Source: a virus
Taxonomy: Duplodnaviria; Caudoviricetes
Reading direction: 5' to 3' (one strand)
IMG/VR virus record: IMGVR_UViG_3300028044_000972
Coordinates: 1-50,293 of that record
Length of the DNA stretch: 50,293 nucleotides
A program made the position numbers and the translations under genes. Of this stretch, positions 1-50,293 are shown in pieces; position 1 is the first letter of the stretch, and every line of letters begins with the position of its first letter. The notes beneath the pieces were generated by a model that was not told where the DNA came from, searched no databases, and saw only the letters and a list, made by a program, of their open reading frames with translations.

Positions 1-3000
1 CTCCAACCGCTTCTATTTGTGCAAAAGATTGCGTTGTTACACCTTTTTTGCCCATTGCCTTTGATGCATACAAAAGTTCCAAATATGCAGTTCTTCCGCT
101 TCCTTTTTTAAAAGATTGGCTCCATTGAATAAACGGATAAGTTTCGGCGTTTTGCAAAGCAAAACCGCCATTTTTAGTTTCAAAAATATCCATGTAGTCC
201 GAAGAATCTCGGCCGCCATAATTTTTTGATTTGTTTTCTTTCCACAAAGACTTCGGATCTTTCGACACTCTTGGGTCAGGTTTTGCTAAATCGTCCACGC
301 CGCCGAGGTAGCCTTGGTTCTCCTCGTACTCGCGGAGCAGGCGGTCGGTGTCGAGGGTGCGCACGGGGGCCACCTCCGGCATCGCCTGCCCGCGGGTGCG
401 GCCTGTTGCTGCACCTTGCGGAGGTCTCGCCGCCGACACAAAGATGTCGTCAGGATTGTCCACCAGCCACAGCTTCTTGCCGTCAATGTCCATCGTCTTC
501 GGGTTGCGCAGATACGCCTCGACGACCACCGGGTTGGCTGGCTCGTTGACCTGCTTGGCGGCGTCACGCAGGCGAGCGGCGAGATCCTTGGGGGTGCGCT
601 TGGCGAGGTCATTGAAGTAGCTGGCCAGTTCGTCCATGTCGTCCACATAGCGCACGTTGAACTCTGGCAGTTCGCTGACATCAGCAAACTCGCGCAGCTT
701 TAGGCCAGCCTCCATGCGGGCGCCAAGGTCGCGCATCACGTCATTGGCGCTGTCCACGGCAGCCTGCGCCGAGTCGATGGGCGCGGCAGCATAGCCGTCT
801 GCGGAGGCGACATCGTCACTGAAAGAAAAGCCGCCGCGGGAAATGCCCGAGCTGCGGGCGCGATACTTGGGGTCGAACTTGCGTCCCTTGAAGTCGGGCG
901 AGCCGTGGTAGACCGGGCCGACCAGCCCTCTGCGGCGCGCTTCGTCTGGCGTGATGGTGATGTCCGGCATAGCCTGTCCACGCACCTCCGGCATCGCCAT
1001 GCCAGCCTGCGGGAGGGCGCTGGGCATGCGGTTGTTGTTGATTTTGTCGTAGTCGAAGAAGTAGCCGGTGCGGCCGGTCGGCTTGGCATCGTTGAGCCGG
1101 TCCACGCGCCAAGCACGGATGCTGCCGCGCGGGTTGAGGTCCGAGTACAGCGGGTTGGCTGTGCGCTGCACTGCGGTGCCGGTGCCGATGAGGCCGTTGA
1201 GCATGTCCCGCTTCTGCTGTCCGATGGTCATCTCGCCGGGCCTGCCGTTGCGGTGGTTGGCGAGGTAGGTCTTGAGGTCGGCCTCCACCTGCCGCATGTC
1301 GTTGTTGAAGAGCCCGAGGTCGCCCTTGTTGATCGCCTTCATGGCGGACGCGCGGAAGGCGTTGAGGTCAAGCGAGGCGGCGAGCAGGTGGTTGGCCTTG
1401 GTCACCTGCCAGCCAAACGGCACGGTCTCGCGCTGGATGGCGCGCACGTTGCCCAGGTTGGTTACGCGGTAGCGTCCCGAGGCTCCGGTGCCGATGGCGT
1501 TGTAGTCGATGTCCCAGCTGCCGCCCTCGGCGCGGCTTTGCTCCATGGAGCGGGCAAACTCGCGGACGTGCTTGGGGAAGTTGGTGAAGAAGTCGAACTG
1601 CGGCGGCAGCACCGGCCCTCCGACCACCTCGCGGCCGTTGACCTTGCGTTTGCCGAACTCCTGCGAGTTGACCGGGACAAACTTGCGCGCATCGTAGAGC
1701 GTCTTGATCTGCGCGCTGCGGGCGTTCTCGGTGAGGTTGACCGTCTCCTGCGCCTTCATGGTGTAGGTGCCGTCTGGGCGTTGAACCATGAAGTCGTTCT
1801 CCAGGACTCCGTTGCCCTCATCGCGCAGCTTCACATGCGTGCTGCGGGCCAAGTCCTCCGGCTTGCTGCTGCGGGCCAGCTCCACGCCGCGCAGCTCCTT
1901 AGCCCCGGCTTCCTCGAGGCCGGCGAGGTACTGGTCGTAACTACGCACGTACTCACGCACCCGCTTCTGCATGATGCGGTCTTGGAAAAGAGGATTGTCG
2001 CGGAAAAGCACCGAGGGGCTGTCCATTAGCTTGCCGGTGCCCGGGTCAAGGCGAGCGCCCATGACCTCCAGAACGCGCCCGCCGGCCGACAGCATGGACT
2101 CGGCGAGGCGGGGGAACAGTGCGTCACGGCGGACGGCGCGGAAGTCGATGGCCGGAGCCTCGGAGGCGAACGTCTCGGCGATGATCTCGTCGCGTGCCCA
2201 GTCCAGCGCGTCCTCGCCCTTTTCGATGCTGCGCTGGGAAAGCTCTTCGACACGCTGGTCAATAAGACGCTGCCGCGCCTGCTCAGAAACCGGCTGACCC
2301 TTCAGCACGTCCGCCAGCGTTGTCTTGCCGCTGGATACGTCATTGATCTGCGCCTCAGTCAAGTTGACCGGGGCGTCCTCGATGGCGCCGACCAGGATGT
2401 CATTGTCCACCAACCGCGTTGCATATTCCCTGCCGCGCGCCGCCACACCGTCCGTTGCATACTGCTGGTTGACTAGGTTTCGCAGGTCATTGCGCGGCTG
2501 ACCACCGAGGATGTCGCTAGTTAGGATGGCGTGGCCGATTTCGTGCGGGACAATGCGCGTGGGCGACAAGTCCTGCGCCAGTCGTTGGTTTGCCGACACC
2601 GTGTCTCCCGCCTTGACCAGCAGCCGGATGCCCTGTGGCACATGCGTTGAGTCCACCGTGCCGTCCGCCGCGGTGATGTCGATTACGTTGCCGCCCTTGT
2701 CCGCGTCCGGCCTTACAGACACCTTGCCGTCCACCGGAGCCGTGTGCCCCATGTTGACAAAGATCCTCGCCGATCCGTTTGCGTCCTTTTCGATGTAAAG
2801 GCCCGCCGCCGTCTCGCCGCCCTCCGCGCGAAGGTCGGTGTTGGCCCGGTAGTCCTGGCCGCGGAGCGGGATAAATTTGACCTTGTTGCGCAGCACGCCC
2901 TGCATGGCCGCCAACCGCGAGAGGCTGTCGTGCGAAAGGGACATGAGGGACGCCGCGTCGCCATTGCTTTCAGTCACATCGACCAGCATTCTGGCGATGT

Positions 3001-4720
3001 CGGCGTCCACTTCAGCCGGCCGCCTACCAAAAGCCCTTGTCGCCGTCCCCGCCAGCGTGCCCAGCATCACGGCGCCGCCCACAATCTGACCGCCCTGCTC
3101 GGCATCGGGAGCCACCAAGGCAAATGGAGCCGCCGTAAGCCCGGAGACCACAGCGGAACTGACAGCGTCATCCGCTAGCCGAAACGCCTGCGTTGCGCCC
3201 AAGTTGTTTGCCGTGCGCGACAGCCGGCGCAGCATCTGCGGATTCTCGGGGTCTTGCGCTACGCGCCGCAGGGTGCTGTCAGCAGACGCTCCGCCGGGCC
3301 GCATATGGCGGGCGTAACGCTGGGGGAAGGCACCACTGCCGGCCATCGCTTGCGCGGTTTCAGCGCCCGCAGCACCCGCACCACCGGCGCCCATCTCGCG
3401 CACGATGGCGTAGCCACCGCCTGCCGTTGCGCCAGTGCGCCTCAAGATCGCCCCGCCAAATTTCATGATGGGCAGGATCGAAAGCACGCCCGTGGCCACG
3501 CCGCCCAATGCCGCCGGCGCGCCTTGGCCCTGAGTGCTCAAATAGCCCACGCCACCCGTCAGGGCAGTCGCGGCCGCCGTCTGCTGCATCGCGTTCATTC
3601 CCGTCAAATCCTGCACCCTGTCCGTGATCCGCATCGCGCTACGCTGTAATGCGTCGGCGCCCGCATTGGCCACCTCCCCAGTCATCTTGAGCGGCACGCC
3701 CGTGATCGACGACAGGCGGCGCAAGATACGCACCTTGGATAGTGCGCCCGCACCGACCGGCAGCAAGTTGTCAGGAGCCAAAGCCATCGACCCTCCGGTC
3801 GCCAAAGCGCGCTGCGGCTCCATCACCTCGCCGGTGATCGGATTAGTCGCCCGCGCCTCACTGCTCTCCTGCGTCACCGGCGTCTGGCCGATGCTAAAAT
3901 TTCCTACGCCCGCAATTTCACGGTCAAAGTTCTTGCCGCGGCGGTAGTCTTCAAACGCCTGTTTGACATCGGCGTTCTCCTCCAGCGGAGTCGGCGCCGT
4001 CTCGCCGCGTTCTTTAGCTGCGGCAAACTCGCGATTGATGATCTCGATGTCTCCGCGCAGGTCGCCCGACAGCTTTCCCTCGGCCTGCAGCTTTTGGGCG
4101 ATGACGCTGCGCACCTGCTCCTGACGGCGAACGTCTGTGGCGTGATCGCGCGCCGTGTTGCCGATCCAGTCAACGAGTTTGGCGAACTCAAGGCCCGCCT
4201 TGCGGCCCGCCTCTTTGAGTGTGACGAAGTTCTGCGTAGCAAAGCGGTCTGGCCGATAGAAGTTTGAAGTGGCGTTGTCCTTCAGCTCTTGGCCCATCTC
4301 TGCAGTCAAAGACACCAGCCCTTGGCCAGCCGCCACCGCCCCATCCACAAAGCTGCCCACCGTATTCTTCTCCTGCTGCCTGCGCGCATGCACTGGAGCA
4401 AACTCCTCGAAAGGCATCTCGTAGGATGGATCGTAATAAAGGTTGTCATCCTGCGCATTCAGCTCCGCATCTGTCAGCGGCTTGGGCGGCTCTCGGAAGT
4501 CTGCCTGCGGAGGCTGCGGCGCCGACTGTGGCATAGTCTTCTGGCCGAAAGGCGTGGCCTGCATGAGACTGTCTGACGTGGCGCGTTGATCCATCTGCGC
4601 GTCTGTCATCGGCACAGCGGCCGGCGACTCAAGCACTCTAGCGGCAGTTCCGTAAAGATTCTGCCGCGCCTCCATCTCGTCCATTGCGTCGAGCTGGGCG
4701 TCTGTTAAGCCTTTTGCCAT
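1..4720 (-). CDS. Giant polyvalent/ejection protein A (>1570 aa, runs off the left edge; absent from the ORF track). Contains an HExxH metallopeptidase-like motif, an ART-PolyVal-like ADP-ribosyltransferase domain and a C-terminal GNAT-like domain
   Basis: Translated by hand in sampled segments. ATG at 4720 (MAKGLTDAQLDAM); the same frame is open at 1-300. Motifs: RIVPHEIGHAIL (~2550) with DEIIAETF; VYHGSPDF..FDP..GFSFSDD..A.GYA...VVEAYLRNP (~500-915); FKKGSGRTAYLELLYASKAMG (~55-112). Confidence 0.8.
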   Translation of the reverse strand, partial: MAKGLTDAQLDAMDEMEARQNLYGTAARVLESPAAVPMTDAQMDQRATSDSLMQATPFGQKTMPQSAPQPPQADFREPPKPLTDAELNAQDDNLYYDPSYEMPFEEFAPVHARRQQEKNTVGSFVDGAVAAGQGLVSLTAEMGQELKDNATSNFYRPDRFATQNFVTLKEAGRKAGLEFAKLVDWIGNTARDHATDVRRQEQVRSVIAQKLQAEGKLSGDLRGDIEIINREFAAAKERGETAPTPLEENADVKQAFEDYRRGKNFDREIAGVGNFSIGQTPVTQESSEARATNPITGEVMEPQRALATGGSMALAPDNLLPVGAGALSKVRILRRLSSITGVPLKMTGEVANAGADALQRSAMRITDRVQDLTGMNAMQQTAAATALTGGVGYLSTQGQGAPAALGGVATGVLSILPIMKFGGAILRRTGATAGGGYAIVREMGAGGAGAAGAETAQAMAGSGAFPQRYARHMRPGGASADSTLRRVAQDPENPQMLRRLSRTANNLGATQAFRLADDAVSSAVVSGLTAAPFALVAPDAEQGGQIVGGAVMLGTLAGTATRAFGRRPAEVDADIARMLVDVTESNGDAASLMSLSHDSLSRLAAMQGVLRNKVKFIPLRGQDYRANTDLRAEGGETAAGLYIEKDANGSARIFVNMGHTAPVDGKVSVRPDADKGGNVIDITAADGTVDSTHVPQGIRLLVKAGDTVSANQRLAQDLSPTRIVPHEIGHAILTSDILGGQPRNDLRNLVNQQYATDGVAARGREYATRLVDNDILVGAIEDAPVNLTEAQINDVSSGKTTLADVLKGQPVSEQARQRLIDQRVEELSQRSIEKGEDALDWARDEIIAETFASEAPAIDFRAVRRDALFPRLAESMLSAGGRVLEVMGARLDPGTGKLMDSPSVLFRDNPLFQDRIMQKRVREYVRSYDQYLAGLEEAGAKELRGVELARSSKPEDLARSTHVKLRDEGNGVLENDFMVQRPDGTYTMKAQETVNLTENARSAQIKTLYDARKFVPVNSQEFGKRKVNGREVVGGPVLPPQFDFFTNFPKHVREFARSMEQSRAEGGSWDIDYNAIGTGASGRYRVTNLGNVRAIQRETVPFGWQVTKANHLLAASLDLNAFRASAMKAINKGDLGLFNNDMRQVEADLKTYLANHRNGRPGEMTIGQQKRDMLNGLIGTGTAVQRTANPLYSDLNPRGSIRAWRVDRLNDAKPTGRTGYFFDYDKINNNRMPSALPQAGMAMPEVRGQAMPDITITPDEARRRGLVGPVYHGSPDFKGRKFDPKYRARSSGISRGGFSFSDDVASADGYAAAPIDSAQAAVDSANDVMRDLGARMEAGLKLREFADVSELPEFNVRYVDDMDELASYFNDLAKRTPKDLAARLRDAAKQVNEPANPVVVEAYLRNPKTMDIDGKKLWLVDNPDDIFVSAARPPQGAATGRTRGQAMPEVAPVRTLDTDRLLREYEENQGYLGGVDDLAKPDPRVSKDPKSLWKENKSKNYGGRDSSDYMDIFETKNGGFALQNAETYPFIQWSQSFKKGSGRTAYLELLYASKAMGKKGVTTQSFAQIEAVG

Positions 4721-4723
4721 TAG

Positions 4724-5695
4724 TTATTGAACAGGGTTCCAGAGTCCGTCTTCACCCTTTTCGTAGGTGATCCCGCCAGAAACGCGCCGAGGCTTGGCCG
4801 GCGCGGACGGTTGTTGGACAATCTCGCCGCTCGTAGCGCGCTTCTCGGCCTTATCAAGGACCGACATAAAGTCATTCATCGATTTCTTGAAGCCCTCCTC
4901 ACTCTGCGACTGCTGGGCGCGGACGATGGCCTGCGTGGCTTTCTCGCCCTCAACCTGGGTGATCTGCCCGCCGCCCTTGAGACTTTCAAACGCCTGCAAG
5001 AACGCAGCGCCCTGCACCTGCTCGAGCATCGCCTTGAAGTCCGCTTCCTTGGTGCCAGCCACAGGGTTGCTCTTCAGCCCAAACAAATAAGATGCATTCT
5101 TTGCCCCAACCGAACCGGAGAAGCCTGGATGGCTCGTCAGGTCATTGATCGTGCCGCGCATGCTGCCGATGGTGTCGAGCGCGGACTGCTGCTTTTGTGC
5201 TAAGGCTTTCCTCTGCGCGTCAGTTGCCGCCGTGTCGCGCTGGACCGATGCAGCGACTGCGGGATCAGACTGCCGCAGCTTGATTTTCTGCTCAGTCTGC
5301 AGACGCGCATTGGTCTGACCCAAGATAAACTCGGCCGCTGACTGCGGGGTGAACTGCACGCCGCGCTTCATTGCCTTGAGCAACTCTTTCTGCTCAACAG
5401 GCAGAGCCTTAAAATCTTCTTTGGTCTGCACGTTTAGGGAATTGAAATCAAACGCCATGCCAGTGGACGGAATTTCCATGGCCGCAACATCGTTGGCAAC
5501 GTCCTTCGGAATAGGAGCGCCAGCATAAGGATCGGCCGACACGCCGTTCATCGCGTCCATGGCGTCCAGTGGAACTGTGTCAACAGCTGGAAGTGGCGTC
5601 ATTGGGTCGTCTTGCATAGGAGACGGTAGCGTCTCTTCGTAGATGGCCTGACCAGTCTGCTGGTCGTAGCCTAAAACTTTTTTGCGAGGGGGCAT
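4724..5695 (-). CDS. Internal virion / DNA-transfer (ejection) protein
   Basis: GAAFLQAFESLKGGGQITQVEGEKA motif resembles podovirus DNA-injection proteins; lies directly upstream of the giant protein; ATG at 5695 chosen. Confidence 0.6.
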   Translation of the reverse strand: MPPRKKVLGYDQQTGQAIYEETLPSPMQDDPMTPLPAVDTVPLDAMDAMNGVSADPYAGAPIPKDVANDVAAMEIPSTGMAFDFNSLNVQTKEDFKALPVEQKELLKAMKRGVQFTPQSAAEFILGQTNARLQTEQKIKLRQSDPAVAASVQRDTAATDAQRKALAQKQQSALDTIGSMRGTINDLTSHPGFSGSVGAKNASYLFGLKSNPVAGTKEADFKAMLEQVQGAAFLQAFESLKGGGQITQVEGEKATQAIVRAQQSQSEEGFKKSMNDFMSVLDKAEKRATSGEIVQQPSAPAKPRRVSGGITYEKGEDGLWNPVQ

Positions 5696-5703
5696 ATTAT
5701 TCG

Positions 5704-6186
5704 TCAATTATCGTCAATTACGCTGGCGTTTACTCCGGGAGGAAATCCCCTATAGGTGCCGCCGCCGGCCGCGACTTGGGCTGCGGCGTTGATCTGCGCG
5801 CGCTGCGCTGGCACTCCTGCTTGGATCTGCTGCCCACTCTGCTGCAAGCCCAACCTGTCCTGACCTAGCTGCAAGTTGATCAGCGACGGCAGAATCGGCA
5901 TGAACGCCTCACTGGCGCGGAACCAGTCATTGTCATTTTTAAGCGATTCCGTGCCGACAACTTGGGCCAGCTTGTCTGTCGTCATGTTCAGTGCCGGCGC
6001 CAGGACATTGAACGTATTCTTGAAGGCGCGGCCCTTGGCTTTCCGTTCTTCTGCCTCCATGTAGGAGCCGGCGATGCTTCCCATCGCGCTCGTCACGCCT
6101 GCCATTAGGTTTTCAGCGCCCTGCTGTTGCATGTTGCGGTCGCTTTCGATCATGCGACCATACCATCCCATTGGGTCTTGGCTCAT
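5704..6186 (-). CDS. Putative internal virion protein, 160 aa (positional counterpart of 45023..45553)
   Basis: Q/G/A-rich helical protein; KAKGRAFKN resembles EAKGTAYGD in the module B counterpart. Confidence 0.5.
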   Translation of the reverse strand: MSQDPMGWYGRMIESDRNMQQQGAENLMAGVTSAMGSIAGSYMEAEERKAKGRAFKNTFNVLAPALNMTTDKLAQVVGTESLKNDNDWFRASEAFMPILPSLINLQLGQDRLGLQQSGQQIQAGVPAQRAQINAAAQVAAGGGTYRGFPPGVNASVIDDN

Positions 6187-6485
6187 AATGTTATTTCTTT
6201 CTGTTGTGTGATTCCTGCCGCTTGTCGCGCCTCAAGGCACAGCGCTGATCCCGGCACAAACGCGCGGCAGGCATTCGGTCGGTTGTTGTAAATTGAGCAG
6301 CCCACATCGCAGCCGACCCCGCCGGTCAGTGCCACGCATCTGCTGTTGGTTGTCTTCATCAGTGGGTAGTCATCTCGCAGCATCCATTGCGGGATGCCAG
6401 CAGCGTCAGATCGGTCTCGTCGCAGGACAGGCCAGGACCACTTGTGAGAGCAGCAGGCGCCGCATCGTTGGCAGTCGTATTCCAT
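6183..6485 (-). CDS. YkgJ family cysteine-cluster (Fe-S/Zn) protein
   Basis: CQRCGACC...CVAL...CSIYNNRPNACR signature. Confidence 0.85.
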   Translation of the reverse strand: MEYDCQRCGACCSHKWSWPVLRRDRSDAAGIPQWMLRDDYPLMKTTNSRCVALTGGVGCDVGCSIYNNRPNACRAFVPGSALCLEARQAAGITQQKEITL

Positions 6486-7315
6486 ATTGGTTTGAAGCCC
6501 AGGTCGGGGAAGACCATGTCTTCATAGGGCGCGTGATGACTTACGTTGCTGACGGTAGCCGCCAACTTTGGACAATGAACGTGCCGCCCTTGGTGCCGGT
6601 CCACGCAGTTGAAGCAGATGGGGTAAAAGTCAGCGTTGAGCGATTTGTCGGGATTGTTGCCCCAGCTGCCTTCGCGTTTTACATACCGCGTCGGATCAGC
6701 CGCCACTCCTTCGGTCTCCAAATATTCAAACACGTCCTCATCAGACCAGTCTCTGATTGGGTAAAGGCTGGCCGGCATTCCGTCCACGCAGCGAATATCC
6801 ATTGCCAGCGGGATCTCGCCCTTGATGAGATCGGTGTCGCCGCCCTTGGTTCCGACAAACATTGCAGACCATGGAAAGTCAAACGTGCCGGTTGGCCGGC
6901 TGAGAAAGTCCTTGACGGCACAAAGGTATTTCCCGCTTTCTAGCTCAGACTCAGTGGGGCGCTCGGTGCCCAAGGTGAGGACCGTGGCGGCGCTTCCACA
7001 CTGGTAGTATTTCAGCATGTCAAAGCGGACTTCTCCCGTTTCAACATCCGGGCCGTCCGCTATGGCAACCCTGGAGGGCGCGTAGTCATAAACCTCCAAG
7101 CCCCACTGCTTGATAAGCTCGTCGCTGTATGCGTAGCGCTCGCGGAATTTTGGCTCGCGGTATTGTATGACCGGCAAATCAATACCTGCCTTAAATTTGA
7201 GAACGTGCAGAAGCGCTGTTGAATCTTTTCCGCCACTCCACAAAACGGCAGAGTTTGGCCACCGTGCATGCCAAGCGCGCATCTTTTCTGCCGTCTTTAA
7301 GACAAGGTTTTTCAT
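6359..7315 (-). CDS. PAPS-reductase-family (PP-loop) protein
   Basis: LWSGGKDS PP-loop, YPIRDWSDEDVFEY, C-terminal CxxC; its 3' end overlaps the YkgJ ORF. Confidence 0.85.
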   Translation of the reverse strand: MKNLVLKTAEKMRAWHARWPNSAVLWSGGKDSTALLHVLKFKAGIDLPVIQYREPKFRERYAYSDELIKQWGLEVYDYAPSRVAIADGPDVETGEVRFDMLKYYQCGSAATVLTLGTERPTESELESGKYLCAVKDFLSRPTGTFDFPWSAMFVGTKGGDTDLIKGEIPLAMDIRCVDGMPASLYPIRDWSDEDVFEYLETEGVAADPTRYVKREGSWGNNPDKSLNADFYPICFNCVDRHQGRHVHCPKLAATVSNVSHHAPYEDMVFPDLGFKPIWNTTANDAAPAALTSGPGLSCDETDLTLLASRNGCCEMTTH

Positions 7316-8094
7316 TAGGCGATAATCATGGCCCCGCCAATCGTCCCGGCTGCTGCAAGCCCGGCTCCTCCGATTGTTCCGCCGAGCATCATGTTCTGCC
7401 CTGCCGTCCCGGGGCTGCCACCAGAGTACATTGGGTTCATGCCCTGCGCCCCGCCCACCATAGACATGGAGTTCTGCGTAAGGTTGGCATACGGCGAACC
7501 CATGCCCATCGCCATGATGGCAGGGTTGGTGGACATGCCGAAGTTGTAAGCGTCCTGCCCAACGCCCATCCGCCGCATGCGCTCCTGCTCGGCGAGCTGG
7601 GCCGACTGGCCGAGGATGCCGAGGTCTTGCGCCCGGCGCTGCTGGACAAAACGGTCGCGGTTGAGTAGCTCGGCGCCGAGGCCAGCACTGCCGGTCGCCA
7701 TGCCGCGTGCTGCCATTCCGGCGCGGGCCTGCTGCGTGGCGTCCCGGGCGTCCTGCGCGGAGAGCATGCCGGCCCGCTCGCCGACTGCACCTTGGAGCTG
7801 CTCCTGCAGCCTAGTGTATTCCGGAGCGGCTGATTGGGCGGCGTCGAGCTGACCGAGCAGGCTGGTGCGGCGGCGCATCTCGTCGGGCAGCGCTGCCTCG
7901 TAGCTGCTGCGGAGCCGCTGGTCGCCGAGCAGACGGAGGCCAAAGTTGATGTTGCGGCGGCTTTCCTGCCTTGAGGCGTTGCCGGCGGCGCGCGCCATGG
8001 CTGGCAGTTCCTCACGCTGGATGGCAAGCTGCTGCCGCAGCAGGCTTGAGGACTGTTCTAAATCGAGCGTTGGTGCTGTTGGTGATGATCCCAT
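7315..8094 (-). CDS. Ejection/pilot protein A (259 aa, starts MGSSP)
   Basis: ATQQARAGMAARGMATG...AELLNRD is shared with 45576..46646; Gly-rich hydrophobic C-terminus. Confidence 0.65.
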   Translation of the reverse strand: MGSSPTAPTLDLEQSSSLLRQQLAIQREELPAMARAAGNASRQESRRNINFGLRLLGDQRLRSSYEAALPDEMRRRTSLLGQLDAAQSAAPEYTRLQEQLQGAVGERAGMLSAQDARDATQQARAGMAARGMATGSAGLGAELLNRDRFVQQRRAQDLGILGQSAQLAEQERMRRMGVGQDAYNFGMSTNPAIMAMGMGSPYANLTQNSMSMVGGAQGMNPMYSGGSPGTAGQNMMLGGTIGGAGLAAAGTIGGAMIIA

Positions 8095-8096
8095 AG

Positions 8097-8459
8097 TTAC
8101 TCCTTTTGTCGCTGTGTTCGTTTCAAAATGTCCACGCACCGGCGGGCGCGTATGCGGCCGTCGTTGCGGCGTTGCCACAACACGTATTCGTGCGGCTTGG
8201 CTGCCGAGCTAAGAAACCTTTCGTGCGCGTTGGTCCCGTCGCCGGCCGCTGCCAGCTGGACGTACCAGGCATTCGGCTCGCCCGGTGTAATGCTCCGCGC
8301 TGCCGCGTCCCAGTGGACCTCCTGGCCCATGACGAAGACATCGTTGAACGAGACGACAAAGCCGTCTGGCCGCGCAATGTTGGCTGCCAGGGCGAGCCCG
8401 AAGTTTTGTCCAGGGAAATACTGGTCATACCATTGGTGTGCTTTTTCCCATGGCGTCAT
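8097..8459 (-). CDS. Small protein, possibly GNAT/acyltransferase-like (MTPWEKA)
   Basis: Clear homologue of 46651..46995 (NAWYVQLAAA vs NCWFVRLAAA); position before the ejection genes matches podovirus acetyltransferase-like genes. Confidence 0.45.
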   Translation of the reverse strand: MTPWEKAHQWYDQYFPGQNFGLALAANIARPDGFVVSFNDVFVMGQEVHWDAAARSITPGEPNAWYVQLAAAGDGTNAHERFLSSAAKPHEYVLWQRRNDGRIRARRCVDILKRTQRQKE

Positions 8460-9292
8460 CGGATAAACATTGCCGTGACTAGCGGGCATGACGTGAGCTG
8501 TGATCCGCCGCCGGTAGCAGCTCTGATCACGCAAGCGTCTGCCGTCTTCACATCGGTGGACCTGGCCGTGACGATGCTGTCTTGGGCGGCTGAGCGGGCC
8601 GCAAGGCCAGAAACAGCATAGTCAGCGTCCGGGAGCGCTACTGCAAAGTTGACTGCAAATTCCGCGCTCGCCTCTGTGTCGTAGAGTGGAGACACGCAGG
8701 CGACGTTGCCAGAGGCGCGCACAGTCCTTCTGCGCACCTCTCCCTGGCCGGTTGTATCTGAAATTTTAACATCACCAACGGCATTAAGCCTTGTGCTTTC
8801 CGGCCCCACCGCGGTCACCGTGTAAGCCCTGCTTGTTGGGCGCTGCGGCCCGCCGGTTGTAAACTCAAGGTAGACCACATGGCCAACTCTAAGACTGTGC
8901 GCCGATGCCGTGGTCACAAGGACTATTGTGCCGCTGGAATTTGTCGTGTAGTCGAAATTCAGATTGTTTTCCGATGCACCATTGATGTTCACCCACGCCC
9001 TGACCCCGTAGATCGGCGCCGTGCCGGTCTGTGCACCGCTCAACTTGGCAGGAGTGACAGACGCATCGACCATGTTAGCCGTGGTCACCGTGATCGCCGC
9101 GGGCAGGGCGCCGGTTGCCAGCTTGGAGAAGGCGATTGCGGCGCCGGACGATATATCGTCGTTGACGATACTTTCCGCGGTGAGTGCGACAACTGGGGTT
9201 TGTGCGGCGTTAAGCGTGGCAGGTGTGACGGTCTCGCCGGTGACAAATCCGTTCGGTGCGTTGTGTCCTTTTGTGACGGTAATGGTGGCCAT
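8456..9292 (-). CDS. Tail fibre/appendage protein A
   Basis: N-terminus MATITVT..FVTGETVTPATLN is shared with 46998..47642; VTPAKL repeat; VRAWVN...RASGNV...VNFAVALPDADYAV C-terminal domain. Confidence 0.65.
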   Translation of the reverse strand: MATITVTKGHNAPNGFVTGETVTPATLNAAQTPVVALTAESIVNDDISSGAAIAFSKLATGALPAAITVTTANMVDASVTPAKLSGAQTGTAPIYGVRAWVNINGASENNLNFDYTTNSSGTIVLVTTASAHSLRVGHVVYLEFTTGGPQRPTSRAYTVTAVGPESTRLNAVGDVKISDTTGQGEVRRRTVRASGNVACVSPLYDTEASAEFAVNFAVALPDADYAVSGLAARSAAQDSIVTARSTDVKTADACVIRAATGGGSQLTSCPLVTAMFIR

Positions 9293-9298
9293 AATGTT

Positions 9299-11299
9299 TT
9301 AAGCTGCGTGACGTGTTTCGGTTTGCGGGAGGCTGGGGATGGCGGCCTCGACCGAGATGTTGCGGATCTCGGGTCGGTTAGCGTTCGTTAAAATTTCCAG
9401 CTCGCAGTAATGCGCCTTGCGCCGGAGGGGCAACTTTAGGCTGTAGTCGTTGCCGGAGCCCGTGGTGTTTTCCAGCCCGGGCACTAAAGGTTCGGTCTTA
9501 TCAGGGTTGCGCAGGTTGGCCGTCACGGTGATCGACCCGGTGCTGGGCAGCACGGCGTCGGCGAGGGCACGGGTGAAGCGCTTGCTAGACATCGTTCCCA
9601 TGCCGTAGCGACGAGTGACGATCTTGCCCGGGACCGGCTCGGTGAAGTCAACCGTTGCATCCGGCGACTCGTCACCCTCCTCGACCTCGTCCAAAAGCAT
9701 CAGCTTGCCCGCCTGGGAGCTGATCATCACGCGCCGGCGGTTGTTGATGTCTGCGACCAAGAAGTCGTTGACGCCGACTCCGTAGATGTCGCGGGTCTCC
9801 CACGCCTCATTGAGCTGGTTGTAGATGAAGACGCCGTTGTTGCTGCCTGTGCTGGTGGCCAGCGGGGCCGCGAGGAAGTAGCGGTTGTCGAAGTAAAGTG
9901 CCGTGGCGTACTCAAGCAAGTCGGCCCGCAGCCCCTGCAACTGGTCAGCAATGGGATCGCTCAAAGGCTTGGTCTCGCCGCGGAGTTTGAGGTCTAGCTT
10001 GGCGTCCAGCCGGTAGACGCCGGCGTCGGACAGGAAATAGATGAACTGCCCGGCCGTGCAAATCGTCCGGCGGGCCGCGCAGCCGATCTCATCGGTCAAC
10101 AGCTCAAGGCGGGTCACGGCGGTGTCTATGGAAAAGTCGCTGCCGTCCACCGCGGGGTTCTGCGAGATGGCGGCGATCCAGATGCTCTTGCGGCAGAAGA
10201 CCAGGACGTTGTTGTCCACCCAAGGATGCACCGCCACGATCCGGTCGTTGCCGCCTACACCCACGCGGAAGGACTGCCAGAACAAATCGTAAACATCGGG
10301 ATCAAGCACGTCGCTCAGCATGACGTTCTGTTTGCCATCGGGGATGACGAGGCGGTTGTTGATATAGCTGCCCCAGGGCGCCGAGCGCAGGCGCCGGAAG
10401 GTCACGCCAACGTCTGGGACGCCGCCCTCTGCGCGGACAAAGCCGGTCGCGGGGTCGCCGGTCCAGTAAAGCGGTGCCTTGACCCGGCGGACCTTGATGT
10501 TGGCCGAGACGTCTGAGGGTGTGCCGGTCGGCACGGTGATGGTGAAGTCGTCGGCGTTTAGGCTGGCGGCCTCCACTTGAAACTCATGCCCATCGAAGGC
10601 CGCGCTGCTGCTGCCCTCGATGCGGACGCGGGCGCCGGCGGGGTAGTTGTGGCCGGTCACAAAGACTGTGGCGACCGTGCCGAAAACCGAGACGCCGCTC
10701 GCCGCGGTGTACTTCTGCTCGTAGCCGGTCTGCGAGGTGTCGGCCTCCCGAAAGAGGTACATACGGTCGAACGCCTGCACCATCGACACGTTGTCCGAGG
10801 GGTGGACGCTTTCACCGGCGGGGTAAATGAGCGAGGACGGCAGCCGGGCGATGACCAGCTCTTCGCCGCCGCCGAGGTCAAGGTTGTCTGTGGCATCGAT
10901 GGCCAAGACGCCGCTGGCCCAGGCCGCGGAAAACTGCAGGCTGCCGTCCGTCAGGTAAACGAAAGCACGGTCGGATGCCGCTAGTAGCGTGACCTCCATG
11001 CTGTTGGCCTCGTCCGGCGAGCGCATCACGGCCGCCGCGAAAATGCCGCCGTCGTAGCTGGTGCGCACGATGGGGCCGGGATCAGTCAGAACAAAGGGGA
11101 CAGTCAGCGGCACCTGGCCTGGGGAAATGTCGTCGGCCAGCCGCTTGAGGCCACGCCGCGTCACGGCTACGCCACGGTCCAGCCGCATGTTCTCCGAGAG
11201 CTGGAGCATGCCGGCGGGCAAGGTGACAGGGTTCATCCGGCTGGAGTAGCCGATGAATCCCATGTCGCCGTCGCGCTGAACTGGACTTTCTAATGCCAT
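9299..11299 (-). CDS. Tail hub / DNA-stabilisation protein A (P22 gp10 / T7 gp12-like)
   Basis: EIGCAARRTI...FIYFLSDAGVY...KPLSDPI motifs; homologous to 47645..50014. Confidence 0.75.
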   Translation of the reverse strand: MALESPVQRDGDMGFIGYSSRMNPVTLPAGMLQLSENMRLDRGVAVTRRGLKRLADDISPGQVPLTVPFVLTDPGPIVRTSYDGGIFAAAVMRSPDEANSMEVTLLAASDRAFVYLTDGSLQFSAAWASGVLAIDATDNLDLGGGEELVIARLPSSLIYPAGESVHPSDNVSMVQAFDRMYLFREADTSQTGYEQKYTAASGVSVFGTVATVFVTGHNYPAGARVRIEGSSSAAFDGHEFQVEAASLNADDFTITVPTGTPSDVSANIKVRRVKAPLYWTGDPATGFVRAEGGVPDVGVTFRRLRSAPWGSYINNRLVIPDGKQNVMLSDVLDPDVYDLFWQSFRVGVGGNDRIVAVHPWVDNNVLVFCRKSIWIAAISQNPAVDGSDFSIDTAVTRLELLTDEIGCAARRTICTAGQFIYFLSDAGVYRLDAKLDLKLRGETKPLSDPIADQLQGLRADLLEYATALYFDNRYFLAAPLATSTGSNNGVFIYNQLNEAWETRDIYGVGVNDFLVADINNRRRVMISSQAGKLMLLDEVEEGDESPDATVDFTEPVPGKIVTRRYGMGTMSSKRFTRALADAVLPSTGSITVTANLRNPDKTEPLVPGLENTTGSGNDYSLKLPLRRKAHYCELEILTNANRPEIRNISVEAAIPSLPQTETRHAA

Positions 11300-11652
11300 T
11301 AAGTGGCGATGAGGCCGAGGGTGCGCAGGCGCCCGAGCAGGTCATTCAGCCGGGCCTGCGTGCTGGCGGCGTCCGTGGCGTCGGCCACGGCGGCGGGCTG
11401 GACGACCGGCGTGGCGTTGTAGAAGCCGAGCTTTTGTGTCGTCGCCGTGCCGACCTTTGTTCCGGTCGTTGTTCCAAGCACTAGGTTGACACCGTCGAAC
11501 ACGGTCTTGTTGCCCGAGAGATTGAGCGCGGCCGATGCCAAGTTGCTGACCGAGATTTTCTTGGTCACACCGCCATCGGAAATGACCAGAAGGTCGGCTG
11601 CCTCCGGTGTGGCGGCGAGTTCGGCGGTGATCTGTGCGATTGTCTTGGCCAT
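11299..11652 (-). CDS. Small virion appendage protein (module A only)
   Basis: KLGFYNATPVVQP...LRTLGLIA ending resembles small head/tail fibres; TAATG stop/start coupling to the next gene. Confidence 0.5.
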   Translation of the reverse strand: MAKTIAQITAELAATPEAADLLVISDGGVTKKISVSNLASAALNLSGNKTVFDGVNLVLGTTTGTKVGTATTQKLGFYNATPVVQPAAVADATDAASTQARLNDLLGRLRTLGLIAT

Positions 11653-11656
11653 ATAA

Positions 11657-12244
11657 TTAGTTCAGTGCTGCTTTAAGTTTGCTGCGAAATAGTTCCGCAT
11701 CCCCCGGCGAGATGTCGGTCTTCCGGGTCGGGCTGACCTGCTGGTGGGTCACAACCATGTTCATCGGGATGCCCCACTTGCGCATGCGCGGAGCCAGCCA
11801 TTCGATGGCGCTGGCCATGGCGTCATCGCCGAGCGGGTAGTCATAAGTGTTGCCCTCCCAAGCGAGCCCGAGGCTCCATGAGTTAAGGTCTTGCCGGCCG
11901 AACCAGTTGCTCTTTCCGGCGTGCCAGGCGCGGTCGGCGTCTTGGCAGAACACCGTGCGGCGGCCGTCGCGGGCGATGAGGACGTGGTAGGACACCTTAG
12001 ATGCCGGGCTGGCGATCCACTCGCAGCCTCCCCGGTAGCTGCCGTCGCTGTGGTGCAGGACTACTGCCTCCGGCTTGATCGCCTGGTTGCCCTTGTTCGG
12101 CGTGAAGACTTTCCGCTCGTCGAAGCTCGTCAGCGGCGGCGCGACGGTGAAGCTCGTTGTGGATGCGGATGCAGAGTTCGGCGAGGCCGGCGCTGGGGTA
12201 ACGCCGGACTTGCTGCCAAATAGTCTCTTGATCCACGTCCACAT
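11657..12244 (-). CDS. Endolysin, N-acetylmuramoyl-L-alanine amidase (Amidase_2)
   Basis: VVLHHS, SYHVLI, AWHAG and VTHQQVSPTRKTD motifs. Confidence 0.9.
   Translation of the reverse strand: MWTWIKRLFGSKSGVTPAPASPNSASASTTSFTVAPPLTSFDERKVFTPNKGNQAIKPEAVVLHHSDGSYRGGCEWIASPASKVSYHVLIARDGRRTVFCQDADRAWHAGKSNWFGRQDLNSWSLGLAWEGNTYDYPLGDDAMASAIEWLAPRMRKWGIPMNMVVTHQQVSPTRKTDISPGDAELFRSKLKAALN
11829..11936. repeat. 108-nt exact direct repeat, copy 1 (copy 2 is 50186..50293, the window end)
   Basis: Base-by-base comparison; the adjoining ~170 nt are homologous but diverged. Confidence 0.95.
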
Positions 12245-12247
12245 TGC

Positions 12248-12388
12248 TTACTTTTTGTAACCTTTGTTCGGGTCAACCGTTACCGTGGCCTGCTGCTTGA
12301 GGAAGTCGTAGCCGACCGTCACGCAGCCGGGGAGCAGCAGGTAGGCCGCGAAGACCAAAGCGGCGGCGATGAACTTAGCCGCGAGCAT
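12248..12388 (-). CDS. 46-aa lipoprotein in the lysis cassette (spanin-like candidate)
   Basis: Hand-translated MLAAKFIAAALVFAAYLLLPGCVTVGYDFLKQQATVTVDPNKGYKK; lipobox LPGC. Confidence 0.6.
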   Translation of the reverse strand: MLAAKFIAAALVFAAYLLLPGCVTVGYDFLKQQATVTVDPNKGYKK

Positions 12389-12548
12389 TGTTGTCCTTGG
12401 CCATGACCAAGCCCCAGGCGGCGGCGAGCGAGGCGGCGATCAGGCCGATGTCGGGCAGCGAGCCGGTGGAGAGAAATTCTTTGGCGCCGGTGGCCAATGC
12501 GATGAGCCCCGTGAGGACGCCGAGTGTAGTAGTTTTCCAGTTGTTCAT
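12375..12548 (-). CDS. Holin-like protein with two predicted TM segments
   Basis: MNNWKTTTLGVL...GLVMAKD; lies upstream of the endolysin. Confidence 0.65.
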   Translation of the reverse strand: MNNWKTTTLGVLTGLIALATGAKEFLSTGSLPDIGLIAASLAAAWGLVMAKDNNARG

Positions 12549-12552
12549 AATG

Positions 12553-12759
12553 TTATTTGTTCTCCTTCTGTTTTTTCCGCAGGTCATGGTAGACCGAAAG
12601 TAATGTGATCACGCCGACAGCGAGGCCGACGCATAGCCCGGCAACGCGTAAGTATAGTTCGACATGGGCGACCATAGAAACCGCCGCCGAGCCGAGGCTG
12701 GCAAACGTGCCGAGGGCGCCGCGCTCGACGGTCGTTAAATGTTGGTGCCAGTAGTTCAT
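12553..12759 (-). CDS. Small membrane protein (holin/antiholin candidate)
   Basis: MNYWHQH... with two hydrophobic segments and a basic C-terminus. Confidence 0.55.
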   Translation of the reverse strand: MNYWHQHLTTVERGALGTFASLGSAAVSMVAHVELYLRVAGLCVGLAVGVITLLSVYHDLRKKQKENK

Positions 12760-13142
12760 GGCATTGCGTCTATTGCGGTCCATGCCGCCAAGAGGCCGTC
12801 CCGCAGTTCGGTGGGCAGGCTCTCGCTGGAATAAACCACGGAGCGCGACCCGGCGGCGGCGTGCGCGGTCACGGCGGCGGAGAGTTTGGGGCGGCTTGAA
12901 GTCACAGATTGTGATTCGTTGCCGTCGGCGTCCACCTGCGTCTCGTAATCCGAGTGCGTGCCGTCTGGTTCCAAAAACACTTGGCCGACTGACTCGCCTT
13001 CGGTGAGTTGCGATTGCAGCCATGACAGAAGGGTCTGCGCGGTGAGGGCCAGTTCGCCGTCAAGCGGGATGGCGGTGGTGGTGGCGTAGTCGCCGCTTTT
13101 GCTGTAGCGGGTTAGCTGGTTGTTGGAGAGTAGGAGTTTCAT
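12756..13142 (-). CDS. Hypothetical protein, possible fibre chaperone
   Basis: 128-aa ORF with ATGA overlaps on both sides. Confidence 0.5.
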   Translation of the reverse strand: MKLLLSNNQLTRYSKSGDYATTTAIPLDGELALTAQTLLSWLQSQLTEGESVGQVFLEPDGTHSDYETQVDADGNESQSVTSSRPKLSAAVTAHAAAGSRSVVYSSESLPTELRDGLLAAWTAIDAMP

Positions 13143-14302
13143 GGGGCAAAAAACACGGCATTATTTAGTCCGACAATTTCAAAACTTCCGCCAGTGTTGG
13201 TGGAGAGGCCGACTAGTCCAAACGTAAAGCAGGTTTGGTTTGTCGAAGCAACCATAGGGCCGTTGCTATATGTGACAGTGGCGTTTGTTGGTTTCTGTAA
13301 GGCCGCGCTAGTTGCGGAATTTCTTTCGGCATAATAAATGTCGCCCGTCCCGTTGGTTTTGTGGTCAATCCACAAACCGAAGCCTAATGGCGATGCCGAA
13401 GTGGTAATTGTGGCGGCGTTGGTTGTGACTACATTTGCCTTGGAAACTAGAACTTCAGCGTTGGTGGCATCAACCCAGTTAAGAGCAACCCAATGGCCAT
13501 TGGTGGGCAGATCGTTGTCGCCTGCGCCAGCGCCAAAAACCAAAAAAGCGCGCGCAACGTTGTTGGTTACTTGGTTCTTGGCGCCCATAACAGCTAAACT
13601 CATTGGGCGAGACCAATCTATACCAAAGGTTCCCTCCGTTCCGTTCCACGGCCCTTGCCTGTTGACTCTGACCGAGGCAAAGCTGTTGGTGCTTCCATTT
13701 ACAATCCTCACATTGATTCGACCTTCGGTAATGGGGCCAGCGTGGACAGCGGTTCCGGGGCCGCTTATATGCGAGGCCATAGCGTATGCCAAATCTCTAA
13801 ACCGATTCGGCGCGTGCATAATGTAGTCAACCATGCGCGTGTCGGTTAAATCCCGCGTCATCAAACTGTCCGCACTGATCGCCGTCTGATGCGGTGCGAT
13901 GTTGCCCACGCCGTTTAGGGTGGCGTTGCCGTTTATGGTGACGTTGGTGGCGAAGGTGGCGGCGTTACTGACTCCGAGGGTTCCGGTGGCCGTGATGTTG
14001 CCGAATGTGACGGCGTTGGTTGTGCCGAGGCCGAGGTTGGTGCGGGTGGTGGCGGCGGCATTGCCAGAAAACAGAATACTTCCCTCATCCACAAAAACCG
14101 TGCCAGCATCCACTTGGACAAACTGAACGTGATTCCACTCCCCAAGGCCGATCGCCGTAGCAGCCGCCGCAGCATTGGTCGCCGTGAGCACCGCACGCCC
14201 GGTCGCCGTGGCGTCCGTGATATTGACCGAGGTCGGCGGGTTGTCGATCTGGCCGTAGGCGGTGCCGGCGGCCAGCAGTAGGATGGTGAGCAGGCGGTTC
14301 AT
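13139..14302 (-). CDS. Fibre-like protein with an N-terminal signal peptide, Thr-Asn rich (387 aa)
   Basis: MNRLLTILLLAAGTAYG|Q; AAAAATAIGLG and ATTRTNLGLG fibre repeats; lower-GC beta-rich C-terminus. Confidence 0.6.
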   Translation of the reverse strand: MNRLLTILLLAAGTAYGQIDNPPTSVNITDATATGRAVLTATNAAAAATAIGLGEWNHVQFVQVDAGTVFVDEGSILFSGNAAATTRTNLGLGTTNAVTFGNITATGTLGVSNAATFATNVTINGNATLNGVGNIAPHQTAISADSLMTRDLTDTRMVDYIMHAPNRFRDLAYAMASHISGPGTAVHAGPITEGRINVRIVNGSTNSFASVRVNRQGPWNGTEGTFGIDWSRPMSLAVMGAKNQVTNNVARAFLVFGAGAGDNDLPTNGHWVALNWVDATNAEVLVSKANVVTTNAATITTSASPLGFGLWIDHKTNGTGDIYYAERNSATSAALQKPTNATVTYSNGPMVASTNQTCFTFGLVGLSTNTGGSFEIVGLNNAVFFAP

Positions 14303-14304
14303 CT

Positions 14305-14622
14305 TTAGATTCCTTCTTTGGCGACGAACTTTTTGGATGTGCTGCTGCAACGGACAAAAAGCTCCTGCGATGGCACCCAAGCAGCATTGAACGTCACGGA
14401 GCCACCGGGTTGCACCTGAATGCCTTCGTCGTCCGAGGCGGTTTGTCCAAAGTCGATGCGCATCAGCGTGTCGGAAATGTTCTGGAACACTAAGTAAGTC
14501 CGGCTTGCGTTAGCGGGCATAACTGATTGCGTGCCAGCGGCTGCCGTGGTGACGGCCGTGCTGCTGCTGTAGTCAATGACATTGCCGGTGGATGGTTTAG
14601 TTTTTACGTTAGGGAAGCCCAT
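14305..14622 (-). CDS. Small virion-cluster protein
   Basis: 105-aa beta-rich ORF tightly packed among structural genes. Confidence 0.55.
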   Translation of the reverse strand: MGFPNVKTKPSTGNVIDYSSSTAVTTAAAGTQSVMPANASRTYLVFQNISDTLMRIDFGQTASDDEGIQVQPGGSVTFNAAWVPSQELFVRCSSTSKKFVAKEGI

Positions 14623-14638
14623 AGGTTTTAGTAGTTGG

Positions 14639-15259
14639 TTAGTATTGCGAGACCTGCGCGGTCCATCGGCGGGTTTGCTTTTGCTGGTAGGTGAATTTCT
14701 CGGTCTCCTTGACGATGCTCAGTTCGGCCCGGCCATACATGACCTGCGCTTTGTCGAGCTGACCGTCCTCGGTCAAAAGGTCGCCGGTGAGGGAGAATTT
14801 GAGGTAGTCGGCCAAAATCTGCGGGACCGTCTGCGCGAGGGCCGTGGCGAGCACGGTCGATATGACCGTGGGCGGCAGCCGGAATTTGACGTAAATGGTG
14901 TCGGGGCAGTCGCTGGGCAACCGGATCTTATCGAGGTCGAGACTGAACGCGATTTCTCTCGGGGCTGCGTGTGTATGCGGATTGTCTTGAAACACGCTAA
15001 ACACGTCGCCGATCTCAGTCTCGCTGGCTTGCGCGAGGTCGATATAAATGTCCTCGTCCACTCCGGTCTGGGTGGTCCGCTCTTCGGTGCGCGTGAGGTC
15101 GGGCCAATCGTAAAACTCCCACGCATCCCGAAGGTGGCTGGCAAGGTTATCCACCATGATCGTCTTGGTGGTCGTGGGCAGATTGTCGATGCTGCTGCCA
15201 TCCAAGCCAGCGCGGCTGGCGGCGTTGGTCACGATGCTGGAGACGGTCACGGTTTTCAT
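14639..15259 (-). CDS. Head-tail adaptor (tail tubular protein A-like)
   Basis: MKTVTVSSIVTNAASRAGL...AWEFYDWP; helical, ~206 aa, downstream of the portal gene. Confidence 0.55.
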   Translation of the reverse strand: MKTVTVSSIVTNAASRAGLDGSSIDNLPTTTKTIMVDNLASHLRDAWEFYDWPDLTRTEERTTQTGVDEDIYIDLAQASETEIGDVFSVFQDNPHTHAAPREIAFSLDLDKIRLPSDCPDTIYVKFRLPPTVISTVLATALAQTVPQILADYLKFSLTGDLLTEDGQLDKAQVMYGRAELSIVKETEKFTYQQKQTRRWTAQVSQY

Positions 15260-15537
15260 TGCGCGGCCTCCTTGATCACGATGATCTGCGCGGCCTTCCC
15301 GGCGAAGGTGTAGTCGCTGTCGCGGTTGACGTTGCCAGCAGCCGACCGGACGTAGACTCCGGGCGAATGCCGGTTGTAGAGCGGGATGCCGGAACCAGCC
15401 AGAACACGCCAAGCCGAGCCAACCGGCGCCGAGGAATCCAGCGGCAGGTCAGCGTAGGTGCCCACCTCGCGGGCCAGCGGCGCGGCGGCCGATGGTGCGC
15501 TGGGAGCAAAGCCTCCGGTTAGAGCGTTGTAGGTCAT
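15256..15537 (-). CDS. Hypothetical structural-cluster protein
   Basis: Coupled ORF, 93 aa. Confidence 0.5.
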   Translation of the reverse strand: MTYNALTGGFAPSAPSAAAPLAREVGTYADLPLDSSAPVGSAWRVLAGSGIPLYNRHSPGVYVRSAAGNVNRDSDYTFAGKAAQIIVIKEAAQ

Positions 15538-15755
15538 TAGCTGCGGGTCACCGTGGCCAGGGGTGTGTTGTCCACGGTCGGCGGTTGGGTGGTGTAGGTG
15601 AAGGTGACGGTGGCGACGACAGTGCCGGTGGCGCCGCCCTCGCGGTAGGTCACGGTCTGGGCGTTGTTCGTCGCGCCGTGGTAGGTAAAGGCGATGTAGT
15701 CGTGCTGCGGGATGTTGAGCCCGGCCACGTTGCGGATTTTGACGTTCGGGGTCAT
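15537..15755 (-). CDS. Hypothetical structural-cluster protein
   Basis: Coupled ORF, 72 aa, beta-rich. Confidence 0.55.
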   Translation of the reverse strand: MTPNVKIRNVAGLNIPQHDYIAFTYHGATNNAQTVTYREGGATGTVVATVTFTYTTQPPTVDNTPLATVTRS

Positions 15756-15762
15756 GGGAAAG

Positions 15763-17895
15763 TTAGGCGGCGGCCGCGGTGGGCTCCGCGGTCTGCATCA
15801 TCTGGCCTTGGAGGGCGGGAACGGCGCCGACCCGGCCGATCTGGGCGTTTTGGGTTTGCTGCACTTGGAAGGCGAAGGCTTTCAACCGGGCTTCGATCAT
15901 GGAGCGGAAGATTTCGTCTTGCTGGAATCGCTGACTCACGGCGGGATTGGCCTGGACAATGCCCTGGAGAACCTGCGTGCGGAGCTGGGCGTTCATGCCT
16001 TCGGTCGGGAGCGGCGGCTCGGTGCCGGCCGCGATCTTCGTGTAGGCGAGCTGCTCGTCTTCGGCTTCGGCCGCGGTGGCCACTTCCTGGGGGCGCACGA
16101 TCTTCTGGGCCAGGGACGGATCGATGGCGTTCATCACGAATTGGACGAGGCCGGCGCGGTCAATCGTGCCGGCCACGTCGAGGGGAACAGCCAGGCGGGT
16201 GATCGCGTCGAGGCGCTTGGCCAGCAACTCCACGTCGAGGTCGCGCACGTCGTATTCGGCGACCAGGTCGAAGCGGCCCTGGATGCCTTCGCGGGTCAGT
16301 TGGAACGGGGCGGGCATGGCGCCGGCCACGCGGAAGAATTCGATGTCGGTGATATATTGCTGCATCAAGGCAAAGGCCTGGGCGACCATGGCTTTGCAGC
16401 TGCGGAGCCAGCGGTCGACCTGAGTTTGCTGCTGCAGCATGGTAAGAGGCTGCGGGACGCTTTGGGCAAAGCGGCCGAAGTATTGGTCGACGTCGGCCCG
16501 GGTGCTGGCCTCGATCTCGATCGTTCCCTGGTCAAAGCGGGGTGGCTCCATCCAGCCGAATTCATTCGGCCGGCGCTCGGGGATCTGGGCGCCAGGGCCA
16601 AAGACGAGGTTGATCTTGCCGCGGTTGCTGGGCACGCGGATCGGGGGAAGGACGGCGATGCTGGCGCGGTCGGAGCGGAAGTCGCGCTGGGTCTTGATCT
16701 CGAGCTGCTGGGATTCGACCAGCTCGGGGACGCCGCGGCTTTCGAGGATGTTGCGGCTGACCCGCTCGCGGCAGAATTCGACAAAGGGGTATTGCTGGTG
16801 ATGATACGGGAGGAGCTCGGAGAGGCCGGTCACGTTCGAGACGCTCTCGTGCAGCACGCTGTAGGTGATCCGGGTGGTCTGGTCTTTGTTGTGCTGCTTC
16901 TCGTAATAATGCCAGAGCTCGATCATCTCGCGCTCGGTATCAAGGTTGATCAGCTCTTGCCTGTAGTAATTGCGGATCGGCCGGCGGTAGGCGCCTTTGT
17001 GCTTGAGTGCGGACTCGACGAATTCCTCGTCGTAGCCGGCCGTGACGATGCGTTCGCGCAGCTCGGTCTCGCTCACCACTTCGCGCCAGGCAACGAAGCG
17101 GGCGCGTTGCAAGTCGCCGGTTTGGGCGGGGAAATAAATATCCTCCCAGGGCTCGAGGGCGACAAACTCCGGACGGTTCTCGAAGATATAGGGGTTGTCG
17201 TATTCGGCGCCGCCGGTGTTGCGCAGGTCGCGGATCACGCTCACCTTGGCCGCGGCCGGGCTGACCAGATCCTTGAGCATGCGCACGGCGTCCGCTTCCT
17301 GCAGCGGATCGAGGATGCTCTCCAGGAGGATCTGGATCATGGGGTCGCCGGTCTCGGCGAGCATGGCTTGAAATTCGTCCAGGGTGATCGTCTTGCGCTC
17401 GGTCCGGGTGGTCCGGCGCCAGTTGATCGCCATGATGCCGAGCCCATACATCTCCTGGTATTGGGCCACGAGTTCCACTTCCCTCCTCAGATCATCGGCG
17501 GCGTGCTGAAAGAGCATCCAACGAAGGGCGGTCTCCGCGGCCACCTTCGAGGCGGCGTCGCCGGATTCGATCGGCTGGAGTTGCAACTTGCTCCGGAAGA
17601 ACGCATTAGAAAGCAAGCTAACATTCTCATTTACGATCTGATCAGCCAATCTCACACGGGCGTCCGATGCGTTTTCCCATGGAAATGCTTGTCGCCCAAT
17701 GGCTTGCGACTTCTTGCGACCGCTCGGGTCTTGTCCGTTCCAAAGGGCGTGCCGGGTCTCGTAATTCCTCTGCTTCTTGTCCAGGTAGCCGCCGACGTCG
17801 GACTCAGCTTCTTGGATGTTGAGCAGGTAGCCGCGGATCGTCTCGACGTCGGGGGCGCCGAGGACGGCCGAGGTGTCGTAGCCGGCCGCCATCAT
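15763..17895 (-). CDS. Portal protein (P22-like)
   Basis: 710 aa; FPWENASD...YPFVEF...SRGVPELVESQQ; Q-rich C-terminus. Confidence 0.85.
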   Translation of the reverse strand: MMAAGYDTSAVLGAPDVETIRGYLLNIQEAESDVGGYLDKKQRNYETRHALWNGQDPSGRKKSQAIGRQAFPWENASDARVRLADQIVNENVSLLSNAFFRSKLQLQPIESGDAASKVAAETALRWMLFQHAADDLRREVELVAQYQEMYGLGIMAINWRRTTRTERKTITLDEFQAMLAETGDPMIQILLESILDPLQEADAVRMLKDLVSPAAAKVSVIRDLRNTGGAEYDNPYIFENRPEFVALEPWEDIYFPAQTGDLQRARFVAWREVVSETELRERIVTAGYDEEFVESALKHKGAYRRPIRNYYRQELINLDTEREMIELWHYYEKQHNKDQTTRITYSVLHESVSNVTGLSELLPYHHQQYPFVEFCRERVSRNILESRGVPELVESQQLEIKTQRDFRSDRASIAVLPPIRVPSNRGKINLVFGPGAQIPERRPNEFGWMEPPRFDQGTIEIEASTRADVDQYFGRFAQSVPQPLTMLQQQTQVDRWLRSCKAMVAQAFALMQQYITDIEFFRVAGAMPAPFQLTREGIQGRFDLVAEYDVRDLDVELLAKRLDAITRLAVPLDVAGTIDRAGLVQFVMNAIDPSLAQKIVRPQEVATAAEAEDEQLAYTKIAAGTEPPLPTEGMNAQLRTQVLQGIVQANPAVSQRFQQDEIFRSMIEARLKAFAFQVQQTQNAQIGRVGAVPALQGQMMQTAEPTAAAA

Positions 17896-18344
17896 GCGGC
17901 CTCCGGCCGCAGGCTTGCGGAGTTTTCAGTTTTCAGTGTTTGGTCAGTTTTCAGTTCTGAACCACTGAACACTGAATCACTGGACACTGTGTCGGGGCAG
18001 ATGCCGGTGTTTTCACTGGGGTTGCAGTCGAGGCCGGCAAAACTGACCCGAGTTTTGCTGGACTTGGATTCGACCCGACACTCCGGATTGTCGCGGAGGA
18101 GAGATTTCCACCAGTCCTTTTGCCGGGTGATGCCGGGGTGGCGGCGTTCCCAGTCGATGAAGCTGAAGGCGTCGATACTGGCGACGTGCTGCCCTACCCC
18201 TTCGATGTGGGCGTGCTCGAGGCGGGCGTTGGCCGCGGCGATGCGGAGCTGGCGGGCCTTGGCGTTGACCGCCTGGGCATACCAGCCGCGGCAGAGTTCC
18301 TCTTTGACCAGGAAGCCGAGTTCACCGTCGAGAGAGTCGAGCAT
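17892..18344 (-). CDS. Hypothetical protein with a repeat-derived C-terminal extension
   Basis: LLRDNPECRV core, then sequence encoded by heptamer repeats; ATGA overlap with the portal gene. Confidence 0.55.
   Translation of the reverse strand: MLDSLDGELGFLVKEELCRGWYAQAVNAKARQLRIAAANARLEHAHIEGVGQHVASIDAFSFIDWERRHPGITRQKDWWKSLLRDNPECRVESKSSKTRVSFAGLDCNPSENTGICPDTVSSDSVFSGSELKTDQTLKTENSASLRPEAA
17922..17990. repeat. Palindromic array of ~7-bp units (TTTTCAG/TTCAGTG left arm, CACTGAA right arm)
   Basis: gttttcagttttcagtgtt...cactgaacactgaatcactggacactg. Confidence 0.8.
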
Positions 18345-18350
18345 TGGAAG

Positions 18351-18386
18351 AGAGACTAAGAGACTAAGAGACTAAAAGACTAAGAG
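18351..18386. repeat. Tandem 8-mer AGAGACTA x4.5
   Basis: Read directly; one unit is AAAGACTA. Confidence 0.9.
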
Positions 18387-18399
18387 CCGAGGGGCGGAC

Positions 18400-18427
18400 G
18401 CGGCGGGCCCGGAGGTCCCGCCCTACC
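18400..18427 (-). repeat. GTAG-type REP-like hairpin
   Basis: Minus strand reads GGTAGGGCGGGACCTCCGGGCCCGCCG. Confidence 0.55.
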
Positions 18428-18444
18428 TTGGTTGTTTGAAGTTT

Positions 18445-18531
18445 CACGCTGTTGCGCCCCTGGGATCTTTCCTAAATCCCACCATGAGTTGCTGCCGAGT
18501 TGGCGACATGCCCAGGGGCGCAAAGTGCGTG
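18445..18531 (-). other. Long stem-loop immediately downstream of the capsid operon
   Basis: TTGCGCCCCTGGG (18452-18464) is the perfect complement of CCCAGGGGCGCAA (18511-18523). Confidence 0.6.
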
Positions 18532-18539
18532 CTACTTCA

Positions 18540-18989
18540 TCAGGTCAGCGTGTCGAGCTGGGCGACTTCGAGGAAGATGTGCACTTCCCCGGCGTCGAGC
18601 TCGGCCAGGTCATACGCCGCCATGGAGGCGAAGTTGGCGACGATGGCGGTGGCCGCAACGTAGGCAAACGGCGTGGTCGAGGCGTGAGCCTTTGCCAGCA
18701 CTTCGGTGCCGTTCACGTTGAGCTGTTGCGATGCGATGATACGGTTCGTAACGCCGGAATCTCCGACGATAAGGACGTTACTGTTGTAGGCCGCCGTGCC
18801 GGTGAGTTGGAACGGGGTCTTGAGGTAGGTCGCCGCGGACTTAACAACCGAGTTGGCCGGCAGGGTGATCAGGGTGATGTCCTGGGCGGTGTTGTCGGCC
18901 GATGTCGTCAAATCGGTATGATCGATGACGAAGCGGTAGTTGTAGCCACGAGGGGACTCGTGGAGTGAGCGGAATGCGTTAGTTGTCAT
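18540..18989 (-). CDS. Putative capsid decoration / minor capsid protein
   Basis: 149-aa beta-rich ORF directly after the major capsid gene. Confidence 0.55.
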   Translation of the reverse strand: MTTNAFRSLHESPRGYNYRFVIDHTDLTTSADNTAQDITLITLPANSVVKSAATYLKTPFQLTGTAAYNSNVLIVGDSGVTNRIIASQQLNVNGTEVLAKAHASTTPFAYVAATAIVANFASMAAYDLAELDAGEVHIFLEVAQLDTLT

Positions 18990-19014
18990 AAGGCTGATTT
19001 CCTTGGGTTAGGTG

Positions 19015-20028
19015 TTAATCCGCGGTGCTGGCGATTTTGCCGAACATCAGGGGGTTATCGACCTGGAGGCCGGCGATGGTGTCGACGATGCCGCGGGGAC
19101 CGCCACCTTCGTCGTCGAGGGGCATGTAGCGCGGGCGCCGGTTGTAGCGGATGTGCACCGCATCCATGTCCAGGATGTAACCACGGCGCAGCTGCGAAGC
19201 GGCGACCTGGTCCTTGGCCAGAAATAGGGATGGGGTGAGCACAAGCTCGCCGAAGTCACCGACAAACAGATCGACCTTGGCGTAGTAAGACGCGTCGGCG
19301 GAGTCCTGGTTGAAGAGACGGACGGAGCTGCCGGTGTCGTCGGTGCCAAACTGGGTCTGTTGGAACCCGGTGAAGCGGCGTTTGAGGTTCGGTCCGCAGA
19401 GCAACGTGTAGCTCTTCACCTTGCCGGTCTGCTCGTAGAGCGACTGGAGCAGCGCCTGGATGGTGCTGTCGGTGATGCTGCTCGTGCCGGTCGTGCTGAT
19501 CGAGGCGGCCGGGGTGCGATACGCGGCGGGGACGGCTGTGGCCGTATCCGATTGCGCACTGGAAGAAATCCAGCTCCCCAATCCACGCGTGGTGAAGGGG
19601 GTGGCGCCGGACTGTTCCGTGCTGTCGCGGTCGGAGCAGAACACACTCTCCAAATCCCGGGCGATTTCCTGAAGGCTTTTCGTGACGGCTCTCGCCATCT
19701 CGCGTTTGCGGCCGATGCCGGCGACGTCAGAAACTGACTCGGCCAGATCGTCGATTTTGGGCAGACGGCGCAGCTTTTGAATCCGGCCGTAGAGACGCTG
19801 GCGTCCGGCGGCGGGATTGCTGAAGGTTGTCGCGTCAGCGTTGGAGAGAACGCCGGTGAGGACGGGCTCTTCGAGGTTGTCGACCAGCCAGCTGAAGAGC
19901 GGGTTGGTCGGGTCTTTGGATTTGCGGGCCATCGAGAGCAACGGGGTGCTCTTTTGGTCTGCAACTGCGATTAAATCGGCCAGGTCCTCCCTGGCGCCGA
20001 TTTGATTTTGAATTAAAAGCTCAGCCAC
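19015..20028 (-). CDS. Major capsid protein (DUF5309/SU10-like); GTG start at 20028
   Basis: GAREDLADLI...TPLLSM...FSWLVD...EIARDLE...TRGLGSWI; follows the scaffold gene. Confidence 0.85.
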   Translation of the reverse strand: MAELLIQNQIGAREDLADLIAVADQKSTPLLSMARKSKDPTNPLFSWLVDNLEEPVLTGVLSNADATTFSNPAAGRQRLYGRIQKLRRLPKIDDLAESVSDVAGIGRKREMARAVTKSLQEIARDLESVFCSDRDSTEQSGATPFTTRGLGSWISSSAQSDTATAVPAAYRTPAASISTTGTSSITDSTIQALLQSLYEQTGKVKSYTLLCGPNLKRRFTGFQQTQFGTDDTGSSVRLFNQDSADASYYAKVDLFVGDFGELVLTPSLFLAKDQVAASQLRRGYILDMDAVHIRYNRRPRYMPLDDEGGGPRGIVDTIAGLQVDNPLMFGKIASTAD

Positions 20029-20077
20029 TGTATTTGGTTTTTCTAAATATTGGTTTCGAAGTTTGGTCGGAAGGTCA

Positions 20078-21133
20078 TCACACGATGGCTTCCATGAATG
20101 CTTCGAGGGCGCCGCGATCGCCTCGACCCTTGAGCGCCGCCTCGGCCTTCTGCCGCAGGGATGCGCCCGGTGAAGATACCTTCGGGCTGGCCGACGGGTT
20201 CGGGGTGTTCGGAATTCGATCCGTGCCCGCCGTCTTGGCCGGTGCTGGCTTACTGGACTTGCCGACCGATGCTCGCTTTTGCATCTGCTCGACTCTGGCC
20301 ATACGAAGTCGCTGCCCTTCAAACGCGTCGCCTACCACCAACTCCCAGCCGGGAATCTTGGTGATGAACGGATACTGCTTCAGCGTGGCGGCAAGGAAGT
20401 TGTGGGCGCTCGTGCCGGATTTGAAGAAATCGGGATAGAACGCTTGGGCTTCCGGCAAGGTTTGGGCTCGAACCGACAGGTATTCCTGCTGCTTCGGGCC
20501 GGCCTTGACCAGCGACTTGGCGTTTTGGCGGATCTGCTTGACTGCGTCGGCGTCGTAGAATTTCTCCTCGCCGTTCACCGTCACCGTTCCGCCATCGCGG
20601 TTGTCGTCGGTCCAATCAAGGACCGCCTGCGCTTTGGCAATCTCCGCCTCGAGGGCGTAGACGTCTGAGAAGGCACTGAGCGGATTCTCCGGGTCCATGG
20701 TGACGATGGGAGGCTTGGCTGCGGCGGTGGCCGCGGTGGCCTCGAGCTCGGCTTTGATCGCGTCGAGCTGCTCGCGCAACTCGTGCTTCTCGGCCGTGAG
20801 CCGGTCGATGCGCCGTTGGACTTTGTCCGGGGCGACCTTTTCGGTCGCCGCGGCTTCATCCGCGGGCTCGGGTTCCTCGCCGGCTGTTTCCTCCGGGTCG
20901 TCCTCCGTCGTGGGCTCTTCGTCGTTCTGGTCCTGCGCCTCGTCCGTTTCCGGATCTGGCTCGGTGGATTCGTCAGTTGCTGCTTCGTTTGGCTCGGGCG
21001 TCTCTTCGTCGGGTTTGGCTTCGGGCGCTGGCTGCTTAAGTTGAATCCCAAGGTTGGCTGCGACTTCGGCAAAATCGACGTCACTGACGTCCGCTCCGGT
21101 AGGTAGCACCTGCTGTGGTGTATCCGTTGACAT
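20078..21133 (-). CDS. Capsid scaffolding protein
   Basis: Acidic N-terminus, KVQRRIDRLTAEK coiled coil, upstream of the capsid gene. Confidence 0.8.
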   Translation of the reverse strand: MSTDTPQQVLPTGADVSDVDFAEVAANLGIQLKQPAPEAKPDEETPEPNEAATDESTEPDPETDEAQDQNDEEPTTEDDPEETAGEEPEPADEAAATEKVAPDKVQRRIDRLTAEKHELREQLDAIKAELEATAATAAAKPPIVTMDPENPLSAFSDVYALEAEIAKAQAVLDWTDDNRDGGTVTVNGEEKFYDADAVKQIRQNAKSLVKAGPKQQEYLSVRAQTLPEAQAFYPDFFKSGTSAHNFLAATLKQYPFITKIPGWELVVGDAFEGQRLRMARVEQMQKRASVGKSSKPAPAKTAGTDRIPNTPNPSASPKVSSPGASLRQKAEAALKGRGDRGALEAFMEAIV

Positions 21134-21315
21134 GGTTTTTATGCGTCCAAGAACGCGACAGCATTGGGGTGGCCGGCGCCGTAGTTGGTGCCGTGCGTGC
21201 GTCGCTCAATGCAGAATGCGGGTCGCATGCCTGGGGAATTACGGGGACGCGGCGCGGAATGATAGGGCGCGGCGGAGGAACGAGCGCGGACGCGCACCAA
21301 GTGGCGCGAATTAGC

Positions 21316-21333
21316 CGCTATTCACGAATAGCG
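21316..21333. promoter_or_regulatory. Operator-like palindrome upstream of the head operon
   Basis: CGCTATTC-AC-GAATAGCG in the 21134-21352 intergenic gap. Confidence 0.35.
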
Positions 21334-21352
21334 AACACGAAGATTTGAGATT

Positions 21353-21778
21353 TTAGAGGGCATTGCAGAGGTAGACGGCGGTGGTGCCGCCCCACTTGGT
21401 GGCGGGGACGTAGAAACGGAAACCGCAATTCACCAGGCTGTTAATCGAGGCGACATTGTAGATCATGACGTAGGTGACGAGCTCGTTGACGGCGAGGCGC
21501 CGGGCGGCGGCGACGCGGGCGCGGATGAGACGCTGCTGCAATCCCCTGCCCCGGTGCCCGGGGACGACGCCGGCGCGATTGAGGAAGGCGAGACCGAGGT
21601 TGCGCGGATCTTTGCACAGGCGCATCCCGGCGTAGGCGACGGGAGTCTTATCTTGCCAGACGATCCACCAAAGGCTGTCGGCCGTGGTGATGCGGTCGTC
21701 GTGGGGGAAACAAATCTCGTCGAGGGCCAGCACGGCCACCGGCAGATCAGCCAGGGCGATGCGGTAGGGCGGCTTCAC
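21353..21778 (-). CDS. GNAT acetyltransferase (GTG start)
   Basis: RAGVVPGHRGRGLQQRL motif A; NVASINSLVNCGF motif B. Confidence 0.85.
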   Translation of the reverse strand: MKPPYRIALADLPVAVLALDEICFPHDDRITTADSLWWIVWQDKTPVAYAGMRLCKDPRNLGLAFLNRAGVVPGHRGRGLQQRLIRARVAAARRLAVNELVTYVMIYNVASINSLVNCGFRFYVPATKWGGTTAVYLCNAL

Positions 21779-22050
21779 TTCTTGAGCAGGCGGTAGTGCG
21801 GGACGGGGCGGGTGCGTTGCTCGAGCTGGATGACGAAGTCTTTGCGTTCGACCTCGCCGTCTTTGACCATCCTGCGCATGCGCTCGCTGATAGTGATCCC
21901 TGCCTTGCCCAATTCCACCGCGAGGGCGGCAACGGTGAACCACCCGGGAGGAACGGTGTCCAGCTTGACCGGCGATTGAGACAACTTCTGACAAAACTCG
22001 GAGAGCGATGTCTCGATCTGCTCGGCCGTGATCTTGGATTTCTTGGTCAT
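21775..22050 (-). CDS. Small winged-HTH-like protein
   Basis: GWFTVAALAVELGK...ISERMRRMVKDGEVE. Confidence 0.6.
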   Translation of the reverse strand: MTKKSKITAEQIETSLSEFCQKLSQSPVKLDTVPPGWFTVAALAVELGKAGITISERMRRMVKDGEVERKDFVIQLEQRTRPVPHYRLLKK

Positions 22051-22874
22051 ATCCGCGTCACTTTAGGCGCCGGCGGGTTGTAGAAGATGTGGGTGGGCGT
22101 GGGCAGTGCGCCTTGCGGCTTCCCTCGCCAATCGAGGATGAGGATGCTCGGCCGCGGGATGCTGTCGGGGACGACTTTGTGACCGTGCCTGGTCAAGAAT
22201 TGCCAGCCGCCGGTCACGCCGATCAGGCCGGAGCCGTCGCTGAAGACGCCGCCGCAGTGCCGGTGGCCGCGGAGATAGACCTGGGCGACGGGATGACCGG
22301 CGCGGACGCTGTTGAGCCGGGTGTTGCCCAAGGTGATCGAGAGGGCGCTGGCCTCGAGGTAGGCGCGGCTGGTCACGCCAATGTGGTGCGTCGCGTCGAT
22401 CGCGCACCCGTGAATGTTGATCAGCCACTTCTCGCGGGCCACATCGTCTTGGGCGCCGATCAGCCGGGCCAAGTAGGTCTCGACGTCATGGGTATGGCAC
22501 TCGGTCCCTTTGGTGACGAAGGTGGCGGCGGCTTTCGCGGTGAGCGGCTTGAGGGCTTCGGCGGCCATGGCGCAGTGGTTCTCGATGAGCGAGGCCACGA
22601 CTTCCGGCGACCGGTGGTGAATGCCTTCGGTCGCGTCGCCATTGACCAGGACGGCGTAGGGATCGCGGCCGGCGATCTTGGCAACTTGGGCCAGGGCATC
22701 TTGCCAGCATTCCCAGAGCCAGGCTTGGTGATGGTTCTTGCCGAAATTGATCGTGTTGCCGGCCAGATTTTCGGAATCCGGCGGCATGAGGCCGACGGAC
22801 GATCCGCAGTGAAGGTCGGAGCAAACGACCAGGATGGACGTTTTGGCCGCGGCCTTCTTTATCCGGCGTGGCAT
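22047..22874 (-). CDS. Calcineurin-like metallophosphoesterase
   Basis: SDLHCG, NGDATEG, THH and GHRH motifs. Confidence 0.85.
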   Translation of the reverse strand: MPRRIKKAAAKTSILVVCSDLHCGSSVGLMPPDSENLAGNTINFGKNHHQAWLWECWQDALAQVAKIAGRDPYAVLVNGDATEGIHHRSPEVVASLIENHCAMAAEALKPLTAKAAATFVTKGTECHTHDVETYLARLIGAQDDVAREKWLINIHGCAIDATHHIGVTSRAYLEASALSITLGNTRLNSVRAGHPVAQVYLRGHRHCGGVFSDGSGLIGVTGGWQFLTRHGHKVVPDSIPRPSILILDWRGKPQGALPTPTHIFYNPPAPKVTRI

Positions 22875-23128
22875 GGGATTGGGGAAGGCGCAGAGGGTTG
22901 ATGAGGACCGCTTACCTGCGCGAAACCTTCCCGTAGCATGGACCAAGGAACATGACCGTCTGGGGAATAAATGCAGTCCGCATTGCTTACGCCCTGCCTT
23001 GCCATATTTTTGACGCGTTGCCGTTGATCCATGCGGGGCGAGAGATGCGGGGGGAGACGCGCAATTGCGAGGCGGCCGCGGCGCAACGGGCGCGGGCTGA
23101 CATAAAGAAGCGCGAAGAAGCGCTTCTT

Positions 23129-23234
23129 TGCAGTGTTCAGTGGTTCAGTGATTGCTCAGACGCCGTCTCGCCGAGCCTCGGCTCAGTGGTTCAGTGGGAT
23201 CGGCTGAACACTGAAAACTAAAAACTGCCAACTG
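23129..23234. repeat. Second palindromic heptamer array (TTCAGTG ... CTGAAAA)
   Basis: cagtgttcagtggttcagtg...ctgaacactgaaaactaaaaactgccaactg. Confidence 0.8.
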
Positions 23235-23241
23235 CCCTTGG

Positions 23242-23547
23242 CTACAAGTGCTCTGCCATCGCTTCGACTCGCTTGGCTTCAAGGTCGTCGTAGAGTTCAA
23301 CCAGGGCGCAGAGTTGGCCGGCGGCGTGGGCTTGGTAGCCGGGCTCCTTGGCCGTGGCCATGGCGCTGGCCAGGTTGGTCGCGTCGGCCAGGCGATCTTG
23401 AATGGCGGACATCACGGCGAGCCAGACCGGCGGCGCACTCTCGCGGGTGAAGGCGAGCGCCTGGCTGGGATCGAAGTCGTCCGGCAGCGGGTAGAGGTCG
23501 AGCGGCGGCCGGCGCCAGCGACGAAAGAGGCGGCGGAGGAAGATCAT
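23242..23547 (-). CDS. Hypothetical protein (small helical, head-assembly-associated type)
   Basis: AHAAGQLCALVEL motif; 101 aa. Confidence 0.55.
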   Translation of the reverse strand: MIFLRRLFRRWRRPPLDLYPLPDDFDPSQALAFTRESAPPVWLAVMSAIQDRLADATNLASAMATAKEPGYQAHAAGQLCALVELYDDLEAKRVEAMAEHL

Positions 23548-23687
23548 TTCGGGCTGAAGGCGCCGATGCCTTTCTTCATCTGGTTGTAGATTTTGGGGCT
23601 GACGGTGCTTTTGCTCTTCGGACGGCTGGTGCCGGCTTTCTTGCGAGCGTTGATATTGGCGTAGAGGCCGGGGTTTTTCTTGTTCAT
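23544..23687 (-). CDS. 47-aa basic protein
   Basis: Hand-translated MNKKNPGLYANINARKKAGTSRPKSKSTVSPKIYNQMKKGIGAFSPK. Confidence 0.7.
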   Translation of the reverse strand: MNKKNPGLYANINARKKAGTSRPKSKSTVSPKIYNQMKKGIGAFSPK

Positions 23688-23691
23688 AGGT

Positions 23692-23853
23692 TTACCATTT
23701 CACTTTGTTGGATTTTCTCTTCGCCGCCGGCGCAGGCCTTGACCACTTTTCGTTCGGCGCAGCGCCGTAATCACTGGCGGCGGCGTGCGACTTGGTCGCG
23801 TGGCCGGGCGTGCGCTTGGTCGCGTTGCACTTCATCTGAGATTTTTTGATCAT
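23692..23853 (-). pseudogene. Scrambled small basic protein gene (38-nt insertion plus a probable deletion)
   Basis: MKCNATKRTPGHATKSH is followed, after 38 nt, by VVKACAGGEEKI in another frame, then NKVKW back in the first frame. Confidence 0.5.
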
Positions 23854-24029
23854 AGCGTTCCCTCCAACTGCAGGGCTTTGATCACGTCGGAGCGGCGAAA
23901 CCATTTCTTTTTAATGCCTTTGAGTTTCACCGGGCGGAGCAACTTGGCTTCGATCCATTTGCGGTAGGTCGCCGGACTGATCTCGAGCCACTCGAGGAGG
24001 TCGGCGCGTTTGAGGAGTTGTTTGGTCAT
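23850..24029 (-). CDS. 59-aa excisionase-like HTH DNA-binding protein
   Basis: Hand-translated MTKQLLKRADLLEWLEISPATYRKWIEAKLL...WFRRSDV. Confidence 0.7.
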   Translation of the reverse strand: MTKQLLKRADLLEWLEISPATYRKWIEAKLLRPVKLKGIKKKWFRRSDVIKALQLEGTL

Positions 24030-24069
24030 TTGTTTAGAAGTTTTCAGTGTTCGGTTTTCAGTTGGGGAG

Positions 24070-25779
24070 TCAGTAAGAGCCTGCCGGTTTTACCTCGAGG
24101 TCTTTGGCGTCGACGTAGCTGGCGCCGCTCAGAACGAGATAGCGGAGGACGTCGATCGCGTCCTTGGTGCCGGCGGACTTGGTGTTGCCGTCGCCGGTGT
24201 ATTGGCTCAAGGCGAAGATCATGTTTTTGCAGTTGCTCGAGATGTAAAGATTCGGCTGGTTGAGGGCGCTGATCTCTTGGTTGTCGTCGTAGCTCAGCCA
24301 GTTGATGATCATGGTGACGCCTTCCTTGATCGAATCGCCGGGCGCCGCGGTGAAATCGAGGCCGATGTCGGCGCATTCTTCGATCAGGGTCGTGGGGGAT
24401 TCGCGGGCCACGGTGGCGCTGTTGCCGTAGCGACTGTCCATGAGCCGCTCGAAGATGGTGACGGGCTCATGGAGGCCGAGGTCGCGGCCGTGCTTGAGCT
24501 CGAGGTGCTCGATCTCGAGCTTGTAATGACTGAGGCCGAAGCCAAAGGAGCGTTGCGCTTCGCCCGGGGCGCCGTCCGGATTGTTCCCGCCGGGCACGGC
24601 CCAGGGCCCGGGGAGGCCGACGCCGGGGACTTCGCGGACCTGGCTCGGCCACTCGTCATAGACGAAGCAGCGGCCGGCGTGGTCGAAGCGGGCCCAGATC
24701 ATAAACCAATTCCTGCCGCTGCACGGGTCGACGACGTGATAATTCACCCCGGCCTTGGGCACGCGGTCGGGGGGGATGACGTGGACGCTGGTGTTGAATT
24801 TGGCAAACATATTGGCGGCCTTCTTGGTCGGCACGCCGTAGGCCCGCATGAGGACGCGGTCTTTGGACGACTTGAGCAGCTCGGTCTTCATCGCTTCGTA
24901 GTTGCCGAAGGGGTTGTCCGCCGTGTGGAAATAGACAACGCGGGCCGTGGGCTTGCTGCATTGCTGGACGCGGGGGACGCGGAGCGGGTTGCCCTTGAGG
25001 TCGGTGAGCAGCTCGGCGGGCGCGTCCTCGAGGGTGATGGCGCCGGCCAGGTATTCGGCCACGGTGTCGGTGTAGCCGAGGATCGGGGTGAAGCCGACGG
25101 CGAGCTGGCCGTTGCGGGTGATGAGACGAAAACGCAGGGCCTCGATCCAGGCTGGCTCGACCAATTCGTCCGCCCAGCAGTAGTTCAGCTCGGCACCTTC
25201 TATGGCTTTCACGTCCATGCTGTAAAATTTGAACCAGCACTGGGAGCCATTGGGTAGGACGAACGAGTTTTCCGTGAATCCGCCTTTTTGTGAGTAGGTA
25301 ATATTGGTCACGACCCCTTTGCGCATTTTGCCAGACGCGGCGGGCTTCCATTCCGCGGGGAGATATTCCCAGATGTAGGGTTGCTGGTTCTGGATGCTCG
25401 AGGCTTCGGTCGATTGCAGGCACCAGACGCGGGCGCCGGGGTTTTCGACCATGATTTGCACGGCCCGGCGGGCGAGGTAACGGGACTTCGAGGCACGATT
25501 GCCGCCGAGGATGAGCAACTCGGTGACGCCTTCGGGAAATTCTTCGCGCAGGGCGGCGAATTGTTGGTCCGCGGTGGACCAGATGGGTATGACATACCCG
25601 TAGCGGTAAGGATCTTGCTCCTCGAGGGCGATGCGCTCTTCGAAGCGGCGGTGGAATTCGGTGAGCTGGTCGGCGGTGAGCCGGCGCACGCCGTCCGGAA
25701 ACCGGGCGAGGACATTTCCCGCGGCGTCTTTGCCGAGGATCTCGGGGGGTTTGTGGACTTTGTGGTCGGTGAAAATCAC
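24070..25779 (-). CDS. terL: Terminase large subunit (probable GTG start at 25779)
   Basis: Walker A GGNRASKS, Walker B CWADE, FTP motif III, RuvC-like VVDP...KDAIDVLRY. Confidence 0.9.
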   Translation of the reverse strand: MIFTDHKVHKPPEILGKDAAGNVLARFPDGVRRLTADQLTEFHRRFEERIALEEQDPYRYGYVIPIWSTADQQFAALREEFPEGVTELLILGGNRASKSRYLARRAVQIMVENPGARVWCLQSTEASSIQNQQPYIWEYLPAEWKPAASGKMRKGVVTNITYSQKGGFTENSFVLPNGSQCWFKFYSMDVKAIEGAELNYCWADELVEPAWIEALRFRLITRNGQLAVGFTPILGYTDTVAEYLAGAITLEDAPAELLTDLKGNPLRVPRVQQCSKPTARVVYFHTADNPFGNYEAMKTELLKSSKDRVLMRAYGVPTKKAANMFAKFNTSVHVIPPDRVPKAGVNYHVVDPCSGRNWFMIWARFDHAGRCFVYDEWPSQVREVPGVGLPGPWAVPGGNNPDGAPGEAQRSFGFGLSHYKLEIEHLELKHGRDLGLHEPVTIFERLMDSRYGNSATVARESPTTLIEECADIGLDFTAAPGDSIKEGVTMIINWLSYDDNQEISALNQPNLYISSNCKNMIFALSQYTGDGNTKSAGTKDAIDVLRYLVLSGASYVDAKDLEVKPAGSY

Positions 25780-26321
25780 TCGCAGCTGTGGATGTCGCGT
25801 TGGCGGCGGATGCCGGTGGGCCATTCGGGGGTGGTGAAGCTGGTGTCGGCGAAGAGGACGTAGTCGGTGGGCTGGATCGTGAGGCGGCCGTTGTCCAGGG
25901 CGATGAAGGTGAATTCTTTGTTCTGACTCGGCTCGGCGCTGAAGCCGTCGTCGGCCGGGGCGACGCTGAAGAGGTAGTCGCCGTTGCATTCCTTAAGGTC
26001 GCTCAGGCGGGCGATGACCCGTTGGCTGTCGAGATACGGGTAGGCGTTGGCGCTCCATTTCCAGCCGTAGCAGTCCCAGCGTTGGGCGTCGTAGATGGTC
26101 CAGAATTCGGCGGGCTCGGGGTCGAAGGCCAGGGCGTGCGGCGGGAGATTGCGGTAGCAGGCGCCGCACTCGAGGACGACGGTGCAGCCCCAGGCGCGGC
26201 CGGGCCAGCTGGCCAGTGCAAACCAGACGGCGGGGATGAAACCGCGGGGTTCTTTGTAAATGAAGGCGCTGTCGACCCAAAGGTAGCGATGGCGCGGGAG
26301 GGGTCCGGTGAAGGAGTTCAT
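25776..26321 (-). CDS. Hypothetical protein (181 aa)
   Basis: MNSFTGPLPRHRYLWVD...; aromatic-rich; overlaps the terL start. Confidence 0.65.
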   Translation of the reverse strand: MNSFTGPLPRHRYLWVDSAFIYKEPRGFIPAVWFALASWPGRAWGCTVVLECGACYRNLPPHALAFDPEPAEFWTIYDAQRWDCYGWKWSANAYPYLDSQRVIARLSDLKECNGDYLFSVAPADDGFSAEPSQNKEFTFIALDNGRLTIQPTDYVLFADTSFTTPEWPTGIRRQRDIHSCE

Positions 26322-26328
26322 AAAGTTC

Positions 26329-27090
26329 TCAGCCGGGCCATTTGATGCCTTGGGCGTAAGGGGCGATGGCGGGGCGGTTGAGGAAGGCGGTGCCTTCGCG
26401 GGCGATGCGCTCGCGCTCGGCGGGGCTGGCCGTGCCGCGGGCGCTGAAGCTGGGCTCGGCGGCGCGGGTGGTGAAGGCGGCGTAGGGCCCGGGGACGTAG
26501 ACGGCGCCGGCGCGGAGGGCGGCGAGCATGAAGCCCCAGACGTCGGACAAATAGCCGGACGCGGCGTAGCCTTCGCGTTGCAGCCAGACCAACAAGTCAT
26601 GGCGGATCAGGCTGGCGACGCCGCATTCGGGCCGGACGCTTTTGTGGGCGATGTAGGCGCGATAATTCTCGGGCGGCAGGTGGACCATGACGGGGCTGTA
26701 GCGGACGGTGCGCAGGAGCTGCGCCTGGCTGTCGACGTGGTCGAAATCGGCGAAGATGGCGCCGGGATTCTCGCCTTGGGCGTGGAGGTAGCCGCGGCGT
26801 AGGGCGGCGATGCAGCCGGGATAAAGGTAGTCGTCCGCCCCGATGCCGAGGACATAGTCGGTCTGCAGGCTTTCCACGATGGGCTCGAGGGCGCGGAGGT
26901 GGTCGGTGCTTTTTTCGGGATGGCGGTGGACGGTGATGCCAGGATATTCGCAGGCGACTTCGTAGCTGCCGTCGGTGCTGTGGTCGTCGATGATAACGAA
27001 TTGGTCGGCGCCTTGGCCGGTGGTGGATTCGATGGCGCGGCGGAGCGTGGCGGCGCGGTTCCAGACGGGCATGAGGATGGTGATGTTCAT
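26329..27090 (-). CDS. Glycosyltransferase family 2
   Basis: ITILMPVWNR, IIDDHSTDGS and ADD motifs. Confidence 0.9.
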   Translation of the reverse strand: MNITILMPVWNRAATLRRAIESTTGQGADQFVIIDDHSTDGSYEVACEYPGITVHRHPEKSTDHLRALEPIVESLQTDYVLGIGADDYLYPGCIAALRRGYLHAQGENPGAIFADFDHVDSQAQLLRTVRYSPVMVHLPPENYRAYIAHKSVRPECGVASLIRHDLLVWLQREGYAASGYLSDVWGFMLAALRAGAVYVPGPYAAFTTRAAEPSFSARGTASPAERERIAREGTAFLNRPAIAPYAQGIKWPG

Positions 27091-27680
27091 TGCGGACGGA
27101 AGGTGTGGCTGCCGACGTGGCCGAGGCGGACGCCGTGGTGGACGTAGACGGGAATGCCGGCTGCCCAGGCGTGGTGACAGAAGGCGTAGTCTTCGGTTTC
27201 GTATTTGCCGTCGTAAATGCCGGCGGGGAACCAGTGGGTGAAGCTGTCGCAGACGGGCATGCGGGGCCGCATGTCTTCAAGGGCGCGGCGGGTCATGCGC
27301 AGGAAGCCGGTGCCGATGACGTCGACCGCGACGATCCGGGGATCGGTGGCGAGCTCGATGTCGAGCTTGCCGTAGCAGGGCGTGTTGCTGTCGTGGCGCA
27401 GGACGTAGTGGCCGCCGACGATGTCAACGGGGGCGCGGACGATGGCTTCAAAGTCGTCGCGGGTGAAGACGATGTCGTCGTCGATCCAGAGGAAGGCGTC
27501 GGCCGTGGAGTCGGCCAGGACTTTGGTGAGGAGCTTGCCGCGGCCGCGGGCGATGTCGCTCTCGTGGTCGAGGTGGGCCCAGCCGGCAAAATACTCGGAG
27601 GGCATGCAGGCGAGGAGGCCGTCGACGTAGCCGCTGACGAAGGCGCTGCGTCGGGTGCAGGTGAGGATGAGGGTCTTCAT
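27087..27680 (-). CDS. GT-A-fold glycosyltransferase-like protein
   Basis: FLWIDDDI, IGTGFLR, EDYAFC and LGHVG motifs. Confidence 0.8.
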   Translation of the reverse strand: MKTLILTCTRRSAFVSGYVDGLLACMPSEYFAGWAHLDHESDIARGRGKLLTKVLADSTADAFLWIDDDIVFTRDDFEAIVRAPVDIVGGHYVLRHDSNTPCYGKLDIELATDPRIVAVDVIGTGFLRMTRRALEDMRPRMPVCDSFTHWFPAGIYDGKYETEDYAFCHHAWAAGIPVYVHHGVRLGHVGSHTFRPQ

Positions 27681-27997
27681 GGCTCGGTGCTGACTTGGTC
27701 GAGGAGTTGGAGGACGTCGTCGAGGGCTCGAATCATGCCGCTCTGCACGCTGCACATTCTTTCGCCGAGGTCGGCCCGGCGGGCGTCATTCGCGGTGCGG
27801 GCCTGGCCGGCGGCCTGCTGGTGCGTGGCGTAGCGTTCGACGGCGCGGCGGTGCAAGTCGTGGACTCCGGTGCGGATGATGGTGGCTTGGGCGCTGAGGC
27901 GCTCGTTGTGATCGCGCTCGATCTGCCAGCGGCGGGACCAGGCTTCGGTGGTGTTTAGTTCGGCGTTCATGCGGGCGATGGTTTCTTGGTGGCTCAT
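27677..27997 (-). CDS. Hypothetical coiled-coil protein (106 aa)
   Basis: MSHQETIARMNAEL...; fits between dnaB and the GT gene. Confidence 0.55.
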   Translation of the reverse strand: MSHQETIARMNAELNTTEAWSRRWQIERDHNERLSAQATIIRTGVHDLHRRAVERYATHQQAAGQARTANDARRADLGERMCSVQSGMIRALDDVLQLLDQVSTEP

Positions 27998-27999
27998 GG

Positions 28000-29424
28000 T
28001 TATTGTCCGTCGGTGTCGTTGAAGTTGTTGGGTTGGTAAGTGGGTTTGCTGGTCGTGGCTTGGCGGGATTCGGTTTTGTTGCTGTAGAGTTTTTCGGTGC
28101 TGTTTTTGAATTTTGTGATCTCGGCGTCGAAGAGGAGCTCGATGCGGCCGACGGGGCCGTTGCGTTGCTTGGCCAGGATCAGGACGGCTTTGCCTTTGTC
28201 TTCTTCCTTGTGACTGACTCGCTCGGGGCGGTGCAGCAACGCGACGACGTCGGCATCTTGTTCGATGCTGCCGCTCTCGCGGAGGTGGCTGAGCTTGGGC
28301 TCGGCGCGTTCTTCGGCGTCGCGGTTGAGCTGGCTCAGGGCGATGACGGGGACGCCGAGCTCCATGGCGGTCTGCTTGAGGCCGCTGCTGATCTCGTCGA
28401 TCTCGAGGCGGCGGTCCTGGGCGGCGCGTTTGCTGGAGCCTTTCATCAGCTGGAGGTAGTCGACGATGAGGAGCTTCACTCCGTATTTGGCCACGGCGCG
28501 GCGGGCGCGGGCCCGGAAGGCGGCGATGCTCAGGGCGGGCGTCTCGTCGATGTAAAGCGGGGCCTGGCTGATTTCGTCGTGCTTGGCGCCGAGGTTTTGC
28601 ATGTCGGTCTTGGACATAAAGCCGTCGCGGATGCGCTGGAGCTTGACGCCGGCTTGGGTGCAGAGGACGCGTTCCATCAAGTCGGCGGCGCCCATCTCGA
28701 GACTGAAGAGGGCGGTGGGGACTTTGTCGGCCAGGCAGGCGTGCTCGGCGATGTTTGTGGCGAAGGCGCTTTTGCCCATGCTCGGCCGGGCGGCGATGAT
28801 GATGAGCTGCGAGGGTTTCAATCCGCTGGTCATGCGGTCGAAGTCGTGAAAGCCGGTGGCGATGCCGATGGGCTTGCCGCGCTTTTTGTAGGCTTGCTCG
28901 ATCCGGTCGGCGGCTTCGCTCACGGCGGTGGCGCAGTGCTGCAGGCCGGTTTGTTTCGTGTCGAGGCGGAGGTCGAGGAGGCTTTTCTCGCTGGTGTCGA
29001 GGATCTCGTCGCTCGTGCGCTGGAAGTTGCGGGCCTCGAACATGAGCTCGACGCCGATGCGGTGGATCTCGCGGCGGCGCCAGTAGTCGCGGAGCTGGTC
29101 GGCCCAATGACTGACGGTGGCGGCGGAGCATTCGACGCGGGTGTATTCGGCGGCGATGAAGCCGGGCCCGCCTTCGATCTTCTCGAGCTCGCCGGTCTGG
29201 CGGAATCCTTCGGTGAAGGTGAGCAGGTCGATGGGCTGACGCTTGGCGCTGAGGGTCTTGAGGACTTGCCAGGCGGTGGCGTTGACCGGGGCGAAGAACC
29301 AGTCGTCGTGCACGAGTTCCATGGCGGCGTCGAGGGCGGTGGTGCCGCCGTTGAGGACGCTGCTGATCAGGCCGGCTTCGGTGGGCTGGGACCAAAGGGG
29401 GATGGCGTTGGGGTCGGGATTCAT
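28000..29424 (-). CDS. dnaB: Replicative DNA helicase DnaB
   Basis: AARPSMGKS, FSLEM, IVDYLQL, ALSQLNR, LRESGSIEQDAD, AKQRNGP. Confidence 0.97.
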   Translation of the reverse strand: MNPDPNAIPLWSQPTEAGLISSVLNGGTTALDAAMELVHDDWFFAPVNATAWQVLKTLSAKRQPIDLLTFTEGFRQTGELEKIEGGPGFIAAEYTRVECSAATVSHWADQLRDYWRRREIHRIGVELMFEARNFQRTSDEILDTSEKSLLDLRLDTKQTGLQHCATAVSEAADRIEQAYKKRGKPIGIATGFHDFDRMTSGLKPSQLIIIAARPSMGKSAFATNIAEHACLADKVPTALFSLEMGAADLMERVLCTQAGVKLQRIRDGFMSKTDMQNLGAKHDEISQAPLYIDETPALSIAAFRARARRAVAKYGVKLLIVDYLQLMKGSSKRAAQDRRLEIDEISSGLKQTAMELGVPVIALSQLNRDAEERAEPKLSHLRESGSIEQDADVVALLHRPERVSHKEEDKGKAVLILAKQRNGPVGRIELLFDAEITKFKNSTEKLYSNKTESRQATTSKPTYQPNNFNDTDGQ

Positions 29425-29678
29425 GGGAATTGGAGATTTGAAATTTGAGATTTCAGAGGGTCGGAGTTGCAAGAATGCAAAGCCTCCATGGCGACGAGGA
29501 CGGCGCTGCACTGGGCCGGGCTGGCGTCTTGTGAGGTGTCGAGCCCGGCGACGTAGCGGAGGGCGTCCCGGTAGAGTTCGCTCTCGCGTTCGAGGCGCCG
29601 GATTTTTTCAAGCCGGTCGTGGACGATAATGAGGAGGTGGGCGTTCTCTTTTTCAAGACGCTGAAGGTCGGGGTTCAT
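29421..29678 (-). CDS. Hypothetical protein
   Basis: 85 aa; C-terminus encoded by AATCTCA-type heptamers. Confidence 0.5.
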   Translation of the reverse strand: MNPDLQRLEKENAHLLIIVHDRLEKIRRLERESELYRDALRYVAGLDTSQDASPAQCSAVLVAMEALHSCNSDPLKSQISNLQFP

Positions 29679-29913
29679 GAGGATTGGAGATTTGAGATTT
29701 TAGGACGTTGCGGGCTTGCTCGAGGGCGGTGAAGAGTTCGACGCGGGCGTAGTCGTAGATGGCGTCGGGTTGCTGGAATCGCTGGTGGGCGGCGTCGATG
29801 AGGCGGTGGAGGGCTTGCTCGAGGTGGTCGCGGCGTTTGTGGGCGGCGTCGAGAGCGGCCTCTAAGCGGTCGAGGTCGAAGGCGCTGATGGTGACGTCGT
29901 GGGTGCGGCTCAT
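29653..29913 (-). CDS. Hypothetical protein
   Basis: 86-aa coupled ORF. Confidence 0.5.
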   Translation of the reverse strand: MSRTHDVTISAFDLDRLEAALDAAHKRRDHLEQALHRLIDAAHQRFQQPDAIYDYARVELFTALEQARNVLKSQISNPHEPRPSAS

Positions 29914-30146
29914 GATTGGAGGTCGAATTCGACGGCGGCCAGGGCGGCTTCGCGGGCGGCGAGGGCGAGTTGGTTGCGCGGGGTGCTCAGGCGAAGGGCG
30001 TAGACCAGGAGGGCGACTTGCTCGGCGGCGCGGTCGTAAAGCCGGGCGAGCTCGAGGGCGCTGGGTGCGGGGTTGGTGCCGGTGGGGAATTTGTCGTAGG
30101 GGACAAACTCGATGCGGCCGAGTTGATGGGTGGGCATGGGGTTCAT
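29910..30146 (-). CDS. Hypothetical protein
   Basis: 78-aa coupled ORF. Confidence 0.5.
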   Translation of the reverse strand: MNPMPTHQLGRIEFVPYDKFPTGTNPAPSALELARLYDRAAEQVALLVYALRLSTPRNQLALAAREAALAAVEFDLQS

Positions 30147-30344
30147 GGGTGTGAAGGGATTGCCCCTGCCTGTTTCATGCGGTGCACAGTATTGTGGCGG
30201 CCGGTCGGCGGATCTCCCGCCGCACCATGGGTCAGGGGCAAAGTGTTCATGCGTAAGGGCCGCCTCCGTCGTCGTCGAACATGACCAGGAGAATCATGGC
30301 GATGAGGGCTATGAGGGCGGTGTAGGCCAGGAAGCTCTCGGTCG

Positions 30345-31265
30345 TCATGCGGCCTCCTCTCGTTCGGCGGCGGCGATGACTTCGAGGATCTCTCGGCGGA
30401 GGGACTCGGGGATGTCGGACCACTGGGAATAGGGCATGGTGGCCGGATCGATGTCCGGATAAAGGGCGACCAGGGCGGCGTGCCAGATGTCAGCGGGCGG
30501 GCCCCCCATTTCTTTTTTTTGCGAATTTCCGGAGGCGAGGCCGTGACGCTCGCAATGGGCGGCGGCGCGGGTCAGCTCGCCGGACCAGTTGTTCAGCAGC
30601 GTGGCGAGGTCTTTGCGGCGGTAGTCGTCGCGGCTGGCGATCACGTCGCAGTAGTAGGACTCGAGCTGGCGCCATTCGTCGTCGGTCGTGGCGGCAACGG
30701 CGGCGAGGTTGGTCTTCCACGCCCGGGCTTGGGAGCGGTCGAGCGGGGTGCCGGGGCGCATGCGGAAGATGGCTTTGGCTCGGAGGAGGCTGGGATCTTC
30801 AGCGGGCGGAGCCGATGGTGCCTCGTCCCCGCTTGCGGGGACTATAGGGGTATCCCTTCCCTTCCCTGTTCCATTCCCTGTTCCCTGATCCTGCGTCGAT
30901 TGATCAACGAGGACTCGTCGATCGTTCGTCGAGGATTCGACGAGCGCATATTGCTTGAGACGAGAGGGTTGCGGACGGTCGACTCTTTGGTGCTTGCGGA
31001 AGTTGGTCACGCGTCCAATCGGGCGGTCAGGACTGCCGCAGAGGTCGATCCACTCACTGCGCGACAGCTCGTCGAGCATTCGTCGAACGTTCGACGAATC
31101 TTCGCGGAAGAGAACGGCGCCGCGGATGTAGTCCGGATCAGCGTCAAAGTAGCCTTCGTCGTCGGCGAGATTGAGCAGGCCGAGGGCGAGGATGCGGGTG
31201 TCGTAGGCCAGCCGGCTCATGACGGGGTGGACCCAAAATTCGGGTTTTACTGTGCGGATGCGCAT
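30345..31265 (-). CDS. Phage replication initiator (replisome organiser, lambda O analogue)
   Basis: MRIRTVKPEFW...NLADDEG...NFRKHQR N-terminal domain; internal repeats; upstream of dnaB. Confidence 0.85.
   Translation of the reverse strand: MRIRTVKPEFWVHPVMSRLAYDTRILALGLLNLADDEGYFDADPDYIRGAVLFREDSSNVRRMLDELSRSEWIDLCGSPDRPIGRVTNFRKHQRVDRPQPSRLKQYALVESSTNDRRVLVDQSTQDQGTGNGTGKGRDTPIVPASGDEAPSAPPAEDPSLLRAKAIFRMRPGTPLDRSQARAWKTNLAAVAATTDDEWRQLESYYCDVIASRDDYRRKDLATLLNNWSGELTRAAAHCERHGLASGNSQKKEMGGPPADIWHAALVALYPDIDPATMPYSQWSDIPESLRREILEVIAAAEREEAA
30855..31101. promoter_or_regulatory. Putative replication origin: 11-bp-phased TCGWCGA iterons inside the initiator gene
   Basis: Units at 30893/30904 (degenerate), 30915/30926/30937 and 31069/31080/31091; 22-bp perfect palindrome at 31078-31099; pyrimidine tract at 30855-30886. 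Confidence 0.65.
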
Positions 31266-31444
31266 GGCGGGGTCTTTCTTTTCGATTGAGGGATGGTGAA
31301 GCTGCGACGGAAGGGGTTGCCCCAGACGATGCCGCGGCGCTTGGCCCAGGCATCCAGGGCGCGATTAAAGCCGACGCAGTCGAGCTGCTCGTAGCCAACG
31401 GTGCCGGGTTCGATTTGTATGGGGAGGCGGTTCATTTTTTTCAT
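31247..31444 (-). CDS. Hypothetical protein
   Basis: MKKMNRLPIQIEPG...; early-region ORF. Confidence 0.4.
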   Translation of the reverse strand: MKKMNRLPIQIEPGTVGYEQLDCVGFNRALDAWAKRRGIVWGNPFRRSFTIPQSKRKTPPCASAQ

Positions 31445-31558
31445 GGGCGGCGGGCGAGGCGCTCGAGGATGGACTTCCAACCGAGATAGCCGACGAGCTG
31501 GTGGCGGCCGTCGCTCTCGCGGGCGACGTCGGGCGCTTTCGCGGCGGTGGGTTTGGGG

Positions 31559-31756
31559 TCAGTGCTGCTGGTGGCCATGGTAAATTTGCCTTTCGTCTTT
31601 GGTCATGGGGCGGAGTGAGTGAACGCGGTAGAGGCCTTCGACCAGATCCATGACGTCGCGGTTGCAGGGGACGCAAAGGGCGCCGATGTCGTGCACAAAG
31701 GCGGCTTCGCGGGTCTTGCCGTATTCGACGCAGAGGATGCAGTCAGGGGCGTTCAT
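31559..31756 (-). CDS. Small Cys-rich protein (two CxxC)
   Basis: CILC...CVPC. Confidence 0.55.
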   Translation of the reverse strand: MNAPDCILCVEYGKTREAAFVHDIGALCVPCNRDVMDLVEGLYRVHSLRPMTKDERQIYHGHQQH

Positions 31757-32223
31757 GGGCGGAGAGCAACGGTGCGGTGATGGGCGGCTTCCCAGGAGCC
31801 GGTGTCGTTGAGCTGGACGGCAAACTTTTCGCCCGCCCGGTAGAAGGCGCTGTCGCGCACGGCGACGTTGATCATCCCGGCCTTGCCTTCAATCTCGCAG
31901 CCAAGCAGGCGGCGGTTGAAGTGATGGCGCCGGGCGATAGCGTAGATGGCAACGTCGTCATCAAGCTCTTCGACTGGAACCTCCGGCGCGGGCCCTGGCT
32001 GCCACTGCGGGGCGTCTTCGGGCGGCTCAGGCACTTCGACGGCCAGACGCCCTGCGGCCGCGGGACGTCGCAGGCGCAGGGCCTCAGCCATTTTGCGGAT
32101 GCCCTCCGGGCTCAACACGCGGAGCCCCCCTTCTTTTTTTTGGAAATCGGAGCCTTCTTCAAGGTAGGTTTCCGGGGTGATGAGGCCGGTGTTGGGCCCC
32201 CCTTCTTTTTGGTGCGTTTGCAT
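31753..32223 (-). CDS. Hypothetical protein
   Basis: 156 aa; ATGA-coupled to the next ORF. Confidence 0.5.
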   Translation of the reverse strand: MQTHQKEGGPNTGLITPETYLEEGSDFQKKEGGLRVLSPEGIRKMAEALRLRRPAAAGRLAVEVPEPPEDAPQWQPGPAPEVPVEELDDDVAIYAIARRHHFNRRLLGCEIEGKAGMINVAVRDSAFYRAGEKFAVQLNDTGSWEAAHHRTVALRP

Positions 32224-33149
32224 AAAGTCGTGGCGCCGGGCAACCCCCCAGCTGCACCGCCGCCTTCCACATCGCCGCCCTCACCCCGACCGCCGGCGCC
32301 CCTTATATGTTCGCCAGCAACCGATGCGGTTGCGTCTTCTGTAGAATGGGCCCTTTGCCCAAAATTCTGGTTTTCCGAATCAATCCACCGGGGGGCACCA
32401 TCGCCGACGCCCGCACCCCCCCCGCCCCCCTCACCGGCACCGGGGGGAGGCACGCTCGGCACTCCGTCAGTGGTCCGAGAAGTGGTGCCCTCACCCGCTT
32501 GCACACTGTTAGCAGGTCCGATAACATCTGATTGCAGATCAGACGAGGCCTCGAGCAGCCCGACGACCGAGCCCTCAAGGCCGGCCGCCCTTTGTCCGGG
32601 CGTTTCCGCGGGAACACCCATTGAAATGACCTCGAACTCCGCATCGACCACCGGCAACGCATCGAGGTAGGCCTGCACCTGGTCGGGCTTGACCTCGACC
32701 CGCTCCACCCTGCTCGTCGCCTCGCCGGCCAGCAGTGCATACTTGTCGACTACGACGGCCAAGGTGATGGCAGCGTCCTTGGCACTCTTTAGATCCGGGA
32801 TCAGCTCGATCACCTTCTCGGCTGACAGGCGCCGGGCCGTCCCGAGCATCTTCATCAACTCCTTTTTATCCTGCTCTATAGAAATGCCCTCACGCTCACG
32901 CACCGCAACGACCGTGTTCCGACTGACCCCGAGCGCCCGTGCCGCAGCCGAGATGCTCAGACCCTCGGCCGCCATCCGGACGATCGCCGAGTAGATGCCT
33001 GGCCGATCCCGGAACAACCGCTCCCCGGTGAACTCACCAGCTTGAGCCAGCCTTTCACTGGCTTCCCTTTCCTCCTCAGAAAAAAAAGAGAAGGCGGGCG
33101 AGGCGCGTTCAGCCCGGGCGGCCGCTAGGATAAGCGACGAGTCGGTCAT
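32112..33149 (-). CDS. HTH protein, terminase-small-subunit-like, with a long low-complexity tail
   Basis: GLSISAAARALGVSRNTV HTH; AITLAVVVDKYALLAGEAT segment resembles TerS oligomerisation regions. Confidence 0.55.
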   Translation of the reverse strand: MTDSSLILAAARAERASPAFSFFSEEEREASERLAQAGEFTGERLFRDRPGIYSAIVRMAAEGLSISAAARALGVSRNTVVAVREREGISIEQDKKELMKMLGTARRLSAEKVIELIPDLKSAKDAAITLAVVVDKYALLAGEATSRVERVEVKPDQVQAYLDALPVVDAEFEVISMGVPAETPGQRAAGLEGSVVGLLEASSDLQSDVIGPANSVQAGEGTTSRTTDGVPSVPPPGAGEGGGGGAGVGDGAPRWIDSENQNFGQRAHSTEDATASVAGEHIRGAGGRGEGGDVEGGGAAGGLPGATTLCKRTKKKGGPTPASSPRKPTLKKAPISKKKKGGSAC

Positions 33150-33370
33150 GCCACGCGCAACTTCGGACGTTTGCTGATCCGGTGAGATTCCAGCCAGGAC
33201 AAGACGGCCGGCTCCGGGATGACCACCCGAGAGCCCACCCGGTAATGCTCGAGGTCGCCGCGGCTCAGCGCCTGGCTGACCGTCGTGCGTCCCAGGCCGG
33301 TCCGCCGGCACAGCTCAGCAACGCTGAAACAGGTCGGCAGGCTGTATGTTTCCGTGTGCTGATTTGACAT
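33146..33370 (-). CDS. Excisionase-like HTH protein
   Basis: FSVAELCRRTGLGRTTV...GDLEHYRVGSRVVIP. Confidence 0.8.
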   Translation of the reverse strand: MSNQHTETYSLPTCFSVAELCRRTGLGRTTVSQALSRGDLEHYRVGSRVVIPEPAVLSWLESHRISKRPKLRVA

Positions 33371-33398
33371 ACAAAAAAAGAAAAAGGGGCGGGTGGGG

Positions 33399-33611
33399 TC
33401 AATCCGGCCACGCTTGGCAGTTGTCGGGCGGCATGGCGTGCTCGGCGCAATATGCGGCGATCGCGCCCGCGGCCGATTCCGCATGCACCAGCTCGCGCCA
33501 GGCACCAGTCAGCGGGCAAAATCCCTGCACCATGAAGCGGCGGCGGGCCACCAGCCGCGGCGCCCAGGTCCGGCTCGAGGCCGGCCGCTCCATCGTCGCA
33601 GCCTGGCTCAC
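33399..33611 (-). CDS. Hypothetical early protein
   Basis: 70 aa; GTG start overlaps the upstream stop. Confidence 0.5.
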   Translation of the reverse strand: MSQAATMERPASSRTWAPRLVARRRFMVQGFCPLTGAWRELVHAESAAGAIAAYCAEHAMPPDNCQAWPD

Positions 33612-33712
33612 TTGCCACCCCTTTCAAACAAGCGTTCGAATGAGTAGAGCACCCCGGCCGCAGCCACATTGAAAGCCACCAGCAAAATAAAAAGGACGGC
33701 CGAGTCGCTCAT
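33608..33712 (-). CDS. 34-aa single-TM peptide
   Basis: Hand-translated MSDSAVLFILLVAFNVAAAGVLYSFERLFERGGK; overlaps both neighbours. Confidence 0.5.
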   Translation of the reverse strand: MSDSAVLFILLVAFNVAAAGVLYSFERLFERGGK

Positions 33713-33885
33713 GCCGCCACCTCGCACTCCGTATTGAGTAGCGCCGTTTTGCGCCGCTCCAGCTCCTCGATGATTAAACGCCGGACGACCGCGGATCGGC
33801 TCAGATACTGGCTCCGCGCATGGTCATGGATCTGATGAAAGACATCCTCCGGCAACGTCACAGTCAGTGGAACGAGTTTTGCCAT
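33709..33885 (-). CDS. 58-aa ribbon-helix-helix regulator in the Cro position
   Basis: Hand-translated MAKLVPLTVTLPEDVFHQIHDHARSQYLSRSAVVRRLI... Confidence 0.75.
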   Translation of the reverse strand: MAKLVPLTVTLPEDVFHQIHDHARSQYLSRSAVVRRLIIEELERRKTALLNTECEVAA

Positions 33886-33970
33886 GGGGTCTTAATCCCA
33901 TTATTGTGAGTTCTTGACAAGAAAAACTTAAGAAAGTTGAAGATTCTTGCGGCACTGGTATTTTGTCCCC
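33886..33970. promoter_or_regulatory. Divergent promoter/operator region of the genetic switch
   Basis: AT-rich; TTCTTG-A-CAAGAA inverted repeat; TTGAAG-16-TATTTT ending 6 nt before the ATG at 33971 (leaderless-like). Confidence 0.6.
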
Positions 33971-34243
33971 ATGAAACGCACAAAGAAACCCCGTAACCAC
34001 GGCCCCGGCAGCAAGTCAGTTTACATCTCCACCAGCATTCCCAAGCACATCGACGCCGAGCTCCGGCGGCTCGCCTCCCAGTCCGAGCTCACCCGCGGCG
34101 GCATGGCCCGCGAATGCATAGAAGACGCCGTCACCCGAGGCCTGGTCGTCAGTAAGACCCGGCGCAGCAGCACCGTCCTCGAGTATCCCCTGCTCCACCC
34201 CGAAAACCCCACCGTCCGCGCTGCCGACGATGCGGGACTATAA
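33971..34243 (+). CDS. Ribbon-helix-helix regulator in the repressor position
   Basis: VYISTSIPKHIDAELRRLASQSELTRGGMARECIEDAV. Confidence 0.7.
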   Translation: MKRTKKPRNHGPGSKSVYISTSIPKHIDAELRRLASQSELTRGGMARECIEDAVTRGLVVSKTRRSSTVLEYPLLHPENPTVRAADDAGL

Positions 34244-34296
34244 TCTTGCCAACCGAGTATCTGGAAGGCAATATCCTCCGCGGACCATGGGCCGGC

Positions 34297-34602
34297 TCAT
34301 GGTTTTGATTTAGGCCAGTCCCCGCGCCGCGGCCGCGGCTCCACCGCCGGCGGCTGCAGATACGCGCCGAGCCCCGCCAGCGCCCCACACAAAGCCATCG
34401 CCAGCAACCAACGCCAGGACTCGCCGATCGCGCCCACCAGATTCGTCGCCCAGGAGAATCTCGTGCCCAGCTCCCACGGCTCAAAGACAGCCCCATCCGT
34501 CCACATCGCCGCCGTGATCGGCGAAGCCAGGAGCAAAATCACCACGCCCCAGCCGCCCGCCAGCAGGCAAACCCAACTCAACACCGGCCGCCAACGATTC
34601 AT
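34297..34602 (-). CDS. Membrane protein with two predicted TM segments
   Basis: Two hydrophobic segments; ATG overlaps the stop of the displaced gene fragment. Confidence 0.6.
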   Translation of the reverse strand: MNRWRPVLSWVCLLAGGWGVVILLLASPITAAMWTDGAVFEPWELGTRFSWATNLVGAIGESWRWLLAMALCGALAGLGAYLQPPAVEPRPRRGDWPKSKP

Positions 34603-34691
34603 GGTCCGAAACTAAGCGCCGGGCCCACCCCCGACAAGCCCCGCAAATCAAAGAGCATCCGCTCCGGCACCGGCTCCCCATAGCGCACCAT
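34599..34691 (-). pseudogene. Displaced original 3' end of the lipoprotein gene 35635..35988
   Basis: Encodes MVRYGEPVPERMLFDLRGLSGVGPALS; 34615-34691 matches 35648-35724 at 73/77 nt. Confidence 0.85.
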
Positions 34692-35078
34692 CAGAGCACC
34701 AGCCCGCGGAGGACAACGCCCGCCAGGCGAAGTTGTCGGAGGACCTGTTCCGGCGGCGCCAGTTAACGTCCTGGCCAACACACCACCATGCTGCAACTGC
34801 GCGCCTGAGGGCGCGGCCCCACCAGTTAAGTCCGCGGGATTGAGCAATCGGAACCGATCACTACACGCTCGACACGTTTGCGCGGAGGCGTCGGCCAACG
34901 TAACGCAGAGAAACGCACCTCACTAACTTCCCCCGGAAAGTTGTCTATCGGCGGGGAATGGCCGTCCGCGGTGGTCAGAACCGGCGTTGCAAGTAGTCTT
35001 GTGCGGACCTGTTCCGGCGGCGCCAGTTAACGTCCTGGCCAACACACCACCGCGTTACGTTGAGAGCTTGAACACGAC
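34692..35078 (-). ncRNA. Candidate ~390-nt structured RNA with two identical 47-nt modules
   Basis: Repeats at 34741-34787 and 35005-35051; closing stems 34896-34906/35052-35062 and 34703-34710/34831-34838; extended -10 TGGTATAAA at 35091-35083. Confidence 0.55.
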
Positions 35079-35145
35079 TTCATTTATACCATCCATCCAC
35101 CGCCTCAGGTGCGTAAAAATATTTTCAAACAATGCATTTTTTTTA

Positions 35146-35173
35146 TTGACATAACCCAACGATTGGTTATTGT
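35146..35173 (+). promoter_or_regulatory. Sigma70-type promoter with an overlapping operator-like palindrome
   Basis: TTGACA-16-TATTGT; ATAACC-N8-GGTTAT at 35151-35170; A/T tract upstream. Confidence 0.75.
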
Positions 35174-35182
35174 GATGGCGTT

Positions 35183-35554
35183 ATGACCACCACAAACACA
35201 ACACGTCAGGCTGCCGCAACGCTCGGCAGCATCACCAGCGAATCCAAAGCGCGGGCCGCCCGTCAGAACGGGCTCAGAGGAGGCAGACCAGCTGCTCTGA
35301 CAGGAGGCCGCGCTGCATTCGCCGCAGCCTGCGCCGAGGCGCATTTCAAAAGCGGGGTGCACGATCCCTGCGTGCGCTACTCCACCACTCGCGGGTTTCA
35401 CGTCGAGAGCAGTCTGGTTCCCGCTCGCCGCGGTGTCGTCTGGCAGGAGGAGGCTGTCTATCGGCTCGACACGCTGAAATACATTCCTCGCGTCGGTCAA
35501 TACCGCGAAGTGCGCGCGGAGATTTTGGAGCGTCTGGCCGAGGACGACAACTAA
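35183..35554 (+). CDS. 123-aa protein with an N-terminal basic LGS..S..KARAARQNG..GGRP motif (putative DNA-binding)
   Basis: Own promoter and terminator; oriented against the surrounding genes. Confidence 0.75.
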   Translation: MTTTNTTRQAAATLGSITSESKARAARQNGLRGGRPAALTGGRAAFAAACAEAHFKSGVHDPCVRYSTTRGFHVESSLVPARRGVVWQEEAVYRLDTLKYIPRVGQYREVRAEILERLAEDDN

Positions 35555-35577
35555 CAGGCCACCAATACGTCGCAGCC

Positions 35578-35616
35578 AACCCCGCCCTGCTCCTGGTTGA
35601 GCGCGGCGGGGTTTTT
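35578..35616 (+). terminator. Intrinsic terminator
   Basis: AACCCCGCC...GGCGGGGTT stem ending in a T run, between convergent genes. Confidence 0.8.
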
Positions 35617-35634
35617 CGTGAGCGTCTCGCAAGC

Positions 35635-35988
35635 TCACCGCCACGACAGCGCCGGGCCCACGCCTGACAAGCCACGCAAATCAAAAAGCATCCGCTCCGG
35701 CACCGGCTCCCCATAGCGCACCATTTTCCGCTCCCAGGCCCCGCTCGAGTGCGTCACCGTAATCGCATTGACCCCCAAAGGATACCCCCGCGCCGACGAC
35801 CGCACCCGCACCGCGATCGGCGCCACCCCCACATAGCCCGAATTATGGTCCACCCAGCACCCCCGAGGAATCGTCTGCACCATCACCTCCTGGAAATGCT
35901 CCACCGGCGGAAAGGATGCCTCCGGCTCCGGCCTCGAAGCACACCCCGCGGCCGCCGCCGCCATAACGAGTAGCACGATCAGCCTCAT
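35635..35988 (-). CDS. Lipoprotein with a PEGA-like domain
   Basis: MRLIVLLVMAAAAAG|C lipobox; VQTIPRGCWVDHNSGYVGVAP; overlaps the integrase stop. Confidence 0.65.
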   Translation of the reverse strand: MRLIVLLVMAAAAAGCASRPEPEASFPPVEHFQEVMVQTIPRGCWVDHNSGYVGVAPIAVRVRSSARGYPLGVNAITVTHSSGAWERKMVRYGEPVPERMLFDLRGLSGVGPALSWR

Positions 35989-37139
35989 AACGGCGCCGCC
36001 TCCTCCAGCAAATCATGGTAATAATTCCACGTCGTCTTAAAATCCCCATGCCCCATCACCACCGCCGTCGCCGGCAGTCCGAACCGCTGGCAATACTCCG
36101 CCCCGAACTGTTTACGCAACTCATAAGCCCCCTTCGTCCGCTCCGGCACAAACTTACGCACGAACCCATTGATCGACCGCTCCGTCAACGTCACCGCATC
36201 CGTCATCGACGAACGAGGAATGACATAACCCTCCCGCGACTGCAGCGCCCGCCGCAACTGCCCCAAGATCCGCCACCGCACCGGCACATCACGCGCCGTT
36301 CCCTTCGGGAAATACCACGAATTATCCGGCAGCACCCGCCGCTCAAACGACCAGAGAAACGACCGCTGCCCCCGCTTCAGCCACTCCCAGCGCAGACCCG
36401 CCACCTCCGAATTCCGCAGCCCACACCAGCGCATCAGAGCATACACCGCCCAGATCCGCCGATCCTCCGCCGAGCTCGAGCGCCGCAGCACCTCCGCCGC
36501 CGCATCCATCGCCATTAGGCGGTCCCGCCCGATCAACTTATAGCCCCGCACCCGCAGCTCCCGCGCCGACGTCTCCGCCCGCACCAAGCGCAGCTCCGTC
36601 AAGTCCGGCAACACAAGCCCCGCCTGCGCATACCAACGCCGCGGCTGATCGGCAAACACCGCCCGGATCTGCCGCCAGGTCGAAGCCCGACCCTCCGGCG
36701 AGCCCGGCCACGCCCGGAGATACCGCTCCAACTCCTCCGCCGTCAGCCGAGTCATCGACACCGAGTCCGCATCAGCACCCGCGACCGCCCGCACCCACTT
36801 CCGCAGCGTCGAAGCATTATTGCCCCGCGTCAGCGCCGGCGACCGCTCCAACCACACCGCCAGCAAATCCCCCACCGACGCATACCCCGGGCGCTTCATC
36901 GTCGTCCGCGCCTGGCCATCGTGACGTAATTCGCGGGCAATAACTTTGGCTTGAACGAGAGCCTCCTTGTAATTAGTTTTGCCCGTCGACCGCTTAAACC
37001 GCCTGCCATGCACCTGCGCCCTGTAATAATACACCTCCGAGCCCGGCTCCTTGTAAATGGAGACCTCGGAATGCTTGCGTTGTTGTTGGGCCACTTGGGC
37101 CACTTTCAGTGCCACTTCCATGCGAACAAGATCGAACAA
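35985..37139 (-). CDS. int: Tyrosine integrase (start uncertain)
   Basis: CGLRNSEV, PKG, AYELRK (Tyr where HxxR usually has His), MGH...TTWNYY; N-terminal YYYR...RFKRSTG arm-binding domain. Confidence 0.9.
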   Translation of the reverse strand: MFDLVRMEVALKVAQVAQQQRKHSEVSIYKEPGSEVYYYRAQVHGRRFKRSTGKTNYKEALVQAKVIARELRHDGQARTTMKRPGYASVGDLLAVWLERSPALTRGNNASTLRKWVRAVAGADADSVSMTRLTAEELERYLRAWPGSPEGRASTWRQIRAVFADQPRRWYAQAGLVLPDLTELRLVRAETSARELRVRGYKLIGRDRLMAMDAAAEVLRRSSSAEDRRIWAVYALMRWCGLRNSEVAGLRWEWLKRGQRSFLWSFERRVLPDNSWYFPKGTARDVPVRWRILGQLRRALQSREGYVIPRSSMTDAVTLTERSINGFVRKFVPERTKGAYELRKQFGAEYCQRFGLPATAVVMGHGDFKTTWNYYHDLLEEAAPL

Positions 37140-37321
37140 AGCCGAACAGCATGCAAGCCAAATTTCGAAGTAAGATCAGAAACCTCATCAGAGGGCAGTG
37201 GCCCTTTTATGAGAACTTACAAGAACAAACGCGGCCATAGCTCAATTGGATAGAGCATCTGACTACGGAGCAGGCCTTTTTCTCTGTCCGATTCCCTGTT
37301 GGGCCACTTTACGGACCACTT
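37084..37321. other. attP: GGGCCACTT-type arm repeats on both sides of a tRNA-derived core
   Basis: TGTTGGGCCACTT at 37084-37096 and 37297-37309; further copies at 37097, 37111 and 37313. Confidence 0.75.
37231..37269 (+). tRNA. 5' half of tRNA-Arg(ACG) (att core, not a complete gene)
   Basis: GCGGCCA TA GCTC AATTGGATA GAGC A TCTGA CT-ACG-GA; similarity stops after the anticodon loop. Confidence 0.9.
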
Positions 37322-37340
37322 CCCTGCCCCGTTTCGCCCT

Positions 37341-40300
37341 CTAAAATCTCCGGTTGAGATACTCCGCGGCCACCTGGTCCGGCGAGCCCTGCGGGATTTG
37401 CTTGAGCAGCTCGAGCGCCTTCTCCAGCTCCGCGATCTGCCCGCGGTTGCCGATGAGCAGACTTTGCGCGTAGCGAGTCTGCACCGTCCGCATGTTCCGC
37501 TCATTGGCGAAATCCCGTTTTAGCGAATAATACTTCGCCACCCCCTGCATGCCCGAGAGCACGCCCATCCCTTTGCGCAGATCCTCCATGTAAGCCAGCT
37601 GCACCTGCAGATGCCGCAGCTGATCACTGCCCAGGTCCTCCGCGGGAAACTCCGGATCGCGCAGCATATTCCAACCCTTCGCCTTCAGCCGCTCATCGAG
37701 CAGCCGCAGCCGGTCCTCCACCGCCGTCACCGACCGCACCGCCTGGCTGCCGAAACCGATCGGATCGCGGACAAACAACCGCCCCACGAACGGCACATCC
37801 GCCATCTCCATCATCGGCCGGCCCCGGTCGATCGACTCCGCCAGGCGCAGCGTCTCATCCGCCTGACGCGAGAGCGCCTGTTGCACGATATATTGCAACT
37901 TCGCTGGCGAGTAATTCATCATCGTCCCCACCTTCCGGTAAAACTCCGGCGTTGTGCTGTAGTATTGCTCACTCGCCGGCAGCTGCACCATCCACGGCGC
38001 CACGATATGCTTCTGGCGAAACGTCGACCAATTCATGTTCGCCTCCATGATCGTCGCCAGCTGCGGGCCGAAGAACTGCAGCCCGCTCCCCGGGTCCACG
38101 ATCCGTTTCAGCAGCATGCCCGCCGTCCGGTCCGCGTCCACCTTCGGCCGCCCCAGGAGATCATCCATCGTCGCATTATAAACCACCGAGCCCATCACGC
38201 CCTCCGGCCCGTAGGGAAACGGCACCGAGAACCCCGCCAGATCCATGAACGACAGCCGATCATCCACCACCCGTTGACGTTCCCGCTCCTTCTCCTCCTC
38301 ATCCATCATGAGGTAGCGAGCGATCGCCGCCCCGCCGAACATCACCGGTATCATCACCAAGAGCCGCGTCCACGCCGTCCCCCGCACCGCCGGGTCCGGA
38401 TCGGAAAGTTTTTGTGCCACATTGCGCACGCCCTGCAGCATCGGATTGAGGAACCCCGGGATGCTCATGGCAATTTTCGCATCGGCAATCCCCGAGTGCT
38501 CATTGAACTGCCCGCTCGCCGTCCAATACTTCGCCAGCGCCTCCTCATCCGTCGCCCCCCGCTGCAGCGCCGCCACCGCCGCACCCTCACGGCCGGCCGT
38601 CTCGAAGAACGCCGCCATCGCCCGCCCACCCGTCACCAGGTTGATCAAATCCCCCGTCTTCCAGATCGGAAACAACCAATTACTCGGCTGCAGCACCGTC
38701 GCCACCGTCTTGATCACCGGGTCCTTCGCCTGGCTCACATAGAAACCCTCACTCAACCACTGCCAGATCGCCCCGTGCTTGATCGAGGCCAGCATCTCCT
38801 GCTCGCTCGGCTGCACCCGCGAAAGCAGCAAACCCTCCGAGAACACCTGCGGATACTTCTTCGTAAATTTATTGACCACGCCCTTCGTATGCGCCCAGCC
38901 CGGCACCCAGCCGATCGGGTCCGGATTGAGCAACGTCTGCGTGAACGTATCGCGGAACAAATTCCTCAACGCAAAGACCGCACCCTGCGTGATGTTCCGC
39001 TTCCAATTCTGCGTCATCGGCCCCACCAGCCAGGACGCCGCCTTACCCATCTTCGACGCCGTCTGCGGAGAAGCAAAGAGCCCGAAGATCGCCGGATCAC
39101 CCAGCTGGTAATACTCCCGCACCCCATCCCGCAGCAGCGACACCACATTCACGTCCGTCGGTTTCACCGGCCGCCACACATCACGGAAGCTCCAGGAGAG
39201 ATTCACGTCCTCCGCCTTCACCTCCGGCCGGAAGCCCAGCACCTTCTCATAGGCATCCCCGATCGACTTCATCACCCAGCCCAGCGCCTCCTCCTTCGAG
39301 ACCGACGCCGCCGCCTTCATCGGCATCTTCATCTTCACCATCGTCGAGCCCGCCAAGATCCGAGCCTCCGCCGGCAGCGACAAGTCCTTCGCCACCGCCG
39401 CCATATTGTCATAGAGTTTCAACCCGAAGCGATTCCAGTAGTAAGCCTCGAACATCTCCCGCGTCCGCTCCTCCGTCACCTCATCGATATTCCGGATCGC
39501 CTCCCCCGAGCCCCGCGCCCGATAGACCCCCGCCGACATATCGCCCCGCCCGCGGCCCGCCGCGCCGCGGCCCGCCGTCATCACCCGCGGCAGCGGCCAA
39601 TAGCCAGGCCTCGCCCCCTGCATCCGCGCCCGGTCCATCCCCGAGATCAGCCCGCCCGCCTCCTTCACCTCCAGGATAAGGTCATGGAAGCGCGACTGCT
39701 CCTTATACATCCGCGTAAAATTTGGAATATCCTGCACCGCCATCGCCACGATCGCCTTCAAGTCCTCCGGCAAGATCCCCTCCCGCATCCCCGGATATTC
39801 GAGGCCCCCATTCTCCCACCGGTTCAGCGACTCCTGCGCCCACGCCGCCTGGTCAAACTGCGCCAACTTCGACGCCGGCACCTTCTTCCGCAAGTCCGTC
39901 CAGGACTCGCCCGTCAGGTAGCGAAAACTCCCATCCTTCTCCACAATGCGCAACCCCTTCGACGTCCCCGTCCCACTGATCGCCAGCTGCGTCTCCGCCC
40001 CGATCGAGAGGATCATGTTGTAAGCCGACATCAACGGCGTCAGATTCGTCGACCGCACCAGCCGCGCCTTAGTCAGCGCCGCCTTGTAAGCCGTCTCCGT
40101 CTCCTTCCGCTGCTTGATGATCGCCCGCGTGATCTTCCGATCCAGCGACGACACCGGCGCCCCCGAAGCGATCGCATTCACCGCCGCCTCGCCCCCGCGG
40201 ATGATCGCCCCGATCAACTCATTGGCCGAAGGCCGCACATTCGGCGGCGCGTTAAACATCGCCCACCGCGTCGCCACATCCTGCCCCTGGAAAGCATTCA

Positions 40301-43300
40301 CCGCCCGCGCCGCATCCCGCAAGAGCTTCGCCATGCCCGGATAAAACCGCTCCGCCGCCGCCGAGATCGCCGCCGACACCTGCAGATTCTGCACCGTCGC
40401 CGGGTCCGTCAGCAGCAGCCGCGTCCACTCCGCCACGCCCTCACCCCTCCGGTAGCTACGCTGACCCTCCGGCGAGAGCGACGCCGGCGGATCACTCGCC
40501 ATGCTGCCCGGCCGATTCGTCAGCGCGATCAGCTCCGCCGCGTGCGGCACGAAGACATCCGGCAACCGTGCCCGCAGCAAATATTCCAACCCATGCCCCG
40601 CCTCATGGAAATTGATCTGGCTCTGCGTCTCCCGCGTGTAAGCCACATGATTCGCCGGCTTATAGTGCGCCGGATGCGTCCGCGACGTCTGCGTCGTCGA
40701 CCGCCGCATCTCCAAGCGCACCGCCTCATTGACGAAGTCCACGATCGACCGGAACCCCCAGCGTTGTCCTGGTCGGAAATTCTCCACCCCCTTGATCAGC
40801 CGGCGCCCCGCCGAAGTCTCCCCCCGAGCCAGCACCCAATCCGGAGTCTGGAGCGCCGCCATCCCCACCGGAATCGCCCCCGGCGGCACCTGCGCCCCCC
40901 CACCCGACCGCACCGTAGCCGGCGGCGTCAACGGATCACTCGACACCGACCCCGGCGGCTCCATCGCCCTCGAGCTCACCGCATACGGAGCATCCGGCAT
41001 CGCCTGCCCGCGGGTTTGCCTGTTGACATCTTTTGGCTGCGTGGTAGCTTGACTTTGGTTTGATCTAACCGCCGCAAGGCGTGAAGCCACCGCTTCGAGA
41101 GGCCCGACGGAAACGTCGGGCTTCTGTATTTTAGGGCGAGGCAGCGATACCCCAATGCGCCCTTCAATGTCTGCCAAAACGCGATCCGGCGCTTGTAGCC
41201 AATCTCCGCGCTTATTTGGCGTCACAAAGTCTTGAATTGCCGCCGTGCTTTTAGAGAAGGCTGATACGTCGGCATGGTCGCTTATTCTCACCGAAACTGA
41301 TGCCTGCTCAACAACTCCAGCATCATCGTCCAAGTCCCAAGCAAAATTGCTGGTGTCACGCTTGTCCTGCACACCGGCATCGTAAAGCCGCTTGCCAAGC
41401 GCTGGCTCGAAATCAATCACAACGTCCATATACATGGAGTTGCTTTTGCTACTGCCCTTGATTCTGGAAAAACTTACACCCGCCACTCCATCTTGACCGC
41501 GCAGCGTTTTTGCGCGCGAAAGACTGTCCCGCATTGCGTCTCGTTCTATCTCGGGCCGAGCGGCGTCTGCCACTTCTGCGCCAACTTCAAGCAATCCTTC
41601 TGCTGCATCTTGCGCCGTGCTATAGGGTCCAAGCTCTCGCTCGCCGGCATCTACGAAATACGTTCCCTTGTTTGTATCAAGCGACACATTTAAGTCTGGC
41701 GTCAAGCGCCAGCTGCGGATGGCTCCATCGGATTCCGTGGGCTCCCCAAAAATTTGCTCTGGTACATCCGGCATTCCCCGAGATCCTGCCACAGGACCAT
41801 CCGGCATCGCCCCCGGCGGCACCTGCGTCCCCCCACCCGACCGCACCGTAGCCGGCGGCGCAAGGGTCAAGTCCGGCCGCTCCTCCACCCGTGGCGCCGG
41901 CGTTGTAGCCGCGGCAGTCTCTGCCGCGCCAGGCATTTGTGGCCGTGCCCCCCGCATCTCCAGCGGCACATCCTCCATGCTTTGCGTCGCCATGCCGAAA
42001 ATTTCCCGCCCCGACCGCAACCGATTACCCAGCAGCTCGATCAGGTCCGCCTCCGTCTCCACCCGGAAGCCCTTCGCCTTCAGCGCCATGGCCATCTCAT
42101 CGAGATCCATGCCATCCCGGCGGAAGAGCTTATTGATAAAGACCCCCTTCTGGTTATCGCCCCCCTTGCCCTTGCCCGCGCCCTTTGCCTCCTCATAGAG
42201 CGCCTTCAGCTCGCCCGACCACACCGCCCGCTTCGCCCCCGACTTCGGCGCCGGCAGTCCGCCCAGGTCGATCACCGCCGCCAGCAACTCCTCCGCACCC
42301 GCGTCCGCCATACTCTCCCGATAGTCCGCATCCTGCCCGCCCAGGTATTCCTCATAATCCCGCAGCGTCTGCGCATTCAGCGTCGCCGTCCCCGTCGCCG
42401 GGTCCAGGTCATAGAACGGCACCGACAAATCATAAACCTGGAACGCCTTCACCGACACCGGCTCCCCCGCATCGATCGCCGACTTCACGATCTGCAAATG
42501 CTCCGAGAGCAGCGCATTCCAGTTATCCGTCTCCGTCTCCTCCAGGTCGATCCCCCGCTCATTCGCCGTATCCAGCGCCCAATTAAAAGGCTCCGCCATC
42601 GCCGCCGAGACCGCCCGCGGCACCGCCACGGCCGCCGAGGCCGCCGGCCCCGGCATCGGAATCGTCACCGTCCCCGAAGGCAGGACATTGACCGGCGCCG
42701 TCCGCGGCACCGAAACATCCGCCGCCGCCGCTTTCCCGGGCGCTGGCAAAGCCTGTGGCACGTCCGCCTTGGCCCGAGCCACTGCACCCGCCGGCAGCAT
42801 CACCGGCACGCGGTAGGGCACGCGAGCCGCCGCACGGCCCACCGAAGGCACGAGGCCCGCCACCGAAGTCGTCGGCACCTCCACCTCGAGCGGACCCGTC
42901 CGCACCCCGCCCGCCGTATCCATCCGGGCAATGGCCGCCGAGATCGGCGGCTGCGCCTCCCAGACCAGCTTCGTCTCCGCCGCCGTCAGCGGCGTGCCCG
43001 CCTTCATCTTCGCCGCCACCGCCGCCACATCCTTCGCCCTGGCCATCCGGTTGTTGAGGAAAAATCCACCCGTCAAAGCACCCACGCCCGCCGCCGCGGC
43101 AAATCCCCCCGGCGTGATCTCCTGGCCCCGCACCGCCGCATCGATCGGATAAGCCACCACACCCGTCCCGGCGCCCAGCCCAGCCGCCGTCCCCGCCGTC
43201 CGAGCCACCTGCGGCAACCCGCCATCCTGGAAAGCCGTCCGCAATCCCCGGGCGCCCTGCGCCACCGAGACCGGCAGCGCCAGCGCCACCATCCCCATCT

Positions 43301-44348
43301 CGCCCCCCGCCTTGTGCATCGGAAACAACTCCGCCGCCTTCATCACATCGTCGTATTCCGTAAAATGTTCGCCCAGCTTCTTGTAGATCGCGTCGTAGCC
43401 CACGCCCGCCGCAATGCCGCCGCCGATCGCGCCCGCCACCCCGCCCACCACCGCCGCCGCCGGTGCAAAGGGAGCACCCGCGACCGTCGCCAAGGCCGCC
43501 GCTGACGCACCCGCCGCCAAGAGCTTCGCTCCCCCGGCCGCGCCCACCGTCATCGCCCCGCCGCGGCCGGCGCCCTGCAAGATCGCCAAGAGCCGAGGGT
43601 CCGCCTGCGCCTTCTCCTCCAGCTTCCGCCGGTCATCCATCACCTTGAAAATTTTCGCCTCGTCCGCCTTGATCTTCTCATAGTTCGACCGCGGCAAGAT
43701 CCCCGCGGCAAACGCCTCCTCGACACCCTGGGTAAATCGCTCCGGCGACGACTGATCAAAGACAATCTGCCCACCCTCCGAAGGCACCAGCCGCGGCCGC
43801 CGATTCAGCACCGGCTCAGCTACCCCGGGCGCCGCCGCCATCGGTCCCCGCGGCGCCACCGGCGCCATCCCATCGAGCCCCTGCTCCGGTCCCGAGGTCG
43901 GGTCCACGACGAGCGACCCCGTAAATTGAAACGCCGGTCCCTTCGCATCGAAAGTCACATCCGTCCCATCCGCCGCCTCCGGCGTCGTCACCGGCTTCGG
44001 AGTCGGCCGCGGCGCCGGCAGCTTAATCTCCGGCGCCCGTTGCTCCGCCCCCTGGAGAAAGGCCAACGCCTCCTCATCCGATCCGAACCCCGGCCCGCTT
44101 GTCTGCTCCGCCTCCAAGGTAGGGCGCGGCGTCTGCGGCAAATCCTCATCCTCCTGCGGCAGCCGCGGTTCCCCCCGCGCATCGAGGTCATTGAGGAAGG
44201 CGGCATCCGCCGCTTGGACCAGCCGATCCGGCCCCGGGTCCATCTCCACCGGAGGTTCCGGTGCAATATCCAACTGCGGGTCCGCCACCGGACCCCCGTA
44301 GAGAAAGTCCAGCGCCTGCTGGTCAGATTGGAATGCGGCGAGGGCCAT
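37341..44348 (-). CDS. Giant polyvalent/ejection protein B (2335 aa) with an HExxH motif and an LPD38-like C-terminus
   Basis: NFHEAGHGLE...GEGVAEW; VPFPYGPEG...EANMNWSTF...SPAKLQY. Confidence 0.8.
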   Translation of the reverse strand: MALAAFQSDQQALDFLYGGPVADPQLDIAPEPPVEMDPGPDRLVQAADAAFLNDLDARGEPRLPQEDEDLPQTPRPTLEAEQTSGPGFGSDEEALAFLQGAEQRAPEIKLPAPRPTPKPVTTPEAADGTDVTFDAKGPAFQFTGSLVVDPTSGPEQGLDGMAPVAPRGPMAAAPGVAEPVLNRRPRLVPSEGGQIVFDQSSPERFTQGVEEAFAAGILPRSNYEKIKADEAKIFKVMDDRRKLEEKAQADPRLLAILQGAGRGGAMTVGAAGGAKLLAAGASAAALATVAGAPFAPAAAVVGGVAGAIGGGIAAGVGYDAIYKKLGEHFTEYDDVMKAAELFPMHKAGGEMGMVALALPVSVAQGARGLRTAFQDGGLPQVARTAGTAAGLGAGTGVVAYPIDAAVRGQEITPGGFAAAAGVGALTGGFFLNNRMARAKDVAAVAAKMKAGTPLTAAETKLVWEAQPPISAAIARMDTAGGVRTGPLEVEVPTTSVAGLVPSVGRAAARVPYRVPVMLPAGAVARAKADVPQALPAPGKAAAADVSVPRTAPVNVLPSGTVTIPMPGPAASAAVAVPRAVSAAMAEPFNWALDTANERGIDLEETETDNWNALLSEHLQIVKSAIDAGEPVSVKAFQVYDLSVPFYDLDPATGTATLNAQTLRDYEEYLGGQDADYRESMADAGAEELLAAVIDLGGLPAPKSGAKRAVWSGELKALYEEAKGAGKGKGGDNQKGVFINKLFRRDGMDLDEMAMALKAKGFRVETEADLIELLGNRLRSGREIFGMATQSMEDVPLEMRGARPQMPGAAETAAATTPAPRVEERPDLTLAPPATVRSGGGTQVPPGAMPDGPVAGSRGMPDVPEQIFGEPTESDGAIRSWRLTPDLNVSLDTNKGTYFVDAGERELGPYSTAQDAAEGLLEVGAEVADAARPEIERDAMRDSLSRAKTLRGQDGVAGVSFSRIKGSSKSNSMYMDVVIDFEPALGKRLYDAGVQDKRDTSNFAWDLDDDAGVVEQASVSVRISDHADVSAFSKSTAAIQDFVTPNKRGDWLQAPDRVLADIEGRIGVSLPRPKIQKPDVSVGPLEAVASRLAAVRSNQSQATTQPKDVNRQTRGQAMPDAPYAVSSRAMEPPGSVSSDPLTPPATVRSGGGAQVPPGAIPVGMAALQTPDWVLARGETSAGRRLIKGVENFRPGQRWGFRSIVDFVNEAVRLEMRRSTTQTSRTHPAHYKPANHVAYTRETQSQINFHEAGHGLEYLLRARLPDVFVPHAAELIALTNRPGSMASDPPASLSPEGQRSYRRGEGVAEWTRLLLTDPATVQNLQVSAAISAAAERFYPGMAKLLRDAARAVNAFQGQDVATRWAMFNAPPNVRPSANELIGAIIRGGEAAVNAIASGAPVSSLDRKITRAIIKQRKETETAYKAALTKARLVRSTNLTPLMSAYNMILSIGAETQLAISGTGTSKGLRIVEKDGSFRYLTGESWTDLRKKVPASKLAQFDQAAWAQESLNRWENGGLEYPGMREGILPEDLKAIVAMAVQDIPNFTRMYKEQSRFHDLILEVKEAGGLISGMDRARMQGARPGYWPLPRVMTAGRGAAGRGRGDMSAGVYRARGSGEAIRNIDEVTEERTREMFEAYYWNRFGLKLYDNMAAVAKDLSLPAEARILAGSTMVKMKMPMKAAASVSKEEALGWVMKSIGDAYEKVLGFRPEVKAEDVNLSWSFRDVWRPVKPTDVNVVSLLRDGVREYYQLGDPAIFGLFASPQTASKMGKAASWLVGPMTQNWKRNITQGAVFALRNLFRDTFTQTLLNPDPIGWVPGWAHTKGVVNKFTKKYPQVFSEGLLLSRVQPSEQEMLASIKHGAIWQWLSEGFYVSQAKDPVIKTVATVLQPSNWLFPIWKTGDLINLVTGGRAMAAFFETAGREGAAVAALQRGATDEEALAKYWTASGQFNEHSGIADAKIAMSIPGFLNPMLQGVRNVAQKLSDPDPAVRGTAWTRLLVMIPVMFGGAAIARYLMMDEEEKERERQRVVDDRLSFMDLAGFSVPFPYGPEGVMGSVVYNATMDDLLGRPKVDADRTAGMLLKRIVDPGSGLQFFGPQLATIMEANMNWSTFRQKHIVAPWMVQLPASEQYYSTTPEFYRKVGTMMNYSPAKLQYIVQQALSRQADETLRLAESIDRGRPMMEMADVPFVGRLFVRDPIGFGSQAVRSVTAVEDRLRLLDERLKAKGWNMLRDPEFPAEDLGSDQLRHLQVQLAYMEDLRKGMGVLSGMQGVAKYYSLKRDFANERNMRTVQTRYAQSLLIGNRGQIAELEKALELLKQIPQGSPDQVAAEYLNRRF
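40873..41860. repeat. 55-bp direct repeats (40873-40927 and 41806-41860; 54/55 identical) flanking an in-frame lower-GC insert
   Basis: Both encode PPATVRSGGG(T/A)QVPPGA; spacing is 933 bp = 311 codons. Confidence 0.9.
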
Positions 44349-44356
44349 GGACGCTA

Positions 44357-45013
44357 TTATCGCCCACCACGCAACATCTGGACCGCCTGGGCCTCACTGA
44401 TCTGCCCCGCCAGGAAGGCCGCCCGCACCGCCTCCGGCGTTGAAAGCGCCGGCGCCGCCGTCGGCACCGGAACATTCGTCCCCGCCATCGCCGGCATCGG
44501 AGTCGCCGTAGGCTCTGGCGTCGGGCTCGGAGTCGGCGAAGCCGCCGGCGCCCCGCCGCCGAAGCCAAAGAAAGAAGCAATCCCACTTGGTTCCTCCGCC
44601 GCCGCCCCCTGCGGACCCGCCATCTGCGCCAGCGCATCGGCCAAGGCATTCGATTTCGGGTCCATCTCAAACTGATTCGTCGTGCCCTTGATTATAGCCG
44701 GCGCCACTTCCCCCGTCAGCGGGTCGAAGGTGTAAGCCTTGCCATCCTTCCCCTTCGAGAGTTGCTTCGAGCTCCGTTGCACCATCGGCTGCGCCGAATT
44801 CGGCGACGACATAAAGTAAGGCGTCACCTCCTGCGACACCGCATTGGTCGCCATCCCGGTCGTAGGAGTGAACGATTTTTCGGCCGACTGCACATACCTG
44901 GCATATTGGTCTCTGAACTTGGCCAACTCCTTGCCTTTGATCGATTGACCCTCCGCGTAGCCCAACACGGAGCGTCCGTATTCTTGGGCCGACATGATTT
45001 GTGGTTCCGCCAT
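44357..45013 (-). CDS. Internal virion / ejection protein B (218 aa)
   Basis: Same position as 4724..5695 but little visible similarity. Confidence 0.55.
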   Translation of the reverse strand: MAEPQIMSAQEYGRSVLGYAEGQSIKGKELAKFRDQYARYVQSAEKSFTPTTGMATNAVSQEVTPYFMSSPNSAQPMVQRSSKQLSKGKDGKAYTFDPLTGEVAPAIIKGTTNQFEMDPKSNALADALAQMAGPQGAAAEEPSGIASFFGFGGGAPAASPTPSPTPEPTATPMPAMAGTNVPVPTAAPALSTPEAVRAAFLAGQISEAQAVQMLRGGR

Positions 45014-45022
45014 AATGTCTCC

Positions 45023-45553
45023 TTAGAACGTAAAGCTATCCCCGCCGCCTGCGCCGGCCCCCGTTCCATCGCCCCGACCACCAAAGGCATTCGACTGTTG
45101 GTTCATGTAATTCAAGCTCATCAGCTTCGAGCCCGTGTTCTGCATCCCGATGATGTTGTCCCCGATCATCGCCTGCTCGCGGGGATCGCGCTTGAGGAAG
45201 TCCTCGAGGTAGCCGGGGTCAAAGCCCAGTTGCTGCCCGTGCCGCTTCATGAAGTCGCCATAGGCGGTGCCCTTTGCCTCCAAGGCTTTGTTGTTGGCGT
45301 AGGCGCTGATGAAGCTACCGAGGACACTGTCATCGCTCCCCCCGCCACCCTCGCCGCCCTGCATCGCCATTGCCGCCCCGGCCGGTCCACCCATGGCGAA
45401 GCCCGCCACGGCCCGTCCTGCGGTGCGGATCGGCTTCGAGATGTCCGAGCCCAGCTGTTGCATCATCGCCGCGTTGGCCTGGGCGGCCCCGAGCTGTCCC
45501 GAGGCGAGGATTTCCCCGCTGCGGTCATTTACTGTAGGTGCATATTGAAACAT
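45023..45553 (-). CDS. Internal virion protein (starts MFQYAPTVNDRSGE)
   Basis: G/A-rich; syntenic with 5704..6186. Confidence 0.55.
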   Translation of the reverse strand: MFQYAPTVNDRSGEILASGQLGAAQANAAMMQQLGSDISKPIRTAGRAVAGFAMGGPAGAAMAMQGGEGGGGSDDSVLGSFISAYANNKALEAKGTAYGDFMKRHGQQLGFDPGYLEDFLKRDPREQAMIGDNIIGMQNTGSKLMSLNYMNQQSNAFGGRGDGTGAGAGGGDSFTF

Positions 45554-45575
45554 AGTTTTAGTTATTCTGTTAAGG

Positions 45576-46646
45576 TTAAGCCGCCTTCTTCGGGGCCATA
45601 AGTTCTTGCGCGAGGGCGGCACCGATCACGGCCGGCTTGATCGCCAACCGCTTCTTGCCCTGGTGCTCCACCACTTCCACCGCCTCCGGCAGCACCTTCT
45701 GCACGTCCTGCGCCATGAAGCCGACCCGCTTCTGGTCCTCGCCCTTGTAGGCAAACTCATAAGCCTTGAGCCCGAGCACACCCGCCGCCTGGCCCAGCGG
45801 TTTGATGTTCTTCTTCATCCGCTTGTCCGAGAAGATCGACCCACCGATCTGCCCAAACATGCCCATCATCGCCGCGTTATTCATCGCCCCCGCCTGCATC
45901 GAAGCGCCCTGCAGCGCCGCGTTGTTGTTCAGCACCGAATTGCGGTTCGAGGCGAGCATATTCGTGTTGAAGGTTTCGACGCCCCCCGCCGTGCGCAGCG
46001 AGCCGCCAAAGATGTCACCCACCTGCGCCGTCGTATTAGCCAGCGTGCTTTGCCCCAGCCCAAAGGCCGGCCCGATCGATTGACGGAAAGGGTCAAGCTG
46101 GTTGTAAGCACCCGCCAGACCAACCCGCCGCTGTCTGCGCGCAAGGTCCATCTGGTTGACGCCGGCCGCAAAGCCGCGCCGCTGGTCCTGGCGACCAGAG
46201 GCATAGGCGTCCCGGTTAAGGATCTCCGCGCCCAGCGCAGCGTTCCCGGTCGCCATGCCGCGTGCCGCCATTCCGGCCCTTGCCGACTGCGTTGCCATAC
46301 GCTCCTGCTCTGGGCTCAGCGAGCGGCCGAGGGCCAACTCCGCTTCCGCATCCTGCTGGAGCCGCGCCTCGATGGCATTGGGCGCCGAGGCTGCTTGCAA
46401 CTCCTCGCCGACTACACCCTGCGTGCGTTTTAGATATTCGTTGTCTAATTTGCCAGCGAGTTGGTCGGCCGTCTGAAATTGCAGCGCAGTGTATTGCGGG
46501 TAAAGCCGCTTGATCGACTCCTCTTCGGCGGCTATCTGTGCATTGGCTACACGGATCGACGCGGCGGCCATTTTGTCGTAGTCGATTGGTGCCGGTGCCG
46601 GTGGCAGTGGTTGTGGCGCGGGTGCGCTTGGTCCTTTTCCTCCCAT
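45576..46646 (-). CDS. Ejection/pilot protein B with a C-terminal peptidase S74 (autocleaving chaperone) domain
   Basis: FSDKRMKKNIK...GFMAQDVQKVLPEAV; N-terminus MGGKG. Confidence 0.8.
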   Translation of the reverse strand: MGGKGPSAPAPQPLPPAPAPIDYDKMAAASIRVANAQIAAEEESIKRLYPQYTALQFQTADQLAGKLDNEYLKRTQGVVGEELQAASAPNAIEARLQQDAEAELALGRSLSPEQERMATQSARAGMAARGMATGNAALGAEILNRDAYASGRQDQRRGFAAGVNQMDLARRQRRVGLAGAYNQLDPFRQSIGPAFGLGQSTLANTTAQVGDIFGGSLRTAGGVETFNTNMLASNRNSVLNNNAALQGASMQAGAMNNAAMMGMFGQIGGSIFSDKRMKKNIKPLGQAAGVLGLKAYEFAYKGEDQKRVGFMAQDVQKVLPEAVEVVEHQGKKRLAIKPAVIGAALAQELMAPKKAA

Positions 46647-46650
46647 AGTT

Positions 46651-46995
46651 TTATCCTCCTGTTTTTTTTATGATCTTGTCCCAGCGGTAGACGCGGGGCT
46701 CAAATTGTTGACGGCGATGCCATGCGACATATTGGTGCGGCTTCGGCGCCACGCGCAGAAACTCGCCAACAGCATTTGCGTGCCCAGCAGCAGCAGCCAG
46801 GCGCACGAACCAGCAGTTGGGATCGCCGCCTTCAAAGGTTTGCTCCTCCGCATTCCAGCGTGTTTCGCTGGCCAGCAGGAAAACCTTCGGCGAGTTCCAG
46901 ACGTAGCCGCTGGAGAGATGCTCGCCGAGGAGTTCCCAGAAGTCCGTTGTGTCGTGGGCGTCTTGCCATTGCTTTGCTTTTTGCCATGGGGTCAT
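46651..46995 (-). CDS. Small protein, possibly GNAT-like (MTPWQKA)
   Basis: Homologue of 8097..8459. Confidence 0.45.
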   Translation of the reverse strand: MTPWQKAKQWQDAHDTTDFWELLGEHLSSGYVWNSPKVFLLASETRWNAEEQTFEGGDPNCWFVRLAAAAGHANAVGEFLRVAPKPHQYVAWHRRQQFEPRVYRWDKIIKKTGG

Positions 46996-46997
46996 GC

Positions 46998-47642
46998 TTA
47001 AAACTTCACGCAATACAACAGGGCGATGTTTGCGGGGCGGGTTTCGTCTGCTGCGGTTCCGGGAACCATTCCGACATCGTATATCCCTGGGCCCGCCCCC
47101 TGGAGAATCGCGCCGCCGCCGCCGCCGGCGGCAATATTTGAATATCGTATTTGGTGATCGTGATTCTTTATGCCGTCTTGCTCTTTAAGAGCAAATGCCT
47201 TGTTGTAAGTTGTCCCGCTGATCGTCTGCGACCCGCTGCCACGCACAAAGATACCGCGCAGGTCGGGCAGGTTAAAGGTCGTGCTGCCGTTGCCACCGCC
47301 GTACGTTGTTCCAATCGCAGCAAACAAATCCGCGTATGTGCCAACTCGCAGGACCGGATCACCATTGGCCGCAAGCCAACCAGCAGGCGCCGAGTTCATA
47401 GCGAAGGGCATGACGGCACCGGCGGGGAGCAACGACTGCTGTGTCACTGTGGCCAACTTCGCCGTAGTCACGTTGGCATCCAAAATGTTCGCCGTGGTCA
47501 CCGCATTCGAAGCAATGTCCGCCGCCACAATGCTCCCAGCCGTCAGCGCCACGGTGCTCTGGCTAAGTTGGTTTAGCTTGACCGGCGTGACGTTCTCGCC
47601 AGAGACAAAGGTTTTGATCGGGGTGATTGTGAATGTTGCCAT
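46998..47642 (-). CDS. Tail fibre protein with a phage tail collar domain
   Basis: PAGAVMPFA..APAGWL...LFAAIGTTYG...FNLPDLRG...ETRPANIALLYCVK. Confidence 0.9.
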   Translation of the reverse strand: MATFTITPIKTFVSGENVTPVKLNQLSQSTVALTAGSIVAADIASNAVTTANILDANVTTAKLATVTQQSLLPAGAVMPFAMNSAPAGWLAANGDPVLRVGTYADLFAAIGTTYGGGNGSTTFNLPDLRGIFVRGSGSQTISGTTYNKAFALKEQDGIKNHDHQIRYSNIAAGGGGGAILQGAGPGIYDVGMVPGTAADETRPANIALLYCVKF

Positions 47643-47644
47643 AA

Positions 47645-50014
47645 TTAAGCTGCGTTGCGGGTGTCGGTTTGCGGGAGACCTTCAAGTGCCGCCTCGATGG
47701 AGACGTTGCGAATCTCGGGACGCTGGAGGTTGGTCTGAAAGATGATTTCGGCGGCGTGGGCCTTGCGCCGGATTGGCTGCTTGAGCGTGTAATCATCGCC
47801 GACGCCGGTGTCGTTGCTCTGCCCGGGCCCCAGGATGATCTCGGCGTCCGGGTTGATGAGGTTGGCCTTGACCGTGACTGAGCCTGCATTGGGCAGGACA
47901 ACATCGCTCAGGGCGCGGGTGAAACGCTTGCTGTGCATGTTTCCCATGTTGTAGCGGCGCGTCTTAATTGTGCCGGAGTATTGGTCCACGTTGCTGCCGC
48001 TCGGCTCGTCGTCTGTGCCGTCAGCCTTCTCGTCGAGGAGGTAGAGCTTGCCGGTGCGGCGGACGCTGAAAACGCGGCGAACATCGCTGTAGGTGCTGAC
48101 GATTAGGGCGTCCACGCCGATGTCGTAAATGTCGCGGCTCTCCCATTGGTCATTGAGGGCGTTCCAAGTGATGACCAGATCGTTCGTGTCGTCCGGTGAA
48201 TCGAGGGTCGGGACGGCCAAGGTGTAGCGGTTGTTGTGCCAGAGGCCAAAGGCCCGCTGCACCTTGCTCTGGTCGATGCGCTCAAACTGGTCGGCGACCG
48301 GGGCACTCAGCGGGCGGGTGTCGCCGCGCAGCTTGAGGTCAAGCTGGGTGTCCAGGCGGTAGACACCGGCGTCCGAGAGGAAGAAGACATAGCGGCCGGC
48401 CGTGGCGATGGAGTTGCGGGCCGAGCAGCCAATCTCGTCGGTGATCAACTCCAGCTTGGCGGCCGCCGTGTCGATGGCAAAGCCGCTGCCGTCTGTGCTG
48501 GGGAACTGGGCCAGCGTGGCCAGCCAGATGCTCTTGCGGGCGAAGACCAAGGCGCTGCTCTCCACCCACGGATGCACGGCGACTATGTAATCACTGCCCC
48601 CGGCGCCGGCGCGGAAGGACTGCCAGAGGGGATCGTAGAGGTCGGCGTCGAGGTAGTCGCTAATGGCCACTTGGTCGCGGCCGTCAGGGATAATTAAGCG
48701 GTTCTGAATGTAGGCCGCCCACGGCACGCTGCGCATCTTCTTGTAGGTCGGACCTTCTGCCGGAATGCCGCCCGCCGCACGGACGAAGCTGCCGGTGCCG
48801 GTCCAGTAGATCGGCGGCTTGACGCGGCGAAGGCGCAGCCCCGCAGTTAGGTCGCTGGCCGTGCCACTCGGAACCGCAATGGTAAAGGTGTGGTCGGTCT
48901 TGGTAGCGACATCAAACTCATGCCCGTCCAAGGCCGCCGACGATCCATCAGTTAGGCGGACTCGGTCGCCCACAACGTAGCCGTGGCTTTTGCTGAAGAT
49001 GGTGCCGGTGGCGGCGCTGACCACGGCGCTGACCGGCGTGAGGGTGTGCGTTCCGCTTTGAGTGCCGGAGGTGTTAACGGCGGCTCCGCCGCTGGACGCG
49101 CTGATCTGAAGCGTGTCGGTCGCCTTGTTGATGACGTAATACACCGTGCCTGCCGTCACGCCGGTCGGCAAGGCGCCGGTCGTGCTGAAGACCACGGCCA
49201 TGCCATTCTCCAAATTGTGAGCAGCCCTTGTGACAATGGCCGGCGAGGCGATGGTCATGGTCGCCGCCCCCGCCTCGCTGGTTCCGCGCCCCACTTCGGC
49301 AAACGTGCCGGTCTGTGCCGCTTCCCGCAAAATGTAAAGTCGGTCAAAGGCTTGCACCACCGAGACATTGTCGGTCGGCTCAATGGTCTCATCGCCGGGA
49401 TAGCCCACCGTGACCACCGTGTCGGTCGGGCTGGTGTTCCGCCAGAGGTAGGCTTCGCTCGGCCCACACATCACGATATACTCGTTGGCGTTTTGGTAAT
49501 TCTGGGAAGCGAAGACGCCAGAGGCAAAGATGCCGCCGCCGTAGGTCGTCCTGACCAGCGGCCCCTTGTTGGCCAACAGCGTGCCGGTGGCGTTAGCGGT
49601 CGGCGTGCCGGTCATGGTGTAGTCAAAGGTCGTCCCGCTGGCGTTGGAGATGGCGAAGTCTCCGTTGTAGAAGGCGGCGTCGGCTCCGGTGGCGCCGGAG
49701 ATGTTGACCTGGCCGCCGTTACTGTAGCCGTGCGCGGCAGCCGTGGTCACGGTCGCGGTGGGTCCGCTAAAGGTGATCGAGGTGATCGCCTTGTCGGCGG
49801 CGAGGTCAAAGGAAAGGGTAAGCGGTTCGTCCGCTGTGCTGATCGCATCGGCCAGCCGCTTGGCCCCCTTGCGGGTCTGCGCCGTGCCGCGCTCCAAGCG
49901 CATGTTGACACTGTCTTGCAGCATGCCCGCTGGCAGGGTCAGCGGGTTTAGGCGCGAAGCAAAGCCAAGGAATCCTTGGTCGCCGTCACGTTGGACTGGA
50001 GAGTCGATGGCCAT
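47645..50014 (-). CDS. Tail hub / DNA-stabilisation protein B (789 aa)
   Basis: Homologous to 9299..11299, with extra beta-domain inserts. Confidence 0.75.
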   Translation of the reverse strand: MAIDSPVQRDGDQGFLGFASRLNPLTLPAGMLQDSVNMRLERGTAQTRKGAKRLADAISTADEPLTLSFDLAADKAITSITFSGPTATVTTAAAHGYSNGGQVNISGATGADAAFYNGDFAISNASGTTFDYTMTGTPTANATGTLLANKGPLVRTTYGGGIFASGVFASQNYQNANEYIVMCGPSEAYLWRNTSPTDTVVTVGYPGDETIEPTDNVSVVQAFDRLYILREAAQTGTFAEVGRGTSEAGAATMTIASPAIVTRAAHNLENGMAVVFSTTGALPTGVTAGTVYYVINKATDTLQISASSGGAAVNTSGTQSGTHTLTPVSAVVSAATGTIFSKSHGYVVGDRVRLTDGSSAALDGHEFDVATKTDHTFTIAVPSGTASDLTAGLRLRRVKPPIYWTGTGSFVRAAGGIPAEGPTYKKMRSVPWAAYIQNRLIIPDGRDQVAISDYLDADLYDPLWQSFRAGAGGSDYIVAVHPWVESSALVFARKSIWLATLAQFPSTDGSGFAIDTAAAKLELITDEIGCSARNSIATAGRYVFFLSDAGVYRLDTQLDLKLRGDTRPLSAPVADQFERIDQSKVQRAFGLWHNNRYTLAVPTLDSPDDTNDLVITWNALNDQWESRDIYDIGVDALIVSTYSDVRRVFSVRRTGKLYLLDEKADGTDDEPSGSNVDQYSGTIKTRRYNMGNMHSKRFTRALSDVVLPNAGSVTVKANLINPDAEIILGPGQSNDTGVGDDYTLKQPIRRKAHAAEIIFQTNLQRPEIRNVSIEAALEGLPQTDTRNAA

Positions 50015-50293
50015 TAGTTCAGTGCTGCTTTTAGTTTCGTCCGAAATCTGTCTGCATCTCCCGGCGAGATGTCGGTCTTGCGGGTTGGGCTGACTTGTTG
50101 ATGGGTGACGACCATGTTAAGTGGGATGCCCCACTTCTTCATTCGCGGGACGAGGTATTCGATGGCGCTGGCCATGGCATCGTCACCGAGCGGGTAGTCA
50201 TAAGTGTTGCCCTCCCAAGCGAGCCCGAGGCTCCATGAGTTAAGGTCTTGCCGGCCGAACCAGTTGCTCTTTCCGGCGTGCCAGGCGCGGTCG
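50014..50293 (-). CDS. 3' part of a second amidase endolysin allele (truncated by the window end)
   Basis: Homologous to 11657..11936; the last 108 nt of the window are identical to it. Confidence 0.9.
   Translation of the reverse strand, partial: DRAWHAGKSNWFGRQDLNSWSLGLAWEGNTYDYPLGDDAMASAIEYLVPRMKKWGIPLNMVVTHQQVSPTRKTDISPGDADRFRTKLKAALN

Follow-up and report, generated by a model that had tools for sequence, protein, structure and literature searches.

The window, by which we mean the whole stretch of 50,293 nt of viral DNA that was analysed, carries on its minus strand a tyrosine integrase gene (35985..37139; PF00589, 29.3 bits against a cutoff of 27.1; phrog_1, E 2e-18). The integrase gene lies upstream of an intact lipoprotein gene of 117 aa (35635..35988, minus strand), overlaps it by 4 nt, and is followed further on by a third minus-strand gene of 101 aa (34297..34602). 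Relatives of the lipoprotein ORF were found, and its signal ends in ...AAAAGC, a predicted lipobox read by eye. The 101-aa product is a putative membrane protein, as judged from its sequence alone. The phage itself is a temperate phage from lake water, and the host of the phage group is probably a member of the Chthoniobacterales. Between the lipoprotein and membrane-protein genes lies extra DNA, flanked by two copies of the lipoprotein gene end, which separates the membrane-protein gene from the integrase and lipoprotein genes, as the initial annotation had claimed.

A repeat search of the locus found a single 77-nt direct repeat, at 34615-34691 and 35648-35724, with a spacing of 1033 nt and identity at 73/77 positions (95%). 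Every other direct repeat of at least 70 nt in the whole window is accounted for by a diverged second copy of the genome, at a distance of about 38.35 kb, and the 77-nt repeat is therefore not a chance match. Both copies translate as MVRYGEPVPERMLFDLRGLSGVGPALS, and therefore all four differences (on the gene strand, from left to right copy, C/T, G/T, G/A, and G/C) are synonymous, in agreement with the initial annotation. The first 38 nt are identical and all differences lie 3' of that stretch. The repeat starts exactly at an ATG codon, and the reading frame is preserved. The left copy with its ...SFGP* tail (34599..34691, minus strand) is a 3' remnant, now displaced, from a lipoprotein allele of the type found in the related contigs L002 and L007, and its tail equals that of L002 at 18/18 positions. 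It is carried by a 99-aa ORF (34599..34898, minus strand) with zero family matches in Pfam and PHROG, and its stop overlaps the ATG of the membrane-protein gene by 4 nt (ATGA). The right copy, on the same strand, lies inside the intact lipoprotein gene and completes it as ...ALSWR*; the ORFs thus agree with what had been annotated for both ends. Three synonymous changes in the right copy, lying within a stretch of 13 nt, are absent from the five other alleles, and the left copy has zero substitutions unique to it.

Empty alleles, which the initial annotation had asked for among related phages, are present in the collinear contigs L002 and L007. In both, the lipoprotein gene ends in ...SFGP* and overlaps the ATG of the membrane-protein gene without any insert. 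On one side of the insert, collinearity with the window extends for about 5.3 kb (92.6% and 91.5% identity), on the other for 3.5-4.8 kb (88.3-89.7%), and within these flanks of about 10 kb in total the sole large difference from the window is the 1,033 bp, which is therefore an insertion relative to close relatives, as annotated. The single gene end of L002 and L007 matches the left copy of the window, and at the insertion site the empty alleles are free of any att-like intergenic sequence. Sliding identity to L002 and L007 showed no sharp lineage break at the lipoprotein gene, with similar divergence on both sides of the insert.

Seven lipoprotein alleles were compared. The ...SWR* end occurs in three of them (the right copy of the window, L003, and L012), with different DNA behind each; in L003 and L012 this DNA is unrelated convergent cargo. 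The remaining four (L002, L007, L004, and L005) end in ...SFGP* or ...SLGP*, with the stop overlapping the start of a co-directional gene in the ATGA arrangement. From these alleles, the slot after the lipoprotein gene, next to the integrase gene, appears to be variable in this phage group. The 5' part of the intact lipoprotein gene is 93.8% identical to that of L012 versus 88.1-89.0% to those of L002, L007, and L003, which are mutually 93-97% identical, and the intact gene shares with L012 the end TCG TGG CGx-stop. The ...SWR* end looks native to this gene lineage, and the left copy looks like a hitch-hiking fragment.

The insert reads as two parts, not as one coherent cassette: a moron-like module (35100-35634) and a scrambled filler (34692-35099). 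The module, in the integrase-proximal accessory region, contains an AT-rich upstream region (35100..35182, plus strand; GC 0.36 versus 0.625 for the window), a gene of 123 aa on the strand opposite to the flanking genes (35183..35554, plus strand), and a hairpin with 15-nt arms and a 6-nt loop (35578-35613, inverted repeat I10), followed by a run of five T read by eye (whole feature 35578..35616, plus strand). The single gene between the repeat copies is thus where the initial annotation placed it. Its terminator is likewise represented by the hairpin and T-run, which likely form the terminator of the cargo gene, though the terminator scan made no call there. As for the divergent promoters that had been annotated, only the plus-strand half was recovered: a sigma-70-like site at 35146-35173 (TTGACA-16-TATTGT) matches the consensus at 10/12 positions, a consensus that may not be that of the likely host group, and the promoter scan found zero minus-strand sites in the insert. 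Loose ends at 35346, 35595, and 35630 hint at short similarities elsewhere.

The cargo ORF is a real gene, with homologues, conserved motifs, and a confident fold. An N-terminal ...NGxxGGRP motif precedes a conserved domain of about 80 aa, and residues 40-120 reach a pLDDT above 90 in the AF2 model. Two close homologues were found, 91% identical on a 992-nt contig and 75% on a 12,395-nt contig, and the family has 104 representatives at E<=1e-3 with conserved motifs. The protein has no match in Pfam, PHROG, PADLOC, or NCBIfam and no recombinase domain. Foldseek returned zero matches at E<=0.001 in PDB and BFVD, the best VIA-align hit had a Z of 4.8, under the meaningful level, and an ESM Atlas search gave nothing above chance. 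One relative, P0005, has a TacA1-like antitoxin segment ahead of the domain, which serves as a lead only. The cargo gene was found nowhere else in IMG/VR (single-protein search), genome contigs, or INPHARED. In phage L014 a member of the family stands alone on the opposite strand between unrelated genes. A scan of homologue loci in other viral contigs, which drew on alignment A4 since A3 was too diverse, found flanking repeats at 0/12. A second instance of the insert, for which the initial annotation had proposed a search in related phages, did not appear in IMG/VR, INPHARED, or a JGI metagenome scan.

The filler makes up 408 of the 956 inserted bases and consists of four fragments (44, 155, 156, and 48 nt) in both orientations, all from one 1.5-kb stretch of another replicon, L010, to which they are 99-100% identical with one mismatch in 403 nt. 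The 44-nt fragment P1 (34693..34736, plus strand) equals L010 4160-4203 (100%), an internal piece of a 474-aa ORF, and is bordered by the extra bases C (34692) and CGGA (34737-34740). Fragment F1 (34741..34895, minus strand) equals L010 5390-5544 (100%), comprising the last 108 nt of a first AlpA-like gene and 47 nt downstream. Fragment F2 (34896..35051, minus strand) matches L010 5498-5653 at 155/156 positions, an intergenic stretch with a 32-nt motif between two AlpA-like genes, and F4 (35052..35099, plus strand), inverted relative to F2, equals L010 5643-5690 (100%), the start region of the second AlpA-like gene. The joints are flush, share 0-1 nt, or hold 1 or 4 extra bases. F1 and F2 are joined head-to-tail with respect to the donor (L010 5653 to 5390), and because they overlap in L010, a perfect 47-nt repeat results (34741-34787 and 35005-35051). 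In L010 the AlpA-like genes are bordered by regulatory and replication-like genes that show synteny with the early region of the window itself. A search of other viral contigs for the AlpA-like protein found none, and an exact 26-mer from the 47-nt repeat occurs only in the contig of L006 in IMG/VR and in two JGI contigs. L006 joins L010 4371-5653 to window 35051-28608, overlapping in the shared 156 nt, and may be an assembly chimera. The candidate RNA annotated in this part of the insert was not upheld, and a structured RNA gene was rejected: Rfam gave zero matches in the insert at E<=1 and one chance-level row (E 0.5) elsewhere in 33000-38000, and 34692-35099, made of scrambled L010 coding and intergenic pieces, folds no better than its shuffles (z +0.75 for the minus and -0.01 for the plus strand).

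Several other candidates were also set aside. The 11-mer repeated around a tRNA-like site beside the integrase gene has just three occurrences (37086, 37095, and 37299), none of them near the insert, and action of the phage integrase on the 77-nt repeat was rejected. The 47-nt repeat was rejected as an att core, being simply the overlap in L010 of the fragments 5390-5544 and 5498-5653. A transposon, IS, or MITE was dismissed: none of the 11 inverted-repeat pairs reported lies at the insert ends, the duplication is 77 nt with differing copies, and no transposase is encoded. The differences between the copies are not adenine-specific, which rejects a diversity-generating retroelement, and no reverse transcriptase was found among the proteins scanned near the site.

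Whether the structure is real was assessed on assembled contigs, which drop rare forms and were the form of all read evidence. In run X2, which comes from another sample than the possible source, the joints 34691/34693, 34736/34741, 34895/34896, 35051/35052, and 35099/35100 each lie within a Logan contig of 100% identity. Depth there was 38-54 at the joints and 44-46 in the flanks, and reached 96 in the 47-nt repeat, about twice the flank depth. Run X14 has a 590-nt Logan contig spanning 35216-35805. Because the X2 contigs hold every internal joint at flank-like depth, misassembly of the duplication, which the initial annotation had named as a possible refutation, is unlikely. An artefact would require two strains or replicons to have been stitched through the shared exact repeats of 38 and 47 nt. 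The second, diverged partial genome copy in the window would favour this, as would the seemingly chimeric L006, joined through the same repeats, and the L010-type DNA, which shares 264 nt with the window and occurs in the same runs at a depth of its own (16-18x where the phage has 4-5x). Yet besides the X2 joints, 12 of the 22 runs listed, possibly from one campaign, hold at least 0.88 of the sampled words of 34300-36000, and we consider such stitching highly improbable. In run X18 the stretch 34711-35619 is uncovered and the contigs end inside the repeat, which resembles an empty-site relative without bridging.

On balance, and with moderate confidence, we favour reading the region as a non-homologous joint between two related temperate phage lineages, not as a self-contained mobile cassette. 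From the anatomy of the locus, the empty alleles, the filler donor, the joints, and the L012-type intact gene, we infer an order of events and an enzymology, together with transcription of the membrane-protein gene from the insert and its coupled translation. One partner would have contributed the integrase and the lipoprotein gene ending in ...SWR*, with the moron behind. The other would have contributed the membrane-protein gene, joined by non-homologous recombination and bringing with it the final 93 nt of the lipoprotein allele that had lain upstream of it. The 77-nt repeat would then be a by-product of breakpoints 77 nt out of register. The gap would have been filled with four short fragments of a third, co-occurring replicon of the L010 type, flush or through 1-4 extra bases, a pattern that resembles end-joining or multiple template switches. 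The membrane-protein gene may now be transcribed from inside the insert, its translation coupled to a 30-codon remnant that starts at the ATG of the repeat. Because the right copy has three private changes, the left has none, and the filler has one mismatch in 403 nt, the two copies appear to be old alleles that were united recently and not the outcome of a fresh duplication.

This joint between lineages is supported by the collinear empty alleles whose single gene end equals the left copy, by the two kinds of gene end with differing DNA behind ...SWR*, and by the closeness of the 5' part of the intact gene to L012. It is also supported by a filler in both orientations with one piece from inside a coding region, by the co-occurrence of L010-type DNA at its own depth, and by the moron features, with the cargo family alone on the opposite strand in L014. 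Against it, neither parent was found, no contig holds the ...SWR* lipoprotein gene and cargo minus the filler, and no contig of the window's own strain has an empty site. The lack of a sharp lineage break relative to L002 and L007 also counts against it, so that the integrase-lipoprotein-membrane backbone could be one lineage receiving an insertion. Under random breaks, the start of the repeat at an ATG and the kept frame and ATGA would be coincidence unless coupling was selected. Finally, the 3-10 bp microhomologies of homology-facilitated illegitimate recombination, as given in an excerpt of PMC6382021, are absent here.

The initial annotation had proposed a small circle carrying a replacement gene end and inserted by single crossover. 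A Campbell-type event through the 77-nt homology would indeed yield the same product: a circle of about 1 kb, holding the ...SWR* lipoprotein 3' end, terminator, cargo, and filler, would have crossed once with the resident 77 nt by host or phage homologous recombination without a dedicated recombinase. Direct repeats flank the insert, their first 38 nt are identical with the differences 3', and the left copy has a resident-type tail; relatives have empty alleles and diverge alike on both sides of the insert, and e14 in icd/icdC shows, in the available part of PMC13626634, that inserts with replacement gene ends exist. But two rare events would be needed, illegitimate formation of the circle and then its insertion, and the circle would be made up largely of junk, scrambled pieces of a third replicon. 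Since the intact gene reads as L012-type throughout, ...SWR* end included, and L012 already ends this way, that end was probably not delivered by a circle. Neither the circle joint (35724 to 34692) nor the empty-site joint (34691 to 35725) occurs in the contigs of X2, X13, X14, and X18, contigs in which rare forms are missed; the insert has neither a second copy in the databases scanned nor a recombinase, and flanking repeats are lacking at all 12 cargo homologues. We consider such a circle unlikely. A further idea takes the conserved last ~80 nt of the lipoprotein gene as a recombinase-free docking site for cargo modules, each with its own ...SWR* end. The three cargos behind ...SWR* (window, L003, and L012) would be such modules, and the window would show one after single crossover, before the displaced end is lost. 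Selection might then have favoured the three clustered silent changes of the functional copy, either because they stabilise the duplication or because they evade sequence-specific targeting; we regard this whole idea as doubtful.

It is quite unlikely that the insert arose by a replicative accident, in which the fork of replication or break-induced replication, having passed the cargo gene, would have abandoned the phage template, switched several times to copy short pieces of a co-resident L010-type replicon, and returned to a phage template at a point 77 nt upstream of where the lipoprotein gene stops; such an accident would be a sub-variant of the lineage joint with different enzymology. 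Four fragments of 44-156 nt from one 1.5-kb donor stretch, in both orientations and two of them overlapping in the donor, would suit such switching. For template switching, a few bases of microhomology usually serve as the primer, but the joints here share 0-1 nt and two hold 1 or 4 untemplated bases, and the 77-nt copies are different alleles, so two phage templates would still be required. Very unlikely in our judgement is descent from a larger site-specific integrative element, equipped with an integrase and AlpA/Xis-like genes of its own, that entered the lipoprotein 3' end with a replacement end, in the manner of e14 and phage 21 in icd, and of which decay and deletion have left only a remnant. 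The insert does hold the 3' part of an AlpA-like HTH gene along with the motif found upstream of such genes, and L006 joins a complete AlpA-like gene to window sequence through these repeats, but L006 may be a chimera. The AlpA-like pieces are 99-100% identical to L010, where they are not at an element end, and they are scrambled and inverted, with a 44-nt piece from within a coding region among them; old decay misfits the absence of sequence divergence, and the empty alleles lack intergenic att-like sequence at the site.

The lineage joint can be compared with known systems. The moron was reportedly first described by Juhala et al. in 2000. An excerpt of PMC3029335 defines it as an ORF that sits between two genes adjacent in related phages and has a promoter and a terminator of its own. 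Similarly, 35100-35634 lies between genes contiguous in L002 and L007 and has an AT-rich promoter-like site, one opposite-strand gene, and a hairpin with a T-run. Unlike a moron, the insert also includes scrambled filler (408 nt) and duplicates 77 nt from the end of the neighbouring gene, and its promoter and terminator are predicted. One account of mosaic boundaries in phages is a Hendrix-type model. According to the same excerpt (PMC3029335), illegitimate recombination, possibly aided by phage recombinases, makes such boundaries. Here too there is an out-of-register joint between related genomes, with a gene fragment and extra DNA and no conserved boundary sequence. The present case is unusually explicit, in that the filler donor is known at 99-100% and all five joints are read to the base, and it differs in that one side of the exchange, at the conserved gene end, could have been homologous.

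Phage 21 integrates in icd of E. coli, as e14 does. As far as the available portion of PMC13626634 describes it, e14 provides icd with an alternative 3' end, and the displaced C-terminal part persists as a pseudogene, icdC, that differs by synonymous and conservative changes. In the window the 3' end of the intact gene likewise lies inside the insert and a displaced 3' fragment on its far side, so that a direct repeat of the target gene end with silent differences flanks the insert as in e14-type elements. However, e14, a prophage of 15 kb, has a site-specific recombination system of its own and is excised on SOS induction (same portion of PMC13626634), whereas the insert is 1 kb, encodes no recombinase, and has no excised form in the contigs of the four runs, from which rare forms are dropped. 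Moreover, a phage gene is the target here, and its "replacement" end seems to be native to the gene lineage. Homology-facilitated illegitimate recombination, for which de Vries and Wackernagel (2002) is said to be the source, offers another parallel. It combines one homologous anchor with one illegitimate joint at 3-10 bp microhomologies (excerpt of PMC6382021). The lipoprotein gene or integrase gene may have been the anchor and 34691/34693 the illegitimate end, with foreign DNA gained. In contrast to that process, described in the excerpt for natural transformation (PMC6382021), the exchange here would be between phages, with joints that are flush or hold 1-4 extra bases.

Overall, the insert looks like an ordinary recombination scar between related phages that added one gene, not a new type of mobile cassette. 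If the region is indeed a joint between two lineages, it would be a natural snapshot of how temperate-phage mosaics and morons originate, with empty alleles, an alternative gene end, the filler donor, and all five joints legible to the base, and it would open no new mechanism. The event would be so recent that the filler and its source in the same lake community still agree at 99-100%. Out-of-register joining could then mimic att-site duplication, which calls for caution in automated searches for integrative elements. The cargo family, with its ~80-aa domain of confident fold and no known-structure match, and the lipoprotein and membrane-protein pair beside the integrase gene are candidates for lysogenic conversion or exclusion.

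The window (50,293 bp) is an entire IMG/VR virus record. Its tyrosine integrase gene (35985–37139, minus strand; PF00589, phrog_1) adjoins a 117-aa lipoprotein gene (35635–35988, minus), and 1,033 extra bases lie between the latter and the 101-aa membrane-protein gene (34297–34602, minus). A repeat search revealed a 77-nt direct repeat at 34615–34691 and 35648–35724 (73/77 identical, spacing 1033), together with a perfect 47-nt repeat at 34741–34787 and 35005–35051. When the whole window was searched, the other long direct repeats were only those of a second, diverged genome copy. Both 77-nt copies translate to MVRYGEPVPERMLFDLRGLSGVGPALS, and therefore all four differences are silent. The right copy gives the lipoprotein its end, ...SWR*, and the left copy ends in ...SFGP* with a stop overlapping the ATG of the membrane-protein gene. 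The duplication described in the initial annotation was thus confirmed in its match, its silent differences and both gene ends.

Twelve of the 22 listed runs, all of lake-water metagenomes and possibly from one campaign, contained ≥0.88 of the words sampled from 34300–36000. In run X2, from a sample other than the possible source sample, the region was tiled by 100%-identical Logan contigs, and every novel joint was inside some contig: 34662–34722 (depth 38), 34707–34770 (depth 49), 34866–35034 (depth 52) and 35022–35716 (depth 54). The depth of the flanks was 44–46, and that of the 47-nt repeat was 96, approximately double. A contig of 590 nt from run X14, which belongs to another study, covered 35216–35805. 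A stitched assembly artefact is unlikely.

Scanning IMG/VR with the lipoprotein confirmed six loci among 28 pattern matches. Window 41001–35648 is collinear with the related contigs L002 (92.6%) and L007 (91.5%), and the other flank is collinear with L002 over 34692–29912 (89.7%) and with L007 over 34692–31274 (88.3%); in both relatives, the two collinear blocks share exactly the 77-nt segment. Their lipoprotein has the ...SFGP* end and the overlap with the membrane-gene ATG exactly as in the left copy of the window, whose 18-nt tail is identical to that of L002. Judged by this collinearity, L002 and L007 are empty alleles, which had been proposed as a search target in relatives. In the more distant L004 and L005, the end is ...SLGP*, with an ATGA overlap as well but onto a different gene, and synteny with the window returns only at ~34300. 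A genome scan, in which one of 50 pattern matches was confirmed, added L012, a 1,195-nt contig titled Chthoniobacterales MAG. L012 and the related contig L003 have the ...SWR* end, followed by different convergent ORFs in each. The alternative ends and the differing DNA behind the lipoprotein gene therefore indicate a variable accessory locus with two gene ends.

The insert has two parts, filler (34692–35099) and a stretch with moron anatomy (35100–35634). To trace the filler, JGI metagenome contigs were scanned for exact matches to a 26-mer taken from the 47-nt repeat, and two contigs, L010 and L011, contained it. Window 34693–34736 equals L010 4160–4203 (plus, 100%), a piece internal to a 474-aa ORF; 34741–34895 equals L010 5390–5544 (minus, 100%), the 3' end of an AlpA-like HTH gene and downstream DNA; 34896–35051 corresponds to L010 5498–5653 (minus, 155/156), intergenic DNA up to a second AlpA-like gene; and 35052–35099 equals L010 5643–5690 (plus, 100%), the start region of that second gene. 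The second and third fragments overlap within L010, and this overlap constitutes the 47-nt repeat. The joints 34895/34896 and 35051/35052 are flush, two have extra bases (C at 34692, CGGA at 34737–34740), and 0–1 nt is common to both sides at the joints. The L010 arrangement also accounts for the odd Logan joints ("goes back 264", "opposite strands"). The filler had no Rfam match and folded no better than shuffled sequence; together with its origin in fragments of L010, this indicates that the candidate RNA formerly placed here is a scramble of another replicon's genes. L010-type DNA co-occurs in the same runs at an abundance of its own: 16–18x in X13 and X14, against 4–5x for the phage.

Several features of L010 were observed besides. 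L010 1–3048 (minus) is a Cas9 gene truncated by the contig end (TIGR01865, 199 bits vs a cutoff of 100; HNH_4, RuvC_III), diverging from adjoining phage-like early genes (HTH_17 Xis-like, two AlpA-like, HTH_36 protein) that are 76–81% identical to window genes; either the contig captures a host CRISPR locus next to a cryptic prophage, or the Cas9 gene travels on a mobile element. In the IMG/VR contig L006 (feature at the contig start, 1–1438), L010 4371–5653 is fused to window 35051–28608 via the common 156 nt, yielding a 155-nt tandem repeat; this may be a genuine third arrangement, or the contig may be an assembly chimera. Each AlpA-like gene of L010 is preceded by a 32-nt motif containing a TTCCCC...GGGGAA inverted repeat (5123–5154 and within 5545–5653). 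The motif recurs once in the filler, at 34927–34958, facing the membrane gene, and could be an operator or promoter element.

To assign the native gene end, we compared alleles over the 227 alignment columns lying upstream of the 77-nt repeat. The intact lipoprotein gene of the window was 93.8% identical to L012 vs 88.1–89.0% to L002, L007 and L003, which were 93–97% identical among themselves, and the window and L012 have the gene end CTG TCG TGG CGx-stop in common. With both the 5' part and the end of the gene L012-like, the ...SWR* end appears to go with the lineage of the intact gene. Within the 77 nt, three silent changes of the right copy, spaced over 13 nt, occur in none of the five other alleles; the left copy has no change of its own, and the filler differs from L010 by 1 mismatch in 403 nt. 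Thus, old alleles were recently brought together, rather than a duplication having freshly diverged. The three changes are at gene-strand positions 51, 60 and 63 of the functional copy (35648–35724); such clustering in an otherwise very conserved segment may be accidental, may have been selected because it hinders recombination with the left copy, or may reflect evasion of sequence-specific targeting.

The remaining part, 35100–35634, has moron anatomy. An 83-nt stretch upstream of the cargo (GC 0.36 vs 0.625 for the window) contains the promoter-like site TTGACA-16-TATTGT and precedes the 123-aa cargo gene (35183–35554, plus); a hairpin with 15-nt arms, then T5 (T-run read by eye), ends the moron and was not called by the terminator scan. 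The cargo protein, which has an N-terminal ...NGxxGGRP motif and a conserved domain of ~80 aa, had two close homologues (91% and 75%) among 5.8 billion proteins and 104 representatives at E ≤ 1e-3 in a profile search; no Pfam, PHROG, PADLOC or NCBIfam family matched. The domain was confidently predicted (pLDDT >90, residues 40–120), and its fold had no meaningful match among solved or viral predicted structures. This C-terminal domain (...TGGxxGF...P.VRYS..RGFHVES...DV.W...) defines an unnamed small-protein family (the cargo, P0003–P0064) with a confident helix-sheet-helix prediction without structural match. Its members are mostly stand-alone proteins of 85–105 aa, one of them preceded by a TacA1-like antitoxin segment.

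The structure is probably a non-homologous, out-of-register joint of two related phages, one with the ...SWR* end and cargo and one with the ...SFGP* end and membrane gene. At this joint, short pieces of a third, co-resident replicon would have been incorporated; the flush and filled joints suggest end-joining or possibly multiple template switches. A second exchange, needed to complete the genome, could have been homologous anywhere upstream. Had it fallen within the 77 nt, the outcome would be formally identical to the single crossover proposed initially, in which a 1,033-bp circle with a replacement gene end inserted without a dedicated recombinase. We consider such a cassette improbable: its filler is junk, a recombinase, terminal repeat and att-like sequence in the empty alleles are all absent, and the putative integrase arm motif is not near the insert. 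No second occurrence of the insert was found in IMG/VR, INPHARED or the JGI metagenome scan, and contigs of four runs contained no circle or empty-site joints, which is weak evidence. A profile scan gave 12 viral contigs with cargo homologues (38–54% identity), examined with up to 4 kb of flank; none of the 12 loci had homologues of the window int, lipoprotein, membrane, Xis-like, RHH or 98-aa proteins, or direct repeats within 2.5 kb on either side. In phage L014, the homologue stands by itself on the opposite strand, with terminase-like genes on one side and a ParB/methylase-like gene on the other (ORFs read by eye); this is moron-like and lacks a duplicated gene end.

The non-homologous joint also meets objections. 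Neither parent phage was found. Sliding identity to L002 and L007 showed no abrupt change at the lipoprotein gene; the backbone could accordingly be of one lineage that acquired an insert. Moreover, the repeat starts exactly at an ATG with the frame and ATGA overlap preserved, which calls for either coincidence or selection to keep the membrane gene translationally coupled.

Elsewhere in the window, 1–12000 and 37300–50293 show that the record comprises ~1.3 genome lengths from two different relatives. The stretch 7.6–11.9 kb matches 46.2–50.3 kb at only 65–89% with a spacing of ~38.35 kb, the giant ORF cut by the window start (2..4720, minus) parallels a 2,335-aa ORF at 37341..44348, and the L002 contig is 38,343 nt. 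The arrangement could stem from tandem related prophages or from concatemers; the alternative is that the assembly strayed from one phage into a relative. The stretch 37233–37276 (plus), located between int and the giant gene, resembles the 5' half of a tRNA by eye, with no call by ARAGORN or Rfam. It is flanked by 11-mer repeats at 37086, 37095 and 37299, is fully conserved in L002 and L007 and partially in L003 and L005, and is a possible attP core.

Four known systems are close: the morons and the illegitimate-recombination mosaic boundaries of phages (PMC3029335), e14 integrated in icd, with a displaced icdC fragment (PMC13626634), and homology-facilitated illegitimate recombination (PMC6382021). 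The e14/icd case has the same layout on paper, but e14 is a recombinase-bearing prophage, and homology-facilitated illegitimate recombination differs by a microhomology that is missing here. The membrane gene now lies apart from int-lipoprotein, with a convergent gene and its hairpin in between. Its transcription may start within the filler, which contains the motif found upstream of the AlpA-like genes, oriented toward the membrane gene, and its translation may depend on coupling to the remnant of 30 codons. The structure is real and well resolved, and of a kind already known.
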